Shown piece by piece: positions 1-64,000 of a stretch of 64,000 nt of DNA. The stretch lies in assembly GCF_054482525.1 (NCBI RefSeq), contig NZ_JBTHVG010000003.1. One strand, given 5' to 3'. Under the pieces are notes generated by a model, which did not search any database, was not told the origin of the DNA, and saw only the letters and a list, made by a program, of their open reading frames with translations. The translations under genes were made by a program, and so were the position numbers. Positions within the stretch are counted from its first letter, which is position 1. The number at the start of each line of letters is the position of its first letter. This DNA is from a plasmid.

Positions 1-876
1 ATGATTAAAAACAACGAGTTAATCCATCCTTTTGACGTAACCAGTAATGAATCAGGTAAGACTTATCAACTGACGCCTAACTCGTCCAAGTCGGTTCAGC
101 CCGTGGCCCTGTTGAGATTGAGTGTATTTACCCCTGTCGGCACAAAAGAAAACCGCGACCGAAACTTTGAAGTTGATGCCTCTGATGAGCTTTCGTGTAT
201 GGAAATTGCAAGATCGGAGGGTTATGACGACATCAAGATAACTGGTGTCAAACTATCTATGTCTACCGACTTTAAGTGCTGGCTCGGGATCATCATGGCT
301 TTCAGTAAATATGGTTTTACTTCCGAGAAGATTACCCTGACTTTTAACGAGTTTGCGAAGATGTGTGGTATCAGTTCAACAAACATCAACAAACGAACTC
401 GTGCGCGCTTTAAAGAGTCATTAATGAACCTTGCATCGGTAGTGCTTGCCTTCTCAGACTCTCGGAGTGGTCGGTTCACAGTAACGCATCTGGTGCAGAA
501 GGCTATGATTGATCCAAAAAGCGATACTGTTGAGTTGGTTGGGGATCCTTCTATGTGGGAACTGTATCGTTACGACCATAAGACATTGTTAAGCCTTCAG
601 GTTCTATACATTTTGGCTAAAAAAGAAGCTGCGCAATCTCTCTATATTTATTTTGAAGCAATGCCAGCTGGTACGTTGTTCGTTAATATGAAACGGTTGA
701 GGGAAAGGTTGCTTCTTACAACCCCTATTCGTACGCAAAACCAGATAATTCGTAAAGCAATGCGGGAACTTGAATCTATCGGATATCTCGATTATCAAGA
801 AGTTAAGAAAGGTCGCGACATACAATTTCAGATCTTCAAAAGAAGCCCTAAGCTGGCCCTCGCCAAACAAGGTTGA
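1..876 (+). CDS. repA: Plasmid replication initiator RepA, Rep_3 family (RepFIB-like)
   Basis: 291-aa ORF. By-eye similarity to E. coli RepFIB RepA (LTPNSSKSVQPVALLRLSVFTP near N-terminus, IGYLDYQEVKKGR near C-terminus). Followed by iteron-like repeats. ORF begins at window base 1, so completeness of the 5' end cannot be checked. Confidence 0.8.
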   Translation: MIKNNELIHPFDVTSNESGKTYQLTPNSSKSVQPVALLRLSVFTPVGTKENRDRNFEVDASDELSCMEIARSEGYDDIKITGVKLSMSTDFKCWLGIIMAFSKYGFTSEKITLTFNEFAKMCGISSTNINKRTRARFKESLMNLASVVLAFSDSRSGRFTVTHLVQKAMIDPKSDTVELVGDPSMWELYRYDHKTLLSLQVLYILAKKEAAQSLYIYFEAMPAGTLFVNMKRLRERLLLTTPIRTQNQIIRKAMRELESIGYLDYQEVKKGRDIQFQIFKRSPKLALAKQG

Positions 877-1109
877 AAGCTACCAGGTATGCACTGGTTA
901 TAACATGCTGAAAAATAAGTTATTTATCAGTGCTATGCTTAGTGCTTCTTTTACTACTGGTCTTACATCTCGGCTTAATGTGCAAAAAAGTAACTTTTCA
1001 AACGAACTCCTGACTATTCATCTGTATGCCTTTCTGGCTCAAGCGTACATGCTAGCCCATTCATTAAATGCCGTGGAGCAAGATGGTTTCGTGCGCACTC
1101 TATTCACGT

Positions 1110-1600
1110 GAATGCCTTTTGTGGATTACGCCTCTTACATTCATACAAATGCTTTTGATGTCGGTATCCCAAAAAATCATTCATTGAAATGCTTTTGTTT
1201 GCCACTGTATCCCGAGCATAGCTATGCAGTGGTATAAAAAGGCATTTTGGTGAATGGCATTAGGTCGAATGACACACAGTACAGCTTTGTTAAGAGCGAG
1301 AATGGTCCAAGACATCTATGACATTGGGCATCAGAAGGACTATGTGTTTGATATGAGATCAAAAAAATATCAGAAGCATCACAACTCCAATGGCATTCAA
1401 AGAAATGCCTTTGTTTTGTTAGTACACCAAACAACCCAAAATTCATGCAGTTATATCAAAGACTCATTCGCAAAAGGACTCAGCCAGAAAGCATTTGCTT
1501 AAATAGCATTGGCCAAAAGCATTCGAATGAATGATGTTCATATGGACAAGACAAAGTCCCACTCACGCCCAGAGGTGTAAAAGGCATTTAGATGAATGAC
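1110..1600. repeat. Iteron-like repeat cluster downstream of repA (core AATGCCTTTTG / CAAAAGGCATT in both orientations, about 8-9 copies)
   Basis: Repeated motifs seen directly: gtgaatgccttttgtgg, caaatgcttttgatg, gaaatgcttttgttt, aaaaggcattttggtgaatggcatt, gaaatgcctttgttttg, ccaaaagcattcgaatgaatg, taaaaggcatttagatgaatgac. No long ORF with coding character in this stretch. Confidence 0.55.
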
Positions 1601-2024
1601 GCACCGGCCGAGGATTGTATGTAGTTTCTCCAACTGATAGTTGCCGAACCAGGGAGCACAGTGATATGCGGCCTTCTCAGAATCAAGAGATAGATATTAA
1701 GGGAACAAAAAAGATTAGATATGAAGCTTAGTTACCTGCCCGATATCTAGTTAGAGCTTTTCAAACCATCAAAAGTGACTTTTATGCTTGAGGAGTCTCA
1801 TCAGCTTCAGGATTGAGCTTAACGTAATCTTACCCCCTCCCCTCTTTCAAACTTTTACTAAGCGTTCACTGGTACTTTTCAAAGATTATGCTTTAGGCCC
1901 CTTTGCTTAAAAATTCACCAATCGCTAAACGTTAAAAAAAGGGGGTTTATGCGAACGGAAGGATCGGAATAAAAAAGTATTATTCATTCGCGTTTACGTG
2001 AACTCAAATCTACACGGAGTAATT

Positions 2025-2378
2025 ATGGAACTTTCTTTAAATATTGGCCTTAGTGAAAAGAAATCTAACACGGCTGCACTTTTTAAAACAAAAAGCGCAA
2101 AAGTGATTTTGTTTGTTCTGCTGACCGTGCTTTTTTGCGGTCTGGCATATGCGGGTTCAGATGATGGGGCACTGGGAGATATTTGGTCATACATGAGTGA
2201 AAGTATGACTGGAGCTCCGGGCAAAATTCTGGCAGCCGCGATGTTGATCTCAAGCGTATATTTCTCTGTCCTTAAGCCTAACCCGGGCCTGGCACTGGTT
2301 TCATTATTCATGATGCTGGTAATGGCCAACGGCGAGAAAATTATCAGCACCTTTATGGATGCTGGCGTACCGCTGTAA
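2025..2378 (+). CDS. traA: Conjugative pilin precursor (TraA/TrhA-like)
   Basis: Small protein with a long leader, probable cleavage after LAYA, and a mature part with two hydrophobic segments. GGAG ribosome-binding site 7 bp upstream of the ATG at 2025 (the track ORF starts at 1998). Sits at the head of the traL-traE-traK-traB cluster. Confidence 0.5.
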   Translation: MELSLNIGLSEKKSNTAALFKTKSAKVILFVLLTVLFCGLAYAGSDDGALGDIWSYMSESMTGAPGKILAAAMLISSVYFSVLKPNPGLALVSLFMMLVMANGEKIISTFMDAGVPL

Positions 2379-2400
2379 TTTATTGTTAATCATGCATGAG

Positions 2401-2412
2401 GGGGTTCATCCC
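2401..2412. repeat. Target-site duplication (GGGGTTCATCCC), left copy, flanking IS186
   Basis: The identical 12-mer occurs immediately outside both terminal inverted repeats (2401-2412 and 3750-3761). Confidence 0.7.
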
Positions 2413-3749
2413 ATAAGCGCTAACTTAAGGGTTGAACCATCTGAAGAATGCGACGCCTCGGTGCCTCGTTAAGACGATGCCTCGCGTTCTTCAATTGCGT
2501 TTTGTAGGCTGTCAGGGATACTGTCCCACGAATGGCCACCTGTAAGCTCCAGATGACCATTTTTGTTATTCTCCACAACGAGTTAGTTCTTCTTTTCGGA
2601 TCCGGCACTTCTGGGGGGGAAATCCAGCGATGGCTGGATTATGTCGTCAATTAAAAATGCGGCGAGTAGATTAGCAAATATCCACGCTTTCGCGAGTTCA
2701 GGTTCCTTTGCACGCAAAGCATCCAGGTGCAGCAAACTTTTGAGCCGCTTAAAAGCCAGTTCAATTTGCCATCGCAGACGGTAACAATCAGCCACTTGCT
2801 CTGCTGAATATTCATCTTCCGGTAATGATGTTAGCAATAGCACATGGCCCGCTGCTTCCAGCGTTTCCGCCTGAACTACTCGTCCTTTTCGACGATTCTC
2901 GCTGAGCAGTCGGGTTTTACTGATTAATGCTTTTTCGGGAGGAAGTGATACGGCAATGAGACGTGCCGGAAAGGGAGCTCCGGCTTTTTTATTACCTGAA
3001 TTGCCTATCATTACAGTGGTTTCACCGTTCTTACCGCAATCCAGCCCGCGCAGAAAACCCATCATGTCAAAGCGCATTCCTTCTGCAGTTAACCAGCGCA
3101 ATCCTCGCCAGTGAACCCGGACGATATAATCAGCTTCTCCAAAAGCAAGTGAGCGGATACATTCGGGACGCGAACCGAATCCCCGGTCAGCAATGCGTAT
3201 CTCGTCTGCCGTTTGCGCAAATCGGTCCAGCCGTTCAGCGTCTCTGCTGTCGGTTAGCTCAAAATCAGTGAACTGACAGGTATGAGGATCATATCCCATA
3301 TGTAGTCGCCATTCAGCGCTGCCGCCCCCGGGCGCACTGATTGCTGTTCCATCGACAAGACGCAATCTCTTTCCGCTTGTACAACCCGTAACTGCGGCGC
3401 GTACAGCAAGTGTTTGTGCGGCAAGTATGCCAAACCAGTCGGCGGCATTCCGCAGCCGCTTCAGGAGAGCCACGTCAGATAATGTTGCAACGTCATGGAG
3501 CTGAGCCCATGCAGTGACTTCACGTAATGACATCCCCCCGGGGCCGTAAGCCAGCCCCAGACGTAGCAGAGTTGCAGCATCACGAATTTCGCGGCGGCGG
3601 GTTAGAGCCCCGGCATTACGTGCCGAAGTATCCAGTTCTTCGGGCTTACCAATATGGGCCAGAATTGCTGACCAGTTATCGTGAGAGTAATTCATCGGCA
3701 CGTTAAATCATATCAGGCGTAATACCACAACCCTTAAGTTAGCGCTTAT
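2413..3749 (-). mobile_element. IS186-like insertion sequence (IS4 family), about 1337 bp, with terminal inverted repeats ATAAGCGCTAACTTAAGGGTTG
   Basis: Perfect inverted repeats at 2413-2434 and 3728-3749 enclose one transposase ORF. The protein sequence matches my recollection of the E. coli IS186 transposase (MNYSHDNWSAILAHIGKPEE...). Flanked by a 12-bp direct repeat. Confidence 0.85.
2583..3701 (-). CDS. insL: IS186 transposase (DDE, IS4 family)
   Basis: 372-aa ORF filling the IS. Recognised from memory as IS186 InsL-like; the true start may be the third codon (MNYSH...). Confidence 0.85.
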   Translation of the reverse strand: MPMNYSHDNWSAILAHIGKPEELDTSARNAGALTRRREIRDAATLLRLGLAYGPGGMSLREVTAWAQLHDVATLSDVALLKRLRNAADWFGILAAQTLAVRAAVTGCTSGKRLRLVDGTAISAPGGGSAEWRLHMGYDPHTCQFTDFELTDSRDAERLDRFAQTADEIRIADRGFGSRPECIRSLAFGEADYIVRVHWRGLRWLTAEGMRFDMMGFLRGLDCGKNGETTVMIGNSGNKKAGAPFPARLIAVSLPPEKALISKTRLLSENRRKGRVVQAETLEAAGHVLLLTSLPEDEYSAEQVADCYRLRWQIELAFKRLKSLLHLDALRAKEPELAKAWIFANLLAAFLIDDIIQPSLDFPPRSAGSEKKN

Positions 3750-3761
3750 GGGGTTCATCCC
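3750..3761. repeat. Target-site duplication (GGGGTTCATCCC), right copy, flanking IS186
   Basis: Same 12-mer as at 2401-2412, immediately outside the right inverted repeat. Confidence 0.7.
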
Positions 3762-3777
3762 CCTCTCTGGATTTTTA

Positions 3778-4095
3778 ATGAGTAAGCAGAACGACGTTCC
3801 TCAGCATACCTATAGATTCCCTTTCAGGATCAACATGCCTCTACTGATTTTGTTTTGGGATGCAAAAAAAATAGGGCTTGCATTCATTCTGGTTGCATTT
3901 GGGAATATCTTCGAATGCTTCGGGTTTTCTGTTGTAGTAGCGGTTGTATATTGGATTGCGTATAACAAAGCAGCTGAGTCAGGAATAAGAGGATTGCTAA
4001 AACACAGACTCTGGTGGCTCGGTTTTTTGCCAGGTAAAGCAGTTTTTAGTAGCCGTTATTTCAACGATCCATTTATCAGAGATTTGTATTCTTGA
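3778..4095 (+). CDS. traL: T4SS protein TraL-like (VirB3-like)
   Basis: 105 aa. YRFP motif near the N-terminus and a hydrophobic core, resembling F TraL. First gene after the IS186 insertion. The track ORF start at 3748 lies within the target duplication, so the ATG at 3778 is preferred. Confidence 0.55.
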   Translation: MSKQNDVPQHTYRFPFRINMPLLILFWDAKKIGLAFILVAFGNIFECFGFSVVVAVVYWIAYNKAAESGIRGLLKHRLWWLGFLPGKAVFSSRYFNDPFIRDLYS

Positions 4096-4106
4096 TGGAG
4101 CTATGA

Positions 4107-4895
4107 ATGAAAATGCTAAGTGGCATTAACATCCCTTTTTTCAAAAAATCTAAAAAGGATGAAAACGGTGATCTTGAACAGTCATACGTAAAGAAAGATG
4201 AAAGTGCTAAGGGACGTTTTTTGGACATTAAAAAACGATTTAGCCCACAAGCTGAAGCGTCAGGTGCTGGAATTACATACAGCGCCCTGATTAATCGTGA
4301 TACAAAACTTATCCGCATTAATACTGTTTCAATAGCCGTCATTGGGTTATTGGTTGCAAAGATTCTTTTTTTCACTGACCCAGTGACGATTGTTACCCCT
4401 CCAAACATGAATGAAGAGATCACGGTTGTTGGTAACAAAGCATCGGAATCTTATAAAACACAATGGGCTCTCTTTTTTAGTACCCTTTTAGGGAATATTA
4501 ATCCAACTAATATTTCCTTTGTGACGGCCTATGTCCTCGATGCCCTTTCACCTGAACTACAGGCTAAAACGAGTGAGTCTTTACAGGAGCAGATAAATAT
4601 CATGCAGGCTCGTGGTGTTGAGCAGACCTTTAAGCCTAATGATATTTACTTTGATCCAAAAAATGACATGGTCTATGTCTGGGGTACCAAAACGACTCGA
4701 CTTGTAAATGTTCCGGACAAAACTGAATCATCGAAATGGACTTATGAATGGGTTCTCGGGATGAAAAATGGTCGCCCAAGAATTGCATATGTAAATCAAT
4801 ATTCCGGAACACCGAATATTAAAAAAATTACGATAAACGGCAAAGAGCAACTGGCAACGCTGGATAATCCGCCACCGTCTACAGGTAACAAGTGA
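4107..4895 (+). CDS. traE: T4SS protein TraE-like (VirB5/TraE family), N-terminal membrane anchor
   Basis: 262 aa, one N-terminal transmembrane segment then a periplasmic domain. Position between traL and traK. GGAG ribosome-binding site upstream. Confidence 0.55.
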   Translation: MKMLSGINIPFFKKSKKDENGDLEQSYVKKDESAKGRFLDIKKRFSPQAEASGAGITYSALINRDTKLIRINTVSIAVIGLLVAKILFFTDPVTIVTPPNMNEEITVVGNKASESYKTQWALFFSTLLGNINPTNISFVTAYVLDALSPELQAKTSESLQEQINIMQARGVEQTFKPNDIYFDPKNDMVYVWGTKTTRLVNVPDKTESSKWTYEWVLGMKNGRPRIAYVNQYSGTPNIKKITINGKEQLATLDNPPPSTGNK

Positions 4896-6166
4896 TGATT
4901 AAAAAAAAGGGCTTAGGGTTCAACGCAATTACCGCATTGATCATGCTCACGACTTCGAACTGCGTAATCGCTGAAGAATACCAATTGCCAGCAACAATTA
5001 ATAACCCGGTTGTAATGCCAGTTGGTGCTGACGGATTTCAGAATGGAGCTGCAAAAGCCATTATTCCGGGTCAAGCTGGTTCTGAACAGTCAGGTGCACA
5101 AACAAACCTTAGTGAAGCCGGTAATGCGCAGGGACAAAAACCTACAACTGATCTCCCTACCGTGCAACTTTCCCCAGCCAGCAATGCTTCGCCTGCGGTA
5201 AGCGCTATTACTGGAGCATTATCAAATAATCCTAGTCTCCCCGGATTTGACGCACAGACCCGCTCTGGTGCAATTGATAGCTATGGGAGACCAACAGGTA
5301 CCTCTTCCCAGCAGAATGCAACCAATGCGACCGCCACGTCAAAAGCCGATGAACTTTATGTCGAAGCTCGTAACCGATATAAAGAAGTTCAGCGTGTAAA
5401 TGTGCCGCCTGGTGGGAATGTGGTACTGCCAGTTTCACGAGGACTTCAAAACAGAATATCGACCAGCTTCAAGAATGCTTCTGTCAGCACTTCTACCCCT
5501 GCTGAAGAGGCAAGCATATTTGTTAATGGTGGCGATGTCTTTATTTCAACTAATACCGATAAACCAATCGGGATTATGTTGTCGGAAGATCAGGTACCTG
5601 AATCGACCTATAACCTGACCCTGGTACCGCTTGATGTTCCCGGTGCGATGATTTCAGTTACTACATCTTTAAGCCCATCTATGCAAGCCAAACGTGAAAC
5701 CTCATTGGATAAGCAAAACTATGAGGAAATGTTGGCCCGCTCCCAGTCAGAAGAACTGGCTCCATCGGATCCAAAACAAGACGATCATAAACAAAGAATC
5801 ATTGATTTATTGACTCCTGTGGCTCTTGGTGAGGTCCCTTCAGGATTCAGTTTACAACAGGACCGACTTTCTCGTATTCCTGCGTCAGAGCAGTCCCCAT
5901 GTAACTTTAATATGTATGCAAAGCTCGGTCAGAGACTGGTTGGCTCACGTGAACTTATTGATGTAATTCTTGTGAAAAACGATAAACCATACGGTCAAAT
6001 CGTTGCTGATCAGCAGTGTATGGCAGAAGGCGTTATTGCAAGTGCTTTATTTGATAAAGCATACCTGCAACCGGGAGAAGAAACAGAGCTTTACATAGTC
6101 CGGGATAAATTGTTCAAGGAACGCGAGGCCCGGGTTACAACCAGACCAAGTCTAATCAGAAAATAA
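4895..6166 (+). CDS. traK: T4SS protein TraK-like (VirB9/secretin-like) with a long low-complexity N-terminal extension
   Basis: Signal peptide. C-terminus (ELYIVRDK...) resembles F TraK (DVYVIRDG). ATG at 4895 overlaps the traE stop (ATGA). About 424 aa versus about 240 in F; the N-terminal half is rich in A/S/T/Q/N/P. Confidence 0.55.
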   Translation: MIKKKGLGFNAITALIMLTTSNCVIAEEYQLPATINNPVVMPVGADGFQNGAAKAIIPGQAGSEQSGAQTNLSEAGNAQGQKPTTDLPTVQLSPASNASPAVSAITGALSNNPSLPGFDAQTRSGAIDSYGRPTGTSSQQNATNATATSKADELYVEARNRYKEVQRVNVPPGGNVVLPVSRGLQNRISTSFKNASVSTSTPAEEASIFVNGGDVFISTNTDKPIGIMLSEDQVPESTYNLTLVPLDVPGAMISVTTSLSPSMQAKRETSLDKQNYEEMLARSQSEELAPSDPKQDDHKQRIIDLLTPVALGEVPSGFSLQQDRLSRIPASEQSPCNFNMYAKLGQRLVGSRELIDVILVKNDKPYGQIVADQQCMAEGVIASALFDKAYLQPGEETELYIVRDKLFKEREARVTTRPSLIRK

Positions 6167-6167
6167 T

Positions 6168-6629
6168 ATGGGAAAAGTTACTTTGCCTGCTCTGCTTGGG
6201 GCCACCGTGATTGGTTTTGTCGTATTTGCTTTAACCAGCTTTTACTACAGGTCAGAATATATACCAAAAAGGAGTGTATTAATCGTTCCGGACGCACCCA
6301 TTAGTATCGAAGATGGCAGTAACGCTTTTCCCGTTCAGACAGTAATAATGAACGATCCAACTCTTATTGATAAATTTGTAGGAGAGGACAATATTAATGA
6401 GGAGAATGCTTTTGACTATCACAAAAGTAACGTTTTGGAACCTAATTACAAACATGAAATATCTAGAACGAGCCAGATAGATAAAGCTGAAATGAATCAT
6501 CCATCTGTTCGTGAAAACTGGGCCAGAGCAGGTGATCCCTATATCGTTCCTCAGATGTCTGACAGCGAACGAAATCTAAAAATTAAACGATTCCAGAAAC
6601 CTACAAGTGGAGCTAATCATGGACATTAA
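6168..6629 (+). CDS. Hypothetical small membrane protein
   Basis: 153-aa ORF with an N-terminal hydrophobic segment, tightly packed between traK and traB. Confidence 0.3.
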   Translation: MGKVTLPALLGATVIGFVVFALTSFYYRSEYIPKRSVLIVPDAPISIEDGSNAFPVQTVIMNDPTLIDKFVGEDNINEENAFDYHKSNVLEPNYKHEISRTSQIDKAEMNHPSVRENWARAGDPYIVPQMSDSERNLKIKRFQKPTSGANHGH

Positions 6630-7974
6630 AAAGGCCTGGGAAAATAAGACCGTCAGACTTTCTGTTATTGGCGCTCTGCTGGTAGTGATTGTTTATATTA
6701 TTAGCCAGTCTATTTTTTCCACACCAGTTAAGAAAGAAAAGAAAACACAGAAAAAAGACATGCAGACCAATTTGTTGTTAGATGATTCGCAAATGAACAA
6801 ATTGAGTAATGAAGAAAGCCAGAAAGTATATAAGGAAATGGTTAAGCAAAACCGACTTGATCAAAATGCGGCGAAAGAGGACCGCGAAAAAGCAGAAAAA
6901 GCCCAACAGGAAACTAAAGCCCAAGTTGCAAGTTTAACTTCTCAACTTCAGCAACTGTCTCAGCAAATTAATGATATGCAGACTAATCGAAACGGCAATC
7001 GTAACTTGGATGCTGGTAGTTCGCGTAAAACGATTAATGAGCAGGCACCGGCAGCTCCTTATCAGCTTAATGCTAATGCGCCGATTAATGGCGTAAACCC
7101 TAATTACGCGTCTATCACACCTACGCGTAATAGCCCGATGAGAACAATCACACAAAGTTCCATTAAGACTAATGGTACCGATGGTGTCATTCAGGTTATG
7201 CCCGTGTCTGAAAACAGAATCAAGGAAGGCAGAGAGGTCATTGCAGGAGATAAAGCGCCTACTCGGACTGTACGAGGTGATGGTACTGCGCCAGTTGATA
7301 GCAAAGCGCGGCATGCTGCCCGAAAAGATGAAATGTTTCTTCCGGCAACATCTATTATCACTGGTGTTCTGATTACCGGGCTTGAAGCGCCTACAAGCCT
7401 TTCTTCCAAATCAGAACCAATGCCAGTAACAATGCGTATTAAAAAAGATGTCATCATGCCCAATAATTTCACCATGGATTTGCGTGACTGTAACCTTCTG
7501 GGTTCAGCTGTTGGTGATTTGGCGTCACAGCGTGCTTACATACGTGCCACTTCTATCTCTTGTGTTAATTCAAAAGGGAAAGCTTTTGACGTAAAACTGG
7601 AAGCATATGCTGTAAGTGAAAATGACGGAAAAAATGGGATCCGAGGCACGCTTATCAGCCGAAATGGTAACGCAATTGCAGGAGCTGCATTTGCCGGTGG
7701 ACTTTCTTCACTTGCCGGTAGCTTAAGCCCCAGTAAGGTATCTTCACTTAACATCGACCCTAATTCACAGGCTCAGTATCAGTCCCCTAATTTTGGTGCA
7801 CTTGGGGCATTAGCCGGGGCTGGTGCAGCTCAAGGTGGCCTTAATCGACTCGTCGATTACTACACCGCAATTGCAGAACAACAGTGGCCAATCGTAGAAA
7901 TTAGCCCTGGCCGAGCTATTACATTTGTCGTTCAGACCGGAACTACAATTCCAACGAATCTGACCAGTCGCTGA
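6619..7974 (+). CDS. traB: T4SS protein TraB-like (VirB10 family)
   Basis: N-terminal transmembrane segment, Q/K-rich coiled-coil region, glycine-rich C-terminal domain. GGAG ribosome-binding site 6 bp before the ATG at 6619. Gene order traK-traB. Confidence 0.6.
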   Translation: MDIKKAWENKTVRLSVIGALLVVIVYIISQSIFSTPVKKEKKTQKKDMQTNLLLDDSQMNKLSNEESQKVYKEMVKQNRLDQNAAKEDREKAEKAQQETKAQVASLTSQLQQLSQQINDMQTNRNGNRNLDAGSSRKTINEQAPAAPYQLNANAPINGVNPNYASITPTRNSPMRTITQSSIKTNGTDGVIQVMPVSENRIKEGREVIAGDKAPTRTVRGDGTAPVDSKARHAARKDEMFLPATSIITGVLITGLEAPTSLSSKSEPMPVTMRIKKDVIMPNNFTMDLRDCNLLGSAVGDLASQRAYIRATSISCVNSKGKAFDVKLEAYAVSENDGKNGIRGTLISRNGNAIAGAAFAGGLSSLAGSLSPSKVSSLNIDPNSQAQYQSPNFGALGALAGAGAAQGGLNRLVDYYTAIAEQQWPIVEISPGRAITFVVQTGTTIPTNLTSR

Positions 7975-7981
7975 GGTTTAA

Positions 7982-8464
7982 ATGGATAGTTTAGAAAAAA
8001 AAGAATCGACTGAATCAGCTGGACCTGAAATCACTAAAAAAATGGTGCGAGAAAGGACAACAAAAAAAATTACCTTCGAAATTGATATTGAAAAAATATT
8101 GAAGTATTTATTTTTCTTCGCCTTTGCCGTTTTGGTCATTATTTATGGTTATAAAGGCTTTATGAATGTTTACGATTACTTCAATAAACAATCACAGCCT
8201 TCGTACAAGATTGCAGTGCTTGACATGCCTGAATTACGTAAGGAATTTTTCAAGCATCACGGAGGCCGTACTGCTGACAATGATAGAACTCAATTCGAAG
8301 AATATTTCAGAACATTAATGAAGATCTACCGTGACCGTGGCTATTTAATTATTGATGCAACGCTTGCCGTTACTGTACCGGATAGTGTTGAAATCGTCAC
8401 TTATATGGAACTTGAAGATAGCTCTGAAGCGGTACAATCAAGTTCTTATAATGCAAAGAAGTAG
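7982..8464 (+). CDS. Hypothetical membrane-anchored protein
   Basis: 160-aa ORF with one hydrophobic segment (YLFFFAFAVLVIIYGY). Confidence 0.3.
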   Translation: MDSLEKKESTESAGPEITKKMVRERTTKKITFEIDIEKILKYLFFFAFAVLVIIYGYKGFMNVYDYFNKQSQPSYKIAVLDMPELRKEFFKHHGGRTADNDRTQFEEYFRTLMKIYRDRGYLIIDATLAVTVPDSVEIVTYMELEDSSEAVQSSSYNAKK

Positions 8465-9335
8465 AGGGCACCCAATAGTGAAAAAGTTACTTTTCCCTTT
8501 AATGGCGGCTTTCGCCATTATGGCGAATACGGTCACTTATGCTTCAGAGCAGGTCCTAACTAATAGTGATGCTGCTGCGTTAATGGCAAAGGCAAAGGAA
8601 GGCGGCGTTTCACCCAGTCAGATCTCGGGTGCGTTATCAAAAATGAAAGGATATAAACCTAAGGATGCCATATACATTCCTTCTGGTGGGCTATACCTCT
8701 TTCAGGACGAGCGTTCGCAGCTAATGGCAGTAACGACCGATGGCCGATACTCCCTTACTGGGGGAAGCCTTGTTGATGTAATTAAACGTAAACCTGTTCT
8801 GACTGTAGAAGAAATCAGAAATTCCTATTTTATTAGTCTTGATGAGGCCCCCTTCCCTCTGGAAACTGTAGCGTCCATTCATCTGGGAAATTCAAAGCTT
8901 AAGAGACAAGCAGCCATTTTCTTAACACTTGATTGTGACGGTTGCATGGAACTTGTTAAGAAATTTTATGCAGATCGGGACAAGTATCGGATAGATATTG
9001 TTTTAGTTCCCTCACCCGGTGAGCCAAAAGAAGAGCTTAGAAGGCTCTGGTGTAGTAAAGAAAAAGGAAAAATAAACAACCTCGATATTCTTCGTTGGCT
9101 AATGGGAAGCAAATCCGACATTGAAAAAAGATTGCTCTCTCAAAAAGAAGCAGAAGAATGTCCGGCGGAACCTTTGGTAGCGTCATTGATGCTCGCAGGA
9201 ATTTATAAATTGCAGGGTGTACCTTCAGTTGTCAGACAGGATGGTTTGGCTGGTAATGGCATTCCAAAAGATTTCGACTACTGGTTGAACCAAAGCGTTG
9301 AACCTCTCTTAAAAAATCCATTTGAGACAAATTAA
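8451..9335 (+). CDS. Thiol:disulfide interchange protein, DsbC/TrbB-like (CxxC)
   Basis: Signal-peptide-like N-terminus (KKLLFPLMAAFAIMANTVTYA) and a CxxC motif (LDCDGCMELVKK). Location inside a tra cluster, as for DsbC/TrbB homologues. Start is ambiguous: ATG at 8451 or GTG at 8478. Confidence 0.5.
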   Translation: MQRSRGHPIVKKLLFPLMAAFAIMANTVTYASEQVLTNSDAAALMAKAKEGGVSPSQISGALSKMKGYKPKDAIYIPSGGLYLFQDERSQLMAVTTDGRYSLTGGSLVDVIKRKPVLTVEEIRNSYFISLDEAPFPLETVASIHLGNSKLKRQAAIFLTLDCDGCMELVKKFYADRDKYRIDIVLVPSPGEPKEELRRLWCSKEKGKINNLDILRWLMGSKSDIEKRLLSQKEAEECPAEPLVASLMLAGIYKLQGVPSVVRQDGLAGNGIPKDFDYWLNQSVEPLLKNPFETN

Positions 9336-9344
9336 GGCTAGTTT

Positions 9345-10295
9345 ATGAACATCAAAAGATTGGTACTCAGTGCTCTGGTTGTAGGTACATCCTCATATCT
9401 TACGGGGTGCTCCATCGGGAGTTCCGAATCCGAATGTCCAGGCATTGAAAAGGGCGTTATCTGTAAAGGTCCTCGCGAAGTTATGGAGTTAACTAATAAT
9501 CGAGATGATCTGTCTGCACTTGCGGGGGAAGAGTCGGAATCGGGAAAGGAGAAATCGGCTGTCAATGACAGCCGTTATCCAACTGAAATTAGCCCTCCAG
9601 GGGAAGTCAAATATCCACAGTCTACAACCCTTAAAAATCAGCCTGTGGCTTATTCAAAAACCGAAATTAAGCCAGTTGGTCAGTTACCTGTCATGTACGA
9701 TAAAACTTTAAAAATGGGTGCCCCTACTTCATCCATTGGACCACGGCCTATTTCTGGTGTACCGGTTAATTCAAACGTAAGGATGACTAGCAGTTATAGC
9801 ACTGCCTCTTCAGCTGGTAACCCTTTCGTTCATCCGGCTGCGGAAGTCGTTAAACAAACAAGCTATCCGGTTTCTGCTGGAAATGCACCACGCTACGTTG
9901 CACCTAATTCTGATATCAGCCCTGGCAAGGATATGTACTCTCTTTACAATGGCCAGCCCGTTAACCCTACTCTCAACACTGGGCAGATCCAGCAATACCG
10001 TTCGCAAGGTTATAAACAAGCTGTAGTGGCTCCTGAACCACTTGCTGTTCTGCAACAGGGGAAAGTAATGAGAATTACTTTTGCACCTTATACCGATGAT
10101 AACGATGCGCTTAATCTTCCCGGCTACGTTTATGTCAACGTAAAACCGCAAACATGGATTGCTGGCAAGAATTCGACCTCAAACCCAGCTCGCATAGTTC
10201 CTTTAGAAGTACAGGATGCGGCCCGGGAAAATATGCAGCAGCAACAAAAAGCAACTAAAGCTGTCTCTTCGAACGGCATTGTTAGACAACTGTAA
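9345..10295 (+). CDS. traV: Outer-membrane lipoprotein TraV-like
   Basis: Lipobox (LTGC) after a signal peptide, Cys-containing N-terminal region, position immediately upstream of traC. Confidence 0.45.
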   Translation: MNIKRLVLSALVVGTSSYLTGCSIGSSESECPGIEKGVICKGPREVMELTNNRDDLSALAGEESESGKEKSAVNDSRYPTEISPPGEVKYPQSTTLKNQPVAYSKTEIKPVGQLPVMYDKTLKMGAPTSSIGPRPISGVPVNSNVRMTSSYSTASSAGNPFVHPAAEVVKQTSYPVSAGNAPRYVAPNSDISPGKDMYSLYNGQPVNPTLNTGQIQQYRSQGYKQAVVAPEPLAVLQQGKVMRITFAPYTDDNDALNLPGYVYVNVKPQTWIAGKNSTSNPARIVPLEVQDAARENMQQQQKATKAVSSNGIVRQL

Positions 10296-10303
10296 GGTCA
10301 AAT

Positions 10304-12985
10304 ATGGAAGCTATCAATAATTACAATAGCGGTTTAAATCGCCATCAATTAGGTGGGTTTATCCCTGTTTACGATCAATTAGCAGGGACTCACTATTTTT
10401 TGATTGATGGCAACAGATTAGGGTTTATGTTTATCTGTAATCCATCACCTGGAGTTTTTGATAATCAGCAAGATGTTCTTGCTGAAATGTTCAAAATGGA
10501 TTTTCCTACAGATACTGTCTGTCAAATATCTCTGACTGCATTGCCAGACTTGACTTTACAGCTTAGTGCTTGGTCAGCTGTGCGAGGTGGGCGTATGACT
10601 GGGAACGATAAGCTTAAAGCAGATCTGCTTAATGGTTATCAGTTGGACTACTACGACAGAAGTATGCATAAGCCTTTAAAACCTGATCATGATAACCTTA
10701 TGTTGAGGGATTTTCAGGTATGGATCTCGCTATCGATTCCTTTACAGTCTGCCCTTCCTACCGAGCTGGAACATTCGCGTATCGATTCACTTTACTCTGA
10801 ACTTGTAAGTAAGTTAATTACGATTGGACTGCATCCGTTTAAGGTCGATGCAGAAAACTGGCTCTATTGTATAGATAAGGTCGTAAACCCCGGAAAGAAC
10901 TCTCGGTGGGCTGAAGGTTTTATAGACGTTAACACTATGAAAAGGCTTAATGAACAAGTTAACGTTCCCGGCCGTAAGTATACAGTCACAGAAAATCATT
11001 TCTCATCAGTCACACAAAGTGACGACGAATCTGAGCATCGTTACTTCAAACAACTTTCCGTTGTAAAGTTTCCTGAATACGTCAATTTCGGTTGTATGTA
11101 TGAGTTAGTAGTTAACTGGATGCATGGACGTAAGACAATTTTCAGCCCATTTATGATCACTCAGACTGTTCAGTTTGCCGATCCGCTCAAGTTGTCAAAA
11201 GAAAACGTCCGCTACAAAGCAATCACTAATAAACAGGCAAGTATACCTTCAGTTGTCACATTCTGCCCTCGCCTGCGGGATATGGATAATGACTACATGG
11301 CCGTAACTCGCGAGCTTGAGGATGGCGCAAAGCTTTTAAGAGGGTATCTTACTTTCACTGTTATGGGTAGTAATGCCAATTCTGTGCAGACAGCAGCTAA
11401 CGATCTCAAATCCTTTTACCTCGAAAGCCGGGTCAAAGTAGCAGATGATTCCTTTATCGTTTTCCCGTCATTTATGTCATGTCTGCCAATGTGCAATGAC
11501 CCAAAGACAATTTTCGACCTTGACCGATCCGAAGTAGTGAGCAACACCGGAGCGGCTCATATGACGCCGATCTTTGGGCCCTGGAAAGGTAATACAGATA
11601 GACCAGTACTGAGTTTAGTTTCTCGTGAAGGTCAACTCATGGGACTTGATATTTTCAAGACTTCTGCAAGCTATAACATGGTTATTGGTGCAACGTCAGG
11701 TGCAGGCAAGTCATTCTGGACAGCATATCTAATCAATAACTATCTTGGAGCTGGACCGCGATCTAATAACCTCGTTCATTATCGCTCAACATTTAAGCAT
11801 TTTTTAGAAAACGAATACCCAGATGATGATCCTGATGGTGCTCAAGTTTTTGTAGTGGACGTGGGGCGTTCTTACCAGGGGATTGCGGAACAATATACAA
11901 ACAGTCAATTTATTGATTTCGGTAAAACCCCTGACTTCACCCTAAATCCCTTTGCCTTCCTAACTGACATCACTGTTAACGACGATGTATTTAACGAAGC
12001 ACCTGAATTTACCGGTGAATCAACTTCAAACGATGCAGAAAAAGACAAAGTTGCTCAGACCATAATGGTTCTGAATCAGCTAAAAATTATGGCTTCAGAG
12101 AAAGGCCTTATCGATGATTATCAACAATCAGTGATGCTTCAGCTTATTGCAGAAGAGTACCAGGAATCCAGAAAATCAGGTCGGACCGGTTCAATAACCG
12201 GCTTTGCTCTGCGTTGCAAGAAGCATGAAGACAAACGTATAAAGGATATTGGGGAGCAACTCGGAGCATGGTGCGAAGGTGGAATTTATGGGCACCGGTT
12301 TACCGATACGTTGCCTCCAATCAACTTCGACAGCAGATTTATTGTTTTGGAACTGGAGGAGCTAAAAGGCACCCCCCACCTTCAGACAGTTGTTTTAATG
12401 TCTATCATTCAGGCTGCTCAGCATGCAATGTTCATCAAAAAAGATGGGCGTCGTCGCTTGTTCATCCTAGATGAAGCTTGGGAGTACATTCGTCCTGATA
12501 ATTCATCAGGTGCCGGAAATCAATCAAACCAATTCTTCTCTTCCTTCCTCGAAGCGGCATGGCGTAGGTTCAGGAAAACAAACTGCGCTGGCATCTGTAT
12601 CACACAGTCGTTTGAAGATTATTTTACTTCTTCTGTTGGCCGGGCCCTGACTGCTAACTCGCCTTGGAAGATAATCATGAAACAAGAAAAAGAAAGCATT
12701 GAAGCAATGAAGGCTAATAAATATTTTTCTACTTCAGATGCAGAATATGAACGAATGAAAAATATTCGTACAGTCAAAAAGGTGTTTTCAGAGATGTTAG
12801 TCAGGTTCGAAAACTTCCAAGAGATCTGTCGGTTATACGTAGACCGGAAAATGGAGCTTTGTTTTACTACGGATAGTGCTGACAGGAGTAAATTATGGGA
12901 AATTCAAAGCCGCGAGAATTGTAGCTATGGCGAGGCAATAGAAATTCTCTATGCTCAAGAAGTAGCAGCGGGTTTGGCCGCGTAG
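10304..12985 (+). CDS. traC: T4SS ATPase TraC (VirB4 family)
   Basis: 893 aa. Walker A (GATSGAGKSF). Size and position typical of F-type TraC/VirB4. Confidence 0.85.
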   Translation: MEAINNYNSGLNRHQLGGFIPVYDQLAGTHYFLIDGNRLGFMFICNPSPGVFDNQQDVLAEMFKMDFPTDTVCQISLTALPDLTLQLSAWSAVRGGRMTGNDKLKADLLNGYQLDYYDRSMHKPLKPDHDNLMLRDFQVWISLSIPLQSALPTELEHSRIDSLYSELVSKLITIGLHPFKVDAENWLYCIDKVVNPGKNSRWAEGFIDVNTMKRLNEQVNVPGRKYTVTENHFSSVTQSDDESEHRYFKQLSVVKFPEYVNFGCMYELVVNWMHGRKTIFSPFMITQTVQFADPLKLSKENVRYKAITNKQASIPSVVTFCPRLRDMDNDYMAVTRELEDGAKLLRGYLTFTVMGSNANSVQTAANDLKSFYLESRVKVADDSFIVFPSFMSCLPMCNDPKTIFDLDRSEVVSNTGAAHMTPIFGPWKGNTDRPVLSLVSREGQLMGLDIFKTSASYNMVIGATSGAGKSFWTAYLINNYLGAGPRSNNLVHYRSTFKHFLENEYPDDDPDGAQVFVVDVGRSYQGIAEQYTNSQFIDFGKTPDFTLNPFAFLTDITVNDDVFNEAPEFTGESTSNDAEKDKVAQTIMVLNQLKIMASEKGLIDDYQQSVMLQLIAEEYQESRKSGRTGSITGFALRCKKHEDKRIKDIGEQLGAWCEGGIYGHRFTDTLPPINFDSRFIVLELEELKGTPHLQTVVLMSIIQAAQHAMFIKKDGRRRLFILDEAWEYIRPDNSSGAGNQSNQFFSSFLEAAWRRFRKTNCAGICITQSFEDYFTSSVGRALTANSPWKIIMKQEKESIEAMKANKYFSTSDAEYERMKNIRTVKKVFSEMLVRFENFQEICRLYVDRKMELCFTTDSADRSKLWEIQSRENCSYGEAIEILYAQEVAAGLAA

Positions 12986-13012
12986 AGTAAATATCTTCAA
13001 GCAAAAACAATT

Positions 13013-13046
13013 AAACCAGATGTCTCATAAGAATCTGGTTTTTTAT
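13013..13046 (+). terminator. Putative intrinsic terminator after traC
   Basis: aaaccagatgtctcataagaatctggtttttt: hairpin followed by a T-run. Confidence 0.5.
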
Positions 13047-13379
13047 TGTATGCCTTAAGTAAACAAATGAGGTTATGACTTAATGAGTTCATCACTGTGC
13101 TGCAAATTTTGGTTTTATAATTAATATGGCTTAAAAACAGTGACATAATTACAAATCGCATTTAGGTTGTGTACGCATTAAGTAAACAAAATTTATAACA
13201 TCAATACTGACTTTATAAGATGAAATTCACGTAAATTACATTTTTGTTTACCAAAGGTAATCAAAGGAGCGCGGCATTATTAGTGAAAACAGATCACTGG
13301 TGTCATATTGCATACAAAACTTAATATCCTTTAATCATTCTTCTAAAAGTTTAATATTAACGCTTTGGTTTATGAAAAT

Positions 13380-16300
13380 TTATCCAATTTGCTCACCGAA
13401 GACTTTTAACTTATTTAACCCCCTTTATCGCCAATCTGTGATTTTCTAATGTTAGCCTACAGTTCTAGGGCCCTTGCTCCCATGATGCGAATCCTTCCAC
13501 CTAATAAAGATTAACGCCTCATTCCTGTATGCCGGTCTTACGACGCCAGTGCACGGACAATTTTTGGTCATCACAAGGCCAGGCGGGAGATTTAATCAGG
13601 GCGTGGTGTTCCTTAGCAGCAGCTGCGGCACTGTAAGCCGAAGGCGGAATTAACTCCTTTATCGCCATCTGGGGACGTCATTAGGGGTACCCCTTTTAAC
13701 TTGCTCAGGACCATTAAGCTAAAATTCCGGATAGTGATTGACGTAAGATTTAGGCTAAGCAGGTAAAGTGATCCCCGCTCCCGGGGTGACCACTTTATAC
13801 AAAAGGCCGATCGGAAGATTGTCCTTAGGGAAATATTCCTTTAACACAGCACGGGCACTTACTGCCGCTGCCGGATTTAACCCCCTTAATCGCCAAACTG
13901 GGGTACTGTCCTGATGCTGGCCTTCAGTTCTGGGCTGGGTGGCTATCACTTCCTCCCATAATGCGAAATGTAACTGCTGATACAGATTAACGTCATATTC
14001 CTGCGTGCCGGTCTGCCAACACCAGTGCACGGGCTTTTTTCGGTCATCACATTACCGGGCAGGAGATTTTATCAGGGCGTGGTGTGACTGAGCAGAAGCT
14101 GGGGCACTGTCAGCAGCTTGCAGATTTAACCCCCTTAATCGCCAAACTGGGATTCTGGTCTGATATTGACCTTCCGTGCTGGGCGGGGTTCGGTTTGCTA
14201 ACACTTACTCCCATGATACGAAATGTGCCTGCTGATACAGATTAAAATCACATTACTGCATACCGGTCTGCCGACACCGGTGCATGGGCGATTTCCGACG
14301 ATCTCAAGAACATATGGGAGATTATATCAGGGAGAGTAGTATGCCTGAGCAGCATCTGAAGGCACTGTCAGCCGCTGTCAGATTTAACCCCCTTAATCGC
14401 CAAACTGGTGTTCTGTCCTCATGCAGGCCTTCAGTTCTGAGCTGGGTTGCTATCACTTGCTCCCATAATGCGAAATGTACCTGCTGATACAAATTAACGT
14501 CGTATTCCTGTATGCCGGTCTGCCGACACCAGTGCTCGGGCTATTTTCGGTCCTAACAAGACCTGGCGAGAGATTTAATCAGGGCGTGGTGTGACTGAGC
14601 AGCAGCTGGGGCACTGTTATCCGCTTGCAGATTTAACCCCCTTAATCGCCACACTGGGGTTCAGTCCTGATAGTGTCCTTCCGTCCTGGGCTCGGTTGCT
14701 AACACTTGCTCCCATTGCGCCTGCTGATACAGATTAAAGTCACATTACTGCATACCGATCTGCCGACTCCGGTGCATGGCTTTTTCCGATAATCACAAGG
14801 ACGGACGGGTGATTTTATCGTTGCATAGTATGTCTGAGCAGCATCAGAAGGCTCTGTCAGCCACTGGCAGATTTAACCCCCTTAATCTCCAAACTGGGAT
14901 CAGTCCTGATAGTGTCCTTCCGTCCTGGGCAGGGTTGCTAACACTTGCTCCCATGATACGAAATGCGCCAGCTGATACAGATTAACGTCTCATTACTCCA
15001 TGCCGGTCTGCCGAAACTGGTGCATAGCTTTTTTCGATATTCGCATGAACAGACGCTTGATTTTTTCAGGTTGTAATATACCTGAGCAGCATCTGAAGGC
15101 ACTTTCAGTCGCTGTCAGATTTAACCCCCTTAATCGCCAATCTGGGATTTTCTGATGTTAACCTACAGTTCAAGGCCCTTGCTCCCATGATGCGAACCTT
15201 GCAACCTGATAAAGATTTAAGCTTCATTCCTGTATGCCGGTCTTACGACTCTAGTGCACGGGGACTATTTTCGGTCATAATAAGACCTGGCGGGAGATTT
15301 AATCAGGCGTGGTGTGACTGAGCAGAAGCTGGGGCACTGTCAGCCGCTGGCAGATTAAAACCCTTTATTCGCCATCTCAAGACGTCATTATGGGTAGTCC
15401 TTTTAACTTTCTAAGGACCATTAAGCTTAAACTCCGTTTAGAGAATGACGTAAGATTTAGGCTAAGCAGGTTAAGTGATCCCCGCTCCCGGGTTGAACAC
15501 TTTATTCATCGTACGAGCGAAAGATTGTCCTTCGGGAAATATTTCTTATACACCGCTCGGGCACTTACAGCCACTGGCGGATTTAACCCCCTTAATCGCC
15601 AAACTGGGGTACTGTCCTGATGCTGGCCTTCAGTTCTGGGCTGGGTGGCTATCACTTGCTCCCCTAATGCGAAATGTGTCTGTTAATACAGATTAACGTC
15701 ATTTTCCTGCGTGCCGGTCTGCCGACACCAGTGCACGGCCTTTTTTCGGTCATTACATTACCGGGCAGGAGATTTTATCAGGGCGTGGTGTTACTGAGCA
15801 GGAGCTGGGGCACTATCAGCAGCTTGCATATTTAACTCCCTTAATCGCCAAACTGGTGTTCTGTCCTCATGCTGGCCTTCAGTTCTGGGCTGGGTTGCCA
15901 TCTCTTGCTCCCATAATGCGAAATGTATCTGCTGATACAGATTAACGTCATATTCCTGTATGCCGGTCTGCCGACACCAGTGCTTTGGCTATTTTCGGTC
16001 ATAACAAGACCTGGCGAGAGATTTACTCAGGGCGTGGTGTGACTGAGCAGCAGCTGGGGCACTGTCATCCGCTTGCAAATTTAACCCCCTTAATCGCCAA
16101 ACTTGGGTTTTGTCCTGATGCTGGCCTTCCGTTCTGGGCGGGGTTGCTATCACTTGCTCCCATCATGCGAAAAGTGCCTGCTGATACAGATTAACGTCAT
16201 ATTCCTTCATGCCGGTCTGCCGACACCAGTGCTTTGGCTATTTTCGGTCATAACAAGACCTGGCGAGAGATTTACTCAGGGCGTGGTGTGACTGAGCAGC

Positions 16301-16700
16301 AGCTGGGGCACTGTCATCCGCTTGCAAATTTAACCCCCTTAATCGCCAAACTTGGGTTTTGTCCTGATGCTGGCCTTCCGTTCTGGGCGGGGTTGCTATC
16401 ACTTGCTCCCATCATGCGAAAAGTGCCTGCTGATACAGATTAACGTCATATTCCTTCATGCCGGTCTGCCGACACAAATGCACGGGCTTTTTTCGGTCCT
16501 TACAATACCGGGCAGGAGATTTAATCAGGGCGTGGTGTGACTGAGCAGCAGCTAGGACACTGTCAGCCGCTGGCAGATTTAACCCCCTTAATCGCCACAC
16601 TGGGGTTGCCTCCTGAAGTTGGGTTTCAGTTCTGGGCTAGGTTGCTAACTCTGCTCCCATAATTCGTAGTGGGCCTACTCAAGAGATTAACACCTCATAT
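13380..16700. repeat. Tandem direct-repeat array, about 14 units of about 221-259 bp (mostly 249 bp), with higher-order periodicity of about 1.7 kb
   Basis: Recurring block ...CAGATTTAACCCCCTTAATCGCCAAACTGG...GCTCCCATAATGCGAAATG...CTGCTGATACAGATTAACGTCATATTCCTG...GCCGGTCTGCCGACACCAGTGCACGG...GATTTAATCAGGGCGTGGTGTGACTGAGCAGCAGCTGGGGCACTGTCAG. Two adjacent units are identical (identical 69-aa track ORFs at 15985 and 16234, 249 bp apart). Segment 13400-13870 recurs at 15120-15580. Confidence 0.9.
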
Positions 16701-17070
16701 CTTTAGACTGGACTGACGACAACGATTCACAGTTAGGAAACGTAAATCAGCACACCGGTGAGATAGATTTTAGGGTCTAAGCAAGAAATAGGGTAGGCGT
16801 GAAGATTCATTAATGGAGCTCATAACGTCAAAGCGTAGAGAAGTCGACAAGAATCGTGGTTTAAAAAGAATGAGCATTAGGTATGGACTAGAGAGTCTGA
16901 GCTCTCATCTGCAAGTTAAGCTCACAAAAAATCATAAAAAAGTAAACAAACATTAGCTTAGGATTGAAACAAAGGATAGAATTGTACGTATAACAATGAA
17001 ATGGACGCATTATGCGTAAAGTTTACATATATGCGTAAAAGTCGGTTTTCAGTGCAAAAAGGTCATAACC

Positions 17071-18324
17071 ATGAATTTACTTGAAAAGATCGCCCTCGTT
17101 GGTCAGCGCATGAAAAGCGAGCAGATTTCTCTTAAGGAATCTCTGATGGCTTCATCAAGAGTATCTGTTTCTGATGATAGTGTTGATGGTGTTGATAGAC
17201 TGATCTACAACCACTGTTTAAATAAAAAAAATCTCTCTGATTTTTTTGGGAAGTCACGAGTAACGTTCAATAAAATACTTTCGGACTTAGAAGAAAAAGA
17301 AGTTGTTGGTGCACCTATTTATCAAAACAAAAATCATCTTTACACCCGCTGGGATGTTCAAAAAATAATGGATGCCCTGGGTTATCCCAAGTACCGCGAT
17401 CATTACTTTAGCAGAGCTATTGTTACTCAGAATCATAAAGGCGGTACAGGGAAAAGCACTACATCTGTAGCTTTAGCAGTAGCAGCTGCTTTAGATCTAC
17501 AACTGAATGCACGTGTATTAATGATCGAATGGGACCCACAAGGTTCGATTGGAAGCAGCATGATTCAAAGTGTCTCAGAAGATGATGTCTTCCTTACAGC
17601 AATTGATGCAATCCTTGGAATTTATGAAGAAAATTCTGAGTATAAAAAATATTTAGATTCAGGATTCTCTGAAGAAGAAATCATCACTAATATGCCTTTT
17701 TCAACGCATCTGCCAAACTTGGACGTGATAACGGCATTTCCGACAGATGCTCGTTTTAAAGATAAATACTGGCAATGTTCTAGAGAAGAACGAACGTCTT
17801 TGTTACTACGTTTCAAGGAAGTTATCTTACCGGTACTGAAGCAGAACTATGATTTGATTATTATAGACACTCCACCTGAAGATTCACCTTTGATCTGGGC
17901 TGCTGACGAAGCGGCCGATGGGATTCTTGTCGCAGTGTCACCACGTGAATATGATTACGCCTCTACTACAGACTTCATGCTTACAATAAGTGAAAGGTTT
18001 AAACAATCACCAAGTAAGGGCGATAATTTAAAATGGTTCAAAGTTCTTGCTGTCAATGTTGATGACAAAAGTCCATATGAAAGAATAGTTTTGGATAAAT
18101 TAATCAGAACTGTTCAGGACCTTTTGATGTCCGCTAACATAAAAAATTCTGAAGCATTTAAGGCAGCTGCTTCCAAAGGGCGTACAGTGCTTGATATCAA
18201 AAAATCAGAGGAACTTTGTTCCGCAAAGCAACTTGATGTCGCAGAAGAATCTGTATTACAGGTATATCAACAATTTATAAATGAAATAAAAAGTTTTTCA
18301 GCTAAGCAAGGAGTTAACGCATGA
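17071..18324 (+). CDS. parA: Partition ATPase ParA (type Ia, with N-terminal HTH extension)
   Basis: 417 aa. Deviant Walker A (KGGTGKSTT). Size and N-terminal extension as in P1 ParA / F SopA. Stop overlaps the parB start. Confidence 0.85.
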   Translation: MNLLEKIALVGQRMKSEQISLKESLMASSRVSVSDDSVDGVDRLIYNHCLNKKNLSDFFGKSRVTFNKILSDLEEKEVVGAPIYQNKNHLYTRWDVQKIMDALGYPKYRDHYFSRAIVTQNHKGGTGKSTTSVALAVAAALDLQLNARVLMIEWDPQGSIGSSMIQSVSEDDVFLTAIDAILGIYEENSEYKKYLDSGFSEEEIITNMPFSTHLPNLDVITAFPTDARFKDKYWQCSREERTSLLLRFKEVILPVLKQNYDLIIIDTPPEDSPLIWAADEAADGILVAVSPREYDYASTTDFMLTISERFKQSPSKGDNLKWFKVLAVNVDDKSPYERIVLDKLIRTVQDLLMSANIKNSEAFKAAASKGRTVLDIKKSEELCSAKQLDVAEESVLQVYQQFINEIKSFSAKQGVNA

Positions 18325-19325
18325 GCGATGAGCAACATATCGGGAATGATAAATCTCGATATTTAAACGCACCAAAGCGGACAGAAGTCGGTCACCGTTC
18401 AGGTCTTGCGGGTTTGAAAACAGCACCTCGCATAAAAAAGTTATTCACTCTTCATAAGGGCCGAAGACTTGAAGCGGAACATGTGATTGTTCCAGCCCAG
18501 AGAGTGGAGAAGGAGACCTTAGTCCATCCAGCAAACCCACGAAATCAAGAAGCCCTTACAGATTATTCTGTTAGAGATATTCTTAAGCAGATTGAAGAAA
18601 GAGGGGTCGATACCGAAGGGATCGCTGTAAAAAGAGATGGGGTTTATTTATTAATAGAAGGAAGTCGCAGACGTTTCTGCTGTATAAAGGCAGAAAAGGA
18701 TCTCCCCCTGTGGGTACTACCGGATGAACTAACCGAAGATGATATAAATTCAATTATATCCGCAGCACAAACATCTCGAAAATTTTCATATAGAGAAGTT
18801 GGGTTTCAATTTATCAAGAAAATGGAAGAAAAGGGATTTTCTACTAATGAAGAACTCGCAGCATATCTTGGGATTAGTCATGTATCGGTAGCCAAAAGAA
18901 TCCAGGCGGCACGTATTGACGAAACATTGATCTCTTTATTCCCGGATTATGAAGGAATACCGAACTCCTATTATAGTCGCTTGTCTCGTTTACAGAAATA
19001 TGTGCAAAAAAATCTATTTCCTTTAGATGAAGTAATAGATAATGTTAAAGAGGAAACAAAAGATTTAGACATTGGAGATCTCCAAGTTGCCCAAAAAGTT
19101 GTAATGGAGAAAATCACACAATCTGTGGAAAGTGTTTGTGAAAAATCTTATTCCACAAAATGGGAAACAAGTGATCTTATTACTTTTGATAACAAAGATA
19201 AGTATGCAAGAATCAGTAAAAACAATACTGGAAGAAAAATTCGCATTGAATTCAATAGGATAAGTGCGGGTTTTATTAAGGAGCTAGAGGAGTTCATAAA
19301 AGAAAAATTAAAAGTATCAGAATAA
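18321..19325 (+). CDS. parB: Partition protein ParB-like
   Basis: 334 aa. ParB-box-like GSRRRF motif (LLIEGSRRRFCCI). ATGA overlap with parA. Confidence 0.65.
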   Translation: MSDEQHIGNDKSRYLNAPKRTEVGHRSGLAGLKTAPRIKKLFTLHKGRRLEAEHVIVPAQRVEKETLVHPANPRNQEALTDYSVRDILKQIEERGVDTEGIAVKRDGVYLLIEGSRRRFCCIKAEKDLPLWVLPDELTEDDINSIISAAQTSRKFSYREVGFQFIKKMEEKGFSTNEELAAYLGISHVSVAKRIQAARIDETLISLFPDYEGIPNSYYSRLSRLQKYVQKNLFPLDEVIDNVKEETKDLDIGDLQVAQKVVMEKITQSVESVCEKSYSTKWETSDLITFDNKDKYARISKNNTGRKIRIEFNRISAGFIKELEEFIKEKLKVSE

Positions 19326-19386
19326 ATATTGAACTGCATCTTTATGATGCAGTTCATATGATTTATATTTTTAATTTCTTGTTATA

Positions 19387-19776
19387 TTAATATGGGGTGT
19401 GCGCAGGTTCAGACATATAAGGTCTTAGTTCTATATGAACAGAAGCGCCATTCCCATCATTTACTACGTTTAAAGGTGCTTTGCCCGGCAATGACATAGT
19501 TGCAACGTCAGGTCCAGAAACAGCAAAATTATTTTCTGCTGAAGGCATTACTGTAAAAATCTTTATAGCAACATTTTCATGTCTAAATAAAGAAATCCCA
19601 AAAGTAGAACCAGCTTCGGTATTGCTCACGTCCACAACCACAGGGGTTTTTCCTAGATATTCATTAGTTAGTATGTTTTTTACTAATGCCCCTTCCGGGA
19701 CAGTATAGATACGGTATGGATATGCTAAAACTGAGTGACAAAAACATAATAAAATAACAATTAATGTTTTTTTCAT
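19387..19776 (-). CDS. Hypothetical secreted protein
   Basis: 129 aa with a signal peptide (MKKTLIVILLCFCHSVLA). Last gene of a four-gene minus-strand operon. Confidence 0.4.
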   Translation of the reverse strand: MKKTLIVILLCFCHSVLAYPYRIYTVPEGALVKNILTNEYLGKTPVVVDVSNTEAGSTFGISLFRHENVAIKIFTVMPSAENNFAVSGPDVATMSLPGKAPLNVVNDGNGASVHIELRPYMSEPAHTPY

Positions 19777-20294
19777 AGATTATCCTCATTCAAAAATAAA
19801 AGATATAACTCTTGAAAATCGTGGTTATTAATTAGGTCCGCTTTTCCGGGAAAATCGTAACTAACAGAAAATAAAAGAGAAAGAGAATCTTTTCCTTTTG
19901 CTTTGGGAGAGATTCTGCTAAAAGCACGGTTAATAAACATAAGTTGATCTTCATTGTTGAAGCAAAGTCCAAGCATTCCAACCGTAGGAACTACGAATGT
20001 GCTTACGCTGCCTGGGGGCAAAAGTTGCTTACTACGGGCATTGTAAGCACAACGACTACCACCTAGCGTTAGGCCTGAAAGCTCAATAAAACTTCTGGTT
20101 CCATTCTTGGCGACAAGCCAAACATCAGTTCCTGAACTTTCGACACGTAAAGTAACTTTTCCGTCAGTAAAGGCCTCACTTTTATTGTATAGAATAGGGT
20201 CAAAACCAACTGTCGGGAGTTCTTCGATTTTACTTTCTACTGACTGACAACCAGTCAGTAATGCAAACAATAAAAGTGTGATAACTTTAATCAT
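19773..20294 (-). CDS. Hypothetical lipoprotein
   Basis: 173 aa, lipobox LLTGC. Overlapping start/stop with both neighbours. Confidence 0.4.
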   Translation of the reverse strand: MIKVITLLLFALLTGCQSVESKIEELPTVGFDPILYNKSEAFTDGKVTLRVESSGTDVWLVAKNGTRSFIELSGLTLGGSRCAYNARSKQLLPPGSVSTFVVPTVGMLGLCFNNEDQLMFINRAFSRISPKAKGKDSLSLLFSVSYDFPGKADLINNHDFQELYLLFLNEDNL

Positions 20295-21123
20295 CCCGCT
20301 TCCTTAGATTGTTTTTGGCGCTGGTTATAAAAGATAATGATTCACCGGGGTAGAGAATTGTTTCTTTCGTCCAATAACGATAACCACCGAGGATATCTTT
20401 TCTTTTCTCAATATAAACCGGTTCAGAAAATTCTAAATGTTGATATTTCGGAAGAGATAAGATTTTATATTTTACTTGTCCAACTAAGAGGTAATTCTTC
20501 TCTTTAGGATTGATGGTTACTGAATTACCAACACTTTGAGGTATGTTAAGTTTTTTTATATTTAGATCAGAATCGTCAGGAACGGACACTTGATCATTAG
20601 ATGTCTTTCCGGGAAGAGTAAACCCTTTACCCTGATCCGGTCCAAAGATGGCAATTACATCTTTGTTGTTTCTTGTGATCGAAACGATAGCCTGAAGGGG
20701 CGTATTAGCAAGGTCATTTATAAACGATATAGTTATACTTGATTTAGGCTCGACCCAAATAATGCTTTTTCCGGATGTGCCTTCGCTTAATGCAATTTTT
20801 TCATTTAGTAAGATTTTATTTTTGGCAATGATATTATACTCAAGTTTCGGTATCACCATAAAAAGTGATTCTTTATTTGAAACATTCATGATTTCTAAGA
20901 AATTGGTTTTGGTCATGCTGGTCTTTAGAACAGGCCTATATTTACCATTTATAAACCACCTTCCGTTTATAAGCTCCGCTTTAGCAGATATAAGTGAATC
21001 ACTTTTCTGAGCGGCAGAAGAAAAAGCATCTTTTCTTTGCTCTTTCTCTTGATGTGGTGCAGCTGCTGCGTGAAGATGCAAAAGTAATGTTGAAATTGAG
21101 ATAATCTTCCATTTTATCTTCAT
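20287..21123 (-). CDS. Hypothetical secreted protein
   Basis: 278 aa, N-terminal signal peptide. Overlaps both neighbours. Confidence 0.4.
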   Translation of the reverse strand: MKIKWKIISISTLLLHLHAAAAPHQEKEQRKDAFSSAAQKSDSLISAKAELINGRWFINGKYRPVLKTSMTKTNFLEIMNVSNKESLFMVIPKLEYNIIAKNKILLNEKIALSEGTSGKSIIWVEPKSSITISFINDLANTPLQAIVSITRNNKDVIAIFGPDQGKGFTLPGKTSNDQVSVPDDSDLNIKKLNIPQSVGNSVTINPKEKNYLLVGQVKYKILSLPKYQHLEFSEPVYIEKRKDILGGYRYWTKETILYPGESLSFITSAKNNLRKRDD

Positions 21124-22067
21124 CTTGTTACCTCAATGTTGTTTTCAATCGAATCGAGTTCTAACGGATAGGTTTTAAGTGAATAAAACTTGTTTGTTGT
21201 TTGTATTAGCTGATGACACAATAAAACTGGATTGTTCTTCATGATTATTTCTACTAATGTAAGTGCTGGTGAGTCAGTTGGCGGTATACCCGGAGCAACT
21301 ATTACCTGGTCTTCTAATTTTGACATATAGAGTGATCCAGTATTTATATGTAAACAATTACCGATCAGTACTGGAAGATTGTTTTGAGTACGACCATGGG
21401 CTTTTCGAATGCTGTTTACAGGATTCCTACCTAGGACCATAAGGTTGACGTCATTTATCATCATTGGTATTACGGCATGGTCCATACCGAATAGAAACTG
21501 GCTCTGAAAAATATTCACATTGGCATAGTTGAATGCTTGAAGCGCATTATAAGTATCAGTGAATGATGTGCGGATAGGGGCGTAATCAGAAGGGCAAACC
21601 CCAATTTTTATATCGCCTTTGAGTAAAATCTGCATCATCGTACCAAGCTGGGTATTAAGAAGTTTTTTTATCTCTTCCTCTAAATAGTAACGATTTACAG
21701 CTTTATGCCACTTTCCGCCCATTACACACCATCTCTCATTGAGGTATGTGCTGGGGTAAAATGTTCTCCGGTCTTTGTTTAATGGTAACAATTTTTTTAA
21801 CATTTCTTCTCCGGCTCCGGCAGCTGAGAAATGCCTCACAAAACGTCCATCGAAAAAGCCACTGTTTATCGCCTTCATCAACTCTATGGGTTCCGGCCCA
21901 TAGTCAAACAAATTTCCAGTAGAGAAAATTACTATCTCTTCTTCTGGCTTTGTAACTGATTGAATCAAGTTGCACAGCGCAGAGTAATGTCCATGAGGAT
22001 CTGCCAGAAAGAAAATCCTTCCCGAGAAGTTTGTAAGGTCTATAGTTTGGACGTGCTCAGCTGCCAT
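21120..22067 (-). CDS. Calcineurin-like (PPP-family) phosphoesterase homologue, possibly catalytically degenerate
   Basis: 315 aa. N-terminal FFLADPHGHY aligns by eye to the GDxHG motif of lambda-type PPP phosphatases. The GDxVDRG and GNHE equivalents look substituted (GNLFDYG; AGAGEE). Confidence 0.45.
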   Translation of the reverse strand: MAAEHVQTIDLTNFSGRIFFLADPHGHYSALCNLIQSVTKPEEEIVIFSTGNLFDYGPEPIELMKAINSGFFDGRFVRHFSAAGAGEEMLKKLLPLNKDRRTFYPSTYLNERWCVMGGKWHKAVNRYYLEEEIKKLLNTQLGTMMQILLKGDIKIGVCPSDYAPIRTSFTDTYNALQAFNYANVNIFQSQFLFGMDHAVIPMMINDVNLMVLGRNPVNSIRKAHGRTQNNLPVLIGNCLHINTGSLYMSKLEDQVIVAPGIPPTDSPALTLVEIIMKNNPVLLCHQLIQTTNKFYSLKTYPLELDSIENNIEVTR

Positions 22068-22430
22068 AAATTCCTCTACGTATGTTTACATCGATGATAC
22101 GGTATTTCGAGCTATGATTTTTTTACATAAAGGCGTCATTTTGGATTCTAAGCCTAAGGACCTTTGTTACTTACTGGTAAAGGCTCCAGTCCTGGCTCTC
22201 AAACAGTTCATACTTAGGATGCAAAGTAACTTTCTGATTATAATTGGCTCCTTTATAAACATGTTTACTTCATGAATACAGGATATTTAACGGTAATGTA
22301 TTTAAAATGGAAGGATGCTGAAATAACATAGAGTTACGTATTTTTTTAATAGTGTTGATGTTGATAATAGGTCACCATTAATGTATAAAGTTAATATCTA
22401 ATATGGTCCTATTAATAAAAGAGAGTTTTT

Positions 22431-23468
22431 ATGGCTGAACTATTAAAATCTGAAAGTCCTGTTTCACAATCATTGCAGGATATCACTGAAGCTTTAAAAA
22501 TCGTTGTCGATGATGGAAGTAAAGCTGCAAAACTGGTTTGTCTTAATGAAAGAAACGAATTAGTTCCCTTGCTCACACAAAATAGTTTTGTTCCAGATTT
22601 CCGTGTTCGCCATGAGGGTCTCAATCCTTTTAACTATCTTATTGATGGGCTGGAAAGGTTTTCGCATCACAGCGAATCTAGTAACTCACTGGAATCGACT
22701 GATGTATCTCACCAATACGATGAAATTAGCCGGTTAAATGTTCACCATGCACTTCATGCTTCTGGTTTAGTTCCTCAGGATGTTCACCTCTTTGTTACTT
22801 TACCTCTTAGCCAGTTCTATACTGCTTTAGGGGAAACGAATATTGAAAATATTCAGAGAAAAAAAGATAACCTGATGAAACCAGTTGAGCGTTATCTTGA
22901 CGGTAAACGCTATTCTTTCAACGTTTTGTCTGTGACTGTTTTCCCTGAATCTTTACCAGCTGTGACCCGGGCAGATGAAATTGAGGATATTGCTTCATTT
23001 GAATCAAGTTTGGTAATTGATCTTGGTGGTACTACTCTTGATGTTGCAAGTATTACTGGGCAATTAGAACAGATTTCGAAAGTAAAAGGTTTTGACCGTA
23101 TTGGTTGTTCTATTGTTTACGATGAGATCAGCAGGTATCTTGAATCTGAGAAACTGAATACGAGTAATGCTTACATTCATCATCTTGTTGATAATCGTCA
23201 TGATAAATCAGCTTTGAAGGTTGCAGAGGACAAGCGTGACGGTGTTTTTGATGCGGTAAACTCTGCGGTACAGAAGTTGCAAAGTAAAGTAATCAGAGCG
23301 GTTACACAAGTCGAAGAGAGGCCTCATAATGTTTTCCTTGTTGGGGGAGGTTCATATCTCATCGAAACAGCTATTCGTAAACATTTTGAAACGGCTAAAG
23401 TTATCATGGTAGACAATCCGCAGTTCGCATTATCTTTGGCAATTGCTGATACTATTTATTCAGAATAA
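22431..23468 (+). CDS. parM: Actin-like segregation ATPase ParM/StbA (type II partition)
   Basis: 345 aa. Actin-fold phosphate motifs (IDLGGTTLD; VFLVGGGSY). Followed by a small putative adaptor gene. Confidence 0.75.
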   Translation: MAELLKSESPVSQSLQDITEALKIVVDDGSKAAKLVCLNERNELVPLLTQNSFVPDFRVRHEGLNPFNYLIDGLERFSHHSESSNSLESTDVSHQYDEISRLNVHHALHASGLVPQDVHLFVTLPLSQFYTALGETNIENIQRKKDNLMKPVERYLDGKRYSFNVLSVTVFPESLPAVTRADEIEDIASFESSLVIDLGGTTLDVASITGQLEQISKVKGFDRIGCSIVYDEISRYLESEKLNTSNAYIHHLVDNRHDKSALKVAEDKRDGVFDAVNSAVQKLQSKVIRAVTQVEERPHNVFLVGGGSYLIETAIRKHFETAKVIMVDNPQFALSLAIADTIYSE

Positions 23469-23479
23469 TGAGCTAGAAC

Positions 23480-24118
23480 ATGGCTAAAAACCCTATCTCA
23501 AATAAGGCAGATAACGACCGGATTCAGATCCGGTCTTTCTGGATATCCGAAAGAAAAGCACCCTATGTTTATAGTTTCTTGAAAAAAACAGAACTTTCTC
23601 ATAGGGGTGACCAACTGGATTTAATTAGGTCGGCTATTAGTACCGGGTTGGTATTGAATAATTTATTTCCTGACTTGGCAAATTTTATAAATGGTTTAAA
23701 CGAAAGATTAACACTTGCAGATCTTAATAGGTTTCTGAATGATGGAAATACTATAGATACTGAACCTAAGCCTCCTATTAATGTATTGCTAGAGAATGTC
23801 TTAGATCAAAAGTTTAAGGAGTATTTAACACCTCTACAATTAGATAATTCAAAGCAGGATTCTGTTTCTGTAAAAGAAACCTTCCTTGTACAAAAGGAAC
23901 ATGCCTGCTTTGGTGTGAAGATTGAAAATGAGGGAAGCGATACCTCTATACCATCTGAAAGCCCACTTTCTTCAGATGCATCCAAAATTTCAAAAGAAAA
24001 GTCCATTTCCGCTGTGGTGCCAGTGCTAGAAAAAGTATCGGATGAAAATCAAACCGCCTCCATAAGCATAAAATCTAAAGCTAAGGCAAACAAGCGACTG
24101 GCAACTTTGGCAAGATAG
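23480..24118 (+). CDS. parR: Putative ParR-like centromere-binding adaptor
   Basis: 212-aa ORF immediately downstream of parM with a K/S-rich tail. Assignment by position only. Confidence 0.4.
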   Translation: MAKNPISNKADNDRIQIRSFWISERKAPYVYSFLKKTELSHRGDQLDLIRSAISTGLVLNNLFPDLANFINGLNERLTLADLNRFLNDGNTIDTEPKPPINVLLENVLDQKFKEYLTPLQLDNSKQDSVSVKETFLVQKEHACFGVKIENEGSDTSIPSESPLSSDASKISKEKSISAVVPVLEKVSDENQTASISIKSKAKANKRLATLAR

Positions 24119-24166
24119 GTGAGAGACAGTACAATCGACTTCTGAGTTCCAACTTGTCTTACCAGG

Positions 24167-24196
24167 AAAGCCAGCATACTTGCTGGCCTTTTTTTT
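24167..24196 (+). terminator. Putative intrinsic terminator after parR
   Basis: gccagcatacttgctggc hairpin followed by a T8 run. Confidence 0.5.
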
Positions 24197-24521
24197 GTTA
24201 TAATAATTTCAGGCTTCACCTGGGTATGTAAAATTACTGTTAATGAAACGGTATTTTAGGTTAATTTGGGTGCTGTTACAGGAAGTGCGGATTTTTCCTA
24301 AATTTGTAAAAAACCTAAGAATTATCTTAATAAATCTGGTACTTAATTATTATTTTACTTATAAAGTCTCTGTGCTTTAATGGTTATGTAAGGATTTTTT
24401 GATACCCTTATACCCGATGGACCTAAGGTCACTGACAACGATGTTCATGTAGAATCTTCGTTTCTGTAATCCCTTTTGTTCTTGTCCCAAATGTTTGATT
24501 ATTATAATAAAGGCTGATCGA

Positions 24522-24974
24522 ATGCTATCTCGCAACTCACTAATACATGGTTTACGCCGAGACCAGTTAATCGGAGTTCTGACTATTTCAGAGTTTCCGG
24601 TAGTTATGGTAGAAAGCCACTTCATTCAGTCTGAGGTTATGGGAATAAAACCCGTAATTTTTAATATTGATGAGCTTCTTGTTTCTATATCCCCAATTTC
24701 CTCTCTTAAGTTCGATTGGGAGTGGGCCCCAGTTGATACAATACTCATTGAAGTTATCATTCCACCTGTAGAGTCAGACCTTGTAAGTGCAGAAAATGAC
24801 TTCCTCCGTGATTCTGGTATCGGCCATATCCAGTGCGAGCCTGGCGGAGCATCAATACGACGTACAGTTACCTTCGTTGGTGGAATAACCGCTGATAACT
24901 TACTGTATCAGTTGAGGCTTATGTGCGTAAGTGCGTTAAAACTTTTAGGAGAGGAACTGGGGGATGAAGTCTAA
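24522..24974 (+). CDS. Hypothetical protein
   Basis: About 150-aa ORF; start chosen at the internal ATG with an upstream AAGG. Confidence 0.3.
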   Translation: MLSRNSLIHGLRRDQLIGVLTISEFPVVMVESHFIQSEVMGIKPVIFNIDELLVSISPISSLKFDWEWAPVDTILIEVIIPPVESDLVSAENDFLRDSGIGHIQCEPGGASIRRTVTFVGGITADNLLYQLRLMCVSALKLLGEELGDEV

Positions 24975-25389
24975 GATTAGATATGTTTTATCTGGTTTTG
25001 TTGTGATATGTGCATTTGCTGGAGTTTATAAAATCCTAAACAATGTTCCGGTTAAACCTGACCTTTTGGACTTCACTGGAAACACATTTAAAAAGACATC
25101 ACTCTTCCTGCCATGTGATAAAAGCTCGCCTTCTTTAAACATTAAAATTGCTGATAACGAGAAAATCGTGATCAACGGCATCGCTTCAAAAGTAACTTTT
25201 GTTGAAAAGGCTGACCCCGTCAAAAGCCCTGGTTTTTGTGATGATCTTGATCTAAACAATTCTCGCCTTGTACATACGGCATCTTACAGCATGGTGATTT
25301 CTGAAACCAAAACAGGATATACACTCTCAAATTTCAAGCATCTTGCCGATGATGAATCATTAGGTGGTATGTGGTTTTATCAAAAGTGA
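24964..25389 (+). CDS. Hypothetical secreted protein
   Basis: 141 aa with an N-terminal hydrophobic signal-like segment. Confidence 0.3.
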   Translation: MKSKIRYVLSGFVVICAFAGVYKILNNVPVKPDLLDFTGNTFKKTSLFLPCDKSSPSLNIKIADNEKIVINGIASKVTFVEKADPVKSPGFCDDLDLNNSRLVHTASYSMVISETKTGYTLSNFKHLADDESLGGMWFYQK

Positions 25390-25397
25390 CTTTTTAT

Positions 25398-25952
25398 ATG
25401 GCAACTTCAGACTTCTCTCTTAAAAACCATAATGTAAAAGCTTTTGGTCAGGATGCAGCACTTGTCATTGAGATGAACAATGAAGATGTTAGCTCATCAA
25501 AACCTTCACCTTTTTCAAATGAGATTGATAATTATTATCTTACATTGCACGTCGCTCCGAGGAACGCCAAAAAAGATTATGACTGGGGCTCAAACCGTTC
25601 TGTACTTCTAAAATTGTCGACGAATGAAGTTATGCAGATGGCATCTGTATTTCTTAGAATCATGCATACTTTAAAAATTGATAAGAGGAAAACCTCACAT
25701 CATGGCCACGTCGTATACAAAAATATAAGCGTTACCCCAAACGAGAGGGGCGGTTTGTTGTTATCAGCAGGGATAGTTCCAGTCGATAAAGACGGCTTAA
25801 AACCCTTCATGCACATGGTCCCCGTCTCACAAATGGACTGCGTTAAAATTGGCCTCTACATACTTGGATATCTTGCTCAAAAAACGCCTTGGGTAAGCTC
25901 CGAGTCTATAATTACCGCGCTTCGCTTATCTGAAGCCAAGAATTCAAAATAG
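25398..25952 (+). CDS. Hypothetical protein
   Basis: About 184-aa ORF. Confidence 0.3.
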   Translation: MATSDFSLKNHNVKAFGQDAALVIEMNNEDVSSSKPSPFSNEIDNYYLTLHVAPRNAKKDYDWGSNRSVLLKLSTNEVMQMASVFLRIMHTLKIDKRKTSHHGHVVYKNISVTPNERGGLLLSAGIVPVDKDGLKPFMHMVPVSQMDCVKIGLYILGYLAQKTPWVSSESIITALRLSEAKNSK

Positions 25953-26071
25953 CGTATTAACATACGGAATACATGGAAAAATACAGGTTTTTTTAAATAT
26001 TATACGAACGGATATTTCTGTTTTTCATCGTAAAGTGAGTTTAATTTTGCTCAGAAAAACAGGTATTCGTC

Positions 26072-29000
26072 ATGAGAAAATCAGGTTTAGGTTTAGCCCT
26101 GTTGTTTTCTTTAATTGCTCCGATTAAAGCGGTCTATGCCGAAGCGATTATGATTTCAGGAAAGCTACAGGCTGATTTGCCAGCCGTATCCTTTGACCCG
26201 GGGCCGGGCGACTTTGTTGCATACGTTAATTCTAACACTATCACTGCCTCAGGTGCAGGCACAGCCTGTAATGTAACGGTTGATGATCGAGCGACTTCCT
26301 CTGTTGATAACCTCGTTTGTTTTTTTGAGTGGTTACCCAATACCTTGGGATTTACTTCTAACGGTTTCACTCTTTCAGGCGTTCCCAACACCACCGGTGA
26401 TTTAAAACTACCTTACAAGATTTCTTACTTCTCTGGTTCTGAACGGAAAAAAGTTGAAATAGTAAAAGGTGAATATTCAATCAAAAGTGTGGCACCGGTA
26501 AAACCTACTATCACCGGTCTTAAATCATCCCTGAACGGATTAGTCTATGACGGCTTTTCTTTCAAATCGTATTTAAAGGATGAAGCGATCAAAGATATCG
26601 CTGTTTCTGTTGAGCCCCGCAATTATATTCAATACATCTCAATAGGTTCAGGCTCCGCCTGTGAAGTTCCTATTGGCGGAACTTCCTGTACCATTGAAGT
26701 TGGAAGCATTAAGGCCAGTGATACAGATGAACTTTTGGGTTCACGTGATATCACAATTACAGCAAACTCTAAGAATAATTATTTCGCACCTCCTGAATCC
26801 AAAAAGCTTGTTGTTAACTGGGATTATCGGCCTCCTGTAGTAGACCATACACTTTGGAATTTTACCGATGAGGCTAAAACAATCAAAGTAGGTGGCCAGG
26901 ACATCTATACCGGAGCCAAAACCGTTGCTGTGGCCGTTAAGGTACCCCAGCAAGAAACAGAAGGTGAATGGTGGCTCCCAACAGCTATGTCGCTCACTAT
27001 GACTCCGGATGGCGTGTTTAAACCGACGACTAAAGTGACTTTAGATGATGGCACTGAGATTGATTTCAAACAGTCCTGGGCAACCCCTTTACGTAGAACT
27101 TTACAGCCGGTAAGTGGACCTCAAAAAGTCGGTGATGAGTACCTCTATATCTTCGACTTAACGGATCTTATAAACGGGTCCTACGCAGCGACTTTTACAG
27201 TAGAAAATACGAGCAAAAACTCTTCTACGTACACTGAGCCTGAAAGCAAACTGATGCTGTCTGATAACCCAACGCTTATGGTTCTCAAAGATGGGCAGGT
27301 ATTAACTAAACGAGCACCCGTATACTTCCTGAACGAGATTATCGTTGCAGCTTTCCAGGGGCAGGCTGGGGTTGCTGACATAAAATCAGTAACAATAGAC
27401 AACAAAGTAGTTTCGTTAACACCTACAAATTATAGAGGTATTTACTACCTGCCGGTTGGAGACGATTTAGCAGTTAATTCGGATCACGAGATTACTGTGG
27501 TGGCTGAAAACCTTTATGGAAAAAACGTTAATTTCAGTACCGTTTTCACTTATCAACCTACTGGATTCACTCTCAAGAATCTGGAAAAAAACGTAACTCT
27601 TTACTCGCGTGTACGTCAGTATACGGACCTGCTTAGTCAAACAGCTGGTGATAAATGCACTCTGTTTACCACAGAGGAAAATGCGAATGCTTACCTCGCC
27701 TGGTATGGGGAAAAATCAGATGTTACAGCATGCTACCCTCAGTGGAACAATGTCCCTGATGGGTTGGAGTTCTATTTTAAAGGACGTACCCCGGGTCTAA
27801 CTGGATTCTTTAATAAAACAGGTGAGAATCTGCTCGACTATCAAGTCTATATGATTAACGGGAAGGGCTCTAAAGCGGTATCCGCAAGGAATCGCCGTAC
27901 TCTGACCACACAATTACCATACAACCCGATCATCTCTTACAAAAAGAATAAAGTCATAGCTGGCATCAATCCGAACACTGCTCTGGCTTATACGACCGGG
28001 GGGGAGGCCGCTCGAATATTAGCGAAGGTGGTACCAGCTGACGTTACGATGATCGTCTCTCAAAACGGCTCTGAGGCTGTCAAAACGTCATTTAAAAATC
28101 GTTCCTCAAACAACGATGCAACGACCTTTGTACAAAGGGTTAAGGTTGCTGCTGCACCATTGTGGACAAAGAACGTCTTTGACATAGCTGTAGAATACTC
28201 AAAGGATCCAGAATTAAGAACTACAGACACACTCAACGTATATACGGTGCCTGATTTCAATATTCGAGCATCGATGGAAGTGGATGACAGAAAAACAGCC
28301 ACATCTCTTGAAGTGCCCTTAAAGGTAACAGTGGGGCGTTATAACAACTCCACACGTAAAAGTGCATTTGACCGTAAAACAATGGGAGAATGGGACGTCA
28401 CGATATACTCGCAAAAAAGTGTATACGGCAAAGATCCAGAAACAGGCCGTTATAAAACTACATACGAAAGAACTGCGCTGACTGAAGCATTGCCGGTCAA
28501 TGATGCGGGCATTGTCGAAACCAAGATTAAAATTGAAAATATGGATCTGGGTAATATGCGTCTGGTTGGTGTGGCTAAGGTCAGATCGCCATTCTCTGAT
28601 TTTGAAATGAAACGTGAGACCAGTGCTGTAGGCATTCGAATCTATAAAGGTGAGGAACTGGAGGGTAACCTGTCGAAAAGCCTTATTATCGGAAGGATCC
28701 CACTTAGTACTCTGGTAAGCTTCAAATCTGCCAGTACTGCTAACTCTGACGCACTTGCCCCCACCGAATGGCAGCAGTCCTCTGATAATGGTCAAACCTG
28801 GAATATGCTTTCCGACATGACCGGAAAGAGAAGTGTAAGTATCAAAAAGACAGAAGTAGGAAAGTGGCTTTATAGGGCAAAAATGACCAATAAATTCACA
28901 TCTAAGGTTTCCTACACAGATGCCTTAACGGTAGTTACCTACAAGCAGCCTAAGCTCAGTATAGATGTGACAGACATTCTTCAGGGCTCAGATGTACCTG

Positions 29001-30376
29001 TAACCCTGCTTGATAACGATGAGCCTATACCAGCAGGCACCGCTGAGGTTCTCTGGTCAGAGGATAAAGTCAACTGGGTGCAGGGAGATACAACTTACAC
29101 TGTGGCTTCAGCTGATACCCTACCGTCTACGATTTATGCCCGGATGCGTTACCTTGATTCCGATGAACTGGCAGAGGAGTCTTCATGGAAGGAAACGTCT
29201 GCTCGGTTGGCAGCCGCAAAACCCAAGCGCCTTTCTGTCTCGGTAACGGGGGTTTCTAAGGTAGAGGTTGGTCAAAAAGTTACTTTGGAAGGTAAGTTCA
29301 CGAACCCTAACAGTAAGTACCAGAATGGTAATAACGTAGTTGAAGAATGGAAAACACCGGATGGCCAGACATTTAAAGGCTCTACACTGTCTGTTACCCT
29401 TACTGAGCAAATGTTGGATAAACAGGGATATGCTGCTTTTGAATACAGTGCATGGTTAGCGGACAATAAGGAGAATACGGTTTCTACCCGTAGAGTTTCT
29501 GTCAAATCGTGGGTTTATAAATTCCCCGAAATGAAAATAAGCTCCAAACTTAAATACGACATGGCACCGACCACCCTACGCGTTGCGTTGAGCGGTATTA
29601 AGGATGGAGACTATCCTGGTGTTACTTATTCCCGAGAATGGATTTACGACAAAGAGAATCTGGTAATCACTAAAGATGAAGGTGACACCAAAGAATTTAC
29701 AATTGAAAATCCTGGCAAATATACATTGATGGTTGTTTTCAAAGATAACCGCAACAATGAACAGCGTATCGAAAATACCTTTGTTGTCGATGAACAAACG
29801 CCAATGAACGTTGAGATGACACCCAAGTTCTCTAACAAATATATGAGAGCTCCACTCGATGTAACCTTAAGGTCAAACATCAAGCTATCTCATTCGGCGG
29901 ACTCGATAGATACGGTCACATACAAGGTGAACGGTGAGGTAATACCCAGCGGCAAAAATTATTGGGCTCAACTGATTTCGGGTTTAAAAGAAAAGAAATA
30001 CGAGATCACAATTGATGTTGTTAGTAAACTTGGACAGAGAGGTTCAGCATCTGTTGAGTTTGATGTCGTTAAAAACGCAGTGCCTAATTGTACATTGAGC
30101 TACACGGAAACCAACCTAAGCTGGAGCTTTACCAATAAATGTGATGATACTGATGGAAAAATGGTTAGATATGAATGGTTCATCAACGGCGAATTAAGGA
30201 ACGTTTTCGGTAGTACGGCTACACTTTCTAAAAACCTTAACCGTGGTAAGCAGGACATAAAAGTAATTGCTTATGATGATAGTGGAGACTTTGCAACGCA
30301 GCACGTGACAGTTTTCGGACCGGCTGAAGAGGCAAGTAAGTCTGAAAACACTGTATCAATACCAAGCAGTGAGTAA
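26072..30376 (+). CDS. Large secreted beta-rich repeat protein (bacterial Ig-like; resembles the large RSP-type proteins of IncHI plasmids)
   Basis: 1434 aa. Signal peptide (MRKSGLGLALLFSLIAPIKAVYA). T/S/V/N-rich composition typical of Ig-like/adhesin repeats. Strong hairpin terminator downstream. Confidence 0.5.
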   Translation: MRKSGLGLALLFSLIAPIKAVYAEAIMISGKLQADLPAVSFDPGPGDFVAYVNSNTITASGAGTACNVTVDDRATSSVDNLVCFFEWLPNTLGFTSNGFTLSGVPNTTGDLKLPYKISYFSGSERKKVEIVKGEYSIKSVAPVKPTITGLKSSLNGLVYDGFSFKSYLKDEAIKDIAVSVEPRNYIQYISIGSGSACEVPIGGTSCTIEVGSIKASDTDELLGSRDITITANSKNNYFAPPESKKLVVNWDYRPPVVDHTLWNFTDEAKTIKVGGQDIYTGAKTVAVAVKVPQQETEGEWWLPTAMSLTMTPDGVFKPTTKVTLDDGTEIDFKQSWATPLRRTLQPVSGPQKVGDEYLYIFDLTDLINGSYAATFTVENTSKNSSTYTEPESKLMLSDNPTLMVLKDGQVLTKRAPVYFLNEIIVAAFQGQAGVADIKSVTIDNKVVSLTPTNYRGIYYLPVGDDLAVNSDHEITVVAENLYGKNVNFSTVFTYQPTGFTLKNLEKNVTLYSRVRQYTDLLSQTAGDKCTLFTTEENANAYLAWYGEKSDVTACYPQWNNVPDGLEFYFKGRTPGLTGFFNKTGENLLDYQVYMINGKGSKAVSARNRRTLTTQLPYNPIISYKKNKVIAGINPNTALAYTTGGEAARILAKVVPADVTMIVSQNGSEAVKTSFKNRSSNNDATTFVQRVKVAAAPLWTKNVFDIAVEYSKDPELRTTDTLNVYTVPDFNIRASMEVDDRKTATSLEVPLKVTVGRYNNSTRKSAFDRKTMGEWDVTIYSQKSVYGKDPETGRYKTTYERTALTEALPVNDAGIVETKIKIENMDLGNMRLVGVAKVRSPFSDFEMKRETSAVGIRIYKGEELEGNLSKSLIIGRIPLSTLVSFKSASTANSDALAPTEWQQSSDNGQTWNMLSDMTGKRSVSIKKTEVGKWLYRAKMTNKFTSKVSYTDALTVVTYKQPKLSIDVTDILQGSDVPVTLLDNDEPIPAGTAEVLWSEDKVNWVQGDTTYTVASADTLPSTIYARMRYLDSDELAEESSWKETSARLAAAKPKRLSVSVTGVSKVEVGQKVTLEGKFTNPNSKYQNGNNVVEEWKTPDGQTFKGSTLSVTLTEQMLDKQGYAAFEYSAWLADNKENTVSTRRVSVKSWVYKFPEMKISSKLKYDMAPTTLRVALSGIKDGDYPGVTYSREWIYDKENLVITKDEGDTKEFTIENPGKYTLMVVFKDNRNNEQRIENTFVVDEQTPMNVEMTPKFSNKYMRAPLDVTLRSNIKLSHSADSIDTVTYKVNGEVIPSGKNYWAQLISGLKEKKYEITIDVVSKLGQRGSASVEFDVVKNAVPNCTLSYTETNLSWSFTNKCDDTDGKMVRYEWFINGELRNVFGSTATLSKNLNRGKQDIKVIAYDDSGDFATQHVTVFGPAEEASKSENTVSIPSSE

Positions 30377-30392
30377 TAAATTTTTAAATATA

Positions 30393-30422
30393 AAGCCGGG
30401 ACATTTTGTCCCGGCTTTTTTA
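30393..30422 (+). terminator. Intrinsic terminator after the large secreted-protein gene
   Basis: aaagccgggacattttgtcccggctttttt: 9-bp GC-rich stem plus T-run. Confidence 0.7.
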
Positions 30423-30653
30423 TGCCCAACAATTGGACCTTTGAAAAATTAATACCGGAAAGTAACTTTGCTACAAAGGTATCTTTCATGGCCGCTAACA
30501 AGGCTGCGTCTACATGCTGAGAAATTAACATCCTTATAGGTTAATATTAGGTTAGTTTGCAGACTTCCGAGCGTTGAAAAACATGGATAATAGTTACTTG
30601 GATAGAGGTGTATCTACTTAGTAAAAATATTCTTCAGTGCTAGTGAGAAAAAT

Positions 30654-31166
30654 ATGAGCGACTACATACCTAAAAAGAGAGGGCTGCTTATACTGGATTG
30701 GTATGTCCCCATTAATATTTTATTGCTGATTCTCGTTATGTGTGTCTTTTTCACCCGTTATACATTTGGATACGGTTTATTGAATGGGTGCCTGCCTGCT
30801 GATTTTTATATGATTGATCATTCGGATAAAACTATTAAAACTGGTGAACTCATAGCTTTCAACATGCCGAAATCGGTTCGTTTTATCCCAGAAAATGAAC
30901 GAGTCATAAAAATTGTTGCCGGTGTGGGCGGTGACAAACTCAAAGTAACAATGGATGGGGTTTATAACGGGGACAAATTTTTTGAAGCTAATGCACGTCG
31001 TATTTCAAAGAAATACAGTATTCCGTCCATTTTGATTGAAAAAGAATTGATAATTCCTGAAGGCGAAGTTTTCCTAATTGGGCAAACCGATCACTCATGG
31101 GATTCCCGTTTTTGGGGAACAGTAAAGCTGAATTCAGTAATTGGGAAAACATATGCGATCTTTTAA
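30654..31166 (+). CDS. Signal peptidase I-like (S26 family) protein, TraF/TrhF-like pilin-maturation peptidase
   Basis: 170 aa, N-terminal transmembrane segment, S26 box-E-like motif (DSRFWG) and a KIVAGVGGD segment. Location in the tra cluster. Confidence 0.55.
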   Translation: MSDYIPKKRGLLILDWYVPINILLLILVMCVFFTRYTFGYGLLNGCLPADFYMIDHSDKTIKTGELIAFNMPKSVRFIPENERVIKIVAGVGGDKLKVTMDGVYNGDKFFEANARRISKKYSIPSILIEKELIIPEGEVFLIGQTDHSWDSRFWGTVKLNSVIGKTYAIF

Positions 31167-32664
31167 TGTAAATAAAAAATATTTACCAATACTTCCTGGA
31201 CTTGCGTTATGTGCAGTTTTAAGTAATACAAATGCAAGCACTGAGTATCAACATGATGCTGACCTAATCGCTCAGCAAGCAAAAGGGCTTGGCGCTCAGG
31301 CTAAAGGTGCACAGCAGCCAGATGGGGCTCTTAGCCTTGATGCTACGCTAAATTCACCAGATGTGCAGAAGTACATTGCGCAAGCTGAAGCACTCAAAAA
31401 AAACCAGGACCTGAGCAGGCAAACAAACCGTGGTTACGTGCCCGGTATGAATGCGGATAGTGTTCAAGCAGTTATAGACCATACCCAGGCTATAAGGGCC
31501 CAAAGTAATAACTCTGATGCTGTCAACGATATAATTAGAAGACGTGATGAAATTCAGGAAAACGCCAGCCTTAATGAAGCGGCTCTGAAAGCTGTGGAAA
31601 ATAAGCCGGAAGTCATGCGAGGACAATCTAAAAATATCGAAAAATTGTTTGGTTCCTCGGGCATCACAGCTGCTGACTTCGAAAGAAAAATGGATAGCAC
31701 ACGTGAAGAAGCACTATCAACTGAAAATGGTATAACGATCTTTGCTTCATTTAGCTTACCGGATTATGTACTGGAAGACCTTTTACGTACGGCCTCAGAG
31801 CATAAAGCTCGTGTAGTTTTCAATGGTCTAAAGAAAGGAACTACTCGGCTACCAGAGACACAGGCAGCAATAAACCAAATGATTGTCAAAGGAAAATTTG
31901 AATCTCCTTTGATTACAATTGATCCTGATAGCTTCAGTCAGTATCAAGTAACTCAAGTACCGACAATTATTTCTCGGGAGCAAGCTCGTTTTGCAAAAAT
32001 GGTAGGGTCCTTCAACGTTGAGTTTTTTCAGCGAGAACTTGCTAAAAAACCCGATCAGGACATTTTTCCTGTTGCTGGTACGATTTATCCCGTTGAAGAA
32101 AAGAGCATCATTAAAGAACTGGAAGAACGCGCACAAAAATATGACTGGGAAGGTGCAAAAAAAAGGGCCGTTGCGGACACCTGGAAAAATCAATGGATGG
32201 TCGATCTCCCTCCTGCCCAGGAACACAAAGAATTTTTAATTGACCCTACAGTGAGGGTCACTCAGGACGTAAAAGATAAGCAGGGCCGTGTAATAGCTTC
32301 CGCCGGTGAGTTGATTAATCCACTTTCGAGATTTCCTCAAAACCTGACGATGATAATTTTCGATCCACTCAATCCGGGCCAGCTGGTATGGGCTGAGCAG
32401 CAGTATCGACAACGTCTGGGTAGTGGAAAAGTAATGCCAATGTTTACCCGTATCCAAAAAGATAATGGATGGGATCACCTAAATGATTTACGTGAAAAAT
32501 TTAACGGTAAGGTGTTTAAAGTAAACGAACAGATTATCTCACGCTTTCAGATTAAAAATACACCTGCGCTTATAACTACTGACCAAGATAAATTCCGGAT
32601 CACCCTGTTTAGCGAGGCAGAAGTCCGTGGAATCGGAGCCCCAAATCTTTCAGAGGAAAAATAA
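31153..32664 (+). CDS. traW: T4SS periplasmic protein TraW/TrbC-like
   Basis: About 500 aa, signal peptide, positioned before traU. Larger than F TraW, consistent with a TraW-TrbC fusion. The track start at 31141 is TTG; the ATG at 31153 is preferred. Confidence 0.45.
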   Translation: MRSFNVNKKYLPILPGLALCAVLSNTNASTEYQHDADLIAQQAKGLGAQAKGAQQPDGALSLDATLNSPDVQKYIAQAEALKKNQDLSRQTNRGYVPGMNADSVQAVIDHTQAIRAQSNNSDAVNDIIRRRDEIQENASLNEAALKAVENKPEVMRGQSKNIEKLFGSSGITAADFERKMDSTREEALSTENGITIFASFSLPDYVLEDLLRTASEHKARVVFNGLKKGTTRLPETQAAINQMIVKGKFESPLITIDPDSFSQYQVTQVPTIISREQARFAKMVGSFNVEFFQRELAKKPDQDIFPVAGTIYPVEEKSIIKELEERAQKYDWEGAKKRAVADTWKNQWMVDLPPAQEHKEFLIDPTVRVTQDVKDKQGRVIASAGELINPLSRFPQNLTMIIFDPLNPGQLVWAEQQYRQRLGSGKVMPMFTRIQKDNGWDHLNDLREKFNGKVFKVNEQIISRFQIKNTPALITTDQDKFRITLFSEAEVRGIGAPNLSEEK

Positions 32665-32665
32665 T

Positions 32666-32800
32666 ATGAAACTCGGATTTATTATAGGCGCTCTCTTTGC
32701 AACATGGCTGACGCTAAATTATCCGGACCAGATGAGAAGTTATTTTACCAAAGCCGTCGACTATATCGAAAGTGTTGCAACATTTATTACATCCAAGTGA
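32666..32800 (+). CDS. Putative 44-aa small membrane protein (not in the supplied ORF track)
   Basis: ATG at 32666 preceded by GAGGA. Encodes MKLGFIIGALFATWLTLNYPDQMRSYFTKAVDYIESVATFITSK. Fills the gap between the traW stop and the traU start. Confidence 0.3.
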   Translation: MKLGFIIGALFATWLTLNYPDQMRSYFTKAVDYIESVATFITSK

Positions 32801-32802
32801 GC

Positions 32803-33864
32803 ATGATGGTGAAAAAATTCAAAAAGTTACTTTTAGAGTTCATTGTAGCAGTTATGCTTTCGCTTTCTATACCTGGTATGGCTATGGCAGCAGATGCTGG
32901 AGTCCCTGGGGCTATGTGTCAGTCAGCTGGAGTGTGGCAGGGCTTGATTAAGAATATCTGTTGGAGCTGCATTTTTCCCATGAGGATAATGGGCATAGGG
33001 GCTGCTCCAGAAGGCGCTGCACCTTCACGTCCGGGTTGCTACTGCACAGATCAGAACGGCGTACCGGAAATAGGTTGGCAATTGAGCTTCTTTCAGCCGG
33101 TGAAGATTGTAGAAGTTGTAAAGAGCCCCTGGTGCAGCCCCTTTCTTGAAGGCACGATGCTTCAAAAATCGCAGTTTGATATTGGTAAAAGCAACACTAA
33201 TCAGCCAATGACAGCAACTGAAGCCGGATTTTACGATGTTCATCTTTGGGAGTTCCCAATCATGACAATGCTCAAATTACTGATTATTGGCGAGTGCACT
33301 GCTGAACCCTATATAGATGCCAGCCTGACCTATATAAGCGAAGTGGACCCTATGTGGGAAAGTGATCTGCTTACACTCGTCCTGAATCCCGAGGCAGTAG
33401 TTTTTGCAAACCCAATTGCCTCAATGGTGTGCGCTGCTGACTGTGTAGCAGTAACAGCAGGAAAGGATAATCTCGCTGCATACTTTTGTGCCGGATGCGA
33501 TGGCAACCTTTACCCATTAACCGGCCACATTTACGCAAATGATGACGCTGTAAGGACGAGTTCACTGATTACCCAGCGTCTTCTGACAAAACTACATCGC
33601 CAAGGCATGCTGATGCGAACGATGGGAGCAGACGCAATGTGTGAGAAAACGTGGGAATACTTTACACCACGTTCCCAGTATCGGCTTTCAATGCTTTTCC
33701 CTACTCCTGAGGCGAAGGGACCGGATTGCTGTCATCGTCTTGGTGATTCGGTACACGACTGGTCAACCCTTAAAGGTGGGCGCAAAAAAATAGGCAACGA
33801 TAATTATGTCTATATGTTGTGGCGTTACAATGACTGTTGTGTTCGCTACGTTCCAGGCGTTTGA
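32803..33864 (+). CDS. traU: T4SS protein TraU-like
   Basis: Signal peptide (MMVKKFKKLLLEFIVAVMLSLSIPGMAMA) and a Cys-rich periplasmic domain. Position between traW and traN. Confidence 0.6.
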   Translation: MMVKKFKKLLLEFIVAVMLSLSIPGMAMAADAGVPGAMCQSAGVWQGLIKNICWSCIFPMRIMGIGAAPEGAAPSRPGCYCTDQNGVPEIGWQLSFFQPVKIVEVVKSPWCSPFLEGTMLQKSQFDIGKSNTNQPMTATEAGFYDVHLWEFPIMTMLKLLIIGECTAEPYIDASLTYISEVDPMWESDLLTLVLNPEAVVFANPIASMVCAADCVAVTAGKDNLAAYFCAGCDGNLYPLTGHIYANDDAVRTSSLITQRLLTKLHRQGMLMRTMGADAMCEKTWEYFTPRSQYRLSMLFPTPEAKGPDCCHRLGDSVHDWSTLKGGRKKIGNDNYVYMLWRYNDCCVRYVPGV

Positions 33865-33882
33865 TTTCTAAGGAGAAAATAA

Positions 33883-36800
33883 GTGAAACTTAGAAAAACA
33901 ATCACCTCAGCGATTATTGCATCAATGGTTGCCAATACTATGAGTTGGGCTTTTTATGTCACACTCATAAACATGGTAATGACACCACGTGTTTACGCTG
34001 CTGACGCTATATTTGACCAGCTCGAAAATAATTTTAACCTTGCAAATCCTAACGCAAATCGCAATGCAACCACCAGTGCTCAGGACATTGTGGAGAAATA
34101 CAAGAACGCGGATTCAGGCGAGAATGTCAGTGGGAAGATCACCGAGAAATACGTGGGTAAAGCCGAATCCGCTAATCTTAATCTCGGGAAGTATGGGGCA
34201 GGGAACTCTAATGAAAGTGTCATGAAAAATGCCGCATCCGATGGAAAGTCTATTGGTAGCGCCGTACAACTGCCGAGTATGTCTGGAGGGACAATCAATT
34301 CAAACTACACCAAGGAAGGGGCAAAGCTGCTCTCTCGTGATGCTAATGGCAACATTGGTATAAGCAGTAATCCCAATACTACTCCTGGAACCAAAACAAA
34401 TACGGGAGAGATTTTCAGCTCAGAGCAAAAGCACAGCGATATAAAGTTCAACGCCGCAGATCGTTATGGGGATGAGGATGGCTTTGTTAACGATATAAAG
34501 AATCGGAAAAGCCAGTTATTTGATGCTCAAAGTTATGATGGCGTTGCCTACCGCACCCTCGTAAATGCTAACAAGGACAACCCGGCATCGTCTGTAAAGC
34601 CTAACGATCCCATGTTTACTGCGGGGAGAAATGAGATAACCAATGCTGTTGCTGGTACTGGAAACTGGCTTCAGAACTGTAATGTTGAGACCTCCAAAAA
34701 AACAGTAACCACACACTATCCTGATTACAAAGAGTTCTACTGTAACTCGCCTAAGCAAGATAACTTCAGCAGCTGCACGATAACTCGTGACTTCTCTGTT
34801 CCTGTATACATTTCAGGCGGAAACGGAGACATGTCGATGTGCGGCGATAATTGTGTGCGTATATGGTTTGGTCGCCGTGATGACAACTACTGGAGTGACG
34901 GGGTATTTGATAACGAACTGACATTAAAATTCCATCCGGATGCAAAATTGGCCTCAGCAAAGATTGTTAACGCGGAGTGGGATGACCACATGCGGGTAAC
35001 ACTTGATGGCACGCAGATTTTTGCTCACATAGATGGTGCATATCGAGAAAGTGACTATCCGGCTCCAAAGGGATCTTGGGAGTTAAAAAAATCGTGGAAA
35101 CTCGACAAAGTATACGATGTAACTGAAAAGGTCAGAAAATCAGTTTATGAAGAACCTGATCGTGAAGTGACAATGGCATCCAGAGTCTGGGTTGGTGGGG
35201 GAGGTGAAGGGTACTTTGAGGTTGAGCTGACGTTTGAAAATATGAAGCTCGAAGATAAGCACGTCCAGGAACCAGCTGGTTGTTACGATGCTGTACAAAC
35301 ACCAAATACATTCTGCCGTTTCGATCGGTTTAAAGATATGGATGTTGGCACGAAGCGGCTTCCGGAAAGCGTGCTTTCTATGGCAAAGCCGCTGTATGAA
35401 GGCGATAAAGGCTTTCTTACCTGGAAGACTAACCTTGAAGGCTATTTTTGTGATCCATTGGCTAAAGACAAGATTTGCTCTTATGACGCCAGTGGGAAAA
35501 TTATGAAAGACGCTAATGGAAAGGACCTCTGTTACAACTACGAAGAAATTAAGAGTATGCCTGATGCATGTAGTTCTTATAAAAATGATGCAGCATGTGT
35601 ACTCGATAAACAAACATGTGCAGAGGGTTGGTTCGATGAGGGCACTAACAGCTGCTACATGTATGAACAGAAATACACCTGTGACAGAGGTAAGGATGTA
35701 GTTCGTGAGGTTGAATCTTCTACAAATGCCTGTGTTGGCATGATCCCATGTTCTGGAGGAACATGCGAAACTGGGCCAAAGGAAGAGAACAACGATTTTG
35801 GAAAAGTTGCGGCTTATTCAAACATGGTTCAGTACATGCAGGGCGAAGCCAAATGCGAAGACCCTAACGATGCCAATTCCTGTTCTGTCTTTGAAGGAAA
35901 ACCTGAATGGTGTGGTCGTTCAGTAGGCTTTGTAAATGGCCTGGCAAAGACGGACTGCTGCGAAGCACCGCAGGGAACCGCAGGAGCACTTGAAGGTATC
36001 ATGCTTGCCGGATCTATGATCAGAAACACTAACTGGACCAGAGTTAATGCTCAGCTAATAAAATGGACCGGCGGTGATACAGGTACATGGGCTTCTATGT
36101 CCAATGCGGTCGGTGAGTGGACTGCATCAGCTGGTAAAACAGTAGGGCAAATGTGGAACAATGTCACGAGCTCCTTAACGAGCGTATATGAAAACGTCGC
36201 TGGTAATCTAAGCAGGGCAGTTGGGTCTTCCGCAACTTCTGGAGGGGCAGGAGGTGCTGGCCAGTTGGCACAGGAAACAATGTCCAGCTTCGGTATAGGT
36301 CAGCTTAAGCAGATGGCAATGAAGAAAGCCTACGAATTGCTACCAGATACAGTTCGAGACTTTGTCTTTAAGAACGTTGCTACTACCGGAGGAGAGGTTG
36401 TCTTCTCGGCTGCGGTTCAAAACTTTATGCTTGCATTAAACGTGATCGGTTGGATTTATACAGCCTATCAGGTCACTAAAATGCTTTTAGAAATGTTGGT
36501 AGCATGCGACCAGAAAGAGATGGAAGCTTCTATTCATAAGAATCAAAAATCCTGTTTTACATTAGATACGGAACGATGCGTCAAATATCTGAATGTTGGT
36601 TTCACAAAGAAATGCGTTAAAAAAGCAACAGACATGTGCTGTTATAATTCCATGTTGTCACGCGTTATTATGCAACAAGCTTATCCGCAATTAGGAATAG
36701 ACCCTGTCGCCTCTAATTGCGTGGGGCTATCAATAAAGCAAATACAGCAACTGGATTTCGATAAAATTGATCTGACGGAGTGGATTAATGATGCAGTTCA

Positions 36801-37071
36801 GGTAGGAGAAGTTCCTGATCAATATTCAAAATTCTCCGAAGAATCAATTGTGGAAAACTTACCATTCCAGAATGAGAACTATCAACTTCCATCAGAACGT
36901 ACCAAGGAAGCAATGGGCGGTGAAGAAAATATGATAAAGGCCAGACAAGAAAATGCTCAGGCTATAAAAGAGGAAAATGTAGATTGTAGCTATTTACCTC
37001 GACCGGCCATATGTGAGGTAGGTTCAACTACGCTGGATCCGGTTACGGGCAAGCAGTTGCCGAAATATTGA
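33883..37071 (+). CDS. traN: Mating-pair stabilisation outer-membrane protein TraN-like
   Basis: 1062 aa with a Cys-rich central/C-terminal region. GTG start with an AAGGAG ribosome-binding site. Follows traU. Confidence 0.6.
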   Translation: MKLRKTITSAIIASMVANTMSWAFYVTLINMVMTPRVYAADAIFDQLENNFNLANPNANRNATTSAQDIVEKYKNADSGENVSGKITEKYVGKAESANLNLGKYGAGNSNESVMKNAASDGKSIGSAVQLPSMSGGTINSNYTKEGAKLLSRDANGNIGISSNPNTTPGTKTNTGEIFSSEQKHSDIKFNAADRYGDEDGFVNDIKNRKSQLFDAQSYDGVAYRTLVNANKDNPASSVKPNDPMFTAGRNEITNAVAGTGNWLQNCNVETSKKTVTTHYPDYKEFYCNSPKQDNFSSCTITRDFSVPVYISGGNGDMSMCGDNCVRIWFGRRDDNYWSDGVFDNELTLKFHPDAKLASAKIVNAEWDDHMRVTLDGTQIFAHIDGAYRESDYPAPKGSWELKKSWKLDKVYDVTEKVRKSVYEEPDREVTMASRVWVGGGGEGYFEVELTFENMKLEDKHVQEPAGCYDAVQTPNTFCRFDRFKDMDVGTKRLPESVLSMAKPLYEGDKGFLTWKTNLEGYFCDPLAKDKICSYDASGKIMKDANGKDLCYNYEEIKSMPDACSSYKNDAACVLDKQTCAEGWFDEGTNSCYMYEQKYTCDRGKDVVREVESSTNACVGMIPCSGGTCETGPKEENNDFGKVAAYSNMVQYMQGEAKCEDPNDANSCSVFEGKPEWCGRSVGFVNGLAKTDCCEAPQGTAGALEGIMLAGSMIRNTNWTRVNAQLIKWTGGDTGTWASMSNAVGEWTASAGKTVGQMWNNVTSSLTSVYENVAGNLSRAVGSSATSGGAGGAGQLAQETMSSFGIGQLKQMAMKKAYELLPDTVRDFVFKNVATTGGEVVFSAAVQNFMLALNVIGWIYTAYQVTKMLLEMLVACDQKEMEASIHKNQKSCFTLDTERCVKYLNVGFTKKCVKKATDMCCYNSMLSRVIMQQAYPQLGIDPVASNCVGLSIKQIQQLDFDKIDLTEWINDAVQVGEVPDQYSKFSEESIVENLPFQNENYQLPSERTKEAMGGEENMIKARQENAQAIKEENVDCSYLPRPAICEVGSTTLDPVTGKQLPKY

Positions 37072-37072
37072 A

Positions 37073-37097
37073 GAAGGGGCCGTTAGGCCCCTTTTTT
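37073..37097. terminator. Bidirectional intrinsic terminator between convergent traN and the lipoprotein gene
   Basis: ggggccgttaggcccc hairpin flanked by a T-run on the plus strand and an A-run upstream. Confidence 0.6.
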
Positions 37098-37099
37098 AA

Positions 37100-37972
37100 T
37101 TACTTGGCTTTCAATGTTTTTTCTGGGAAGCCTTTTTTACCGTATTCACCGGTAAAGAGGTAATAATCTTTTCCGTTGATGGAGGCTGCAACACCCCCTG
37201 GAGTTGTTGTATTTGGGCTATCAGAACGGAAAATGATACCCGAAAAATCAGCGCTTGTTTCGTTTCCTTTAAATGGGATGAACACATAACGAATTACAGC
37301 GTAATCACCAGCGGGAAGGTTTAGCTGAGGAATTTCGGTTCCTGTTGCGGGGCGAATCGCCTGAAAGCTGTACATTGAATCTGTAGGGAAAACATCAGCA
37401 TCAGGCTTAGAGGGCAGATCACAGGTACTCCATTTATTGACGACTGCCATATCAATTTTACATGTGGCCAGAGCTGCTTTCTGTTTTTCAGGGTTGTATC
37501 CAAATGAGGCCTGAGTTGCTTTTGTATGCTCAAAAACATACTTAGCTCCTTCACGTACCAAACTTTCATCATTGTAAGGCAATTTTTTTGGATTGGGGAC
37601 GAACACTAGGTATTGATTGACCTGGATGTATTCGGCGTCAGAAGAACTGTACAAAGAGCCGAGGCTCATGATCCCAAAACCTTTTAGACCGCCTGTTACG
37701 TAGCCCATCGAACTATTGATGAGATACTTAGAAAGAAAGTTGTCGGCATCCCCTCCAGGAGTAACCTCTTGCTCCTTAAAATTAACGTCGAAACCAGCAA
37801 ACGAATAGGCATTCTTGGCGACAGAATCATTTGCTTTAGCATGCCAGTACTGGCCGTGACTGTACGCATTCAGAGCGGTGCCTGGCGTAGTGCCGGTGTC
37901 ACCGGCACAACCCGATAGGGAAAAACCAATGACGACAGAAGAGACCAGAGATACTAAACGTAAAAGTTTCAT
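37100..37972 (-). CDS. Hypothetical lipoprotein
   Basis: 290 aa, lipobox LSGC after a signal peptide. Confidence 0.4.
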   Translation of the reverse strand: MKLLRLVSLVSSVVIGFSLSGCAGDTGTTPGTALNAYSHGQYWHAKANDSVAKNAYSFAGFDVNFKEQEVTPGGDADNFLSKYLINSSMGYVTGGLKGFGIMSLGSLYSSSDAEYIQVNQYLVFVPNPKKLPYNDESLVREGAKYVFEHTKATQASFGYNPEKQKAALATCKIDMAVVNKWSTCDLPSKPDADVFPTDSMYSFQAIRPATGTEIPQLNLPAGDYAVIRYVFIPFKGNETSADFSGIIFRSDSPNTTTPGGVAASINGKDYYLFTGEYGKKGFPEKTLKAK

Positions 37973-38151
37973 TTAAAGCCCTTTTTGTAATGTCTTTTGG
38001 AGATGGAACCATTATTCCATAGTCACGCGTTTCACAAACAACCTGATTGCATAAAAAAGGAAAAAAAGTGATTTCCAGTAGAACCAGCAGTACACAAGAA
38101 AAGCGCTTTTATAAAAATGTATAATTATTAAAACGAAGTAATGAGGTTGAA

Positions 38152-39936
38152 ATGGGTAAGCCAACAGAAGAGCAAAGACCTGTTATCGAGAATGCTAGCG
38201 CAAACAATATGGTGATAGCAGCGCCTGGATCAGGCAAATCATTCACCATGATAGAAGCGGTTATATCGATTCTCAAAAAGTATCCATATGCAAGAATCGG
38301 GATGGTGACCTTTACTCGCGCTGCAACAAACGCACTTGCAGCAAAGTTACAAAAGCGATTGAGCAAGAAGGATCTTGACCGGGTGCTGGTGGATACTTTT
38401 CACGGACTCGTTAAGAAGCAACTGGACATGATTCGCTGGCCGGGAAAGATGTTGATAGGGCCAGCACAGAGATCTGTCATTCACCGGGCTTTGAAAGAAT
38501 CCGGTGTAACGATGAAGTTTGCTGAAGCTGAATTCGTTATTGATGCTATCGGCAGAGAAATGGATACGGATGTGATTTCAGTTCGGCATAACAGACAACA
38601 GATCCATTTATTTAATACCTATCAGGCGTTATGCCAGAAAGACCATGTGGCGGACCTCAATGCTCTTTCAAAATTTGTTGTCGGTCAAATGCATTCGGGA
38701 AAAATGCGCACGTTAGATTTGACACATTTGATAGTAGACGAAGTTCAGGATACTGACTCTATACAATTCTCATGGATAGCATTGCATACAAGAGCTGGAG
38801 TCTATACGAGTATAGTTGGAGACGATGATCAGGCCATCTACTCCTTCAGATCCTCAGGAGGAGTCAAAATATTTCAACAGTTTGAAAAACACTTCAGACC
38901 TAACATATTTTACTTAAACACATGCTTTAGGTGTGAACCTGAAATTTTAGAGGTGGCCGGAGCACTGATAGGAAAGAATGTTTACCGTTATGCCAAAGAG
39001 TTACGCTCGGCAAAAAAGGGAGGAGGAAAGGTCACTTTTCGTTCATATGTAGATATGGAGGAACAGATACAGGGTATTTTAAGCCTTATAAATCAGGATC
39101 CACATGGATGGGCAATTCTAAGCCGCAATAATGCTCACTTGGATGAGCTAGAAAGTTTGATCGAACAGCCAGTAATTCGTTACGGAGGTAAATCATTCTG
39201 GGATGAAAAAGAAACAAGCGATGTGTTAAGCCTTATGGCCTTTTTCCGACAATCAAATGATCCTCGCTTAATGAAGAGAGTATTGGCATTGTTTGGAGAA
39301 CAGGAATCAGTTTTGGATGATGTGGCATTGAGTATGAGAGGAAGAAAAGTTACTTTTGGCGACCTTGCCATCCCGGAGGACAGTTCTCTCGAAACAAAAA
39401 CATTACATTCAAACTTCGTGCGCTTTACCCAGGAAAGTACTGATAAAGTTGAGATAGCAAAACGTTTCGCCAACCTTACGAAATGGATGGAATCGTCGTC
39501 AATCAAGATGAGGAGTAATAAAGGTACAGCAACCTTAACAAAAATTGCTTTAGACACTTGTAAACAGTGGGCAGAAAAGACTGGTTGGATGAATATGATC
39601 AATCGTGCTGCTGCAATGTCATTAGGCCCTAGGAAGAAGGACGAGGAATACAGCCCAGAGAAAGTAGTCCTATCAACCTTGCATGGTTCAAAGGGTCTTG
39701 AGTGGAATAAAGTAATAATAATGAGTTGTAATGCGGATCAGATACCAAGTAAAAGATCAGTTGGGGAGGAGGCAATAGAAGAAGAAAGACGTTTGCTTTA
39801 TGTTGGATTTACGCGTGCAGAAAAGCAACTTTTTGTAATGTGGTATGGTGACCCTTCTTTCTTTTTAAGAGAATGCAGTGAAGAAAAGATAAAAGAAGCA
39901 GCTAATATTCGAATTTCTCCAGTTTATACAGAATAA
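38152..39936 (+). CDS. UvrD/PcrA-like superfamily I DNA helicase (short form)
   Basis: 594 aa. Motif I AAPGSGKSF, motif II VDEVQD, motif III GDDDQAIYSFR, C-terminal LSTLHGSKGLEW. GAGG ribosome-binding site. Confidence 0.85.
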   Translation: MGKPTEEQRPVIENASANNMVIAAPGSGKSFTMIEAVISILKKYPYARIGMVTFTRAATNALAAKLQKRLSKKDLDRVLVDTFHGLVKKQLDMIRWPGKMLIGPAQRSVIHRALKESGVTMKFAEAEFVIDAIGREMDTDVISVRHNRQQIHLFNTYQALCQKDHVADLNALSKFVVGQMHSGKMRTLDLTHLIVDEVQDTDSIQFSWIALHTRAGVYTSIVGDDDQAIYSFRSSGGVKIFQQFEKHFRPNIFYLNTCFRCEPEILEVAGALIGKNVYRYAKELRSAKKGGGKVTFRSYVDMEEQIQGILSLINQDPHGWAILSRNNAHLDELESLIEQPVIRYGGKSFWDEKETSDVLSLMAFFRQSNDPRLMKRVLALFGEQESVLDDVALSMRGRKVTFGDLAIPEDSSLETKTLHSNFVRFTQESTDKVEIAKRFANLTKWMESSSIKMRSNKGTATLTKIALDTCKQWAEKTGWMNMINRAAAMSLGPRKKDEEYSPEKVVLSTLHGSKGLEWNKVIIMSCNADQIPSKRSVGEEAIEEERRLLYVGFTRAEKQLFVMWYGDPSFFLRECSEEKIKEAANIRISPVYTE

Positions 39937-40330
39937 TTCGATATGGGCATTTACTTATGCTTAAAGCTATAGTATAAAAACAATGAGCTTAAATATCAGC
40001 TCCCAAATTTGAGTAACTTTGCTTAAAGTTACTTTCGCGTTAAGCGTTGATTTAGCCGTGAAAAGCGGCCAGCTTAAACAAGCTGTAAGACACCACCGGC
40101 AAAATGTCACCTTTGTCGCTGGTGCACTTCCCATGCCTGAAAAAGGCAATCTGAATTTACCAAACCGTAACTAATTTAGCTCCTCCTGGAGCTATTTTTG
40201 TTGCGTACTTCTAATGCCAGATAGTATAAATCAGGCGGTTCATAGCTTACGGGAGATGAATGACAGGCTTTGCCTTCGTGTTGAAACAAAAAATTGTTTC
40301 TTCCTTCTTACTATATATAGGTGACCCCAA

Positions 40331-41203
40331 ATGTCTAAAAATAAAGCTCGCAGTAAAGCCCTTCATCAAACCTTTAGTGAAATTATTCCAGAGATGGATA
40401 AGGCGCTAAACAAACAGCTCTTAGAAGTTCTGATGAAATATACAGAACGTGATAATGAACTGATTGTTATTTTGAATGAGGACGGCCCAAATATCATTGA
40501 ACTTAAGTCTCTTAAGCCTGTGTCGTTGTTGGCCGAAAAGCTTTCTGCTTATTCAAGCTATTATCATGTGGATGTTGTGGAGCTCGTGGTCAAGAAAATT
40601 GATTTCGAAGGAGCTTATAAGCTTCTTAAAGCTTCCCCAGATGTACCACTTTTTAAAAGCTTAACTGAACTGGATAAATATCTTGTTGAGGAGTTTGAAA
40701 AATACGGATTAAATTCATTTCTTGACGTGGATAATCTGGATTACTCACTTGAAAAAGCCAGTGAACTCAAAAATGAGCAGTTAATAAATTGGGTTTCGGA
40801 CATCATTTGCAAACGTGAAAAATTAACTTTACGTAAGCGTTTTGATGTCGCAGTAAAGGCCCACTACGAAAATGTAGAAAAAATGTATGATACCATTCGT
40901 CCGTTAATGAAAAAACTGGGTTTCCCAGAAGATCTCATGACGCACACCTTTAGTGAGTTAAGCGTTTTTGAAACTAAAGGATGGGACCATGCAATAAAAT
41001 CGAAAATTGAGACTCTCGCTAAGCGTGAAACTCAATATTTAGATGATGCGGCTAAAGCAGAGAATCGACGTCTTGTAACAGAGAAGTTGGAGAACTCTTT
41101 AGCGATTGCACCAACTAAACCAACAAGAAATTGGTTACATATTGCCGGAATTGCCTGTTTGGTAGTCTGCACGTTCATGTATGTAACTAATAAATTTATT
41201 TAA
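40331..41203 (+). CDS. Hypothetical protein with C-terminal transmembrane anchor
   Basis: 290 aa, hydrophobic tail (WLHIAGIACLVVCTFMYV). Confidence 0.35.
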   Translation: MSKNKARSKALHQTFSEIIPEMDKALNKQLLEVLMKYTERDNELIVILNEDGPNIIELKSLKPVSLLAEKLSAYSSYYHVDVVELVVKKIDFEGAYKLLKASPDVPLFKSLTELDKYLVEEFEKYGLNSFLDVDNLDYSLEKASELKNEQLINWVSDIICKREKLTLRKRFDVAVKAHYENVEKMYDTIRPLMKKLGFPEDLMTHTFSELSVFETKGWDHAIKSKIETLAKRETQYLDDAAKAENRRLVTEKLENSLAIAPTKPTRNWLHIAGIACLVVCTFMYVTNKFI

Positions 41204-41260
41204 TCCTGTTAAGGGGGAACCCTAACGGGGCTTCTCTTTGAACAAATCGAGGAGCGGAAA

Positions 41261-41638
41261 ATGTCATATCTTGAATATATCAATGAAGTAAAAGTGTCCG
41301 GGATAGTTATCAGTGCTGTGGAGAAAAAAATGACTGACCAGAGTATAGGTTTGTTAATAAAGCTCAAAAATAGGATGAAGACAGAAGTTGATGGTGAAAT
41401 CACTGAGAGAGAATTTTCAGTTCAAATCAAGGTGTCGCCTGAAATGTATTCAACCTGTTTCACTGGTATAAATCAGGGTGATGAGTTGATGGTCTCCGGT
41501 TATATTGTTGTCGATACTATTATGATTGAAGGGAGAGAACATCCTCTTGACTACATGAGAGTGGTAGCAACAAGTAAGTTGGCTCACATACCTAAACCTC
41601 TAAAAGGTTTTGGACAAAGTAGCTTTAATCAGATCTGA
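41261..41638 (+). CDS. Putative OB-fold ssDNA-binding protein (SSB/PriB-like)
   Basis: 125 aa. Beta-strand pattern (NEVKVSGIVISAV ... ELMVSGYIVVDT) resembles PriB/SSB OB-folds by eye. Weak call. Confidence 0.3.
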   Translation: MSYLEYINEVKVSGIVISAVEKKMTDQSIGLLIKLKNRMKTEVDGEITEREFSVQIKVSPEMYSTCFTGINQGDELMVSGYIVVDTIMIEGREHPLDYMRVVATSKLAHIPKPLKGFGQSSFNQI

Positions 41639-41644
41639 CATTAA

Positions 41645-41690
41645 ACCCACCCTAAAGGGGAGAAATCCCTTCATGGGATTTCTCCTTTTG
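41645..41690. repeat. Conserved palindromic intergenic element (GGGAGAAATCCC / GGGATTTCTCC arms)
   Basis: cccaccctaaaggggagaaatcccttcatgggatttctccttttgg. Same arms as the element at 51784-51823. Confidence 0.6.
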
Positions 41691-41698
41691 GAGTCCCC

Positions 41699-42676
41699 AT
41701 GAAACAAAAATTTAGGGCTACTGCAATAAGTAGTAATCAACTTAGTTTTTTTTCTATACTCGATATAGATGAAGATGAAATAACGCAAATAGTTGATTCA
41801 CCCAAAGAGCATTTAAATGATGCTTACACGTCCGGATTAAACTTTAAATCAGAAGAAAGTAACATTTCTGAGATAAATTATGATTCTGAAAGGCGTGAAA
41901 ATCACCTTTATGAAAAATCCAAATTACTTAAAAATCAGATTTTGCATACAATTAATTTTGCAGCAGAAACAGATTATCTATATACGGTTGAAGAATATAA
42001 CCCAGATTTGGGTGGTCTGGTAATAGAATGGACCCCTGAGGATGTGTATGTTGTTTTTCTATCCGCTATGGAAGAGTCTTTGGAAATCATTAAAGAACTA
42101 GTGTTGAGGAGAAAGTTATTCTTCAAAGATGACAATGGTAATATCACAGTGAATCCACTTTTAGAAGCTGAAACACGGTGGTATATGTCAAAATCATTTG
42201 AATACACTTGTTTATGTCATGGACTTGATGCATGTGAATTTAGAGCGGAATTAAAATCATGGCTCTATTATCATTCGCATCGTTCGATTAGTGAAAACAC
42301 GAAATTAGCTGAATGCAGGAATGATGATGAAATCATTTTGCATGATTGCAATGACGATATGGGCTGGGACATCTTCTTTGATCAGGATTATTTAATGTCA
42401 GAAAAAAAACTGGCTGTTAAATGGACTGACAGGGAAATTATGGATGTTTACATAAAAGCTTTTAAATCCACATTAGAGTTGTTTGACGAGCTTGTTTCAT
42501 GTGATCTGTTAACTAAACGAAACGCTTTTGGCAAGTTAGAAATCAATCCAATATTCGAAAATCATTTTGAATGGATCATGTCTGAAGCTTTTGAAATAGT
42601 GGGAAATCATCTTGGTTATAATGTGCCTCAAATCAGGAAACTGATGGCAACTATTTGCCAAATGAATCTCAAATAA
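41699..42676 (+). CDS. Hypothetical protein
   Basis: 325-aa ORF, acidic. Confidence 0.35.
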   Translation: MKQKFRATAISSNQLSFFSILDIDEDEITQIVDSPKEHLNDAYTSGLNFKSEESNISEINYDSERRENHLYEKSKLLKNQILHTINFAAETDYLYTVEEYNPDLGGLVIEWTPEDVYVVFLSAMEESLEIIKELVLRRKLFFKDDNGNITVNPLLEAETRWYMSKSFEYTCLCHGLDACEFRAELKSWLYYHSHRSISENTKLAECRNDDEIILHDCNDDMGWDIFFDQDYLMSEKKLAVKWTDREIMDVYIKAFKSTLELFDELVSCDLLTKRNAFGKLEINPIFENHFEWIMSEAFEIVGNHLGYNVPQIRKLMATICQMNLK

Positions 42677-42733
42677 AATGCCACTGGCAAACATCTGCCA
42701 GAGGGCGGTGTTTGCATTTTACCGGAGTTAAAA

Positions 42734-43792
42734 ATGTCTAATGCCGCTATGAAGTTAAATGAAACATCTTCTGATGCTTATGAAAAATTAGAAGCTCTTC
42801 TTTCCCCGGATGTTATAAAGTTAAAACATTATGTGGATAAAGGTGAGTATCTTTTAGTTCTAGCAAAGGACCTTTTTGGTATTCCAGAAATGGATCCAAA
42901 GATGGCTGTGCCTGTTTTCAAAACTAAAACCTCGTATCGAGCTCCGCTGAACAAAGACTACATACCAAATCCCCGAATACTTGAACAAGTGGTTAAACTG
43001 CTTATCAGTCCGGATATAGATTTAAGTGTGTGTCTTAAAGGTGAGTCCGGTTCTGGCAAGACTGAAATGGTAATGTACATTAGCCACATGATGAATTGGC
43101 CGCTGACAATTAAGCAGATCAACAGCAATATTCGAGTTGATGAGCTTGAAGGTGAGCGCAGTCTTAATGGTGGTAATACAGGTTTTGTACACAGCGATTT
43201 GGTAACGGGATTTCGTAATGGTCACCTCATTCTTCTGGATGAAGTGGACAAAATCGATCCTGATACGGCAGCAAAACTTCACATGCCCATTGAACGTAAG
43301 CCCTGGTCACTCAGTGCTAATGGTGGTGAGGTTATAACTGCTAATGGCTACACGCGATTTATTGGTACTGCAAACACAAACATGAGTGGAGGCGCTCGCC
43401 GGTTCGTTTCTTCTCAACGTCAAGATGCAGCTTTTATAAAGCGGTTCTTGATAGTTGAAATGGAGAAGCCCGACAAAGTTGCTTTAACCAATGTGCTTAC
43501 TAAACGATATAGCTCTTTGCCTTTTCAGGTCATTGAGAAGTTCGTAAGAGTAGCGATTGCAGTAAATGACTCTGGTACAGAAGACAGTGTGATGGATATT
43601 CGTCAATTAGTAGCTTGGGTTGGCACGTCGATGACGTTAAAAACCTTTAGTCTTCTTGACACTTTCAAAATAGCTTTTGCTTCTGCTTTACCTTTACATG
43701 TGGTCGATCTTGTTCTTCAAGCTATAGATCTTTCTCTTGGCGAAGACAAGGATAAATCGCTGGAGTATTTCACAGCAAAAAAGTCGAGTTAG
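42734..43792 (+). CDS. MoxR/CbbQ/CobS-like AAA+ ATPase
   Basis: 352 aa. Walker A GESGSGKT, Walker B LILLDEVDK. Partner vWA gene two genes downstream. Confidence 0.8.
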   Translation: MSNAAMKLNETSSDAYEKLEALLSPDVIKLKHYVDKGEYLLVLAKDLFGIPEMDPKMAVPVFKTKTSYRAPLNKDYIPNPRILEQVVKLLISPDIDLSVCLKGESGSGKTEMVMYISHMMNWPLTIKQINSNIRVDELEGERSLNGGNTGFVHSDLVTGFRNGHLILLDEVDKIDPDTAAKLHMPIERKPWSLSANGGEVITANGYTRFIGTANTNMSGGARRFVSSQRQDAAFIKRFLIVEMEKPDKVALTNVLTKRYSSLPFQVIEKFVRVAIAVNDSGTEDSVMDIRQLVAWVGTSMTLKTFSLLDTFKIAFASALPLHVVDLVLQAIDLSLGEDKDKSLEYFTAKKSS

Positions 43793-44101
43793 ATGGGATT
43801 TGTTATGAAACCTCTGATATTTGTATCTCAGAGTTATCCCATCTTGAATTTAGTGCGTTTTTAAGTACGGATGGTGCTGCTACCATTGCTATAGCAAAAA
43901 ACGGAACTAATTTTACTGGACTTATGCAACTGAATAACGACTATTCTTTATTGTTTTATCATGATGGTAAAATAAATATGGAAGGTCTGATTAAACAAAT
44001 GGAATTAAAAGGTTATATGTATCAGGGAGCAATGGGCAATGATGATGTTGTTGCTGAGTTTCCCGGTATTCTTTTAATTTCACCAGAGAAGCTTTAATAT
44101 C

Positions 44102-44150
44102 AACCCTATCGGGAAATCTTTCCCGTTGGGGAGGGTTTCCCCTTTTTTTT
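44102..44150. repeat. Conserved palindromic intergenic element / putative terminator
   Basis: aaccctatcgggaaatctttcccgttggggagggtttcccctttttttt. Confidence 0.5.
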
Positions 44151-44160
44151 GGAGAAACCC

Positions 44161-45288
44161 ATGACTTTAAATACTTCAATGCTTAACAAAGTATCTGCAA
44201 AACAAATCTCTGAGAATTTTGCAAAATCATATCCAGATTTACTGGAAGGTGCAGTTATAACAAAAATTGAAATAAGTGGCTGTCAAGGATCGCGTCGAAC
44301 CGATAAAATCGATTTGTCTTATGATGGAGATGATATTACGGATCAAAAAAGCGTATCTAAAAGCGAAGTACGCTGGATTGACATAAAAGCCCTTAGCTTC
44401 AAAAGTACGATTACCAGCAGAATATCAACTCTTTGCTCACGCTTGTGCATCCGCTATAGCAATATGTGGATTTTACCAGTATCCAGTATGGAAGAGTTTC
44501 TGGAAGGGGCCCAAGAGATTGAACGAGAGTTTCAGGCAGGTATTCAAAACGTTGTAGACAATTATGAGATGCATATTGAGGCTGAAAAAAATAGAAGCCC
44601 AAGAATGTCTTCTTTGATTGATCAGTTGAAATTAACTAAAGATGATTTCATAAAATCCTTTAGATTTAATATTGCTCACTTTATTCCTTTTACGCCTATT
44701 AGCGTTGAAGGTGATGAAACCCAGGACTACTATCAGGAACAATTGATAACAGATCTGGCAGAAGAAGCAATGAAGGTTTATGAAAAAATTAGCAAAAATA
44801 ACAATTTGCGCTCAAGTACTATTGACCGACTGAAGCAAATGCAAAATAAGATCATTAGCTTCATGTTTATACATAAAGAGGCGGCAGTACTTGCAGAAGC
44901 TATAAAACACATAATGAATAATTTACCTAAAGGTGCCATTTCTGAACCTCGCGACGTTGCGGTGTTACAGCAGTGGTTTTATTTCATGAGTGATGCTTCA
45001 ATGTTAAAGCGTATTATTTCAGGAGAGCAAAAGGTTACTGACTGGTTGGAATCTATTACCAGATCATTTAATCAAAGCTCACAAACAGAACCGAACGCGC
45101 TACAGAACACAGGTATTGAAGCTATTTTAGATTCAACAAATGTGTTCCAGGTTGAACCTGTCGTAGAGAACGATATAAATAACAGCACGTTTTCAAACAC
45201 TGATCCTGTAGCTGAACCTGAGAAATCAGTTTCGCAACAGGAAGACAATGTTGAAAATGGTTTTGATATCGAGCTCAAAGGCTGGTAA
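44161..45288 (+). CDS. Hypothetical protein
   Basis: About 375 aa; ATG at 44161 with a GGAG ribosome-binding site. Lies between the AAA+ and vWA genes. Confidence 0.35.
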   Translation: MTLNTSMLNKVSAKQISENFAKSYPDLLEGAVITKIEISGCQGSRRTDKIDLSYDGDDITDQKSVSKSEVRWIDIKALSFKSTITSRISTLCSRLCIRYSNMWILPVSSMEEFLEGAQEIEREFQAGIQNVVDNYEMHIEAEKNRSPRMSSLIDQLKLTKDDFIKSFRFNIAHFIPFTPISVEGDETQDYYQEQLITDLAEEAMKVYEKISKNNNLRSSTIDRLKQMQNKIISFMFIHKEAAVLAEAIKHIMNNLPKGAISEPRDVAVLQQWFYFMSDASMLKRIISGEQKVTDWLESITRSFNQSSQTEPNALQNTGIEAILDSTNVFQVEPVVENDINNSTFSNTDPVAEPEKSVSQQEDNVENGFDIELKGW

Positions 45289-45306
45289 CTGTTTGCTTTA
45301 TTAAAA

Positions 45307-45350
45307 ACCCCAGATGGGTACTTCACCATCTGGGTGAGTACCCCTTTTTT
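45307..45350. repeat. Conserved palindromic intergenic element / putative terminator
   Basis: cccagatgggtacttcaccatctgggtgagtacccctttttt. Confidence 0.5.
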
Positions 45351-45365
45351 ATAAAGAGGTATTCT

Positions 45366-47378
45366 ATGAAATTAGATCTTAAATCATCACCGCGCCATAT
45401 TAAGCGTTTACAGAATATAGCAAAAGTCATTAGCGGCTTAGGCGATGTAAGAGTTGTAATAGACGACAATACCAAAGGACCGTATTTTGATCCTGTAAAT
45501 AAAGTTTGTGTTTTACCAAACGGCGATTATAGCGATGATGACTTTGTCAGTCTGATTGAAGGTTTTACCTGTCATGAAGCTGGTCATGGTCGCTATACCG
45601 ACAGCGAGGTTTACAGTGACGCCTTTAATAGTGTTCTCAAGTCATCTGAAGGGTTTACACGCTTCGATGACGGAATGAATGCAGAGTTTGAGAGCCTCGC
45701 TGAGAAACGTAAAGCTTATAGCAGGGCAAAACGTCTTACCGGGCTTATAAATCTGTTCGATGATGTACAGATGGAAGAGAAGGTTGGTAACGATTATCCG
45801 GATGCAAAGCGGCGGCTTGCAGCCACTTACGCACTGATGGTTAAAGCCGGAAGGATGACTCCTGATATATCTTCTCGTCCGGAAAATCCTGTCCTATTTA
45901 TTGAGTGGTATCTGCTTAACTCATTGCGAGTAAAAGTCCTTCAGCAGGCAGGTCACAAAGAAACACTCGATCCGTTTTTTGACTATGCCCAAAAGATACT
46001 TTCTCCAGTAATTTCTGATGTTGAGGAAATTTTTCATGATGCTCTTGGTTGTGAAAATACTCAGGGCTGTGAATCCCTTGCTCGTAAGACCCTGGCTCTT
46101 TTAGAGAGACTGCGGGATGAGGCAAGGGAACAACAGCAGCAGACAGAGCAGGAGGAGCAGGAGGCATATGATGAATCCGAGACCGATACCGATACCGATA
46201 CCGAATCAGAAGATAAATCGCTTGAGTCGACTGATAGTCGTGAGGATGATTCTGAGGACGATAGTGAAGGTCAGGCAGATACTTCCGATAACTCTGATCT
46301 TGCTCAAGAGGGATGTTCTGAGCCTTCAGAACTTGCTGAAGATAACGAGGGAAATAATGAACCCACCGGTGGCAATCCCACAGGTGATAACATTATTGAA
46401 GACGATACTGATGCGATTAACCCTTCCGAGAGTGAATCAGATGAAGCCAGTTCGACTAACGTTGAAGATGAAAGTAACTTTTCATCGGCTCAATGGGAGA
46501 TACTGGCAGATTTGTTGGATGCCTTTCTTGGCAGTGATGAGGATAGCGAAGATTATCACGATGCTTTGGCTAAAGAGATTGAAGGTATTGCATCAAAAGT
46601 ATCCGATGACGTGAAAGCCGAATTCGGTGCTTCTGAATGGGATATCCCTGATCTCCTTATCGATTTGAATGTTTACAATGAGGCTTTGTCTCTGAGTCAT
46701 TCAATCGGTAGCGACTTGTCTGTTTTACAGCAGGTTAAAATGCGTGGCCGAAACAAAACTCATGAGCGTGGAATTACCTTCGATGGAAATCGATTAATTC
46801 TGTCACCAATGGGAGTTCGTGATGTCTTCAGAGCTCAAAGCGAATCTAAAAATAGAGGGCATGTTGGCCTCGTATTAGTTCGTGATATTTCAGCGTCAAT
46901 GGCTAATGATGAAAGATATATTCATGCCATTAAGTCAGATCTTGCTTTATCGATGGCCGCTGAAAGTTTGTCAAAAATGCATGTCTCCAATATAGTCTTT
47001 CCCTTCAAGGAAAGTGAATTTGAGATTATCAAAACGTTTGATCAAAGCGTTGAGGAATCTCTATCGAAATTCACTCTTGGATGTAAGGGTTATTATACCC
47101 CTACGGGATCGGCTTTAATGGCAGCTGTTGATCTGTTACTTGACAGCCAATTCGATAGGAAAATAATTTTTCTTATAACTGATGGTTATCCGAATAAATC
47201 GGAATTTACTATCGGCGAAGTTATGGAAAAGGCTAAGTGTAATGGAATAGAAATCGTTGGTGTTGGTATTAAGACTGATGAAATAATTGGTTTTGAAACG
47301 GACACTTTCGTAACAGTTGATGATACTTCTTTATTGTCTATTGAAGTCAGTAAGCTAGTTCATCAAATACTTTCTTAA
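45366..47378 (+). CDS. von Willebrand factor A (vWA/MIDAS) protein, CobT-like, with a highly acidic low-complexity linker
   Basis: 670 aa. MIDAS DxSxS (VRDISASM). Central acidic tract (EQEEQEAYDESETDTDTDTESEDKSLESTDSREDDSEDDSE). Paired with an upstream MoxR-type ATPase. Confidence 0.7.
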   Translation: MKLDLKSSPRHIKRLQNIAKVISGLGDVRVVIDDNTKGPYFDPVNKVCVLPNGDYSDDDFVSLIEGFTCHEAGHGRYTDSEVYSDAFNSVLKSSEGFTRFDDGMNAEFESLAEKRKAYSRAKRLTGLINLFDDVQMEEKVGNDYPDAKRRLAATYALMVKAGRMTPDISSRPENPVLFIEWYLLNSLRVKVLQQAGHKETLDPFFDYAQKILSPVISDVEEIFHDALGCENTQGCESLARKTLALLERLRDEAREQQQQTEQEEQEAYDESETDTDTDTESEDKSLESTDSREDDSEDDSEGQADTSDNSDLAQEGCSEPSELAEDNEGNNEPTGGNPTGDNIIEDDTDAINPSESESDEASSTNVEDESNFSSAQWEILADLLDAFLGSDEDSEDYHDALAKEIEGIASKVSDDVKAEFGASEWDIPDLLIDLNVYNEALSLSHSIGSDLSVLQQVKMRGRNKTHERGITFDGNRLILSPMGVRDVFRAQSESKNRGHVGLVLVRDISASMANDERYIHAIKSDLALSMAAESLSKMHVSNIVFPFKESEFEIIKTFDQSVEESLSKFTLGCKGYYTPTGSALMAAVDLLLDSQFDRKIIFLITDGYPNKSEFTIGEVMEKAKCNGIEIVGVGIKTDEIIGFETDTFVTVDDTSLLSIEVSKLVHQILS

Positions 47379-47386
47379 TAAACTCT

Positions 47387-47423
47387 ACCCAATCGGGGCA
47401 AAAGGCCCCGGTGGGTCTTTTTG
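47387..47423. repeat. Palindromic intergenic element / putative terminator
   Basis: cccaatcggggcaaaaggccccggtgggtctttttgc. Confidence 0.5.
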
Positions 47424-47449
47424 CTCCATGAAGGAATAAGGAGCAAAAT

Positions 47450-47671
47450 ATGACTCAGATAAAAACTTACCGTGTAGAACATGAAAAAGTCGGTGCGATG
47501 CATAAAGTCCGTATTTTCGGACGTGTTGGTGAAGTTATAAGCAATGATAGCCCTCAGGAAAGAATCTTCCGCGAAGTCACTATAGCGGAGGGTAATAGCC
47601 AGCAGGCTGCGTTACTTGTAGATAACTACATACAGTGTCTTGAGAATAATGGCTTCACGACTGAAGCATAA
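47450..47671 (+). CDS. Hypothetical small protein
   Basis: 73-aa ORF flanked by two palindromic elements. AGGAG-like ribosome-binding site (aaggagcaaaatatg). Confidence 0.35.
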   Translation: MTQIKTYRVEHEKVGAMHKVRIFGRVGEVISNDSPQERIFREVTIAEGNSQQAALLVDNYIQCLENNGFTTEA

Positions 47672-47676
47672 ATGTT

Positions 47677-47700
47677 GAGGGCCCCCGGGCCCTCTTTCTT
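47677..47700. terminator. Putative intrinsic terminator (GAGGGCCCCCGGGCCCTC palindrome)
   Basis: Perfect GC palindrome followed by a T-rich run. Confidence 0.55.
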
Positions 47701-47784
47701 AAATTCTGCGTTGTGGGTTTCTCCCTGTCTTCTGCACCGCAGAAGGCATTGAGAAACTCACAATGCCAGATAAGAGAGATCATC

Positions 47785-49017
47785 ATGACTTATGCATCCC
47801 CGGCTCTTCGTCGTAATCCACAGGAAGTATCTGAACACTTTATTAAACTCGTTCATGCTCGAATTGCTGAAGTGTCTGGCTGGAAGTATATATTCGAAAG
47901 AATACCTGCTTTCAAAGACGCTTGTGCAAAAGCCCCGAGCCAGGTTCCTTGCCCGTTTACTGGCGCAGGGAAATCGAAGTTTCGTTTCCGACAAAAAGAC
48001 CTTTATACCGGATGTGCGATCCATAATGACTTTCCGGTAAATGAGTTTTGCGACGGAATTGATGTTCTGGCGAAATATTATGAATTAAGTAAAACGCAGA
48101 CTTGCAAAAAGATTCTCTCAGATTTTTTCGGGATGGATCTGCATGCTCCGTTAACTGACGCCGACATTGAAAATGAACGACGCTATAAATCAGCAGTTCG
48201 TGCCACAGAAACTCTTGACCGAGAGGAAGTGGCAAAGCGAATGCGAAAACTTGATGTGATGTATCACTATACCGGTGAAATCAAGCCTAATACTCCTGTT
48301 GCTTTGTACCTCCGTAATCGTGGGATCTCCCGCTTACTGAGTCACTTACCAAAGGATTTAGGCTTTAATAACCGGATCTACTATTGGGATAAAGATAAGC
48401 AGAAATCGATTATCTATCCGGGAATGATTGCGATCTATCGTGACACCCGAGGTCGGCCTCTGACTATTCATAGAACATACGTAGACAAAAATGGTGATAA
48501 GGCACCTGTAGAAAATCCAAAGCTGATGATGAAGCCTCCTGCCGATATGACAGGTGGCTCAATTCAGTTGTTTGACCCTCACTATGATTCAGGTAGTTCG
48601 ACCTGGACACTGGGAGTGGCTGAAGGGATCGAGAACGCGCTTTCTGTTGTAGAAGCGACTTCAACACCATGCTGGGCAGCCAGCTCCGCATGGTGCCTTG
48701 AAAACGTTACTGTTCCTGATTTTTTACTGCCTCCGCCGGATGTAAAATCTATAAACTTTTATATCTGGGCGGATAAGGATATTGCTAACTCACAAGGCAC
48801 TCGTGCCGGTATTGAAGCTGCTCAGCGACTTCAAAGCCGCATGGTTGAGTTTTTGGCTAAACGATATCCCGCATCAAAGCTGACAATTGAAGTCTTCGAA
48901 CCAGCACAAGATATTCCTGATGGGAAAAAGGGTATCGACTGGAACGATGTTCTCCAGTTAACAGGGCAGGATGGATTCCCGATTCACTGGGCTCCTGAAT
49001 GTCTTAATCAGCTGTAA
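47785..49017 (+). CDS. Primase-like protein (degenerate primase zinc-ribbon-like segment plus Toprim-like domain)
   Basis: PCPFTGAGKSKFRF resembles the CPxCGGxDRF primase zinc-ribbon motif. Toprim-like acidic motifs (LGVAEGIENA; IWADKDIANSQG). ATG at 47785 with an AGAGAG ribosome-binding site. Confidence 0.55.
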   Translation: MTYASPALRRNPQEVSEHFIKLVHARIAEVSGWKYIFERIPAFKDACAKAPSQVPCPFTGAGKSKFRFRQKDLYTGCAIHNDFPVNEFCDGIDVLAKYYELSKTQTCKKILSDFFGMDLHAPLTDADIENERRYKSAVRATETLDREEVAKRMRKLDVMYHYTGEIKPNTPVALYLRNRGISRLLSHLPKDLGFNNRIYYWDKDKQKSIIYPGMIAIYRDTRGRPLTIHRTYVDKNGDKAPVENPKLMMKPPADMTGGSIQLFDPHYDSGSSTWTLGVAEGIENALSVVEATSTPCWAASSAWCLENVTVPDFLLPPPDVKSINFYIWADKDIANSQGTRAGIEAAQRLQSRMVEFLAKRYPASKLTIEVFEPAQDIPDGKKGIDWNDVLQLTGQDGFPIHWAPECLNQL

Positions 49018-49028
49018 CAACGATAACT

Positions 49029-49052
49029 CCCCCGCTTTTTGCGGGGGGGGTT
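49029..49052. terminator. Putative intrinsic terminator after the primase-like gene
   Basis: cccccgctttttgcggggggg hairpin. Confidence 0.55.
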
Positions 49053-49287
49053 ATCTTATCAATATTATATTTTAAAATTGTATTGATAAGATAACCGCTT
49101 TCCTTCGTGATAATTACCTGCCTTTAAGGTCTTTTCACGGCTGAGATGCTTGCTCAGTTAAATAAATGTGCGGTACTACTGGCTATGGTCGGTTGTATGA
49201 CATGGTTATTCCATAAACTATTAAAACCCATAACGGGAGTATTACCGTTATGGTGATGCTCGTCGTTTTACATCGGAGAGCATTTTA

Positions 49288-49809
49288 ATGAATTTTCAAA
49301 TTAACGAAGTTTTTAATAAATTTGCTGCTGTTATAAAATCGCGCATCGTCAATGAACCATCGTCATGCTATTTGCTGCATGATAATGAGATAGATATAAC
49401 GATTTTGAAACATAGCATATTAGAAAATGACAGAAACCTGTTGTACGTAGTTCGTCCTTCAGGAACGTGTTTGTTGCGTTGTGACAAATATTTCTATCCG
49501 AAATATTATCTTCGTTGCCGTGGAGATTATAAGTCATTCATATATGTCCATCTTGATCTACATAGTGGTGAAGCTAAAGAAATCACATGGGAGCAAGCAG
49601 ACGATATGCTGTCTAGTCCAGGAAAACCCCCATTAAAAGGGAATCTTGGACGATTTGAGTATATAAAAGTTGTGGTTGAGGACCTTCGTATTCGAGGTTA
49701 CGCTGATTATCTTCCTGCGTATAATCTTGATGACCTTCGCCGTTTTGCCTTACAGGACGACCGCCCATCCCTTGTCAGATACATTGACAATGTCATGGCA
49801 ACGGTCTGA
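49288..49809 (+). CDS. Hypothetical protein
   Basis: 173-aa ORF. Confidence 0.3.
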   Translation: MNFQINEVFNKFAAVIKSRIVNEPSSCYLLHDNEIDITILKHSILENDRNLLYVVRPSGTCLLRCDKYFYPKYYLRCRGDYKSFIYVHLDLHSGEAKEITWEQADDMLSSPGKPPLKGNLGRFEYIKVVVEDLRIRGYADYLPAYNLDDLRRFALQDDRPSLVRYIDNVMATV

Positions 49810-49887
49810 TTGATTGCTAATTGATTTACATATTTTCCCTGATGGCCAACCTGCATCAGGGAGGCCTCAATAACGAATGGAGGCTGT

Positions 49888-50766
49888 ATGAAGTTAGCTA
49901 CGGACCTGGTAAAAGCTATTTTGATTAGAAATGGCGTTGAACCAGTAAATATAAGCGAATCATCTAAGTTATCTTTGAAACAACCACTGACAGAACTTAA
50001 ATTCAGTTTATATTTGCGAACTGAGCATTTATCTCACTTCCTACCCGGTTATGTTTATTCTATAAAAGAATGTCCACTGTCATATGACATCGGGATCGAA
50101 ATTCAGAAAATCTTCGAAAGTTTACATTTGTTAAACGAAGAATTTGAATCCCTCGGTTTTGTTTCTGTATGGATAGAAATGCATCAAAGCATTTTTGAAC
50201 AAAGTCGGTTTAAGAAAAGTAACTTTACTTTTCGGGAGGAAGAGGTCGAGCTTGCTAAAGGGCTTGTTTGTTCTCACAATTCACAAATAAGTAATGCGGC
50301 TTATTTCTGGCTTCAGCACTTTGAGGAGTTTATGATTTATGTTCGTAATAAGCTTATCGACCTCTTTCGAGAGGCCTATGACCTGATCCTTGGAATGCAG
50401 CAAGTATTTTTCATTCGGGAAAAGGAAGAGCTGTTGAAAACTATAAGTTATGGCGATGAGCTGTATGAGGTGAAATTCATGGCGGCTGAGCTTTACTCTA
50501 TCGAACAGAACTTAAAGTGTTCTGAATCGATAAGTACAAAATCTCAAGCTTCGGCATATATTAACCGCATCCGTGAGTTTGTGCGTTCGGGGTGGAGGCA
50601 GGGCTATATAGTCTGCCATCATAAGCGAAGTAATCAAATTTCATCATTGTCATTACCGATGTACTTGAAAGATACGTCAGGCCGAAGTGCTCGAAAGCGA
50701 GTAAAACGTCTTATATCTTCTACAGTTTGTGGTAGAAATAAAGATTTAGGTCTTACAGATTTTTAA
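49888..50766 (+). CDS. Hypothetical protein, paralogue 1 of a five-gene tandem family
   Basis: 292 aa. N-terminal pattern (MKLATDLVKAILIRNGVEP...) shared with the next four ORFs. Confidence 0.4.
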   Translation: MKLATDLVKAILIRNGVEPVNISESSKLSLKQPLTELKFSLYLRTEHLSHFLPGYVYSIKECPLSYDIGIEIQKIFESLHLLNEEFESLGFVSVWIEMHQSIFEQSRFKKSNFTFREEEVELAKGLVCSHNSQISNAAYFWLQHFEEFMIYVRNKLIDLFREAYDLILGMQQVFFIREKEELLKTISYGDELYEVKFMAAELYSIEQNLKCSESISTKSQASAYINRIREFVRSGWRQGYIVCHHKRSNQISSLSLPMYLKDTSGRSARKRVKRLISSTVCGRNKDLGLTDF

Positions 50767-50776
50767 TTAAATTATA

Positions 50777-50820
50777 CCCATGTGGGGATCACACCCCATA
50801 TGGGAGTGATCCCTTTTTTT
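50777..50820. repeat. Conserved palindromic intergenic element / putative terminator
   Basis: cccatgtggggatcacaccccatatgggagtgatcccttttttt. Confidence 0.6.
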
Positions 50821-50836
50821 ATTGAGAGAGGATCAC

Positions 50837-51772
50837 ATGAAAATTATCGAAAAAATCATTAATGCCTTTTTGGTTGTTCAACATAAAAAAATACAGGTTA
50901 AAAACATTACATTTTTAGACAATGGGCAGGGCATGTTCTCTGGTATGTCTTTTGATGCTGATGTTTCACTGGAGTTTATGTATGAATCAGCAAAAGCATA
51001 TAGTTCTTGTTTCTGTGATATTCCCTTTCCAGGTTTTGAAGATGCAAATCTGGAGGAAATTACGAAATTTCAATTAGATGCTTTGAAGCAAAGAAAGAAT
51101 CATTCTTTCTTTGTTAACCATTTGAGGTTTCCTATAGTTTTAAGGGAAGGGTGCAAAATCGAAAGAGGAGAAGTCTATTCAATTTCGAATTGCACTTATA
51201 ATAAAGAAAGATTGCAGTATCTTTTTTCTCAGGATATTTACGGTAAGTTGTATAATTCCTTAGAGAAAGAATTAAGCTCGTTTTTCTCATTTATCAATGT
51301 TGAGGTGCACGAGTTGTTAAAAGATGCTGTATGCTTTGCATTAAAAATCCTGAATAAGATATCTTTGGATACACCTGAAAGACTTATTAAAGCTTTTAAT
51401 TATCGTGACTGGTATTGTAGTTACGATGTTGAGCTTTTTAGGAAAGGCTTACCTGGTCATATTCTGGAAGAGCTCATTGCTCCAGATATCTTACTTTCAG
51501 ACCTTAACGGTTGTAGAAAAATACTTAGAAATGCAAAACGATTTCTAAATGGACATACACAAACCAATTGTGTTTATATTAAATATGAATGGTGGTTGGG
51601 GCCTGTTGATACCTCACACTCAGCTAAGTTGATGTCTGACAAAGAAATTAATAACCGAAGTGACTTGAAGAATTTTTCAAAGGTCTTTTTCAAAGAGTGT
51701 TTAAGTTCTGGTAAGTCGGAATATGAAAACCATCTTAGTGAAAAAGAACATGCGCTTCGCTATAATTATTAA
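50837..51772 (+). CDS. Hypothetical protein, paralogue 2 of the tandem family
   Basis: 311 aa; ATG at 50837 after GAGAGAGGA; N-terminus MKIIEKIINAFLVVQ... Confidence 0.4.
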   Translation: MKIIEKIINAFLVVQHKKIQVKNITFLDNGQGMFSGMSFDADVSLEFMYESAKAYSSCFCDIPFPGFEDANLEEITKFQLDALKQRKNHSFFVNHLRFPIVLREGCKIERGEVYSISNCTYNKERLQYLFSQDIYGKLYNSLEKELSSFFSFINVEVHELLKDAVCFALKILNKISLDTPERLIKAFNYRDWYCSYDVELFRKGLPGHILEELIAPDILLSDLNGCRKILRNAKRFLNGHTQTNCVYIKYEWWLGPVDTSHSAKLMSDKEINNRSDLKNFSKVFFKECLSSGKSEYENHLSEKEHALRYNY

Positions 51773-51783
51773 TTAAAATTATT

Positions 51784-51823
51784 TTCTCCCATAGGGATTT
51801 CTCCCTATGGGAGAAATCCCTCT
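51784..51823. repeat. Conserved palindromic intergenic element (GGGATTTCTCCC / GGGAGAAATCCC arms)
   Basis: ttctcccatagggatttctccctatgggagaaatccctc. Perfect 12-bp arms with a 3-nt loop; same arms as the element at 41645-41690. Confidence 0.65.
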
Positions 51824-51840
51824 ATTAAGAGGGTATTGAA

Positions 51841-52761
51841 ATGAATGCTATACAAAAGTTAGTTGAATCTATTCTTGTTAAAATGGGTTTTGTTGGCGCT
51901 GTAGTGGAAAATATATATTTGGATTCAAAACCATTTCGGCATATTCGATTTGTGGCTGATATTCCAGTAATATCTTTTCTACCTCATTTGGTGAAATATC
52001 TTAAGGGTGCAGACCATCTTTACAGTGGTAACGATGATTTGCATCCTCTTTTCATTTATTTTTCCGAAGCGGCTACATTAAAAGCAGGTCCTGTAAATCT
52101 CGCGAACTTTCGTTTTGAAGTTTCTATAGCTTCAACTCATTTACGACTGGTCTCAGAGCAGCCTGATTTGCTTTTCAAAGGATTTAACCGGGATAATCTA
52201 GAATACGTTTATTACCGCTCAGATTTGGCCTCTAAGGATCTTATACTAGGCCTTGTTGAACACGGTTCTCCTTTCATAAAACATCTACATGGACTTATAC
52301 AAAAGCGAATTTTAAACGAGTTCTCTCTGATTTTTTCTGTTCTTGAAAAGATTTTAGAAAGCGCGAAGCCACAAATTCTTGCTTGCTTCCATAGTGTTGA
52401 TTATGAAATGAACGTAAAAATAATAGCCGAAGCTATACCTGAAACTGTATCTAATCAGATAGTCACATCTGATTATATAGTTAATTCTATATCAGATGCG
52501 GACAAGTTTATAAATCATGTTCGTCGCTATTTAGCAGGCAGGGTAATGAAGAGGCGGATATACGCTGAATTAGATGTTTGTGAAGAAACATCAAGTATTT
52601 CACTAGTGAACTTAGGATGCTTTACGTCTCCTCTGCTCGTTACGGAATATCAAATGTTTAAGCCACACTCTTCAGGGTTATATCGAAAAGCTATAAACAA
52701 CTCCTTAAAACAGTTCAAACCAGAAATGCATGTACCTTCTGAAGAACTCTTTTATAATTAA
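51841..52761 (+). CDS. Hypothetical protein, paralogue 3 of the tandem family
   Basis: 306 aa; N-terminus MNAIQKLVESILVKMGF... Confidence 0.4.
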   Translation: MNAIQKLVESILVKMGFVGAVVENIYLDSKPFRHIRFVADIPVISFLPHLVKYLKGADHLYSGNDDLHPLFIYFSEAATLKAGPVNLANFRFEVSIASTHLRLVSEQPDLLFKGFNRDNLEYVYYRSDLASKDLILGLVEHGSPFIKHLHGLIQKRILNEFSLIFSVLEKILESAKPQILACFHSVDYEMNVKIIAEAIPETVSNQIVTSDYIVNSISDADKFINHVRRYLAGRVMKRRIYAELDVCEETSSISLVNLGCFTSPLLVTEYQMFKPHSSGLYRKAINNSLKQFKPEMHVPSEELFYN

Positions 52762-52766
52762 TCTAA

Positions 52767-52810
52767 CCCATCCGGGAACCTGCTTCCCGGTGGGAAGCAC
52801 TTCCTTTTTA
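52767..52810. repeat. Conserved palindromic intergenic element
   Basis: cccatccgggaacctgcttcccggtgggaagcacttccttttta. Preceded by ATCTAACCCA, as is the element at 53879. Confidence 0.55.
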
Positions 52811-52827
52811 GTCATGAGGTAGTGTAA

Positions 52828-53766
52828 ATGTTTAAAGAATCTGACCACGTGGAATTTGTTAGTGCCTTTCTTTATCAAAATTTAGGCCTTAATGTTTCCG
52901 CTGACGATATAACCGTTCAATTATCTGATACTTCGTTCGACAAAGTAACCTTTGATTACGATGTAGATATCGATAATTTAAATTGTATGTTGGATCTCTA
53001 CATATCTGAGCTAATAAAGCACAACGCATCTTACTCCGATTCTATTCTTTTGAAACAAAAAATAATTTATTTTCTTGGAGTATTTAAGAATTTCGGATTT
53101 TTTACGTTTGATATTCGCGGATATAGTAATACTTTAAGCCCAGTTAAAGTTATTGATATTGTTTCAATGATTATTAATGACTGTGAAGAGTTATCTAAAG
53201 CTAATTCTTCTACTGATGCTATAAGAAATCTTTATCTCGATAAAATGAAGGTGGATGGGAAAGTGTTAGTTGCGAAATTTGCACTTAAACAGTTTTTTCA
53301 TTCCGACTTTGGTGACTTTATCTCATTTGTCGAGAAAAGAATTACAGATTGTCTTAATGAAACTTTAAGGATTATCAAAGCTGTTGAACATGGCTTTGTA
53401 CGTGTAGGGCAGCATAAGATTAATCGCCGTATTAATGATGACTTAAAGTTATGCATTGATTTCAATACTGATGATTATCCGGCAAATATGCCAGATATAT
53501 ATATTAAGTTTAACGATACATTTGATGGGAACGGGGCGTTATATTGTGACAATGATGCCCTCATATCCCTCTATACCGATGTTGCTTCAATTATCAATGT
53601 GCCGGTGATGATGGAAGTAAGATTGATCAATAAAAGAGGGCGTGTTGTCTGTGATTCTTCGCATTCAACTTACGTATCTCTCGAAAGTAATGACCGATAC
53701 AGAGTAACTGATCGCACATTACTAATAACTGAAGCTTTTGACGATTTTCGTAACGCGTCTCAATGA
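52828..53766 (+). CDS. Hypothetical protein, paralogue 4 of the tandem family
   Basis: 312 aa. Clearly paralogous to the next ORF (VDGKVLVAKFALKQFFHSDF versus VDGQVMIARFALQQFWDTHF; C-terminal DRTLLITEAFDDFRN versus DRNDLVSEVFDNLRN). Confidence 0.45.
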   Translation: MFKESDHVEFVSAFLYQNLGLNVSADDITVQLSDTSFDKVTFDYDVDIDNLNCMLDLYISELIKHNASYSDSILLKQKIIYFLGVFKNFGFFTFDIRGYSNTLSPVKVIDIVSMIINDCEELSKANSSTDAIRNLYLDKMKVDGKVLVAKFALKQFFHSDFGDFISFVEKRITDCLNETLRIIKAVEHGFVRVGQHKINRRINDDLKLCIDFNTDDYPANMPDIYIKFNDTFDGNGALYCDNDALISLYTDVASIINVPVMMEVRLINKRGRVVCDSSHSTYVSLESNDRYRVTDRTLLITEAFDDFRNASQ

Positions 53767-53878
53767 TCCTTTTGCTTCAGTCCAAAAAAGTAACTTTGGT
53801 TGGCTGAAGACACTTGTCTATGACAATGTAAAATCTGTCGCTGGCATCTTCTTTTAGCTTAACCAAATTTTTATCTAA

Positions 53879-53919
53879 CCCAGTGGGGAAGTCGCTTCCC
53901 TTCTGGGGCACTTCCTCTC
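53879..53919. repeat. Conserved palindromic intergenic element
   Basis: cccagtggggaagtcgcttcccttctggggcacttcctctc. Downstream ribosome-binding context GAGGTAGTGTA is shared with the 52828 gene. Confidence 0.55.
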
Positions 53920-53931
53920 AAATTCGAGGTA

Positions 53932-54894
53932 GTGTATATGACACATTCATCTGATGATAAAAACTATGTCCGAGCAGTTCTGAGTTATCTTGGCATAGAT
54001 TTTGATGAGGCGGATATAGTATTAAGTGTTTGCCATTGTCAAAGTGACGAGCTTTCTTTTACCTGTAATATCAAAGCTATTGAACTCAAGAATGTTGTTG
54101 ATTTATATGTCGATAGTATCTCTGAGAATGAAATAGAAGCTTTAAACAGAGAATCTTTAAAATCGCGACTCTGTTACTTTCTTGAGGTGTTTGACGCAGT
54201 CTCTGGTCAGTACCTTGAAATTTCAGGAAAACACTTTGCAACTAGTCGTTTTGAATATGATGATGTTTGTAGTGAAGTTCTTAGCATGTCTAATGATGTT
54301 TCTCAGTCGAAAGGTTATGACCGGGATGAATATAACAGACTGATGCAGGTTGATGGTCAGGTTATGATTGCCCGTTTTGCTTTGCAACAGTTCTGGGATA
54401 CTCATTTTATTGGACTAATAACATTTGTATCTGAGTCTATAACATCGAGCCTCTATAAAGCTTATGAAACTTTTAGTGATATTAGTTTGGCTTGCTATAA
54501 ACTGAGTGAATATTCTTATTCACGCTCTATCAACAGTGAATTGACCCTTAATATTTCACTTAAAGAAAATGACTTCTGTGAGGACCTATCTGATTGCTAT
54601 ATGGAAGATGAGGCTTTACCTTCTGGTAGGGTAATTTCTCGACGCAACAATGACTCCATAATAAGTATTTATGAGAGCTATGCTGCGGCTTCTTATATTC
54701 CGATGATTGCATCTTTGGAAGTCGTTGATGAATACGGCGAAGTGGTTACTGACCTCTGCCATACCGTTTATGTTTCAGAGTTAACCGGTGGGCGGATTAA
54801 AATCCACGACCGTAATGACTTAGTATCTGAAGTTTTCGATAACCTAAGAAATTTAAATCTTGCAGTTGGAGATTCAGTTTCACAAGCTGCTTGA
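53932..54894 (+). CDS. Hypothetical protein, paralogue 5 of the tandem family
   Basis: 320 aa; paralogous to the 52828 ORF. Confidence 0.45.
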   Translation: MYMTHSSDDKNYVRAVLSYLGIDFDEADIVLSVCHCQSDELSFTCNIKAIELKNVVDLYVDSISENEIEALNRESLKSRLCYFLEVFDAVSGQYLEISGKHFATSRFEYDDVCSEVLSMSNDVSQSKGYDRDEYNRLMQVDGQVMIARFALQQFWDTHFIGLITFVSESITSSLYKAYETFSDISLACYKLSEYSYSRSINSELTLNISLKENDFCEDLSDCYMEDEALPSGRVISRRNNDSIISIYESYAAASYIPMIASLEVVDEYGEVVTDLCHTVYVSELTGGRIKIHDRNDLVSEVFDNLRNLNLAVGDSVSQAA

Positions 54895-55157
54895 TTCTTT
54901 CCCTGATTTTGATTTTTTCTCACATACTCTTATGGCACGGTTTCCGTGCCTTTTTTTTGCCTCGCTTACAAGCGTCTACTCCTCTTCTACCTATCCCACC
55001 TTACATCACCACTTAAAATCTATCTTTCTAATTCCATTATCCTTTTCGTAGCCTCTAATGCTCTGGTATGAACATACTCTTTAAACTCAAAAAAGTGCTA
55101 TTAACGAAAAAAAATCCCTAAAGAGATTTGTATACTGTTCTCAACCAAGGAGAGCTC

Positions 55158-55433
55158 ATGAATGAACTAAAATCCAAAAACGAGAACAGTACCAAAAGCA
55201 ACTTTCCCCCGGTTGATAATCAGTTTTGCTTTTACCATGTTGATTTCAGCATAGAACGACTACTTTCTACGGCCGAGGATCTCCAGCTTGAGTACATCTT
55301 CCAGAAACCTGGAAGTGAAGTAAGAAAGGATTTGGTTGAGCGATTCGAACGTGGAGAGCGCTTTGTTACAGCTTCACACTGTGACAATTTCTGTGAAATC
55401 CTTGGTTGTCAAGGCCATCAGGAAAATGCATAA
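55158..55433 (+). CDS. Hypothetical small protein
   Basis: About 91 aa from the ATG at 55158, with an AAGGAG ribosome-binding site. Confidence 0.3.
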   Translation: MNELKSKNENSTKSNFPPVDNQFCFYHVDFSIERLLSTAEDLQLEYIFQKPGSEVRKDLVERFERGERFVTASHCDNFCEILGCQGHQENA

Positions 55434-55477
55434 ACCCATAAACCTACATTTCCACTTTTAAGGATGTTCACTAAAGA

Positions 55478-56068
55478 ATGATTGGAGAAAGTATTTTTGA
55501 CTGGGTAATTTACGGAATATCCATTTTGATATTTGCCTCAGCACTAATTGAAGGAAAGACAACTCGCTACCCAGCACTTTTTTTCTATGGGAGTTTAATT
55601 TTAATGTTAATCCTGATAGTTGCTGGAGGCCTTAACTGGTGGTTCTACAGGTCAAAATATGGCGCAGTAATCGTTATCTTCACAGTGGTTTCTTTACTGA
55701 TGACTCGATTCCGCCTGGTCATATATAAATTAAGATTAAGAAAGTTAGTTTCAGAGATCAGATTTCGTATAAAAACGGGTTTTCGTATAATTCTTGTTTT
55801 GTCGGATAATGAGGATGAGCGTAATGTTCTGCTGTCTATGCTTAGCAACGTATTGCCAGAGCAAACGCTTATTCACACGCGTGATGCTCTCGGACCTCAT
55901 TCAGGGCCTATCCTAAAAGCTCTTGAGCTACATCATCAACAGGGAACAGGTTACATACTCGTCTGTGAACAACAAATCTCAGCGCGTACGTGGTTGAGTA
56001 TCGTAGAAAATGGGAAACCTGATACATCTATAGCTGTTAATTTTCATTCGATCCCAGAAATGGAGTGA
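55478..56068 (+). CDS. Hypothetical membrane protein
   Basis: 196 aa, hydrophobic N-terminal segments then a soluble C-terminal domain. Confidence 0.35.
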   Translation: MIGESIFDWVIYGISILIFASALIEGKTTRYPALFFYGSLILMLILIVAGGLNWWFYRSKYGAVIVIFTVVSLLMTRFRLVIYKLRLRKLVSEIRFRIKTGFRIILVLSDNEDERNVLLSMLSNVLPEQTLIHTRDALGPHSGPILKALELHHQQGTGYILVCEQQISARTWLSIVENGKPDTSIAVNFHSIPEME

Positions 56069-56075
56069 TTTTTCA

Positions 56076-56333
56076 ATGAGTAGAACCGTTTCACAAAGTG
56101 TCACAGAAGATTGTCTTTTTGATACCCGCACACAAGTCAGATTACAACTAAGTCGAAGCGTTCATAAAACGCTGGCATCTGCTAAAGAAATTTTACAGGG
56201 AAGGGGGGTTGATTCGGTCTCTATTGAAGATCTTGTGCGAGCCTGTCTTGAAGAGAACCAGCCAATTGATCTCGCCTCACTTTACCTTGAAAATCTCTTA
56301 AAACAGAAAGGTACCAGCATTTGCGATTTTTAG
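56076..56333 (+). CDS. Hypothetical small protein
   Basis: 85-aa ORF tightly following the previous gene. Confidence 0.3.
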   Translation: MSRTVSQSVTEDCLFDTRTQVRLQLSRSVHKTLASAKEILQGRGVDSVSIEDLVRACLEENQPIDLASLYLENLLKQKGTSICDF

Positions 56334-56406
56334 TGTTTTCAAACCTATTAGATAAAATGCCGGTTGTGTTTATATAACATCAATAATTTCATGCAACAGG
56401 TAAAAC

Positions 56407-56943
56407 ATGAGTACTCAAAAGCAACTTTCCAGAACAACCGGCACTGAACGTATGTTTAAGGAAGAGCTGGCGTTATCCTTAATTTGTTGGGTTTTCACCA
56501 GTCCATTTACCAACTGGACCGATAAAGTCTTCAGTGGTATTGAAGTTCCGTCTGAAGGACCGTCAACATTACTGGGTGAGGCTGAAAAATTCTTTCGTTT
56601 TGTCGTTAATGAAGAAGGCTACGACGCAGGAAGGGCTGCTCTTGGTCTTGACCTATGTTGTTTTTCACTTCCGTCGTGTTTGTTCCCGGACGCTGCCCTG
56701 TCTGAGGAAGAGGTTATGAGTAAGTTAACCGGAGAAGTTATCCATGGGATTCTTCTTTCCTTACCTGAATTTATTGATATGCCAGAAGTGCTCGCTTACC
56801 AGGTCAGGGATGAAATTCTTGCTTTTAACACTCGCTGTGGAGACGGGATCTTTCATGGTTGGAACACGGCTTCAGAATTGTGGAAGTTTGAAATCTTTCC
56901 CCGCACCACCATCATGATGCAGCATACTTCGGCAATACATTAA
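56407..56943 (+). CDS. Hypothetical protein
   Basis: 178-aa ORF. Confidence 0.35.
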   Translation: MSTQKQLSRTTGTERMFKEELALSLICWVFTSPFTNWTDKVFSGIEVPSEGPSTLLGEAEKFFRFVVNEEGYDAGRAALGLDLCCFSLPSCLFPDAALSEEEVMSKLTGEVIHGILLSLPEFIDMPEVLAYQVRDEILAFNTRCGDGIFHGWNTASELWKFEIFPRTTIMMQHTSAIH

Positions 56944-56959
56944 AATTAGGCGGGGCAGA

Positions 56960-57406
56960 ATGCATAAAAAACTTTTTCTTCTCGAATGGAAACCCTGTCA
57001 GAGCCGCGTATGGGCCGGTTGGATGGCCCTGTGGTTGACTATCAGTTTTCTGATGTTATCTGCCTTGCTTATGACAGATCATCTCCTGAACAAAGTCATC
57101 CTGCCGCCAACATGGTTGTTGATCTGGTTTTCGCCAATGCTGGGGTTTTTGATAAAAGTTCGCGTCGTCGAAACTCAACATTTCCTGGAGCATGACCTCT
57201 GTGTTGCAGGTTTCTCTTTTTACCGCTGGAAGAGGTTAGTTTCTCCCGGGCTTTGGTCAGTTGACTGTATAAATGGTCGTTTTCGCCTCAATCGGATCAC
57301 CCAGGTGGGTAAGACTATCCACTATCCATGGCGTCTCCATTATCATCCTTTGTTCATGAGCCCTATCGAACATAAATCGCATGCTGTGAAAGCTGTTTCA
57401 AAATGA
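56960..57406 (+). CDS. Hypothetical membrane protein
   Basis: 148 aa with two hydrophobic segments. Confidence 0.3.
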   Translation: MHKKLFLLEWKPCQSRVWAGWMALWLTISFLMLSALLMTDHLLNKVILPPTWLLIWFSPMLGFLIKVRVVETQHFLEHDLCVAGFSFYRWKRLVSPGLWSVDCINGRFRLNRITQVGKTIHYPWRLHYHPLFMSPIEHKSHAVKAVSK

Positions 57407-57478
57407 CTTCTTTAGAGGTTTACATGACATTTATGTTCTGCAAGGTCAGCCAGGGCAGCAAAATTGATTTGAAATAAC

Positions 57479-58459
57479 ATGAGCCTGGAGAAACGTATGA
57501 GTTATGACGATTTGCCCTATTTTCGTGACCAGATTCTGGAACGTATCGACTCGCTTAAGTGTTTTCTTTCGAACACCCCCCCGCTGATGGCAAACCTGAT
57601 GACTGTCTCCACCGTATCTCGAACAGAAGAGCGACTGAAGCAGGTTAAACCCATCAGGGTTAGTGTTAAAGACGATGCTTCGGTTGAGGAAATTATTCAG
57701 GCACTTACTGACATCTGTGTGGATGACATAGAGTCATTAAGTCATGATTCCACCAAAGTGACCACTAAATACCCGGGTCTTATCATTGTCCCAGAAAGAG
57801 CAGATCTTCTCGAAAGCTTGATCACATCTATAAATGAAGCAAAAAATGATTTTGCTGCGGCAATGAGGCGTATCGATAATAAAAAGAATGTCCGTTTTGA
57901 TAAAGTGCACAAGAAGCTCCCGGGCCTTGTCGCTATGCACTCAACAAGAAATGTCCTTTTCATCAAGTCCCAGCTTAAAAAAGTTACTTTTTCATGGCGG
58001 CTAAACCGAAACCAGGAAGTTAAAACAGCAGAGCAACTTGTGAGTTTGTTGGAGCGCAGGAGAGCCTCAGAAGTAAAAAATGTAGCAACTACCAATTTGA
58101 ATGTCGTGTCTAATATCGATAAGGCTTTACACCGTCTTGAATTTCACCCACTGAAGCAGGGCGAATCTTATCGCCTTTGTCGAACTAACTCTTTCCCTGT
58201 TCCGATTGCTCACATTTTTGCATTTAGGCCTGAAGGCCAGGAACGAAACGGGAATAAATATGCTGAGACTGATTATTCAGTAGTAAAAGCATCCTTGCCC
58301 ATTTTCGCAGCAGGCAACATACCTCAATTAAAAACGCTCTCTGACTGGGCTCCTGAAAACAGCCAGGGCCCGTCCAACCAACGGAAGCTGAGCCTGAAAT
58401 ATACAGAACTCGTGCCGGGGGCTGAGCTGGGCATTTTCATTGTCAGCCCCGAAAATTAA
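57479..58459 (+). CDS. Tus-like protein (replication terminus site-binding protein homologue)
   Basis: 326 aa. By-eye alignment to E. coli Tus in its signature region (FDKVHKKLPGLVAMHSTRNV versus [20 protein letters not shown]; FSW versus FGW). Similar length to Tus (309 aa). Confidence 0.45.
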   Translation: MSLEKRMSYDDLPYFRDQILERIDSLKCFLSNTPPLMANLMTVSTVSRTEERLKQVKPIRVSVKDDASVEEIIQALTDICVDDIESLSHDSTKVTTKYPGLIIVPERADLLESLITSINEAKNDFAAAMRRIDNKKNVRFDKVHKKLPGLVAMHSTRNVLFIKSQLKKVTFSWRLNRNQEVKTAEQLVSLLERRRASEVKNVATTNLNVVSNIDKALHRLEFHPLKQGESYRLCRTNSFPVPIAHIFAFRPEGQERNGNKYAETDYSVVKASLPIFAAGNIPQLKTLSDWAPENSQGPSNQRKLSLKYTELVPGAELGIFIVSPEN

Positions 58460-58468
58460 GGAACAACA

Positions 58469-59374
58469 ATGCAATGGATTTCCACAGCCAGCCAGAAAAT
58501 CGATGAGCGTCTCTATCGTGTCTGCGTCTGGGTAAAAAAATATCACGCTGATGCGATTAACCGCGTTGTGCTTACCGTTGATCTAAGTAAAGCCCGACAT
58601 GACCCTGACGAGGACCAGGTAAGAGCAGAGCTGCTGTGCGGCCATTATTTTTTGCTTCGTAAGGAAAACGCTTCGAACTCTGCGCCTGACGATCAAAAGT
58701 TTGCTTTCCTGCCTGACGGGCGCAATCTGTGTTGGCAGACCGCAACCCCGGTGCTTCAGCATCTCCTGCTCAATAAAAACGTTCCTGAGTCGCTGAGGTT
58801 GCTTACGGACTACATACATATGCGTCTGGCCAGGCTGACAATGGTACCAATGTCCGGAACCATCATGAACGAGGCTCTGCTGGACAGCATCAGCTGGGTT
58901 AAGGTGGATTTGACCTACTTCTGGCAGTACGAACAGCTCAGCTCTCATCTGGGACCCATCCAGATAACCCACAAGGCACTAGTACGCTTCGGGCATCTGG
59001 CAAAGAATGATGAAAACTCCAGTGCCATAAGAATCCTGCGTCAGCGTCTGTCTTCAGAATTCTTACAAGAATTTCAGATGGCTGAGGATGAGCTAAAGCG
59101 CAAACAGTCGTTGATGGGCACCATGGACGTGAAAATGCTGTTTCATGCTCATTACCCCAGCCAGAAGATGCTGGTGGCTCGATATAAAAATGGTTGGGTA
59201 ATGGTGGATTGTTTTCTGTTTCATCATACCAAACCTAAGAAAAAAGCAAAAAACAAAACTACTGTGGCTAAGCCTCAACTTAAAGAGACTAAAAGAGAAG
59301 GGAGTGAAAATGGAACTGGGCATTATGGTGTGCATCGTGTTGTTACTCTCCGTGGCGGCGGCGTGGATCAGTAA
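58469..59374 (+). CDS. Hypothetical protein
   Basis: 301-aa ORF with a lysine-rich C-terminal tail. Confidence 0.35.
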   Translation: MQWISTASQKIDERLYRVCVWVKKYHADAINRVVLTVDLSKARHDPDEDQVRAELLCGHYFLLRKENASNSAPDDQKFAFLPDGRNLCWQTATPVLQHLLLNKNVPESLRLLTDYIHMRLARLTMVPMSGTIMNEALLDSISWVKVDLTYFWQYEQLSSHLGPIQITHKALVRFGHLAKNDENSSAIRILRQRLSSEFLQEFQMAEDELKRKQSLMGTMDVKMLFHAHYPSQKMLVARYKNGWVMVDCFLFHHTKPKKKAKNKTTVAKPQLKETKREGSENGTGHYGVHRVVTLRGGGVDQ

Positions 59375-59654
59375 TAAGACAGTTGATTTGCTCGAAAGAT
59401 TCTATTTCAAGCGTCCGCTGAGCATGGAGTACGCGGCATGGCTACGTGTAATGTGTGCAGGCTTGTTATTGGTTTTTATTCAGGTTGCTCCACAATTTAC
59501 ACTTCTGTATACCCTTAAACTTGTCACGCTTATTAATCTTGGAATCCAGACAATGAAATTAAATGGCGTGTACAAATATAAAAGAACGGGAATTTTGCCT
59601 CCGGGAGGGGCACTCTCTAATCTCACCAGACTTAACCCGTTCAAGAAAAAATAA
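59310..59654 (+). CDS. Hypothetical small membrane protein
   Basis: About 114 aa from the ATG at 59310 (GGGAG ribosome-binding site); two hydrophobic segments; overlaps the end of the previous ORF. Confidence 0.3.
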   Translation: MELGIMVCIVLLLSVAAAWISNKTVDLLERFYFKRPLSMEYAAWLRVMCAGLLLVFIQVAPQFTLLYTLKLVTLINLGIQTMKLNGVYKYKRTGILPPGGALSNLTRLNPFKKK

Positions 59655-59675
59655 AGTTATGCGCCCGTGAGGGCG

Positions 59676-60860
59676 CTATTCATCAAAGGCATTTCGCATA
59701 AGCTTGATCATTGCTTTTTTACCAGCTTCAATATTACGAATGTAGCGCATAACCATTTCTTCATTCGACCAGTTCCCCATTTCCATAATCTGTGGTAGCG
59801 AGTAACCTTCAATATTTAGCTGTATCGCTCCGCCTACACGAACGCTGTGCCCTGTCCAGTAACGAGTTTTAGTCTCATTTGGATAAAGCTCATTCCACAT
59901 CTCTTTAAATGCTCGTAAAAGGGAATTTTTGCTGAGCATACCGGCATCGTCCACAGTGTCTTCTTCATCTTCATCGTTCAGAAGACTTTGCTTAGCACGA
60001 TAGGGTAGGTTATGCCTTTTAAGAAGTTCAGATAGCTCATTCCCCTTACTCCGAAGCTTCCAGCCGGGTGGCATATAGCCTGTATCATGGAAATTTACGG
60101 CCTGGAAAAGGAATTCATCCGGATGACTGTGCTGATCCATTTTCACGAGGTTCATCAATCTCAAGAGGCAGTTAGTTAACTGACGTGTCAGCCGGTAGGT
60201 AAGAAGTGTACTAATGTTCGTTTTTGTACGGTATACCGTCAGGTTAAATTCACCGGTCATACTATCCAGAGACAGATCTTTCAGACGTATACGTCGAATT
60301 TCGGATGAACGGAGCAGTGTTTCAAAGCCTGTCCAGATCAGGCACAGGTCACGAAGTTTACGAACTGAGTTTGTAGTACTGCGTAACTTTATCAGAGCCT
60401 TGAGATCGCCAATAAGAAAGGGAGTTGCCTGTTTAGTCGTCTTTCGCTTCCGGGCTTCCGATTGTTTTAAGGCTTCCAGCATGTACCATGCTTCAGACGT
60501 AATAATCCCGGGCAGGTTAAGCCCTTTTTTATGGATACTATTTAAGGCCTGAAGACAGCTGTTTATGCTGCTTCGTGACAATTTGCCTTCAAGATGCCCC
60601 ATAAACGCAAGCAGAGCGTCCTCAGACACGGGGAGCGAACTTACTGGCCAGTCTGTATGCAACCGGGCATTCGCCAGATACCATTCGTTCCATACTCGTA
60701 GCCAGTGCAGATAGGTTTTAGCAGTGTTGTATCTCAGATGGGAAAAGTAACGGATCAAGCGTGAAAGCTGTTTATCATGGTTGCCGAACGTTTCCAGCTG
60801 CTGATGCAATTCGCTTTCCGAAAACTGTCTGATCACTGATTGATTCTTCATCCTGCTCAC
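59676..60860 (-). CDS. Tyrosine site-specific recombinase (phage-integrase / XerC-D-like family)
   Basis: 394 aa. C-terminal catalytic region with a conserved His-x-x-Arg (HSVRVGGA) and a terminal Tyr (MRYIRN). N-terminal SAM-like core-binding region. Confidence 0.75.
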   Translation of the reverse strand: MSRMKNQSVIRQFSESELHQQLETFGNHDKQLSRLIRYFSHLRYNTAKTYLHWLRVWNEWYLANARLHTDWPVSSLPVSEDALLAFMGHLEGKLSRSSINSCLQALNSIHKKGLNLPGIITSEAWYMLEALKQSEARKRKTTKQATPFLIGDLKALIKLRSTTNSVRKLRDLCLIWTGFETLLRSSEIRRIRLKDLSLDSMTGEFNLTVYRTKTNISTLLTYRLTRQLTNCLLRLMNLVKMDQHSHPDEFLFQAVNFHDTGYMPPGWKLRSKGNELSELLKRHNLPYRAKQSLLNDEDEEDTVDDAGMLSKNSLLRAFKEMWNELYPNETKTRYWTGHSVRVGGAIQLNIEGYSLPQIMEMGNWSNEEMVMRYIRNIEAGKKAMIKLMRNAFDE

Positions 60861-61021
60861 CGGGATACACTGGTTTTAATTACAGGTCATTTTAGCACTC
60901 ATGTACCTGGTTATGAACAGGGTGGAAACAACGAAAAAGGTTGTGAAATCGTTAGGCTTAAGTGAAAAATGATATTAAGATTATCCTTGGCCAGTTGAGG
61001 CCTGTCTAAAGAAGGTTGATT

Positions 61022-61234
61022 ATGTCTGACACAAAGCAGTCTTATTTAATGAAATTCCGTAAGTGTAGTTCGTTCGAAACGCTCGAAAAAGTATTTGAAA
61101 GGTTATGTGAAAAAAACTCGGGTGTCGCCTCTCTTGAAATTTCTGGTGCTTATGATCATCGTAAAGCCGAACTGACAATGAAAAAGTTATATGACAAAGT
61201 TCCTGCGAGTGTGTGGACCTTTGTTCGCGAGTAA
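61022..61234 (+). CDS. hha: Hha/YmoA-family nucleoid-associated modulator
   Basis: By-eye match to E. coli Hha ([22 protein letters not shown] versus [44 protein letters not shown] versus [21 protein letters not shown]). Confidence 0.8.
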   Translation: [70 protein letters not shown]

Positions 61235-61594
61235 TTATTAATATTGGCACAACAAAAAGACTGTGCCTAGATTTGAAAATAGTTTATGCCCCTTTCGGGG
61301 CTAAAGGCATTGTAATAGCCTGTCTTTTAAAGTTGTTTATTAAGTTCGGAGAAAAACTTTAATCATAAGCCAAGCCCACTGCTAAATACATCCGATATTC
61401 TCCTTCATTTTATTAGAAGTGATAAAAGTTACTTTACCTAAACTTCTCTCTCAATATTTGTAAGGCTCTCATTTGATTTTTGTCAAACATTAATCTGGAA
61501 GACGGAAAAATCATTTCTTTTAATACGTTTTACAGAAATCCTCCTCCGTTATTTCGGATATAGTTTGAATCATTATCAAAAACGGGGTGCAGCC

Positions 61595-62677
61595 ATGCGT
61601 AAGAGTTATACATTTGGTATTCCATTTGGACTCCAGCGAGAATCAGGACTCTTTTTAGATATTACAGAGGTCAGCCGGGGTATTGACTGTAACTGCATCT
61701 GCCCCGCTTGCAAAACTGATCTGTTAGCAAAGCAGGGGGAGGTCAAGCTTTGGCATTTCTCACACAGTACAGCTGTAGCCGGTGACTGTGATGGTCTGAT
61801 GGAAGCCATCCGGGGAAAGATTATTGAAGTCATCAACGAGCACCAGGTTCTTGGTTTCCCAAATCTTCTCGCTGGCGACGATGGTGGGCCGGTTTCACTG
61901 AATGAGGTTAGTGGAAGCGGCAGTATGTTCGGAGGCACAGCTGATCTGTTCGTAAAGGTTAATGATTTATGTGTGGCCGTCTTTCTGGACAGGGATCGCA
62001 GCATTTCAGAGAAGTTAACCTTTGACCATCTTCATCCTTCCGAAAGAGTTGCCGCATTGCGTATCGATCTTCCTGATATTGAATATGAAATCAGTCAGGT
62101 GCAGCTCGGGCGACGTAAAACAACATACAGTGAGTGCATTGAAAGCCTGATCATTGATGAGACCAGTTCCCGGGAATGGCTATATCATCCATTAATGCAT
62201 GAACTTGAATCTGAACCTCTTCAGGAGTATCGGGGACGGGAGCCTTCAGAGGAAGGGCCTCTTCTTCAGCGCCTTGCTGACTGTAAGATGAAATTGCCTG
62301 ATATCCTTCCGGGCAGTCATAACGCGCTAGTCAGGTTACAGCAGGATACGATTGTATGTCTGTGTCGGTTAACGGTTCGGGCTTATGACATCGCTCAGAC
62401 CGATGAATTTCCTTTGTTCCTTCGCTATTTCAGGTTGCACTGCCTGGAAAACAGCGAACATGTCAGTTACGAAAGACTGATCTGCTGGCAGGAAATGATT
62501 TCAAAAACCCAGGAAGGCCAGTCCTTGACACAAAACGAACTTGAATATCTTCATGAGATTGTCCGCATCGCCTTTTACAATCACCGGCTTAACAATGTCA
62601 GTATTTCAGATGTTAAAAACCATGACACTGGAAAGAAGAGCGGCAGGGTAGAGTCACAAAATTATTCACTTTTATAA
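61595..62677 (+). CDS. CoiA-like protein (competence protein CoiA family, putative nuclease)
   Basis: N-terminal CxxC...G...HFSH motif (CICPACKTDLLAKQGEVKLWHFSHS), characteristic of the CoiA family. About 360 aa from the ATG at 61595. Confidence 0.45.
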   Translation: MRKSYTFGIPFGLQRESGLFLDITEVSRGIDCNCICPACKTDLLAKQGEVKLWHFSHSTAVAGDCDGLMEAIRGKIIEVINEHQVLGFPNLLAGDDGGPVSLNEVSGSGSMFGGTADLFVKVNDLCVAVFLDRDRSISEKLTFDHLHPSERVAALRIDLPDIEYEISQVQLGRRKTTYSECIESLIIDETSSREWLYHPLMHELESEPLQEYRGREPSEEGPLLQRLADCKMKLPDILPGSHNALVRLQQDTIVCLCRLTVRAYDIAQTDEFPLFLRYFRLHCLENSEHVSYERLICWQEMISKTQEGQSLTQNELEYLHEIVRIAFYNHRLNNVSISDVKNHDTGKKSGRVESQNYSLL

Positions 62678-62843
62678 ATAACTTGGGCTTTGCGCATTAA
62701 ACCCTTGCCGCAGGCGGTGTACCGCATATCCGGCACAGACAGTCAGTTTTTTCTGGCAGCTTAAATTTGACACTGCTTAATATAGTGATTCATTAAACAG
62801 GTTCAGTATGCTGCCAGAACGTTTTAGTCGTAATGGGCGTCCG

Positions 62844-64000
62844 TTAGTTTTCAACTAACTGAACGACGACCAGCCTGCCGCCTTCCTCCTTTGACAGAAC
62901 AAACTGAGCGTTATTCGTCAGTTCAATTTTTTCCCCAATGGCAATCTGTCGTTTATCCGGTAATGACATAAGCCCATTTATGCCTTCATTTACTAACCAC
63001 CACTGATCGTTATGGAAAACAAAATACCCAACTCGTTTCCTTTGTGCATCGGTTGTGCGCTCATTTGGCGCAATGAGGCGATTCACATGCCACGCATAGA
63101 TTGACTGCCCGCTCCACACCATCAACCGGTGGTCGTCAGGACGATAACTGCCTTCCTTTCGGGATGAATATAAATTTAGAACCGGTAATTTACCCTTGTA
63201 TGGCGTACCGCAGTAGGGACAAACCGGCTTTGTCTTACCTGAGAAAACGTACCATTTCTGTTCACACGCCTTGTTCTGGCAGGGCTGTATCAGATCGACT
63301 GTTTTAACCAGGGCACTTTCCCACTCATCGGCGGTCGGGCGTTTATTGGCATCGTGTAAGCCATCAATAAAGGCGCGTTCAAACAAAGGCGTCAAATAAG
63401 GGCCCATGATGGTGTAAGGAATTTTCTCCGGGTCAGCCCAGGGCAGTGAAAAGGAGGATAGCTGACTGACTTTGACTGCATTGCTTTTGTCTGTCGGATG
63501 TTCAATGAAGAGTGCCTTCTCACCCATAGATAAGGTCTCATCACGTACTTCATCCGACATGTCATGTATTTTTCCGCCACGTAGCGGATGACGGAAGAAC
63601 AGATACATGTAGATAAGCACCGACAGCGCATGACGGTCAGTAGAAATGCTTGGCAATACGCGGTTCGGATCCTCTTTGGAAAGATGGCTGGTTTTCACCA
63701 CTTCCGGAGCGATAAAATCCGGGGTGCCCACGACGTCGGGAGGATACTTTCCAGGGACAACCAGGCCGTCTACGTCAATGATGCAGGCATGTCCCATTTC
63801 TGGATCGATAAGCACGTTTTTATAGCTTAGATCGCTGTGACAGAGACCTGCCGCATGCATCCTTCTGACGGCTCTTGTTAGCAGCAGACAGACCTTGAGA
63901 TAGGTAAGCGTATTGCCTCGTTCACGTAGGTCGAGAAATTTATTCTGGTTGCTGGCGCTGGCAAACCATTTGCCTTCCTTTTCACGGCCTTTTATGCCAA
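62844..64000 (-). CDS. Eukaryotic-like Ser/Thr protein kinase with C-terminal zinc-ribbon and FHA-like region; N-terminus lies beyond the window end
   Basis: Catalytic loop HSDLSYKNVL (HRDLKxxN-like), DVDG (DFG-like), FIAPEVV (APE). The reading frame stays open upstream of the first Met to position 64000. C-terminal CQNKAC...CPYCG zinc ribbon. Confidence 0.7.
   Translation of the reverse strand, partial: GIKGREKEGKWFASASNQNKFLDLRERGNTLTYLKVCLLLTRAVRRMHAAGLCHSDLSYKNVLIDPEMGHACIIDVDGLVVPGKYPPDVVGTPDFIAPEVVKTSHLSKEDPNRVLPSISTDRHALSVLIYMYLFFRHPLRGGKIHDMSDEVRDETLSMGEKALFIEHPTDKSNAVKVSQLSSFSLPWADPEKIPYTIMGPYLTPLFERAFIDGLHDANKRPTADEWESALVKTVDLIQPCQNKACEQKWYVFSGKTKPVCPYCGTPYKGKLPVLNLYSSRKEGSYRPDDHRLMVWSGQSIYAWHVNRLIAPNERTTDAQRKRVGYFVFHNDQWWLVNEGINGLMSLPDKRQIAIGEKIELTNNAQFVLSKEEGGRLVVVQLVEN

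Follow-up and report, generated by a model that had tools for sequence, protein, structure and literature searches.

Two partition modules within the transfer region of an IncHI2 plasmid and a candidate Par1 centromere array upstream of parA

The 64-kb stretch of plasmid DNA analysed here (the window) contains a ParA/ParB pair and a ParM/ParR pair. As the original prediction had proposed, both lie within the transfer region; the plasmid is an IncHI2 resistance plasmid. With a probability of roughly 85%, the region represents the double partition locus of the IncHI plasmids and is orthologous to Par1 and Par2 of R27. Double partition within the IncHI transfer region is already known. According to PMC4489591, PMC12317039 and PMC13245405, which all cite Lawley & Taylor 2003 and Gilmour et al. 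2004, R27 has two partition systems, a major one of type I and a minor one of type II, and the same holds for IncHI2 plasmids; PMC4489591 and PMC12317039 refer to an experimental characterisation of Par1 and Par2 of R27. A tandem array of about 3.3 kb at about 13413-16700, which adjoins the predicted locus upstream and had been missed, is probably the Par1 centromere (parS). It is possible, though doubtful, that the array is the centromere and that this architecture is also still unpublished for R27 and R478.

All four par genes were found at their predicted positions on the plus strand (Table 1). Genes of the type IV secretion system flank the par region on both sides, in keeping with the predicted location between two such blocks: traL/E/K, trhB, trhV and trhC upstream, and htdA, rsp, trhF, trhW, trhU and trhN downstream. 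The gene order trhC, gap, parA, parB, four minus-strand genes, parM, parR, htdA is identical in the Tra2 region of R27 (NC_002305), which encodes orthologues of ParA (89% identity), ParB (72%), ParM (80%) and the candidate ParR (42%, with a divergent linker). When the par region was used as an 8-kb query, 1128 of the 1130 matching plasmid records showed at least 95% identity. The window was 100% identical to hundreds of IncHI2A records, and every record that was opened, whether 100% identical or variant, was typed as IncHI2A, MOBH and MPF_F. Synteny and identity with IncHI reference plasmids support the proposed lineage, and the sequence identifies the window as the Tra2 region of a plasmid of the IncHI2 group.

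Table 1. Positions of the partition genes and associated features in the window
Feature	Position	Strand	Basis
Candidate Par1 parS array, 13 direct copies of the core ATTTAACCCCCTTAATCGCCA, unit about 249 bp	13413..16700	+	TRF, repeat families
parA promoter/operator region	16928..17070	+	sequence, conserved in R27 and IncHI1B-like plasmid
parA, Walker-type partition ATPase of type Ia (417 aa)	17071..18324	+	Pfam, PDB, NCBIfam matches
parB, P1-type centromere-binding protein, 334 aa	18321..19325	+	PF08775, 1zx4, TIGR00180
Hairpin of a bidirectional terminator, separating parB from the convergent four-gene operon	19330..19356	.	hairpin
Four-gene operon separating the par modules	19387..22067	-	translations, Metallophos match
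Divergent intergenic region with parM promoter	22068..22430	+	sequence, alignment
parM, actin-like segregation ATPase, 345 aa	22431..23468	+	StbA_N, 1mwk
parR, candidate adaptor, 212 aa	23480..24118	+	position, architecture, R27 orthologue
Intrinsic terminator ending the parMR operon	24170..24187	+	hairpin

The parA product had been described as a P1/F-like Walker-type protein with an HTH extension, and the database comparisons agree with this description. It exhibits the features of type Ia proteins: the Walker A motif is deviant (KGGTGKST, residues 123-130), the 417 aa fit the large size of the class (about 400 aa), and the N-terminus carries a regulatory/HTH extension, here of about 110 aa. 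Matches were obtained with Pfam AAA_31 (E 2e-20) and CbiA, with NCBIfam ParA_partition (NF041546, E 7e-25), and in the PDB with Vibrio cholerae ParA2 (7npd, E 4e-37) and P1 ParA (3ez2, E 2.8e-12). Since the alignments to 7npd and 3ez2 start at residues 63-64, before the Walker A motif (residue 123), they cover the extension. The likeness to SopA is weak (NF010259, E 1e-7). The predicted ParB is a large HTH protein. It contains the ParB/Srx motif GSRRR, and its C-terminal dimer/B-box domain is of the P1-like kind that characterises the P1par family. It matched PF08775 (E 3.8e-11), TIGR00180 and, over residues 150-330, P1 ParB (1zx4, E 3.6e-16; 1zx4/2ntz, about 4e-16). These matches place Par1 among the type Ia ParABS systems of the P1 family.

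The view that the centromeres are not obvious held for Par2 and did not hold for Par1. Downstream of parB, where the absence of repeats had been noted correctly, there are just 61 bp with a terminator hairpin; the strong candidate lies just upstream of parA, in an unannotated 3.8-kb gap between trhC and parA. Tandem Repeats Finder (TRF) described this array as a period of 249 with 11.6 copies. The most conserved block of the unit is a 21-mer core, ATTTAACCCCCTTAATCGCCA, starting at 13413, 13875, 14124, 14382, 14631, 14871, 15119, 15354 (degenerate), 15581, 15830, 16079, 16328 and 16577, with an additional degenerate copy near 13648. A scan of the entire window for the core returned 12 matches with up to 3 mismatches, against an expectation of 0 from 100 shuffles, and 13 with up to 4. 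All of them lie on the parA strand and are confined to the trhC-parA gap, 0.5-3.7 kb upstream of parA.

The core recurs in other lineages. R27 contains 24 identical copies at a spacing of 52-54 bp, and across the whole 180,461-bp plasmid they occur exclusively in the trhC-parA gap. Twelve identical copies are located upstream of parA in an IncHI1B-like plasmid. In both plasmids the units measure just 52-54 bp and have divergent spacers, and the alignable parts of the IncHI2 and R27 gaps are limited to cores of about 25 bp and 110 bp of the parA promoter region. In each lineage the information content is highest at the core. A more distant case is the pFB2.1 lineage, where parAB lies in a different neighbourhood and encodes a ParB of 48% identity, with substitutions in the recognition helix of the HTH and in the C-terminal segment. 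There, arrays of a variant core, AAACAACCCCGTTGTTCGCAG, lie on both sides of parAB, with about 19 copies upstream and 3 downstream.

In the P1 family the centromere usually follows parB and contains an IHF site, around which the A-box heptamers and the B-box hexamer of parS are arranged. The layout of the core described here resembles that of the P1 site, with an A-box-like inverted pair followed by a terminal B-box, TCGCCA. It shares with the P1 parS core ATTTCAAGGTGAAATCGCCA (annotated in NC_005856) the ATTT start, the layout of the inverted arms and the terminal AATCGCCA, which contains the P1 B-box hexamer, whereas the A-box sequence differs (ATTTAAC/TTAAT here, ATTTCAA/TGAAAT in P1). On the protein side, ParA is of type Ia in both systems, carries an N-terminal HTH and is associated with a palindromic operator, here a candidate one, and ParB has an HTH and a C-terminal B-box-binding dimer domain. 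In P1, however, a single composite parS downstream of parB is bent by IHF, while here 13 simple cores are arranged in tandem upstream of parA, and a conserved IHF consensus was not found in the array units. In its tandem arrangement the candidate array resembles sopC of the type Ia system sopABC of F, an array of 12 direct repeats of 43 bp with one binding site each, but sopC lies downstream of sopB and SopB lacks a P1-type B-box domain.

The reading of the array as parS is based on the number, strand and confinement of the cores, the identical 21-mer between otherwise unalignable spacers in R27 and the IncHI1B-like plasmid, the peak of information content on the core, the resemblance to P1 parS together with the P1-type C-terminal domain of ParB, and the variant core that flanks parAB in the pFB2.1 lineage. 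It is unlikely that the array is instead a neutral satellite, or a set of sites for a transfer regulator, a nucleoid-associated protein or a replication-control protein, with the true parS being a single inconspicuous site elsewhere. Such an explanation would suit the position upstream of parA, which is atypical for the P1/F family, and the GC content of 49.6% compared with 37-41% in the flanks. It would also suit the hypervariability of the gap, which showed at least 99% identity in 13 of 1129 IncHI2 records as opposed to 680 of 1130 for the par genes; one IncHI2 record, pS802-MCR, lacks the whole array and the parA promoter, yet its parAB is identical. Complete conservation of the core across lineages with unalignable spacers speaks against neutrality, however. 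The arrays of pFB2.1 accompany parAB and not trhC, and no core is present near any rep gene in the window or elsewhere in R27. The P1 B-box hexamer in the core and the joint occurrence of a variant core with a diverged ParB likewise favour the centromere.

Between the array and parA, the original prediction had pointed to a duplicated TATGCGTAAA at about 17005-17040. The duplication is real and forms part of a conserved palindrome of alternating half-sites, ACGCAT / ATGCGTAAA / TTTACATAT / ATGCGTAAA; exact matches of ATGCGTAAA in the window are restricted to 17012 and 17031. The corresponding promoter region of R27 carries TATGCGTAAACTTTACGCAT x2.3. The palindrome is likely a ParA (HTH) operator. 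In the proposed mechanism of Par1, ParB dimers would load on the 13 P1-like parS cores upstream of parA, each offering an A-box-like inverted pair and a TCGCCA B-box, and the Walker ATPase ParA would move the resulting partition complex over the nucleoid. ParA would probably also repress the operon by binding the half-sites through its N-terminal HTH.

The two par modules are separated by a four-gene operon that belongs to neither partition system. It encodes two signal-peptide proteins of 129 and 278 aa, a lipoprotein of 173 aa and a calcineurin-like phosphoesterase of 315 aa (Metallophos, E 4.9e-5). A PADLOC search with the operon gave no match. The operon is conserved in R27, the IncHI1B-like plasmid and a Photorhabdus plasmid. 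One of the four genes is probably the exclusion gene eexB, a placement based on the gene order in bioRxiv 10.1101/334409 and on the description of EexB as an outer-membrane protein (PMC11493245).

The second module encodes a genuine member of the ParM family, as predicted. The actin-like ATPase motifs are intact (phosphate-1 DDGS at residues 27-30, phosphate-2 DLGGTTLD and adenosine VGGGS), and the protein matched StbA_N (E 1e-66, 224 bits), the ParM C-terminal domain (E 2e-60, 204 bits) and R1 ParM (1mwk, E 2.7e-43). The predicted downstream adaptor corresponds to an ORF of 212 codons that starts 11 bp after parM. In an alignment, residues 1-90 of its product form a conserved N-terminal domain, which a variable linker of low complexity joins to a basic C-terminal tail that is also conserved (KAKANKRLATLAR); one source names the R27 orthologue ParR. 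The candidate ParR had no Pfam or NCBIfam match at E <= 0.01 and no PDB match better than E 0.3. Weak similarity to PF10784 was detected in seven of 11 family members (best E 0.066), hhalign against the R1 ParR family gave a weak hit (E 0.01 over 29 columns), and the AF2 models were poor (pLDDT 48 and 40). Par2 is a type II ParMR system. Its ParR would bind DNA through the N-terminal domain and ParM through the C-terminal tail, and may in this way connect the plasmid with ParM filaments, which would drive sister copies away from each other.

Upstream of parM, a promoter was recognised (TTGATA at 22361-22366, a 17-nt spacer and TATAAA at 22384-22389), near which inverted arms at 22365-22380 and 22399-22414 constitute a possible ParR operator. 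In an alignment of 3-4 lineages TGTTGA and TGTATAAA were invariant, and the promoter region showed conserved blocks and co-varying inverted arms. The weak repeats predicted in this region are present, although a k-mer test did not place them above chance. The same test, which detected the parC iterons of R100 as positive control, found no motif above shuffles upstream of parM in IncHI2, R27 or the IncHI1B-like plasmid, and a sliding scan of 16700-24600 found no repeats above background; an R1-class parC of iterated short repeats was therefore not seen. The conserved parM promoter, or its vicinity, is the presumed place of the Par2 centromere.

A rather improbable alternative is that Par2 has no centromere of its own beside parM and that ParR acts at a non-iterated operator or inside the large array, making it one shared centromeric region. 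This would account for the lack of repeats despite the working control and for the 228 bp of further conserved sequence that the IncHI2 array unit contains besides the core. The 52-54 bp units of R27 and the IncHI1B-like plasmid, with their divergent spacers, leave no room for a second conserved site, though, while the N-terminal domains of ParR are conserved, and the conserved blocks and co-varying arms are found at the parM promoter. It is very improbable that parM and the downstream ORF are an actin-like cytoskeletal or transfer-associated module co-opted by Tra2 or by an exported-protein operon: the missing iterated parC, the lack of a family match for the adaptor and the persistent linkage of the four-gene operon to parMR in Photorhabdus, where the locus has no parAB, would fit, but ParM matches its family end to end with strong scores, the adaptor has a ParR-like architecture with weak PF10784 similarity, and experiments reported in the literature cited by PMC4489591 and PMC12317039 showed that the R27 orthologues aid plasmid stability.

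The closest known systems are Par1/Par2 of R27 (IncHI1, Lawley & Taylor 2003) and their counterparts in R478 (IncHI2, Gilmour et al. 2004). R27 shares the Tra2 gene order, the orthologous proteins, the 21-bp core and the palindrome of the parA operator; it differs in the ParR linker and in the array, which comprises 24 units of 52-54 bp in R27 compared with 13 of about 249 bp here, with unrelated spacers. With parMRC of R1/R100, Par2 has in common a promoter upstream of parM and an actin-like ParM ATPase, and in both a small adaptor is encoded next, conserved in its N-terminal domain and its C-terminal tail. The IncHI ParR is twice as long, however, its PF10784 homology is marginal, and the parC of R100 consists of about ten 11-bp iterons flanking the promoter, of which none were found in the IncHI region. 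Plasmid pB171 also combines a type I and a type II system (PMC13245405), but its loci are adjacent and divergent, share centromere regions and include a type Ib system, whereas the modules described here are 3 kb apart, with an unrelated operon in between, and the type I system is type Ia.

If the array is the Par1 centromere and has not been published as such for R27 or R478, it would represent a new centromere architecture for a P1-family ParB, in which 10-24 minimal A/A'/B-box cores are arranged in direct tandem upstream of parA and function free of IHF. As a corollary, Par2 would lack an R1-type iteron parC and use another kind of ParR site. The 21-bp core would have been frozen across IncHI1 and IncHI2 while unit length (52, 54 and 249 bp) and copy number varied freely, and an IncHI-related lineage of Klebsiella and Pluralibacter would bear a co-evolved variant of the core.

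The window comprises the Tra2 region of an IncHI2 plasmid. With an 8-kb query (16500-24500), matches were obtained in 1130 plasmid records, mainly from Escherichia, Salmonella and Enterobacter, and identity was at least 99% in 680 of them. The assignment follows from a representative record with 100% identity, which is typed as IncHI2A, MOBH and MPF_F and in whose annotation the query is preceded by traL-traE-traK-htdO-trhB-htdT-trhV-trhC and followed by htdA-rsp-trhF-trhW-trhU-trhN-trhI. The IncHI1 reference plasmid R27 (NC_002305) has the identical gene order of trhC, a 3.1-kb unannotated gap, parA, parB, four opposite-strand genes, parM, an ORF of 225 aa and htdA. Identities to the R27 proteins were 89% for ParA, 72% for ParB, 80% for ParM and 42% for the ORF downstream of parM, of which the first ~90 residues and the extreme C-terminus are conserved.

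The gene families and the T4SS/tra genes on both sides confirmed that two partition systems lie within the transfer region, and the IncHI lineage proposed in the original prediction was supported by the IncHI2A record and the R27 gene order. Neither a non-partition actin in place of ParM nor a non-IncHI backbone was found. The double arrangement is already known and is textbook knowledge for R27, since two partition systems have been described for this plasmid, a major one of type I and a minor one of type II, and ParABS together with ParMRC for IncHI2 plasmids (PMC4489591, PMC13245405, PMC12317039).

The type Ia system (Par1) consists of a ParA of 417 aa, which matched AAA_31/CbiA, and a ParB of 334 aa with a match to PF08775. 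ParA aligns from about residue 63 with ParA2 of V. cholerae (7npd, E 4e-37), P1 ParA (3ez2) and P7 ParA (3ez9). As these alignments begin well before the Walker A box KGGTGKST at residues 123-130, ParA possesses the type Ia N-terminal extension. Residues 150-330 of ParB align with the DNA-binding half of P1 ParB (1zx4, E 3.6e-16). In the type II system (Par2), the 345-aa ParM matched both ParM domains (E 1e-66 and 2e-60) and R1 ParM (E 2.7e-43), with the motifs DDGS, DLGGTTLD and VGGGS all intact.

Positions of partition genes and associated sequence features in the window
Feature	Position	Strand	Remark
Tandem repeat array	~13413-16700		candidate Par1 centromere (parS)
parA	17071-18324	+	Par1
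parB	18321-19325	+	Par1
Bidirectional terminator	19330-19356		in 61-bp stretch after parB
Four-gene operon	19387-22067	-	between parB and parM
TTGATA of parM promoter	22361-22366		17-nt spacer to TATAAA
TATAAA of parM promoter	22384-22389
Inverted arms	22365-22380 and 22399-22414		around -10 box and RBS
parM	22431-23468	+	Par2
parR candidate	23480-24118	+	Par2, 212-aa ORF
Terminator	24170-24187		after 212-aa ORF

The original prediction had considered the centromeres not obvious. This held downstream of parB, where the short stretch contains the bidirectional terminator; directly upstream of parA, however, a candidate array is present. No repeats were found downstream of either parB or parR, only terminators. 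Between trhC and parA, the 3.8-kb gap contains a tandem array with a period of 249 bp and 11.6 copies (TRF). Within it, the 21-mer ATTTAACCCCCTTAATCGCCA occurs in 12 copies at up to 3 mismatches, against 0.00 expected from 100 shuffles, and in 13 copies at up to 4 mismatches, all on the parA strand; across the 64-kb window no copies lie outside the array. Its 21 columns form the sole essentially invariant run in the alignment of the units. The same 21-mer is present in R27 in 24 copies, 52-54 bp apart and all in parA orientation, and a scan of the whole 180,461-bp plasmid located every copy in the trhC-parA gap, as was the case for the 22 copies of the 10-mer TTAATCGCCA. In an IncHI1B-like plasmid, parA is preceded by 12 copies spaced 54 bp apart. 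By sensitive blastn, the IncHI2 and R27 gaps could be aligned only at the ~25-bp cores and over 110 bp immediately preceding parA. Since the core remained unchanged between spacers that have lost all recognisable similarity, it bears a clear footprint of selection. Judged from these sequence comparisons, the trhC-parA array probably represents the Par1 centromere, a reading to which we assign a probability of about three in four. The accessible literature, which did not include the primary R27 paper, provided no usable description of an IncHI parS or repeat.

Other readings of the array were discarded: there was no Rfam match in 13000-25000, no ORF runs across the units (the longest within the array has ~91 aa, among ORFs overlapping 14000-28000), and the locus is not CRISPR-like, as its spacers resemble one another. 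The GC content of the array (13400-16700) is 49.6% vs 37-41% in the flanking genes. A higher-order duplication was also observed, in which 13413-13874 resembles 15119-15580, with 85% identity between 13652-13801 and 15359-15508. Besides the core, other blocks are conserved within each 249-bp unit, e.g. CTTGCTCCCATAATGCGAAA and GAGATTTAATCAGG; the IncHI1 units have 52-54 bp only.

ParB is the likely ligand of the core, given its P1-type C-terminal domain and the resemblance of the core to the P1 centromere. The C-terminal domain of P1 ParB contacts the B-box (1zx4). In the annotated P1 parS (NC_005856), ...ATTTCAAGGTGAAATCGCCACGATTTCAC combines an A-box, an inverted A-box and the B-box TCGCCA. 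The IncHI core is laid out likewise, with ATTTAAC, then CCCC, then TTAAT overlapping TCGCCA, and has in common with P1 parS the ATTT start and the terminal AATCGCCA that contains the B-box hexamer. The IncHI array differs from P1 in its upstream position, its multiplicity and the absence of a conserved IHF consensus, no conserved IHF sites being found in the array units. The multiplicity of the cores is reminiscent of F sopC.

A diverged version was found in the pFB2.1/pJNKPN52 lineage of IncHI-related plasmids, the hosts of which are Klebsiella and Pluralibacter. Here ParA and ParB are 64% and 48% identical, and parAB is located among large Ig-like-domain genes rather than beside trhC. A 66-bp array of ~19 copies precedes parA and three copies follow parB; the conserved block of these repeats, GTGAAAACAACCCCGTTGTTCGCAG, is a variant of the IncHI core pattern. 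The variant core AAACAACCCCGTTGTTCGCAG was located in the arrays on either side of parAB in pFB2.1 (locus L006, 4544-5923 and 9194-9349) and also in a second locus of the lineage (L005). The ParB of this lineage carries differences in the recognition helix of the HTH and in the C-terminal segment. As variant arrays flank parAB in this different neighbourhood beside a diverged ParB, the repeats accompany parAB and co-vary with ParB.

Among IncHI2 records the array is hypervariable. Only 13 of 1129 records reached an identity of at least 99% over the gap (query 13200-17100), in contrast to 680 of 1130 for the par genes, and two other IncHI2 plasmids had 10 and 13 cores. The plasmid pS802-MCR (NZ_MW495059) might speak against a centromere in this position. 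Its parA and parB do not differ from those of the reference IncHI2 record, but in place of the entire trhC-parA gap, with the parA promoter/operator, it has 4.3 kb of foreign DNA (locus L007, 1701-6037), a segment in which no parS-like cores were found. The replacement matches plasmid DNA of Pseudomonas putida ND6 at 100% identity and is present in three E. coli records only, pS802-MCR and two others. We treat pS802-MCR as either a rare recombinant in which the putative centromere was naturally lost or a chimera of the assembly, and set it aside as counter-evidence to the centromere assignment.

The duplication of TATGCGTAAA noted earlier upstream of parA is real, with ATGCGTAAA exact only at 17012 and 17031. 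It forms part of alternating inverted half-sites, ACGCAT-T-ATGCGTAAA-G-TTTACATAT-ATGCGTAAA, located 30-65 bp ahead of the parA start codon. The block is kept in R27, as TATGCGTAAACTTTACGCAT x2.3, and in the IncHI1B-like plasmid; in the pFB2.1 lineage, another palindrome occupies this place. By analogy, these palindromic half-sites would fit an autoregulatory operator of type Ia ParA, similar in type to P1 parOP.

For Par2, the parR candidate begins 11 bp after parM. Its homologues are restricted to IncHI-type plasmids, and a single source names one of them ParR. With the R1/R100 ParR family it shares a three-part plan, in which a variable linker of low complexity connects the conserved N-terminal domain with a basic C-terminal tail that is conserved as well. 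No Pfam or NCBIfam family matched at E <= 0.01 and no PDB match was better than E 0.3, which is noise; weak PF10784 matches occurred in 7 of 11 family members (best E 0.066). Alignment with R100 ParR by hhalign, alone or as family alignment, extended over 28-29 columns of the second helix at E 0.007-0.01, and AF2 models were poor (pLDDT 48 for the monomer, 40 for the N-terminal-domain dimer fused as a single chain). Homology to the R1 ParR family thus appears only marginal. An alignment of four lineages revealed a conserved parM promoter. No iterated motif above shuffles was present upstream of parM in IncHI2, R27 or the IncHI1B-like plasmid, nor anywhere in 16700-24600, in a test that clearly detected the R100 parC iterons as positive control. 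The only parC lead is the pair of inverted arms, whose hexamers co-vary (ATTAAT...ATTAAT in IncHI2 vs ATTGGT...ACCAAT in R27). At the junction of parM stop and parR start, R27 has a perfect 16-bp repeat, TGCAAAACCATCATCA x 2.4 (locus L002, 18771-18809), which is absent from the 11-bp gap of IncHI2.

The operon between the two par modules encodes two signal-peptide proteins of 129 and 278 aa, a 173-aa lipoprotein (lipobox LLTGC) and a 315-aa calcineurin-like phosphoesterase, with only sub-threshold NCBIfam matches. The operon is also conserved in IncHI1, and on a Photorhabdus plasmid (L010) it is again linked to parMR. A function as defence system was rejected, as PADLOC gave no matches. One of the four genes is probably eexB, because a comparative study of IncHI plasmids (bioRxiv 10.1101/334409) lists this exclusion gene between parA and parM and EexB is an outer-membrane protein (PMC11493245).

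While these results chiefly confirm the lineage, they add a specific, testable candidate for the Par1 centromere and document the lack of a canonical parC, which marks a real gap in the knowledge on IncHI Par2. The repeats may explain the poor assembly and missing annotation of the gap in databases. The hypervariable array is a potential VNTR-like marker that could subtype otherwise identical IncHI2 backbones, or else a frequent site of short-read misassembly. The 21-bp candidate site is directly open to EMSA, ChIP-seq, incompatibility tests and plasmid-curing decoys. IncHI2 plasmids, which depend on these par loci for their stability, are major carriers of resistance genes, including mcr.

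What the first reader, a model, noticed from the sequence alone, without database searches (positions are those of the whole stretch)
19387..22067. Operon of a possibly catalytically degenerate PPP-phosphatase homologue plus three secreted or lipoprotein genes, between the two partition modules
Four overlapping minus-strand genes are transcribed divergently from parM. The first encodes a calcineurin-like phosphoesterase whose GDxHG motif is retained, while the second and third metal-binding motifs appear substituted, so it may be a pseudo-enzyme. The other three products have signal peptides, one with a lipobox. A cytoplasmic phosphatase-like protein coupled to envelope proteins is an unusual combination, with possible roles in surface exclusion, envelope signalling or phage defence.
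Basis: partly seen in the sequence, partly recalled or inferred. Interest (0 to 1): 0.55.

Follow-up and report, generated by a model that had tools for sequence, protein, structure and literature searches.

The report
IncHI plasmid Z operon: trhO-eexB-trhZ
These four genes are the already described "Z operon" of IncHI resistance plasmids, which boosts conjugation and blocks entry of related plasmids; the one fresh point is that its "phosphatase" TrhO has lost nearly all catalytic residues in every known relative, so it probably works as a non-enzymatic adaptor.

Summary
Four minus-strand ORFs (21120-22067, 20287-21123, 19773-20294, 19387-19776) overlap by 4, 8 and 4 nt. Each has a Shine-Dalgarno site, and the set ends at a hairpin (19330-19356). 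They run divergently from parM and sit between ParAB and ParMR.

The window is an IncHI2 plasmid backbone, 100% identical to hundreds of sequenced plasmids. The genes are orthologues of R27 R0015-R0018, named trhO, eexB, a lipoprotein gene and trhZ. This is the published Tra2 "Z operon". In R27, trhO and trhZ raise transfer frequency. EexB is an outer-membrane exclusion protein. TrhR/TrhY activate the operon and HtdA counteracts them.

EexB is predicted to be a cysteine-free tandem cupredoxin, so it has no copper site.

No defence signature was found. The operon is already known; the dead-enzyme detail is a modest refinement.

The parts
22068..22430 (.). 363-bp intergenic region between trhO and parM. 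It presumably holds the divergent Z-operon and parM promoters.
   Evidence: No strong sigma-70 consensus was found here. That fits an activator-dependent promoter, and R27 literature says TrhR/TrhY activate the Z operon. It aligns with the R27 intergenic region (mean column identity 76%). An IS903B copy sits in this region in pE92-1 and three other plasmids.
21120..22067 (-). trhO: 315-aa cytoplasmic lambda-phosphatase-fold protein with a degenerate active site (predicted pseudo-phosphatase).
20287..21123 (-). eexB orthologue: 278-aa exported exclusion protein, predicted copper-free tandem cupredoxin.
19773..20294 (-). R0017 orthologue: 173-aa lipoprotein.
   Evidence: 57.2% identical to R27 R0017 'lipoprotein (Z)'. 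The lipobox is LLTG-C16. C16, C82 and C111 are invariant in 8/8 homologues. No family hit was found.
19387..19776 (-). trhZ: 129-aa exported protein with a possible PEGA-like beta domain.
   Evidence: 77.5% identical to R27 R0018/TrhZ, and UniRef names the exact sequence TrhZ. It has a signal peptide ending VLA|Y. It contains the literal motif VPEGALV. The Pfam PEGA hit is weak (E 0.049; 3 of 7 homologues at E<=0.1).
19330..19356 (.). Inverted repeat (11-bp stem, 5-nt loop) between the converging ends of trhZ and parB. It is a likely bidirectional terminator.
   Evidence: The terminator-like scan finds it on both strands.

Best explanation
This is the IncHI2 copy of the Tra2 'Z operon' of IncHI conjugative plasmids, with gene order trhO, eexB, R0017-type lipoprotein gene, trhZ.

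Shown by homology and literature:
- The genes are orthologous to R27 R0015-R0018.
- In R27 the four genes are co-regulated.
- trhO and trhZ raise transfer frequency.
- EexB is an outer-membrane exclusion factor needed in both donor and recipient.

Shown here:
- TrhO is a cytoplasmic protein with the lambda-phosphatase fold.
- Its binuclear metal centre is dismantled. Site M2 is entirely gone. The bridging Asp is an invariant Asn. The general-acid His is Gly. The His186 position is a near-invariant Arg.
- The same dismantling is seen in every member of the small TrhO family, while the protein stays under purifying selection.

Inferred:
- TrhO acts non-catalytically, as a binding or adaptor subunit, in the way Vps29 or the DNA-polymerase B subunits use the same fold. 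It would use the remodelled pocket (invariant N52, D55, E87, H121) to bind a partner or a phosphorylated ligand.
- The three exported proteins act at the outer membrane or periplasm next to the mating-pair apparatus. These are a Cu-less tandem-cupredoxin EexB, a disulphide-containing lipoprotein and the small beta-rich TrhZ. They would assist mating and mediate exclusion through like-with-like contact.
For: Plasmid identity:
- 100% DNA identity to IncHI2A/MOBH/MPF_F plasmids.

Orthology and synteny:
- Identity to R27 is 72/42/57/78% in the same order and divergent from parM.
- R27 gene names and the (Z) operon label come from the supplement of PMC7366339. That table also shows joint 8-17x derepression in the htdA mutant.
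- The trhO/trhZ effect on transfer is stated.
- EexB properties are stated.
- UniRef names the exact proteins TrhO and TrhZ.
- The same four-gene module occurs in IncHI1B and in metagenomic relatives beside trhC/trhV and htdA/rsp-like genes.

TrhO fold:
- Foldseek E 1.5e-10.
- hhalign E 4e-32.

TrhO degeneracy:
- Three independent alignments agree.
- All TrhO-family sequences examined lack the catalytic set. Eleven of the twelve next-closest PPPs keep all ten catalytic or phosphate-binding residues; the twelfth, P0035, keeps eight, with N75I and R162K.

Selection:
- pN 0.18 against pS 0.86 for trhO.
- 13 residues are invariant across 16 sequences.

Against: - No biochemical test exists. D23, H25, N52 and D55 could still hold one metal ion in this particular protein, so a residual or altered activity cannot be excluded.
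- The primary R27 papers (Lawley 2003; Gunton 2008) could not be read here. Their results are taken from later papers' summaries and from my memory of the abstracts.
- The trhO mutant phenotype in R27 could partly reflect polarity on downstream genes. I could not check this.
- The EexB and TrhO structures are predictions from shallow alignments (8 and 12 sequences).
- The proposed envelope complex and the TrhO binding partner are pure inference.
Confidence: 0.85

Rival explanations
1. TrhO is a working metallophosphoesterase or phosphodiesterase, as current annotation says. It would use a mononuclear or otherwise non-canonical site, and it would regulate conjugation by dephosphorylating a protein or hydrolysing a nucleotide signal.
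For: It is annotated 'metallophosphoesterase' and 'phosphodiesterase'. D23, H25, N52 and D55 of the M1 half-site are present in the IncHI2 and IncHI1 proteins. The pocket residues N52, D55, E87 and H121 are invariant.
Against: All three M2 ligands are lost (N75, H139, H186), as are the general acid H76 and the phosphate-binding R53. H25 itself is Y, C, Q or R in relatives, and D23 is N in two. No shared catalytic set survives across a family that is otherwise conserved. The nearest active-type PPPs keep the ligand histidines and aspartates in all 12 cases, and 11 of 12 keep all ten catalytic residues.
Confidence: 0.1
2. The operon is an anti-phage defence or envelope-stress signalling cassette that merely sits inside the transfer region.
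For: A cytoplasmic enzyme-like protein paired with envelope proteins superficially resembles some defence cassettes.
Against: None of the four proteins hits PADLOC. The module is a fixed part of Tra2 in every IncHI lineage examined, beside trhC/trhV and htdA/rsp. In R27 it is driven by the conjugation regulators, and mutants affect transfer and exclusion.
Confidence: 0.03
3. trhO is a decaying relic of a once active phosphatase gene. It would have no function of its own and be retained only because it carries the promoter-proximal part of the operon.
For: Catalytic residues are lost. Polarity could explain the R27 insertion phenotype, though I could not check this.
Against: The full-length ORF is kept across lineages whose synonymous sites are saturated (pS 0.86), while pN is 0.18. 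Thirteen residues are invariant and about 25 nearly so, including the replacement residues N52 and R214. The predicted fold is confident. It is the second most conserved of the four proteins.
Confidence: 0.04

Closest known systems
R27 (IncHI1) Tra2 Z operon: trhO (R0015), eexB (R0016), R0017 lipoprotein, trhZ (R0018)
   Same: The gene order, strand relation to parM, product sizes, export signals and overlapping junctions are the same. Identity is 72/42/57/78%. The genes sit in the same Tra2 neighbourhood: trhC, parAB, Z operon, parMR, htdAFK, rsp.
   Different: This is the IncHI2 lineage. EexB is the most diverged product (42%). No experiments were done on this copy as far as the held literature shows.
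Bacteriophage lambda Ser/Thr phosphatase (NinI, PDB 1G5B) and E. coli PrpA/PrpB
   Different: Four of the six metal ligands are replaced, as are the general acid and a phosphate-binding Arg. An extra ~55-residue C-terminal beta region is present in the model (residues ~262-315). It sits in a conjugation operon, not a phage nin region.
Non-catalytic calcineurin-fold scaffolds (Vps29; B subunits of DNA polymerases alpha/delta/epsilon)
   Different: There is no sequence relationship beyond the fold. These are eukaryotic or archaeal complexes. No partner of TrhO is known.
SufI/FtsP and multicopper oxidases (for EexB)
   Different: EexB has two domains rather than three. No sequence-level match was found. 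EexB is reported to be in the outer membrane and to act in exclusion.
F-plasmid TraT surface exclusion
   Same: Both are outer-membrane exclusion factors encoded within an F-type (MPF_F) transfer region.
   Different: TraT is a lipoprotein acting only in the recipient. EexB is reported to be needed in donor and recipient. It has a type I signal peptide here and an unrelated predicted fold.

Membership tests
IncHI Tra2 Z operon (trhO-eexB-R0017-trhZ) | Orthology of all four products to R27 R0015-R0018, in the same order | tested here: met
   72.1, 42.1, 57.2 and 77.5% identity with matching lengths and order. UniRef names the exact sequences TrhO and TrhZ.
IncHI Tra2 Z operon (trhO-eexB-R0017-trhZ) | Location inside the Tra2 transfer region of a MOBH/MPF_F IncHI plasmid | tested here: met
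   Flanked by trhK-trhC and htdA-rsp-trhF-trhN. Typed IncHI2A, MOBH, MPF_F.
IncHI Tra2 Z operon (trhO-eexB-R0017-trhZ) | Single transcription unit controlled by TrhR/TrhY and HtdA | not testable with these tools
   The sequence is compatible: overlapping genes, no internal terminator and one terminal hairpin. Regulation is known only for R27 from the literature.
IncHI Tra2 Z operon (trhO-eexB-R0017-trhZ) | Effect on transfer frequency (trhO, trhZ) and exclusion activity (eexB) | not testable with these tools
   Reported for R27. Not tested for this IncHI2 copy.
PPP-type metallophosphoesterase (lambda PP / PrpA / PrpB; Pfam PF00149) | Calcineurin-like alpha/beta sandwich fold and detectable sequence homology | tested here: met
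PPP-type metallophosphoesterase (lambda PP / PrpA / PrpB; Pfam PF00149) | Motif I GDxHG (ligands Asp20, His22) | tested here: inconclusive
   The window protein has ADPHG, so D23 and H25 are kept. Within the family the His is Y, C, Q or R, and the Asp is N in two members.
PPP-type metallophosphoesterase (lambda PP / PrpA / PrpB; Pfam PF00149) | Motif II GDxxDR (bridging Asp49, Arg53) | tested here: not met
   The motif is GNLFDY. N52 is invariant in 16/16 family members. R53 is Y, W or N in nearly all members; one metagenomic member is ambiguous, with R and N, because of a local insertion.
PPP-type metallophosphoesterase (lambda PP / PrpA / PrpB; Pfam PF00149) | Motif III GNHE (ligand Asn75, general acid His76) | tested here: not met
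   The motif is GAGE (A85, G86). Only G84 and E87 are kept.
PPP-type metallophosphoesterase (lambda PP / PrpA / PrpB; Pfam PF00149) | Ligand histidines of motifs IV and V (His139, His186) | tested here: not met
   P159 and R214 occupy these positions.
PPP-type metallophosphoesterase (lambda PP / PrpA / PrpB; Pfam PF00149) | Metal-dependent phosphoester hydrolysis | not testable with these tools
   Needs purified protein.
Anti-phage defence systems (PADLOC models) | Match of any component to a known or candidate defence protein model | tested here: not met
   No hit at E<=1 for any of the four proteins.
Multicopper oxidase / cupredoxin (for EexB) | Cupredoxin beta-sandwich domains | tested here: met
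Multicopper oxidase / cupredoxin (for EexB) | Copper ligands (type 1 site Cys plus His; trinuclear-cluster His pairs) | tested here: not met
   The IncHI2 and R27 EexB proteins contain no Cys, and the whole proteins contain 4 and 1 His respectively.
Bacterial lipoprotein (for the 173-aa product) | Lipobox [LVI][ASTVI][GAS]C at the end of a signal peptide | tested here: met
   L-T-G-C16. The Cys is invariant in 8/8 homologues.
PEGA domain (PF08308, for TrhZ) | Significant match to the PEGA profile | tested here: inconclusive
   E 0.049 for the window protein. Three of 7 homologues reach E<=0.1 and none reaches 0.001. The literal PEGA tetrapeptide is present.

The most novel reading that the evidence does not exclude
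The Z operon would be built from two 'dead enzyme' scaffolds. TrhO would be an obligate pseudo-phosphatase, derived from a lambda-PP/PrpA-like enzyme, that boosts IncHI conjugation by binding a partner rather than by catalysis. EexB would be a copper-free tandem cupredoxin that mediates like-with-like exclusion at the outer membrane together with the lipoprotein and TrhZ. That would make TrhO a bacterial, plasmid-borne counterpart of Vps29-type inactive calcineurin-fold adaptors. It would also mean that the 'metallophosphoesterase/phosphodiesterase' label on well over a thousand resistance plasmids is functionally misleading.
Probability: 0.55. Interest if true: 0.45.

Novelty: already known. 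Interest (0 to 1): 0.3.

Why it matters
IncHI2 and IncHI1 plasmids are major carriers of mcr-1, mcr-9, tet(X4) and carbapenemase genes. A near-identical copy of this 3.1-kb region occurs in 1,127 plasmid records. TrhO relatives occur in 1,978 records.

The operon itself is established biology, so the finding does not reveal a new system.

The useful residue is a corrected expectation. TrhO should not be treated as an enzyme target. Its contribution to transfer frequency is more likely through protein or ligand binding, and that changes which experiments make sense: partner hunting and point mutants of N52, D55, E87 and H121, rather than phosphatase inhibitors. The predicted cupredoxin-like architecture of EexB gives a first structural handle on an exclusion factor that is reported to act in both donor and recipient.

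Tried and rejected
Family and database searches that gave nothing decisive:
- PADLOC gave no hit for any of the four proteins, so the defence reading was dropped.
- NCBIfam and PHROGs gave only weak PrpA/PrpB and NinI hits for TrhO and nothing credible for the other three. The FusF, dearomat_had and Rz-spanin hits are far below cut-offs or cover only the signal peptide.
- Pfam gave nothing significant for EexB or the lipoprotein, and only a weak PEGA hit for TrhZ.
- Profile searches of the EexB and TrhZ alignments against PDB sequences found nothing.
- Rfam found nothing between 13000 and 24600.
- No sigma-70 consensus promoter was found in the trhO-parM spacer, and short repeats there are unconvincing.

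Literature limits:
- Lawley et al. 2003 (PMC145343 or its DOI) is not held.
- Gunton et al. 2008 is not held, so I could not determine which gene is eexA. The R27 supplement names only eexB.

Ideas considered and rejected:
- That the position between ParAB and ParMR is functionally meaningful. ParAB is absent beside the operon in L004 and L005, and neither par module is listed next to it in the IncHI1B plasmid's (incomplete) gene table.
- That trhO is a decaying relic.
Full report
**1. The observation**

- 21120-22067 (315 aa)
- 20287-21123 (278 aa)
- 19773-20294 (173 aa)
- 19387-19776 (129 aa)

The junctions overlap by 4 nt (ATGA), 8 nt and 4 nt (ATGA). Each start codon follows a Shine-Dalgarno-like GAGGA, GAGG, AGGAAG or GAGGA.

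The consensus scan finds no terminator-like site on the minus strand inside the operon. One 11-bp-stem hairpin lies at 19330-19356, between the converging ends of the last gene and parB.

ParA and ParB (17071-19325) lie on one side and ParM and ParR (22431-24118) on the other, all on the plus strand. The operon is therefore divergent from parM across a 363-bp spacer. The description is correct.

**2. Where the window comes from**

The 3.1-kb region is 100% identical to hundreds of plasmids of Escherichia, Salmonella, Enterobacter and Klebsiella. In total 1,127 records match, and 681 are at least 99% identical. A representative is typed IncHI2A, MOBH, MPF_F.

The neighbourhood is the IncHI Tra2 region. 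In order it reads trhK, htdO, trhB, htdT, trhV, trhC, parAB, the four genes, parMR, htdA and two further genes, rsp, trhF, trhW, trhU, trhN, trhI.

**3. What the four genes are**

Plasmid R27 (IncHI1) has the same four genes in the same order, divergent from parM. Identities to the window products are 72.1, 42.1, 57.2 and 77.5%.

The supplementary expression table of PMC7366339 names them as follows, all four flagged as the Z operon:
- R0015: trhO, 'phosphodiesterase'
- R0016: eexB, 'exclusion protein'
- R0017: lipoprotein
- R0018: trhZ

In that table all four rise together (8.3, 12.1, 17.1 and 16.0-fold) in the htdA mutant at 25 C. This supports co-regulation.

The same paper states that TrhR and TrhY activate the F, H, AC and Z operons and that HtdA counteracts them. 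[quoted passage not shown]

A review summarises Lawley et al. 2003 as showing that trhO and trhZ increase transfer frequency. My memory of that abstract agrees: disruption of trhO and trhZ severely reduced transfer of derepressed R27. I could not open the paper.

PMC11493245 summarises Gunton et al. 2008. [quoted passage not shown] EexA and EexB are needed in both donor and recipient.

UniRef names the exact window sequences 'IncH1 plasmid conjugative transfer protein TrhO' and '...TrhZ'.

The operon is therefore an already described part of IncHI conjugation biology.

**4. How old and how fixed the module is**

A Klebsiella IncHI1B plasmid carries TrhO (267 aa), two unnamed genes and trhZ in the same order. 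Identity to the window is 27-39%. The module there lies next to htdA and traV, and no par gene is listed beside it, though that plasmid gene table is incomplete.

A profile search of 1.84 billion representative proteins found only six full-length TrhO-type representatives at E<1e-30. After those it runs into ordinary 210-290-aa PPP phosphatases.

Every TrhO-type gene for which flanking DNA could be fetched is divergent from a parM homologue. Where the contig reaches far enough (L004-L007 and L009) it is followed by the EexB-like and lipoprotein genes, and in L004-L007 also by the TrhZ-like gene. Rsp-like/htd genes lie on one side in L004-L007, and trhC/trhV follow directly on the other in L004 and L005. 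The ParAB pair is present in only some of them.

The location 'between two partition modules' is therefore a lineage-specific accident.

**5. TrhO as a pseudo-phosphatase**

Sequence homology to the lambda-phosphatase/PrpA/PrpB group is weak for the single sequence:
- Pfam E 7e-5
- PrpB model E 2e-5
- NinI phrog E 1e-7
- 1g5b E 0.0015

At profile level it is decisive. hhalign gives probability 99.9% and E 4e-32 over 206 columns.

The lambda sequence I used was checked against NC_001416.

The catalytic roles are established knowledge for lambda PP (PDB 1G5B). The metal ligands are Asp20, His22, Asp49, Asn75, His139 and His186. His76 is the general acid, and Arg53 and Arg162 bind phosphate. These positions are the invariant or nearly invariant columns of my alignment of 15 canonical PPPs.

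Three alignments made by different methods agree on the mapping:

| lambda PP residue | TrhO residue |
|---|---|
| D20 | D23 |
| H22 | H25 |
| D49 | N52 |
| D52 | D55 |
| R53 | Y56 |
| N75 | A85 |
| H76 | G86 |
| H139 | P159 |
| H186 | R214 |

The whole M2 site, the bridging carboxylate, the general acid and one phosphate-binding arginine are gone.

Motifs IV and V are lost as well. The 'retained' motif I is not a family feature: H25 is Y, C, Q or R in relatives, and D23 is N in two of them.

In the same alignment, 11 of the 12 next-closest PPPs keep all ten residues. The twelfth, P0035, has N75I and R162K.

**6. TrhO is not a decaying gene**

Between IncHI2 and IncHI1 the synonymous sites of trhO are saturated (pS 0.86), while pN is 0.18.

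Across 16 family members, 13 residues are invariant: L11, G16, G51, N52, F54, D55, G84, E87, W113, G117, G118, W120 and H121. About 25 more are nearly invariant, including R214.

The replacement residues themselves (the 'TGNxFD' Asn, and the Arg at the His186 position) are conserved. This points to selection for a remodelled pocket. TrhO has no signal peptide or hydrophobic segment, so it is presumably cytoplasmic.

**7. The three exported proteins**

All three keep their export signals in 7-8 divergent homologues.

EexB (278 aa):
- No sequence-level family was found.
- Its predicted structure (pLDDT 72.9, pTM 0.70; all-beta after a disordered N-terminal ~40 residues) matches two consecutive cupredoxin domains of multicopper oxidases.
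- Mature EexB of IncHI2 and R27 has no cysteine and very few histidines. It cannot hold the copper sites. It is a second 'enzyme fold without the chemistry' in the same operon.
- This rests on a prediction from eight sequences.

The 173-aa product:
- It has a canonical lipobox (LLTG-C16).
- Two further cysteines (C82, C111) are invariant in 8/8 homologues, suggesting a disulphide.

TrhZ (129 aa):
- It has a signal peptide and the literal motif VPEGALV.
- The PEGA profile match is weak (E 0.049; 3 of 7 homologues at E<=0.1). I leave that as inconclusive.

EexB is the most diverged product (42% between HI1 and HI2). TrhO and TrhZ are the most conserved.

**8. Mechanism, with the steps marked**

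Shown by orthology and literature: the operon is an accessory conjugation and exclusion module under TrhR/TrhY-HtdA control.

Shown here: TrhO cannot be a canonical binuclear phosphoesterase, and it is under purifying selection.

Inferred:
- TrhO acts as a cytoplasmic adaptor.
- EexB, the lipoprotein and TrhZ act together at the outer membrane or periplasm.
- Exclusion works through like-with-like contact. This fits the reported need for Eex proteins in both partners.

**9. Rivals**

- An active non-canonical enzyme: about 0.1.
- A defence or envelope-signalling cassette: about 0.03. There is no PADLOC hit and the module is fixed in Tra2.
- A functionless relic: about 0.04.

**10. Novelty and score**

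The feature is already known as a genetic unit with published phenotypes. What I could not find in the held literature is any statement that TrhO is catalytically degenerate family-wide, or that EexB has a copper-less cupredoxin architecture. Current records still call TrhO 'metallophosphoesterase' or 'phosphodiesterase'. I could not read the primary papers, so I cannot claim priority for these points.

Interest is 0.3. The finding is a sound observation on a clinically important plasmid family, but the system is not new.

Noticed in passing
window 13853-16691: A large tandem array with period 249 bp, 11.6 copies and 73% matches (TRF score 2471). It fills an ORF-poor 3.8-kb gap between trhC (ends 13234) and parA (starts 17071). 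No ORF of 100 aa or more lies there and there is no Rfam match. G+C is higher (0.48-0.51) than in the flanks. It may be the centromere or incompatibility repeats of the ParAB module.
   Followed up: partly
window 22068-22430 (equivalent in L012 3069-4497): In pE92-1 and three other plasmids (hits H1-H4), an IS903B copy is inserted in the trhO-parM spacer, about 140 bp upstream of trhO. All four Z-operon genes stay intact. The insertion could uncouple the operon or parM from their promoters.
   Followed up: partly
L002 12185-12208 (R27): RefSeq annotates R27 trhO with an 8-codon N-terminal extension (MQFQKEAF). The ATG conserved with IncHI2 and preceded by AGAGG lies 24 nt downstream and is the more likely start.
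   Followed up: partly
L006 6945-7766 and L007 6912-7718: Some EexB homologues have a lipobox-like Cys at the end of the signal peptide (LFSC|A, LAVC|S). The IncHI2 and IncHI1 proteins instead have a type I cleavage site. The mode of membrane attachment may therefore differ between lineages.
   Followed up: no
L005 10462-10962 and L009 3497-3994: In two distant relatives a YdjM-family gene (PF04307) on the opposite strand lies after the lipoprotein gene. In L005, the one complete case, this places it just before the trhZ-like gene, so the four-gene unit is not contiguous everywhere.
   Followed up: no
window 1-5200: Composition is uneven at the start of the window: G+C reaches 0.46-0.50 at 2-4 kb, against 0.40 on either side. 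The comparison plasmid pMCR1-PA carries sul2, aph(3'')-Ib, aph(6)-Id, blaTEM-1 and IS26 directly upstream of trhK. I did not check whether the window has the same resistance island.
   Followed up: no
window 21120-22067, residues ~262-315 of TrhO: TrhO of IncHI1 and IncHI2 has a C-terminal extension of about 55 residues, predicted as three beta strands. It is absent from lambda phosphatase and from the 267-aa IncHI1B TrhO. Its role is unknown.
   Followed up: no

Follow-up and report, generated by a model that had tools for sequence, protein, structure and literature searches.

The best described relative of the gene studied here is ORF R0009 of the IncHI1 plasmid R27, whose product, RSP ('R27-secreted protein'), is exported, binds both flagella and the H-pilus and is required for conjugation (PMC6764697, PMC8730810). 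In an R27 Δrsp strain transfer is undetectable (below 3e-7) and can be complemented in trans, while motility is regained (PMC6764697). Export needs trhC (PMC6764697) as well as trhH and trhA (PMC8730810). By qRT-PCR, rsp was found to be more than 40-fold higher at 25 °C than at 37 °C (PMC6764697), at odds with R27 microarrays, where R0009 was reported not to be temperature-responsive (PMC7366339). A second secreted Ig-like protein of R27, RSP2 (R0055), which also has a signal-peptide-like start, is an interaction partner of RSP and attaches to the flagella and the pilus as well (PMC8730810). All functional work on RSP concerns R27 or pHCM1 (IncHI1) and none of it the IncHI2 allele, for which our literature search found no experiment apart from the correlative case of an IS insertion in pMG101 (see below). 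As carriers of resistance genes, among them mcr-1, IncHI2 plasmids are of major importance (PMC6764697).

The window, i.e. the whole 64-kb stretch of plasmid DNA analysed, contains a 4.3-kb gene that we identify with high confidence as rsp, the IncHI2 orthologue of R0009 and a backbone gene of the Tra2 AN operon (Table). At the DNA level, the gene is 100% identical to database entries that carry the annotation 'rsp: IncHI-type conjugal transfer protein RSP', and its product is identical to WP_001232107.1 and to sequences named RSP by NCBI. This name does not come from an HMM of the NCBIfam library that we scanned, since the scan returned nothing at E <= 0.01. The same DNA occurs in 1126 plasmid records, with at least 99% identity in 1089 of them, and rsp is therefore no chance ORF. 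These records are mostly typed IncHI2A, with MOBH / MPF_F; 2805 database sequences share a 90%-identity cluster with the allele of the window, which is the dominant, common IncHI2 allele. The protein (158.5 kDa, pI 5.8) contains 9.8% T, 8.9% V and 8.4% S, with 8 Cys and 4 His. It aligns with R27 RSP (WP_181406561.1; 1432 vs 1434 aa) over 1428 aa at 83.5-84% identity and 93% positives with no gaps, and the two have the leader, four Cys pairs and flanking genes in common. They are most diverged at aa ~100-250 and ~1050-1225 (66-78% identity in 50-aa windows), and the overall divergence of rsp is similar to that of core T4SS genes (identity to R27: trhF 78%, trhW 81%, trhN 88% and trhU 96%). The initial annotation had thus rightly suspected a homologue of the large surface proteins of IncHI plasmids, and the work on exported Ig-like conjugation proteins to which it referred does exist (PMC6764697, PMC8730810, PMC11268884). 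The gene encodes an already described large secreted Ig-like protein, and there is nothing new in the identification itself.

Table. Features of the rsp region (positions in the window; aa, residues of the 1434-aa RSP).
Feature	Position	Strand	Basis
htdA	24522..24974	+	Annotation of identical record, shifted +2096; 85% identity to R27 counterpart
htdF-position ORF	24964..25389	+	Shifted annotation; 51% identity to R27 counterpart
htdK-position ORF	25398..25952	+	Shifted annotation; 53% identity to R27 counterpart
Promoter-like site TGGAAA-18-TATTAT	25974..26003	+	Consensus scan only, 9/12 matches; 119-bp gap upstream of rsp
rsp CDS, IncHI2 allele (1434 aa + stop)	26072..30376	+	ORF list (intact; ATG at 26072, stop ends at 30376), translation, DNA match, R27 identity
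Sec-type signal-peptide-like leader, codons 1-23 (MRKSGLGLALLFSLIAPIKAVYA)	26072..26140	+	Hydropathy, motif inspection
First beta domain, aa 38-148	26183..26515	+	Cys66/Cys83, C-x-F-E-W...P..G motif, hhalign
Big_3_3-matching region, aa 356-497	27137..27562	+	Pfam, below gathering score
Module common to C-terminal half of 1828-aa IncC protein, aa 487-1405	27530..30286	+	tblastn, blastp
Second Cys-pair domain copy, aa 498-622	27563..27937	+	Cys529/Cys554 invariant, hhalign
About eight tandem ~93-aa Ig-like repeats, aa ~703-1421	28178..30334	+	hhalign; approximate boundaries
trhF/trhP	30654..31166	+	Annotation; NCBIfam signal peptidase/TraF match
trhW	31153..32664	+	Annotation; NCBIfam TrbC plus TraW matches
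trhU	32809..33864	+	Annotation
trhN	33883..37071	+	Annotation

The genomic context is that of R27. In the Tra2 "AN" operon, rsp lies between htdA/htdF/htdK and trhF-trhW-trhU-trhN, an order common to the window, the IncHI2A plasmid pSTM6-275 and R27, for which the composition htdA-htdF-htdK-rsp-trhP/F-trhW-trhU-trhN has been given (PMC7366339). Bases 1-52096 of the window are collinear with pSTM6-275 at 99.8-99.96%, the exceptions being one IS and a difference in repeat number. These neighbours, together with the intact ORF and its leader, confirm the initial proposal of a 1434-aa signal-peptide-like protein encoded in the transfer region. An internal promoter upstream of R0009 was demonstrated in R27 by a lacZ fusion (PMC7366339); in our scan of 24000-31200, promoter- and terminator-like sites were not above shuffled-sequence expectation, and no convincing terminator followed rsp. 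The Tra2 region also encodes the disulfide isomerase HtdT. In addition, thioredoxin-fold genes occur near distant RSP homologues. RSP-like genes stand directly upstream of Peptidase_S26-TrbC_Ftype-TraU-TraN in all five informative distant loci. Thus, relatives at 22-28% identity keep the order RSP-TrhF-TrhW-TraU-TraN, of which we found no mention in the literature.

The models obtained here predict mature RSP (~156 kDa) to be an all-beta protein with roughly 13-14 Ig-like beta-sandwich domains behind the leader, a count estimated by strand grouping and not from coordinates. AlphaFold2 models of aa 24-505 (pLDDT 90.8) and aa 487-1434 (pLDDT 87.4) are almost entirely beta by DSSP; the C-terminal 18 aa are variable and modelled with low confidence. 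With Foldseek, they match tandem Ig-like, cadherin, FN3 and MG-domain arrays only (E 3e-9 to 1e-18), including RTX-adhesin repeats, S-layer proteins, protocadherins, DSCAM, titin/MyBP-C, NUP210 and complement MG arrays; the top match of the N-terminal model is 6xi1, an RTX adhesin tetra-repeat. Internal repetition was undetected by a plain BLASTP self-comparison and is visible only profile-profile. In the C-terminal half, the hhalign self-alignment gives offsets of about 93, 185, 300 and 380 residues (probabilities 67-98%, best E 1.9e-14), and this region is modelled as consecutive beta-sandwiches that match titin, DSCAM and complement MG arrays. The first beta domain is paralogous to the second Cys-pair domain (N- vs C-part profiles: 97.4%, E 1.3e-11, 110 columns). 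Sequence searches were far less telling: a search of the PDB gave nothing significant (E >= 0.26), and scans of Pfam and NCBIfam gave no family match above threshold. The closest was Big_3_3 at aa 356-497 (E 5.6e-4, 20 bits vs a cut-off of 27), in a region modelled as a beta-sandwich at pLDDT above 90 and equivalent to aa 331-470 of R27 RSP, for which a Big_3 domain has been reported (PMC6764697). A precomputed Pfam table also assigns PF13750 to the cluster representative P0003 (84% identical) and to homologues further away. The Ig-like reading of the initial annotation is thus supported by all-beta models that match Ig-like arrays and by the ~93-aa tandem profile repeats, whereas Pfam brings it a sub-threshold Big_3_3 match only. 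Neither Pfam nor NCBIfam recognised an anchor or secretion module in RSP (RTX/T1SS C-terminus, beta-barrel or sortase motif). An autotransporter or T1SS adhesin was considered and dropped, no barrel or RTX module being found by Pfam and hydropathy.

RSP starts with a basic stretch followed by a hydrophobic core that peaks at 2.6 on the Kyte-Doolittle scale and by a small-x-small site, with predicted cleavage after MRKSGLGLALLFSLIAPIKAVYA and before EAIMISGK; hydropathy over the whole protein revealed no further hydrophobic segment. The leader was judged by eye, from hydropathy and with a crude rule. A23 is invariant and E24 nearly so across 17 homologues, and the same crude rule finds a similar leader in 47 of the 50 full-length members of the family. 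We found no mention in the literature that Sec-type leaders are kept across the family. Four Cys pairs are conserved in RSP and are invariant in the alignment of the 17 homologues. We infer that export may proceed in two steps: RSP would cross the inner membrane by Sec and form its disulfides in the periplasm, then exit alongside the growing pilus or attached to it, instead of being picked up in the cytoplasm like a classical T4SS substrate. By analogy with R27, the protein would be made mainly under mating-permissive conditions, pass through the periplasm and reach the surface or medium only with a working pilus/T4SS, namely the TrhC ATPase, TrhH and the TrhA pilin. Outside the cell it may decorate the H-pilus and the flagellar filament, which would lower motility and promote or stabilise donor-recipient contact, so that transfer in liquid at about 25 °C would depend on RSP.

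Three other readings must be weighed. RSP could be a structural component of the H-type T4SS or of the pilus base, located in the periplasm or outer membrane, its extracellular form resulting from shedding or co-sedimentation. It co-immunoprecipitates with TrhH, a protein of the outer-membrane complex (PMC8730810), its gene is in tight synteny with pilus-assembly genes and the 'flagellar' fractions were ultracentrifugation pellets that would hold pili too (PMC6764697). We nevertheless consider this rather unlikely, because immunogold labelling puts RSP on extracellular filaments (PMC8730810) because surface-displayed nanobodies (PMC11268884) and anti-Flag opsonisation reach RSP from outside and because RSP immunisation protected mice (PMC11268884).

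A classical one-step, effector-type T4SS substrate taken from the cytoplasm, whose hydrophobic N-terminus would be something other than a cleaved Sec signal, is improbable. Such a route would account for the loss of R27 RSP export in ΔtrhC and its return with trhC in trans, for the type IV secretion predicted by SSPred (PMC6764697) and for the intracellular build-up of RSP in ΔtrhA and ΔtrhH strains (PMC8730810). However, the need for the pilin and for outer-membrane TrhH fits pilus-coupled exit equally well, and a canonical leader followed by a conserved mature N-terminus, as well as the four invariant Cys pairs, argue for passage through the periplasm, where R27 RSP was indeed detected, leading its authors to propose a periplasmic intermediate (PMC6764697). 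Finally, that RSP is a general adhesin for biofilms, host cells or surfaces, acting on conjugation indirectly via aggregation or reduced motility, is also improbable: Phyre2 likens the R27 C-terminus to SiiE and SraP and RSP binds flagella and lowers motility (PMC6764697), and RTX adhesin extender repeats and S-layer proteins are among the structures matched by Foldseek, but (i) rsp keeps its fixed position directly upstream of trhF-trhW-traU-traN in 22-28%-identical relatives from unrelated samples, (ii) export requires the pilus machinery and RSP decorates the pilus (PMC8730810), (iii) cells without flagella require RSP for transfer too (PMC6764697) and (iv) the protein has no known adhesin anchor, whether beta-barrel, RTX/T1SS C-terminus or other hydrophobic segment. 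A secreted, pilus-associated conjugation factor exported in two steps is thus the reading that we retain.

A relative outside IncHI plasmids is the 'conjugative transfer protein 123' or Ig-like protein of IncC (IncA/C) plasmids, to which aa 487-1405 of RSP are 24% identical over about 930 aa (E 4e-64 to 9e-71). Like RSP, it is encoded within a plasmid transfer region (MOBH / MPF_F). The large Big protein of pKAZ4 (ALG87502.1, 1828 aa) is homologous to RSP over its C-terminal ~900 aa; we take ALG87338.1 of pKAZ3, shown to promote conjugation at 25 °C (PMC8730810), to be its orthologue. The pKAZ4 protein differs from RSP in being 400 aa longer and in being encoded between traA and dsbC/traC, with a thiol:disulfide gene beside it, not upstream of trhF. 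Over its N-terminal ~800 aa, the similarity is to R27 RSP2 and the RSP2 paralogue (26-33% identity, E 2e-58 to 2e-116) and not to the N-terminus of RSP; the 1828-aa chain thus combines an RSP2-like and an RSP-like half, of which we found no mention in the literature. RSP2 itself is no close homologue of RSP (a single 39-aa local match, E 1e-5) and differs from it in size (about 800 aa), in domains (DUF4165 and Big_1/Big_3) and in being encoded outside Tra2. A tblastn search with R27 RSP2 and its paralogues found no homologue in the window besides that 39-aa match inside rsp. A diverged homologue of rsp2 (38-39% identical) does exist in IncHI2 plasmids, outside the window; it is overlooked in the literature that we found. 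Since IncHI2 plasmids are without a close rsp2, partner usage may differ from that of R27. It is tempting to speculate that R27 RSP and RSP2, interacting proteins whose export is interdependent, are a split form of the single IncC chain, and that IncHI2 also uses a diverged RSP2 orthologue, a tentative proposal to which we give somewhat less than even weight. If true, the use of an RSP2 orthologue by IncHI2 would be contrary to the literature, a head-to-tail RSP2-RSP assembly would be predicted on the pilus and the set of vaccine and nanobody targets would be wider.

For the IncHI2 allele itself, the correlative case is that of pMG101: pMG101-A, with ISEc27 in rsp, shows no detectable transfer, whereas pMG101-B, with intact rsp, transfers at 25 °C; its authors note that the defect may reflect polarity on trhFWUN (PMC8417528). 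IS-disrupted rsp occurs in about 17 of the 1126 records (about 1.5%) among the matches listed; some of these plasmids are still typed 'conjugative' by MOB-suite, a typing that reflects gene content, not transfer. Because the records are few and the sites and IS types differ, we treat these disruptions as sporadic and dropped the idea of a widespread selected phenomenon.

RSP is exposed on the donor cell and tied to the plasmid, not to a bacterial species, and for these reasons the IncHI1 protein has already been tested both for vaccination, as the antigen, and as a target of nanobodies (PMC11268884). The suggestion of the initial annotation that such a surface factor could be targeted to block plasmid spread has thus already been carried out: a displayed nanobody cuts R27 transconjugants about 100- to 1000-fold (PMC11268884). 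Given 84% identity overall and 81% in the last 280 aa, the nanobody antigen region, cross-reactivity of the existing reagents with the IncHI2 allele is plausible, judging from the alignment.

Leader conservation, deep synteny, the composite make-up of the IncC protein and the rsp2 homologue of IncHI2 sharpen the model of this family and leave its classification unchanged. Pertussis toxin, secreted via Ptl, sets a precedent: it is exported by Sec, folds and acquires its disulfide bonds in the periplasm and leaves the cell in a T4SS-dependent step. It is unrelated to RSP in sequence and fold, and Ptl is a dedicated effector system without pilus decoration or a role in conjugation. In architecture, RSP recalls the 'beads on a string' beta-sandwiches of SiiE, of RTX adhesin extender regions and of SraP, from which it differs in lacking sequence homology, a T1SS signal and a cell-wall or outer-membrane anchor. 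Whereas the repeats of giant adhesins are near-identical, the domains of RSP have diverged, and its export is tied to the conjugative T4SS and its pilus.

The gene proves to be rsp, already described in detail, here as the commonest IncHI2 allele, and as a discovery it is therefore not new and of little interest. In a megablast search of 72,556 plasmids its DNA was present in 1126 records (≥99% identity in 1089), with Escherichia, Salmonella and Enterobacter predominating as hosts. Matching records name the gene "rsp: IncHI-type conjugal transfer protein RSP", those inspected were typed IncHI2A, MOBH and MPF_F, and pSTM6-275 is collinear with window 1-52096 at 99.8-99.96%, except for one IS and a difference in repeat number. 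The expected homology to a large IncHI surface protein was borne out: the product is 84% identical to RSP of the IncHI1 plasmid R27 (93% positives, 0 gaps, 1428 aa) and the surrounding gene order is the same. At 83.5% identity RSP is about as far from its R27 counterpart as the core transfer genes around it are from theirs (trhF 78%, trhW 81%, trhN 88%, trhU 96%), and so behaves like a conserved gene of the transfer backbone. The two small ORFs upstream of rsp (the htdK-position ORF and its neighbour) share only ~52% identity with their R27 counterparts, far below the other genes of the operon. The htdK-position ORF has a weak Pfam match, just under the cut-off, to the Whirly ssDNA-binding fold (E 1.3e-4, 22.3 bits, cut-off 23).

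The initial annotation placed a large, beta-rich secreted protein in the transfer region, and this observation is confirmed. The ORF is intact, flanked 5' by htdA and two small ORFs and 3' by trhF (signal-peptidase-like), trhW (a TrbC/TraW fusion), trhU and trhN (annotation and domain scan). By inspection and hydropathy, residues 1-23 (MRKSGLGLALLFSLIAPIKAVYA) resemble a Sec signal peptide, with a basic start, a hydrophobic stretch and a small-x-small site predicted to be cleaved at A23|E24, and this leader is the sole strongly hydrophobic segment of the protein. Thr, Val and Ser are abundant, there are 8 Cys, and the calculated mass is 158.5 kDa (156.1 kDa without the leader).

Sequence searches of RSP returned only a sub-threshold Pfam match (Big_3_3, aa 356-497), with no match in the NCBIfam scan or in a PDB sequence search. 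Two homologue sets were collected, one of 18 proteins (26-100% identity) and one of 275 clusters (50% identity) at E < 1e-3, 143 of them at E < 1e-30; alignments of 58-59 sequences drawn from both were given to AlphaFold2. The resulting models (aa 24-505, mean pLDDT 90.8; aa 487-1434, mean pLDDT 87.4) are nearly all beta-strand, and Foldseek against the PDB returned only beta-sandwich domain arrays: RTX-adhesin tetra-repeats (6xi1), S-layer proteins, protocadherins and ICAM-5 for the N part; titin/MyBP-C, NUP210, DSCAM and complement/alpha-2-macroglobulin MG domains for the C part. TM-scores were low, which is usual when chains of several domains are flexible. Within RSP, profile-profile comparison detected ~93-aa tandem repeats over aa ~703-1421 (probability ≤98%, E 1.9e-14) and a paralogous pair at aa 38-148 and 498-622 (probability 97.4%, E 1.3e-11); both members carry a conserved Cys pair together with the motif C-x-(F/V)-E-W...P-G. 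These models and repeats bear out the proposed tandem Ig-like domains, of which there would be ~13-14, an estimate from strand grouping rather than coordinates.

The interpretation of the gene as an exported conjugation factor is likewise supported, and what the initial annotation said of large IncHI Ig-like proteins holds for R27 RSP (PMC6764697; PMC8730810). R27 RSP (ORF R0009) is a 155-kDa secretome protein for which predictions gave 61% beta structure, a Big_3 domain at aa 331-470 and a C-terminus resembling SiiE, and an allele occurred in all 34 IncHI1 and 102 IncHI2 plasmids then available; its deletion made transfer undetectable (<3e-7), a defect rescued in trans (PMC6764697). R27 RSP lowers motility, co-purifies with flagella and is present in the periplasm, and its export is lost in a trhC deletion (PMC6764697). 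RSP2 (R0055) and TrhH co-precipitate with it, TrhH and the pilin TrhA are also required for its export, and both RSP and RSP2 label the conjugative pilus (PMC8730810). Blocking plasmid spread through this protein, which the initial annotation envisaged, has already been tried for IncHI1: a nanobody against the last 280 aa of RSP, displayed on E. coli, lowered R27 transconjugants ~100- to 1000-fold, and RSP immunisation protected mice (PMC11268884). Across that antigen region the IncHI2 protein shares 81% identity with R27 RSP. The AN operon htdA-htdF-htdK-R0009-trhP-trhW-trhU-trhN includes R0009 and has internal promoters upstream of R0009 and of trhP (PMC7366339). Reports on the thermoregulation of R0009 conflict: by lacZ fusion and qRT-PCR, expression at 25 °C exceeded that at 37 °C more than 40-fold (PMC6764697), whereas by microarray R0009 was classified as unresponsive to temperature (PMC7366339).

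How RSP leaves the cell may be approached from conservation. A comparable leader followed by a conserved mature N-terminus is found in 47/50 full-length relatives, and Cys pairs 66/83, 197/206, 529/554 and 1340/1357 are invariant in a 17-sequence alignment. Tra2 encodes the disulfide isomerase HtdT, a thiol:disulfide gene adjoins the IncC homologue, and Thioredoxin_2 genes lie close to distant homologues. Together with the periplasmic pool in R27, these features favour a two-step route in which RSP would undergo Sec export and oxidative folding, then exit in a pilus/T4SS-dependent manner; that RSP is instead a cytoplasmic T4SS substrate is less likely. The two-step route is a refinement, since the R27 authors had already suggested a periplasmic intermediate (PMC6764697); no mention of the signal peptide was found in PMC6764697, PMC8730810 or PMC11268884.

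For the IncHI2 allele, the only functional evidence found in the literature is correlative: pMG101-A, with ISEc27 in rsp, showed no detectable transfer (polar effects being possible), and pMG101-B, with intact rsp, transferred at 25 °C (PMC8417528). At least ~17 of the 1126 records carry an IS-interrupted rsp, with different elements and positions (an IS3-family element ~1.8 kb in, IS2, ISKpn26 ~0.2 kb in, two IS256 copies), which points to repeated sporadic inactivation. Such insertions agree with the published ISEc27 (pMG101-A) and IS26 (an IncHI1 cointegrate) cases.

Coordinates of rsp, related genes and other features discussed
Feature	Sequence	Coordinates	Strand	Details
rsp	window	26072..30376	+	1434 aa; single ORF, ATG to stop
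htdK-position ORF	window	25371-25952
Small ORF, pilin position before traL	window	1998-2378
Insertion vs pSTM6-275	window	2413-3749		1337 bp
DDE_Tnp_1 transposase ORF in insertion	window	2583-3701	-	371 aa
traL-like gene	window	3748-4095
trhC	window	10304-12985
249-bp tandem repeat	window	13853-16691		11.6 copies, 73% matches, G+C ~0.49
parA	window	17071-18324
R27 rsp	NC_002305.1	11659-15957
"Conjugative transfer protein 123"	pKAZ4 (L004, IncC)	5226-10712		1828 aa
Ig-like protein genes	pS15 (L006, IncHI2A)	12010-14400; 4037-6457		~800 aa each; outside window
IS-interrupted rsp	L007 (CP101353.1), L008 (NZ_PP626394.1), L009 (NZ_CP067308.1), CP082667.1

Two further features of the window deserve mention. 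The insertion, with ~12 bp of flank duplicated, lies between the pilin-position ORF and the traL-like gene; by its size and duplication we take it to resemble IS186, and it might exert a polar effect on the trhL...trhC pilus operon, which is needed for RSP export in R27. The 249-bp repeat, of which pSTM6-275 has ~750 bp less, fills part of the non-coding gap between trhC and parA and possibly serves in partition or incompatibility.

In the wider RSP family, ~55 clusters of proteins ~1400 aa long can be aligned with RSP over the full length at 22-28% identity, and its C-module forms the C-terminus of many longer proteins (1700-3770 aa). All five informative contigs examined that carry distant relatives (L010, L011, L012, L014, L015; from metagenomes and assemblies) encode, in this order, an RSP-like protein, Peptidase_S26 (TrhF), TrbC_Ftype (TrhW), a ~45-51-aa ORF, TraU and TraN; a sixth ended at the RSP-like gene. 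In several of these loci a Thioredoxin_2 gene lies close by; one locus adjoins tyrosine recombinases, suggesting an integrative element.

IncHI2 plasmids are said to be without rsp2 (PMC8730810). By tblastn, RSP2 matched many ~220-395-kb plasmids of IncHI2 host range at ~38% identity, and the one inspected, pS15, was typed IncHI2A. Its two Ig-like proteins have signal-peptide-like starts. The 796-aa gene (product WP_000694551.1) has RSP2 as best R27 match (39%, E 1e-174) and lies on the same side of RelE/ParE toxin and PAPS-reductase genes as R27 rsp2, and the 806-aa paralogue matches an IS30-truncated R27 paralogue; no rsp2-like gene lies within the 64-kb window. In the pKAZ4 protein, aa 5-797 match RSP2 (26%, E 2e-58) and a second R27 paralogue (33%, E 2e-116), and aa 926-1819 match RSP 487-1405 (24%, E 9e-71). 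Judged from these alignments, it is composite, with an RSP2-like N-terminal ~800 aa and an RSP-like C-terminal ~900 aa. Because RSP and RSP2 are interaction partners in R27, the arrangement resembles a fused/split pair and suggests that in IncHI plasmids they correspond to the two halves of one IncC protein.

Follow-up and report, generated by a model that had tools for sequence, protein, structure and literature searches.

The window analysed here, a 64,000-nucleotide stretch, is part of an IncHI2 (R478-type) resistance plasmid, and the region under study is 100% identical to that of many plasmids in Salmonella, E. coli and Enterobacter. Pfam matches, PGAP coordinates and the ORF list together give the local gene order rsp, trhF, trhW, small ORF, trhU, trhN, set in a transfer operon with the wider order htdA...trhF(trhP)-trhW-[sORF]-trhU-trhN; trhW and trhU are the IncHI names of the two genes called traW and traU in the initial annotation. 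The S26 peptidase gene trhF (30654-31166) is followed by trhW (31153..32664, plus strand), a TrbC/TraW-type pilus-assembly gene recognised by Pfam TrbC_Ftype (E 2.1e-17) and delimited by PGAP coordinates carried over from an identical plasmid, with its TAA stop at 32662-32664. Downstream lie trhU (32809..33864, plus strand; Pfam TraU, E 3.6e-82), given here with PGAP's GTG start, and trhN (TraN; 33883-37071).

The 138-nt gap between trhW and trhU is filled by a small ORF on the plus strand (32666..32800; ATG 32666-32668, TGA 32798-32800), whose 44 codons plus TGA, read from the sequence and the ORF list, encode MKLGFIIGALFATWLTLNYPDQMRSYFTKAVDYIESVATFITSK, the same protein as WP_000765857.1. 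A single nucleotide separates its ATG from the trhW stop and 2-8 nt are left after it, the conserved trhU GTG lying 8 nt away, and the earlier description of an ORF filling the gap is thus borne out. The strong ribosome-binding site ascribed to it is likewise present: its Shine-Dalgarno (SD) element GAGGA (32653..32657, plus strand) is positioned 8 nt upstream of the ATG, contained in the last codons at the trhW 3' end, and has an AGG core that is invariant in a seven-lineage alignment. The SD:anti-SD duplex amounts to -6.0 kcal/mol for the window small ORF and to -7.4 to -11.7 kcal/mol in the other six lineages. It is stronger than those of the immediate neighbours trhF (-3.5 kcal/mol), trhW (-4.2 kcal/mol) and trhU, while that of trhN (-9.1 kcal/mol) is stronger still. 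A start-to-end ORF filling the gap arose in 0.56% of 100,000 first-order Markov randomisations, and the frame was open in 6.3% of them; its occurrence by chance is therefore unlikely, though the randomisation alone leaves chance possible.

The description of the ORF as unannotated is for the most part right. It is missing from the RefSeq records of R27, R478 and pSTM6-275, and from 60/60 E. coli RefSeq records sampled from 274 that carry it, whereas a minority of records (WP_000765857.1, WP_022652169.1, CAH3947914.1), along with many GenBank submissions, do contain it as a 'hypothetical protein'. WP_000765857.1 is the identical 44-aa IncHI2 sequence, annotated at the same position in, for example, pECJS-B60-267, and WP_022652169.1 is the 43-aa IncHI1 orthologue; neither entry has a name, family or function attached. 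At least 1,000 contigs from public collections carry the exact 44-aa sequence, and a word-indexed protein search with the single peptide returned three near-identical, mis-started calls only, which indicates that gene callers under-call the small ORF. UniRef labels the 43-44 aa protein 'TrhU' (A0A142CQ64_ECOLX, A0A2L0W1R2_CITFR, A0A379Y251_SALET), and this looks like a mislabel propagated from the annotation of the neighbouring gene. Our literature search found no paper that mentions the small ORF or its protein accessions. Small membrane proteins that escape annotation form a class already well known. In R27, trhW and trhU are co-transcribed, and the interval between them, called a 249-bp intergenic region, is without promoter activity; trhP/trhW are temperature-responsive and trhU/trhN are not, a number of 5' ends were mapped upstream of trhU, and a coding sequence in the interval was not considered (PMC7366339).

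Conservation of the ORF and its frame was assessed by tblastn over 72,556 plasmids, in which the small ORF is intact in about 1,400 IncHI1/IncHI2 plasmid records, every one of the 1,401 records with the region covering at least 80% of the query. By identity, 1,116 records are at least 99% identical (IncHI2), 283 lie at 60-80% (IncHI1) and one falls below 60%. A supposed third, 57%-identical variant in pYSP8-1 (NZ_CP037911.1) was rejected as R27-type sequence full of single-base indels, that is, an assembly error; its RefSeq record, in which trhW-trhU carries indels relative to the R27 type and almost no CDS is annotated, looks like an uncorrected long-read assembly error. Save in this indel-ridden assembly, the frame-shifts or stops that would speak against the ORF were not encountered in close relatives, and with more diverged relatives included the ORF stays in frame in seven lineages with saturated synonymous sites in the flanking genes, conservation of the frame being the check that the initial annotation had proposed.

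Two variants of the small protein, MKIGFILGALLATWLTLNYPDLMREYFNKVVTYMESVTTFITK and MKIGFIFGALLATWLTLTYPDQMRECFNKVVAYMESVTTFITK, occur in IncHI1. Compared with these, the IncHI2 sequence differs at 32-33 of 129 nt, with the differences distributed over the codon positions as 7:6:20 and 6:7:19. Only 11-12 amino-acid changes are observed where about 20.9 are expected, and a number as low as that observed was reached by 0/20,000 neutral simulations in which an equal number of substitutions was placed randomly; the frame remained open in just 35-37% of such simulations. Omega for the small ORF is 0.15-0.18 between IncHI2 and the IncHI1 variants, and its frame is the sole one open in all three sequences, the other five each being stopped in at least one plasmid. 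Between IncHI2 and IncHI1 the small ORF has a pN of 0.16, compared to 0.12 for trhW and 0.03 for trhU, implying a constraint about equal to that on TrhW. Synonymous sites of the flanking genes are saturated in this comparison (pS 0.80-0.87). The pS of the small ORF (32666-32797) lies below that range, at 0.55-0.60 on about 29 sites, which may be noise from the small sample or a sign of additional constraint at the nucleotide level. Across the seven T4SS-linked lineages, pN/pS is 0.20-0.61 in 21/21 pairs and the differences summed by codon position are 258:215:505, a third-position excess. The small ORF therefore displays what is expected of protein-coding sequence, namely an excess of third-position and synonymous differences and a frame that stays open in diverged relatives. 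On this comparative evidence it is a real, conserved, uncharacterised protein-coding gene, and the proposal that annotation had overlooked a genuine small-protein gene is upheld by the frame kept over seven lineages together with the signature of purifying selection.

Relatives of the protein were gathered by an exhaustive profile search and a second profile search, which yielded 36 clusters, all from Enterobacterales and all 'hypothetical'. The family has the motif M[KR]LGF..G...ATWL[TS]L.YP, and the window protein belongs to it, with relatives at E 1e-10 to 1e-27. No Pfam model matched the family members and no NCBIfam match rose above noise; for the window protein there was no Pfam/NCBIfam match to known F-type/IncHI T4SS families (TraQ, TrbI_Ftype, TraL, TraE and others), and a PDB search gave no chain at E<=1. 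We conclude that this is an Enterobacterales small-protein family not previously described. A match to PHROGs phrog_36682, a group catalogued as of unknown function, over the hydrophobic segment (best E 3e-4, 17/33 members) was weak and was taken as compositional similarity, and a scan of genome contigs with peptide patterns produced 44 pattern matches, none of them confirmed.

Members of the family differ in length, tail and genomic setting. The T4SS-linked members (group A) are 43-44 aa long, have no acidic tail, and always stand in the order S26 peptidase, TrhW, sORF, TraU, TraN; they are also found in plasmids or contigs of Photorhabdus heterorhabditis and P. tasmaniensis and in metagenomic lineages. 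This synteny is fixed in IncHI2, IncHI1, two Photorhabdus plasmid types and two metagenomic lineages, with the small-ORF ATG always 1-2 nt past the trhW stop, and the window small ORF belongs with the T4SS-linked subgroup by its length (43-44 codons in the subgroup), its placement between trhW and trhU, the spacing of its start and its want of an acidic tail. The chromosomal, stand-alone members (group B) are 47-80 aa long, with the first ~38 residues common to the family and then an acidic tail; their genes have their own SD, and pN/pS between closer pairs is about 0.2. Their contexts vary: some lie beside or after fimbrial operons and some upstream of feoABC, while others are placed among invasin genes and IS elements or in the gstB-dacC interval, adjoining an MliC gene. 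Since the chromosomal members occupy such unrelated and variable contexts, the basic activity of the family need not be T4SS-specific. Two chromosomal homologues adjoin operons of the chaperone-usher fimbrial type. On one Klebsiella-like contig (L032, 5001-5546) the small gene is followed after 4 nt by a gene of the MliC family (lysozyme-inhibitor lipoprotein), and at a near-identical locus (L031) the MliC-family gene is not called.

The clusters that bear the small ORF form a clade, within which TrhW identity is 59-91%, compared with 47-50% to an IncHI-like plasmid of Klebsiella that has no small ORF (L006); for TrhU the corresponding values are 88-97% and 78-82%. In Klebsiella plasmids of the IncHI1B/pNDM-MAR type and the pKO-16-21 type, no homologue was detected anywhere on the plasmid, and none was detected elsewhere on L006 or F either. 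Because IncHI-like T4SSs without the small ORF exist, the small protein cannot be a universal core component. These relationships leave two histories: the small ORF was acquired by the ancestor of the IncHI1/IncHI2/Photorhabdus clade, or the sister clade lost it. Gain from the chromosomal family is plausible. An origin by duplication of the TrhU signal peptide, suggested by a resemblance seen by eye, was set aside, the stand-alone chromosomal homologues being a simpler source.

In an alignment of 33 sequences, M1, F5, G8, L15, Y19 and P20 are invariant and G4, W14, L17 and F27 nearly so. AlphaFold2, run on this alignment, predicts a helix at residues 3-18, a break at Tyr19-Pro20 and a helix at residues 20-43, with a mean pLDDT of 86.9. 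Codons 3-18 (32672..32719, plus strand) correspond to a predicted hydrophobic, membrane helix with a conserved small-residue face, G4xxxG8xxxA12, and W14, supported by hydropathy as well as by the model; the best 17-residue Kyte-Doolittle mean of this first helix is 1.4-1.9 across lineages. The Tyr-Pro helix break, invariant family-wide in alignment and present in the model, is encoded by codons 19-20 (32720..32725, plus strand), and codons 21-44 (32726..32797, plus strand) encode a predicted amphipathic helix, the modelled helix 20-43 overlapping Pro20. The second helix has a hydrophobic moment of 0.24-0.47 and is net neutral in T4SS-linked members, while chromosomal relatives add an acidic tail (e.g. 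+2/-7). The 'hydrophobic peptide' of the initial annotation is thus an apt description of the N-terminal half (residues 3-17) but not of the C-terminal half, which is amphipathic. The hydrophobic core spans about 15-17 residues and is moderately hydrophobic (unweighted Hessa-scale sum for K2-Y19 of +2.9 to +5.6 kcal/mol); for a segment this short and moderately hydrophobic, a true transmembrane, bilayer-spanning topology is likely but not assured. By the positive-inside rule, an N-in/C-out orientation is suggested by the lone Lys/Arg at the N-terminus together with the acidic tails seen in chromosomal relatives. From these predictions the product is probably a membrane-anchored small protein.

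The window offers three candidate starts for trhU, ATG 32803, ATG 32806 and GTG 32809, of which the GTG is PGAP's choice and the sole one conserved across lineages. The two in-frame ATGs upstream of it are present in IncHI2, and start calls for trhU disagree, PGAP taking the GTG and other callers a position 45-105 nt downstream in two lineages (L016 and L025). The small-ORF TGA is held within AAGTGAG (32795..32801, plus strand), a weak SD-like element for trhU that is conserved in the seven lineages as (A)AGTGAG or AGAGAG. In all lineages the trhU SD (-2.9 to -5.3 kcal/mol) is weaker than that of the small ORF (-6.0 to -11.7 kcal/mol), and in every lineage the trhU GTG stands 8-11 nt past the small-ORF stop. 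Relatives without the small ORF are arranged differently: trhW/traW and trhU/traU overlap (ATGA), the start is an ATG, and the SD is strong (-7.6 kcal/mol in L006 and -12.5 kcal/mol for F traU). This association of a weak SD and a GTG with the small ORF, and of an ATG and a strong SD with its absence, makes translational coupling likely, and the geometry for it is found in all lineages; translation of the small ORF is thus likely, from the sequence arrangement, to be coupled to trhU. As trhU has its own weak SD and, in IncHI2, two extra ATGs, the coupling may be partial. Fusion to trhW or trhU, whether by read-through or by frameshifting, was rejected, given that the three genes lie in three frames and that the spacings vary (1 or 2 nt; 8 or 11 nt).

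Within trhU, codons 5-9 coincide with a copy (32822-32834) of the 13-bp palindrome AAAAGTNACTTTT, which is scattered over the plasmid backbone at 8 perfect sites, the others at 986, 1771, 8482, 25188, 25382, 39345 and 57979, and at 10 sites with one mismatch (6173, 6423, 20148, 29275, 39027, 39821, 46470, 50215, 53786 and 61424). Allowing up to 2 mismatches on both strands, 29 matches were counted against 1.9 expected (maximum 6 in shuffles). The trhU copy is nucleotide-invariant, synonymous positions included, in the seven lineages bearing the small ORF and in L006, which is without it. The palindrome shows enrichment in R27 as well, with 6 perfect copies over 40 kb, and does not occur in the loci examined from Rts1, F and chromosomes. 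Its copies are found at gene 5' ends in some cases (htdO, trhU, htdK, upstream of htdT) and inside genes in others. By analogy, it could be a putative operator of a plasmid-wide regulator or of a ParB/KorB-like protein; our literature search found no paper on this palindrome. Elsewhere in the window, a tandem array (13853-16691; 11.6 copies of a 249-bp unit, 73% matches) fills a 3.8-kb stretch between trhC and parA in which PGAP annotates no CDS, and R27 shows a comparable region free of CDS (25.3-28.5 kb).

In our view the small ORF is probably translated as an authentic cistron of the IncHI transfer operon, specifies a membrane-anchored T4SS accessory protein and, through its translation, feeds trhU. 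The product would be a protein of 43-44 residues anchored in the membrane by a short hydrophobic N-terminal helix that presents the G4xxxG8xxxA12 packing face, followed by the Tyr-Pro kink and the amphipathic helix. In the N-in/C-out orientation, the amphipathic helix would reside in the periplasm, where TrhW, TrhU and TrhN act, and the small protein would assist the H-pilus/T4SS machinery, either as an accessory subunit or as an assembly factor, through helix-helix contact with a larger membrane or periplasmic Trh component. Ribosomes would end at the TGA inside the weak AAGUGAG SD and re-initiate 8 nt downstream at the trhU GTG, so that TrhU output would be coupled, at least partly, to translation of the small ORF. 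It is from the conserved position only that we infer a role in the T4SS.

Two other readings would deny the peptide itself a function. One takes the interval for non-coding, a spacer or an RNA element (a processing site, an attenuator or an sRNA) whose frame is open by accident, and is scarcely credible. Such a reading would accord with the treatment of the R27 interval as a 249-bp intergenic region containing several 5' ends of trhU-trhN transcripts (PMC7366339) and with the small ORF being left uncalled by PGAP in most records, but the codon-position bias and the deficit of replacements are incompatible with non-coding evolution, the other five frames all carry stops, and the profile of the translated ORF reaches more distant relatives in protein databases. 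At the RNA level, there was no Rfam match at E<=1, the fold was no better than that of shuffles (z = +1.47; 185/200 shuffles at least as stable), the consensus fold of the seven lineages came to -3.6 kcal/mol with 0 compensatory pairs, and neither a terminator nor a plus-strand promoter was found. The pattern of conservation effectively refutes a non-coding element. A pure translational coupler or leader, in which the passage of ribosomes to the weak trhU start matters and the peptide is functionless, is in our estimate improbable, even though several features would suit it: the small-ORF stop is embedded in the weak trhU SD with a conserved GTG 8-11 nt downstream, the strong SD is placed on the small ORF and not on trhU, relatives lacking the small ORF give trhU an ATG and a strong SD, and the low small-ORF pS (0.55-0.60 vs 0.80-0.87 in the flanks) hints at constraint at the nucleotide level. 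Yet the amino-acid sequence is conserved beyond what a coupler needs (pN/pS 0.2-0.6, 11 vs 21 replacements, F5/G8/L15/Y19/P20 invariant), the length is fixed at 43-44 codons, and stand-alone homologues exist on chromosomes without a coupled downstream gene.

The main uncertainty is whether the gene encodes a membrane peptide with a job other than T4SS assembly, an alternative to which we allow a small though appreciable chance. The product might be a membrane-active peptide of the toxin-like or stress type, might confer exclusion or immunity, or might be a small chromosomal protein that was captured and is carried along in the operon. Type I toxins and membrane modulators are typically small single-helix peptides, the chromosomal members of the family sit in variable islands unrelated to conjugation, and some IncHI-like T4SSs manage without the small protein; on the other hand, its position between trhW and trhU is strictly kept though TrhW has diverged to 59% identity. 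With regard to type I toxin features, the locus has an exposed strong SD, no RNA structure signal, no Rfam match and 2 minus-strand promoter-like sites vs 1.4 expected. Against this alternative stand the strength and accessibility of the SD in an operon that is constitutively co-translated, the lack of antisense promoters beyond chance expectation and the want of significant RNA structure (z = +1.47), and entry exclusion in R27 has been attributed to other genes. We favour the accessory protein of the transfer machinery. A bolder form of this proposal, that the 44-residue protein is an important subunit or assembly factor of IncHI1/IncHI2 conjugation, recruited from the chromosomal family and also gating TrhU synthesis, is one we advance tentatively and regard as possible rather than expected; in it, the protein might for example anchor or stabilise periplasmic TrhW/TrhU at the inner membrane.

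IncHI1/IncHI2 plasmids rank among the main vehicles of multidrug, mcr-1 and typhoid resistance, and about 1,400 sequenced ones carry the small ORF. The inventory of IncHI transfer genes derives from studies of R27, where trhW and trhU were taken as adjacent with a spacer between them. The R27 interval that served as an intergenic promoter probe, and in which 5' ends were located, is coding (PMC7366339). Mutations in trhW or trhU may, through polar or scar effects, have touched a third gene, and TrhU expression may depend on the small ORF. Were the protein indeed a conjugation subunit, the accepted list of IncHI transfer genes would be incomplete, and earlier experiments with trhW/trhU mutants or with the 'intergenic region' would need re-reading. 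The finding also opens to study an unnamed family with plasmid and chromosomal members. In scale, it is a modest, concrete correction rather than a new principle.

Among conjugative systems, a resemblance in kind is offered by Orf180 of Rts1 (IncT), which is essential for mating-pair formation, as shown by deletion and complementation, and for which the paper states 58 aa in its Table 1 but 45 aa in its text (PMC10838148). Like the small protein described here, Orf180 is very small, has a single hydrophobic helix, and belongs to an MOBH/MPF_F transfer system in a narrow plasmid clade; it is a precedent for proteins of this size being indispensable to conjugation. Orf180 is encoded elsewhere in Rts1, however, and not between traW and traU, which are adjacent there, and homology between the two proteins was rejected (hhalign probability 0.2%). 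The F plasmid has no ORF between traW and traU, which overlap, but has TrbE, an 85-aa inner-membrane protein encoded between traN and traF that is, like the small protein, hydrophobic and situated among F-type pilus-assembly genes. TrbE is longer and has two hydrophobic stretches, and homology to it was likewise rejected (hhalign probability 0.2%); a passage of PMC10838148 cites it as dispensable for F transfer. A broader parallel lies outside conjugation, and here the likeness is of size (30-50 aa), of a single hydrophobic helix, of a location in or beside the operon of the partner, and of frequent omission from annotation. This parallel is with AcrZ-AcrB, KdpF-KdpABC, CydX-CydAB and MgtS-MgtA, in which single-helix small proteins bind and modulate larger membrane complexes; it is an analogy of kind only, with no sequence relationship to the small protein.
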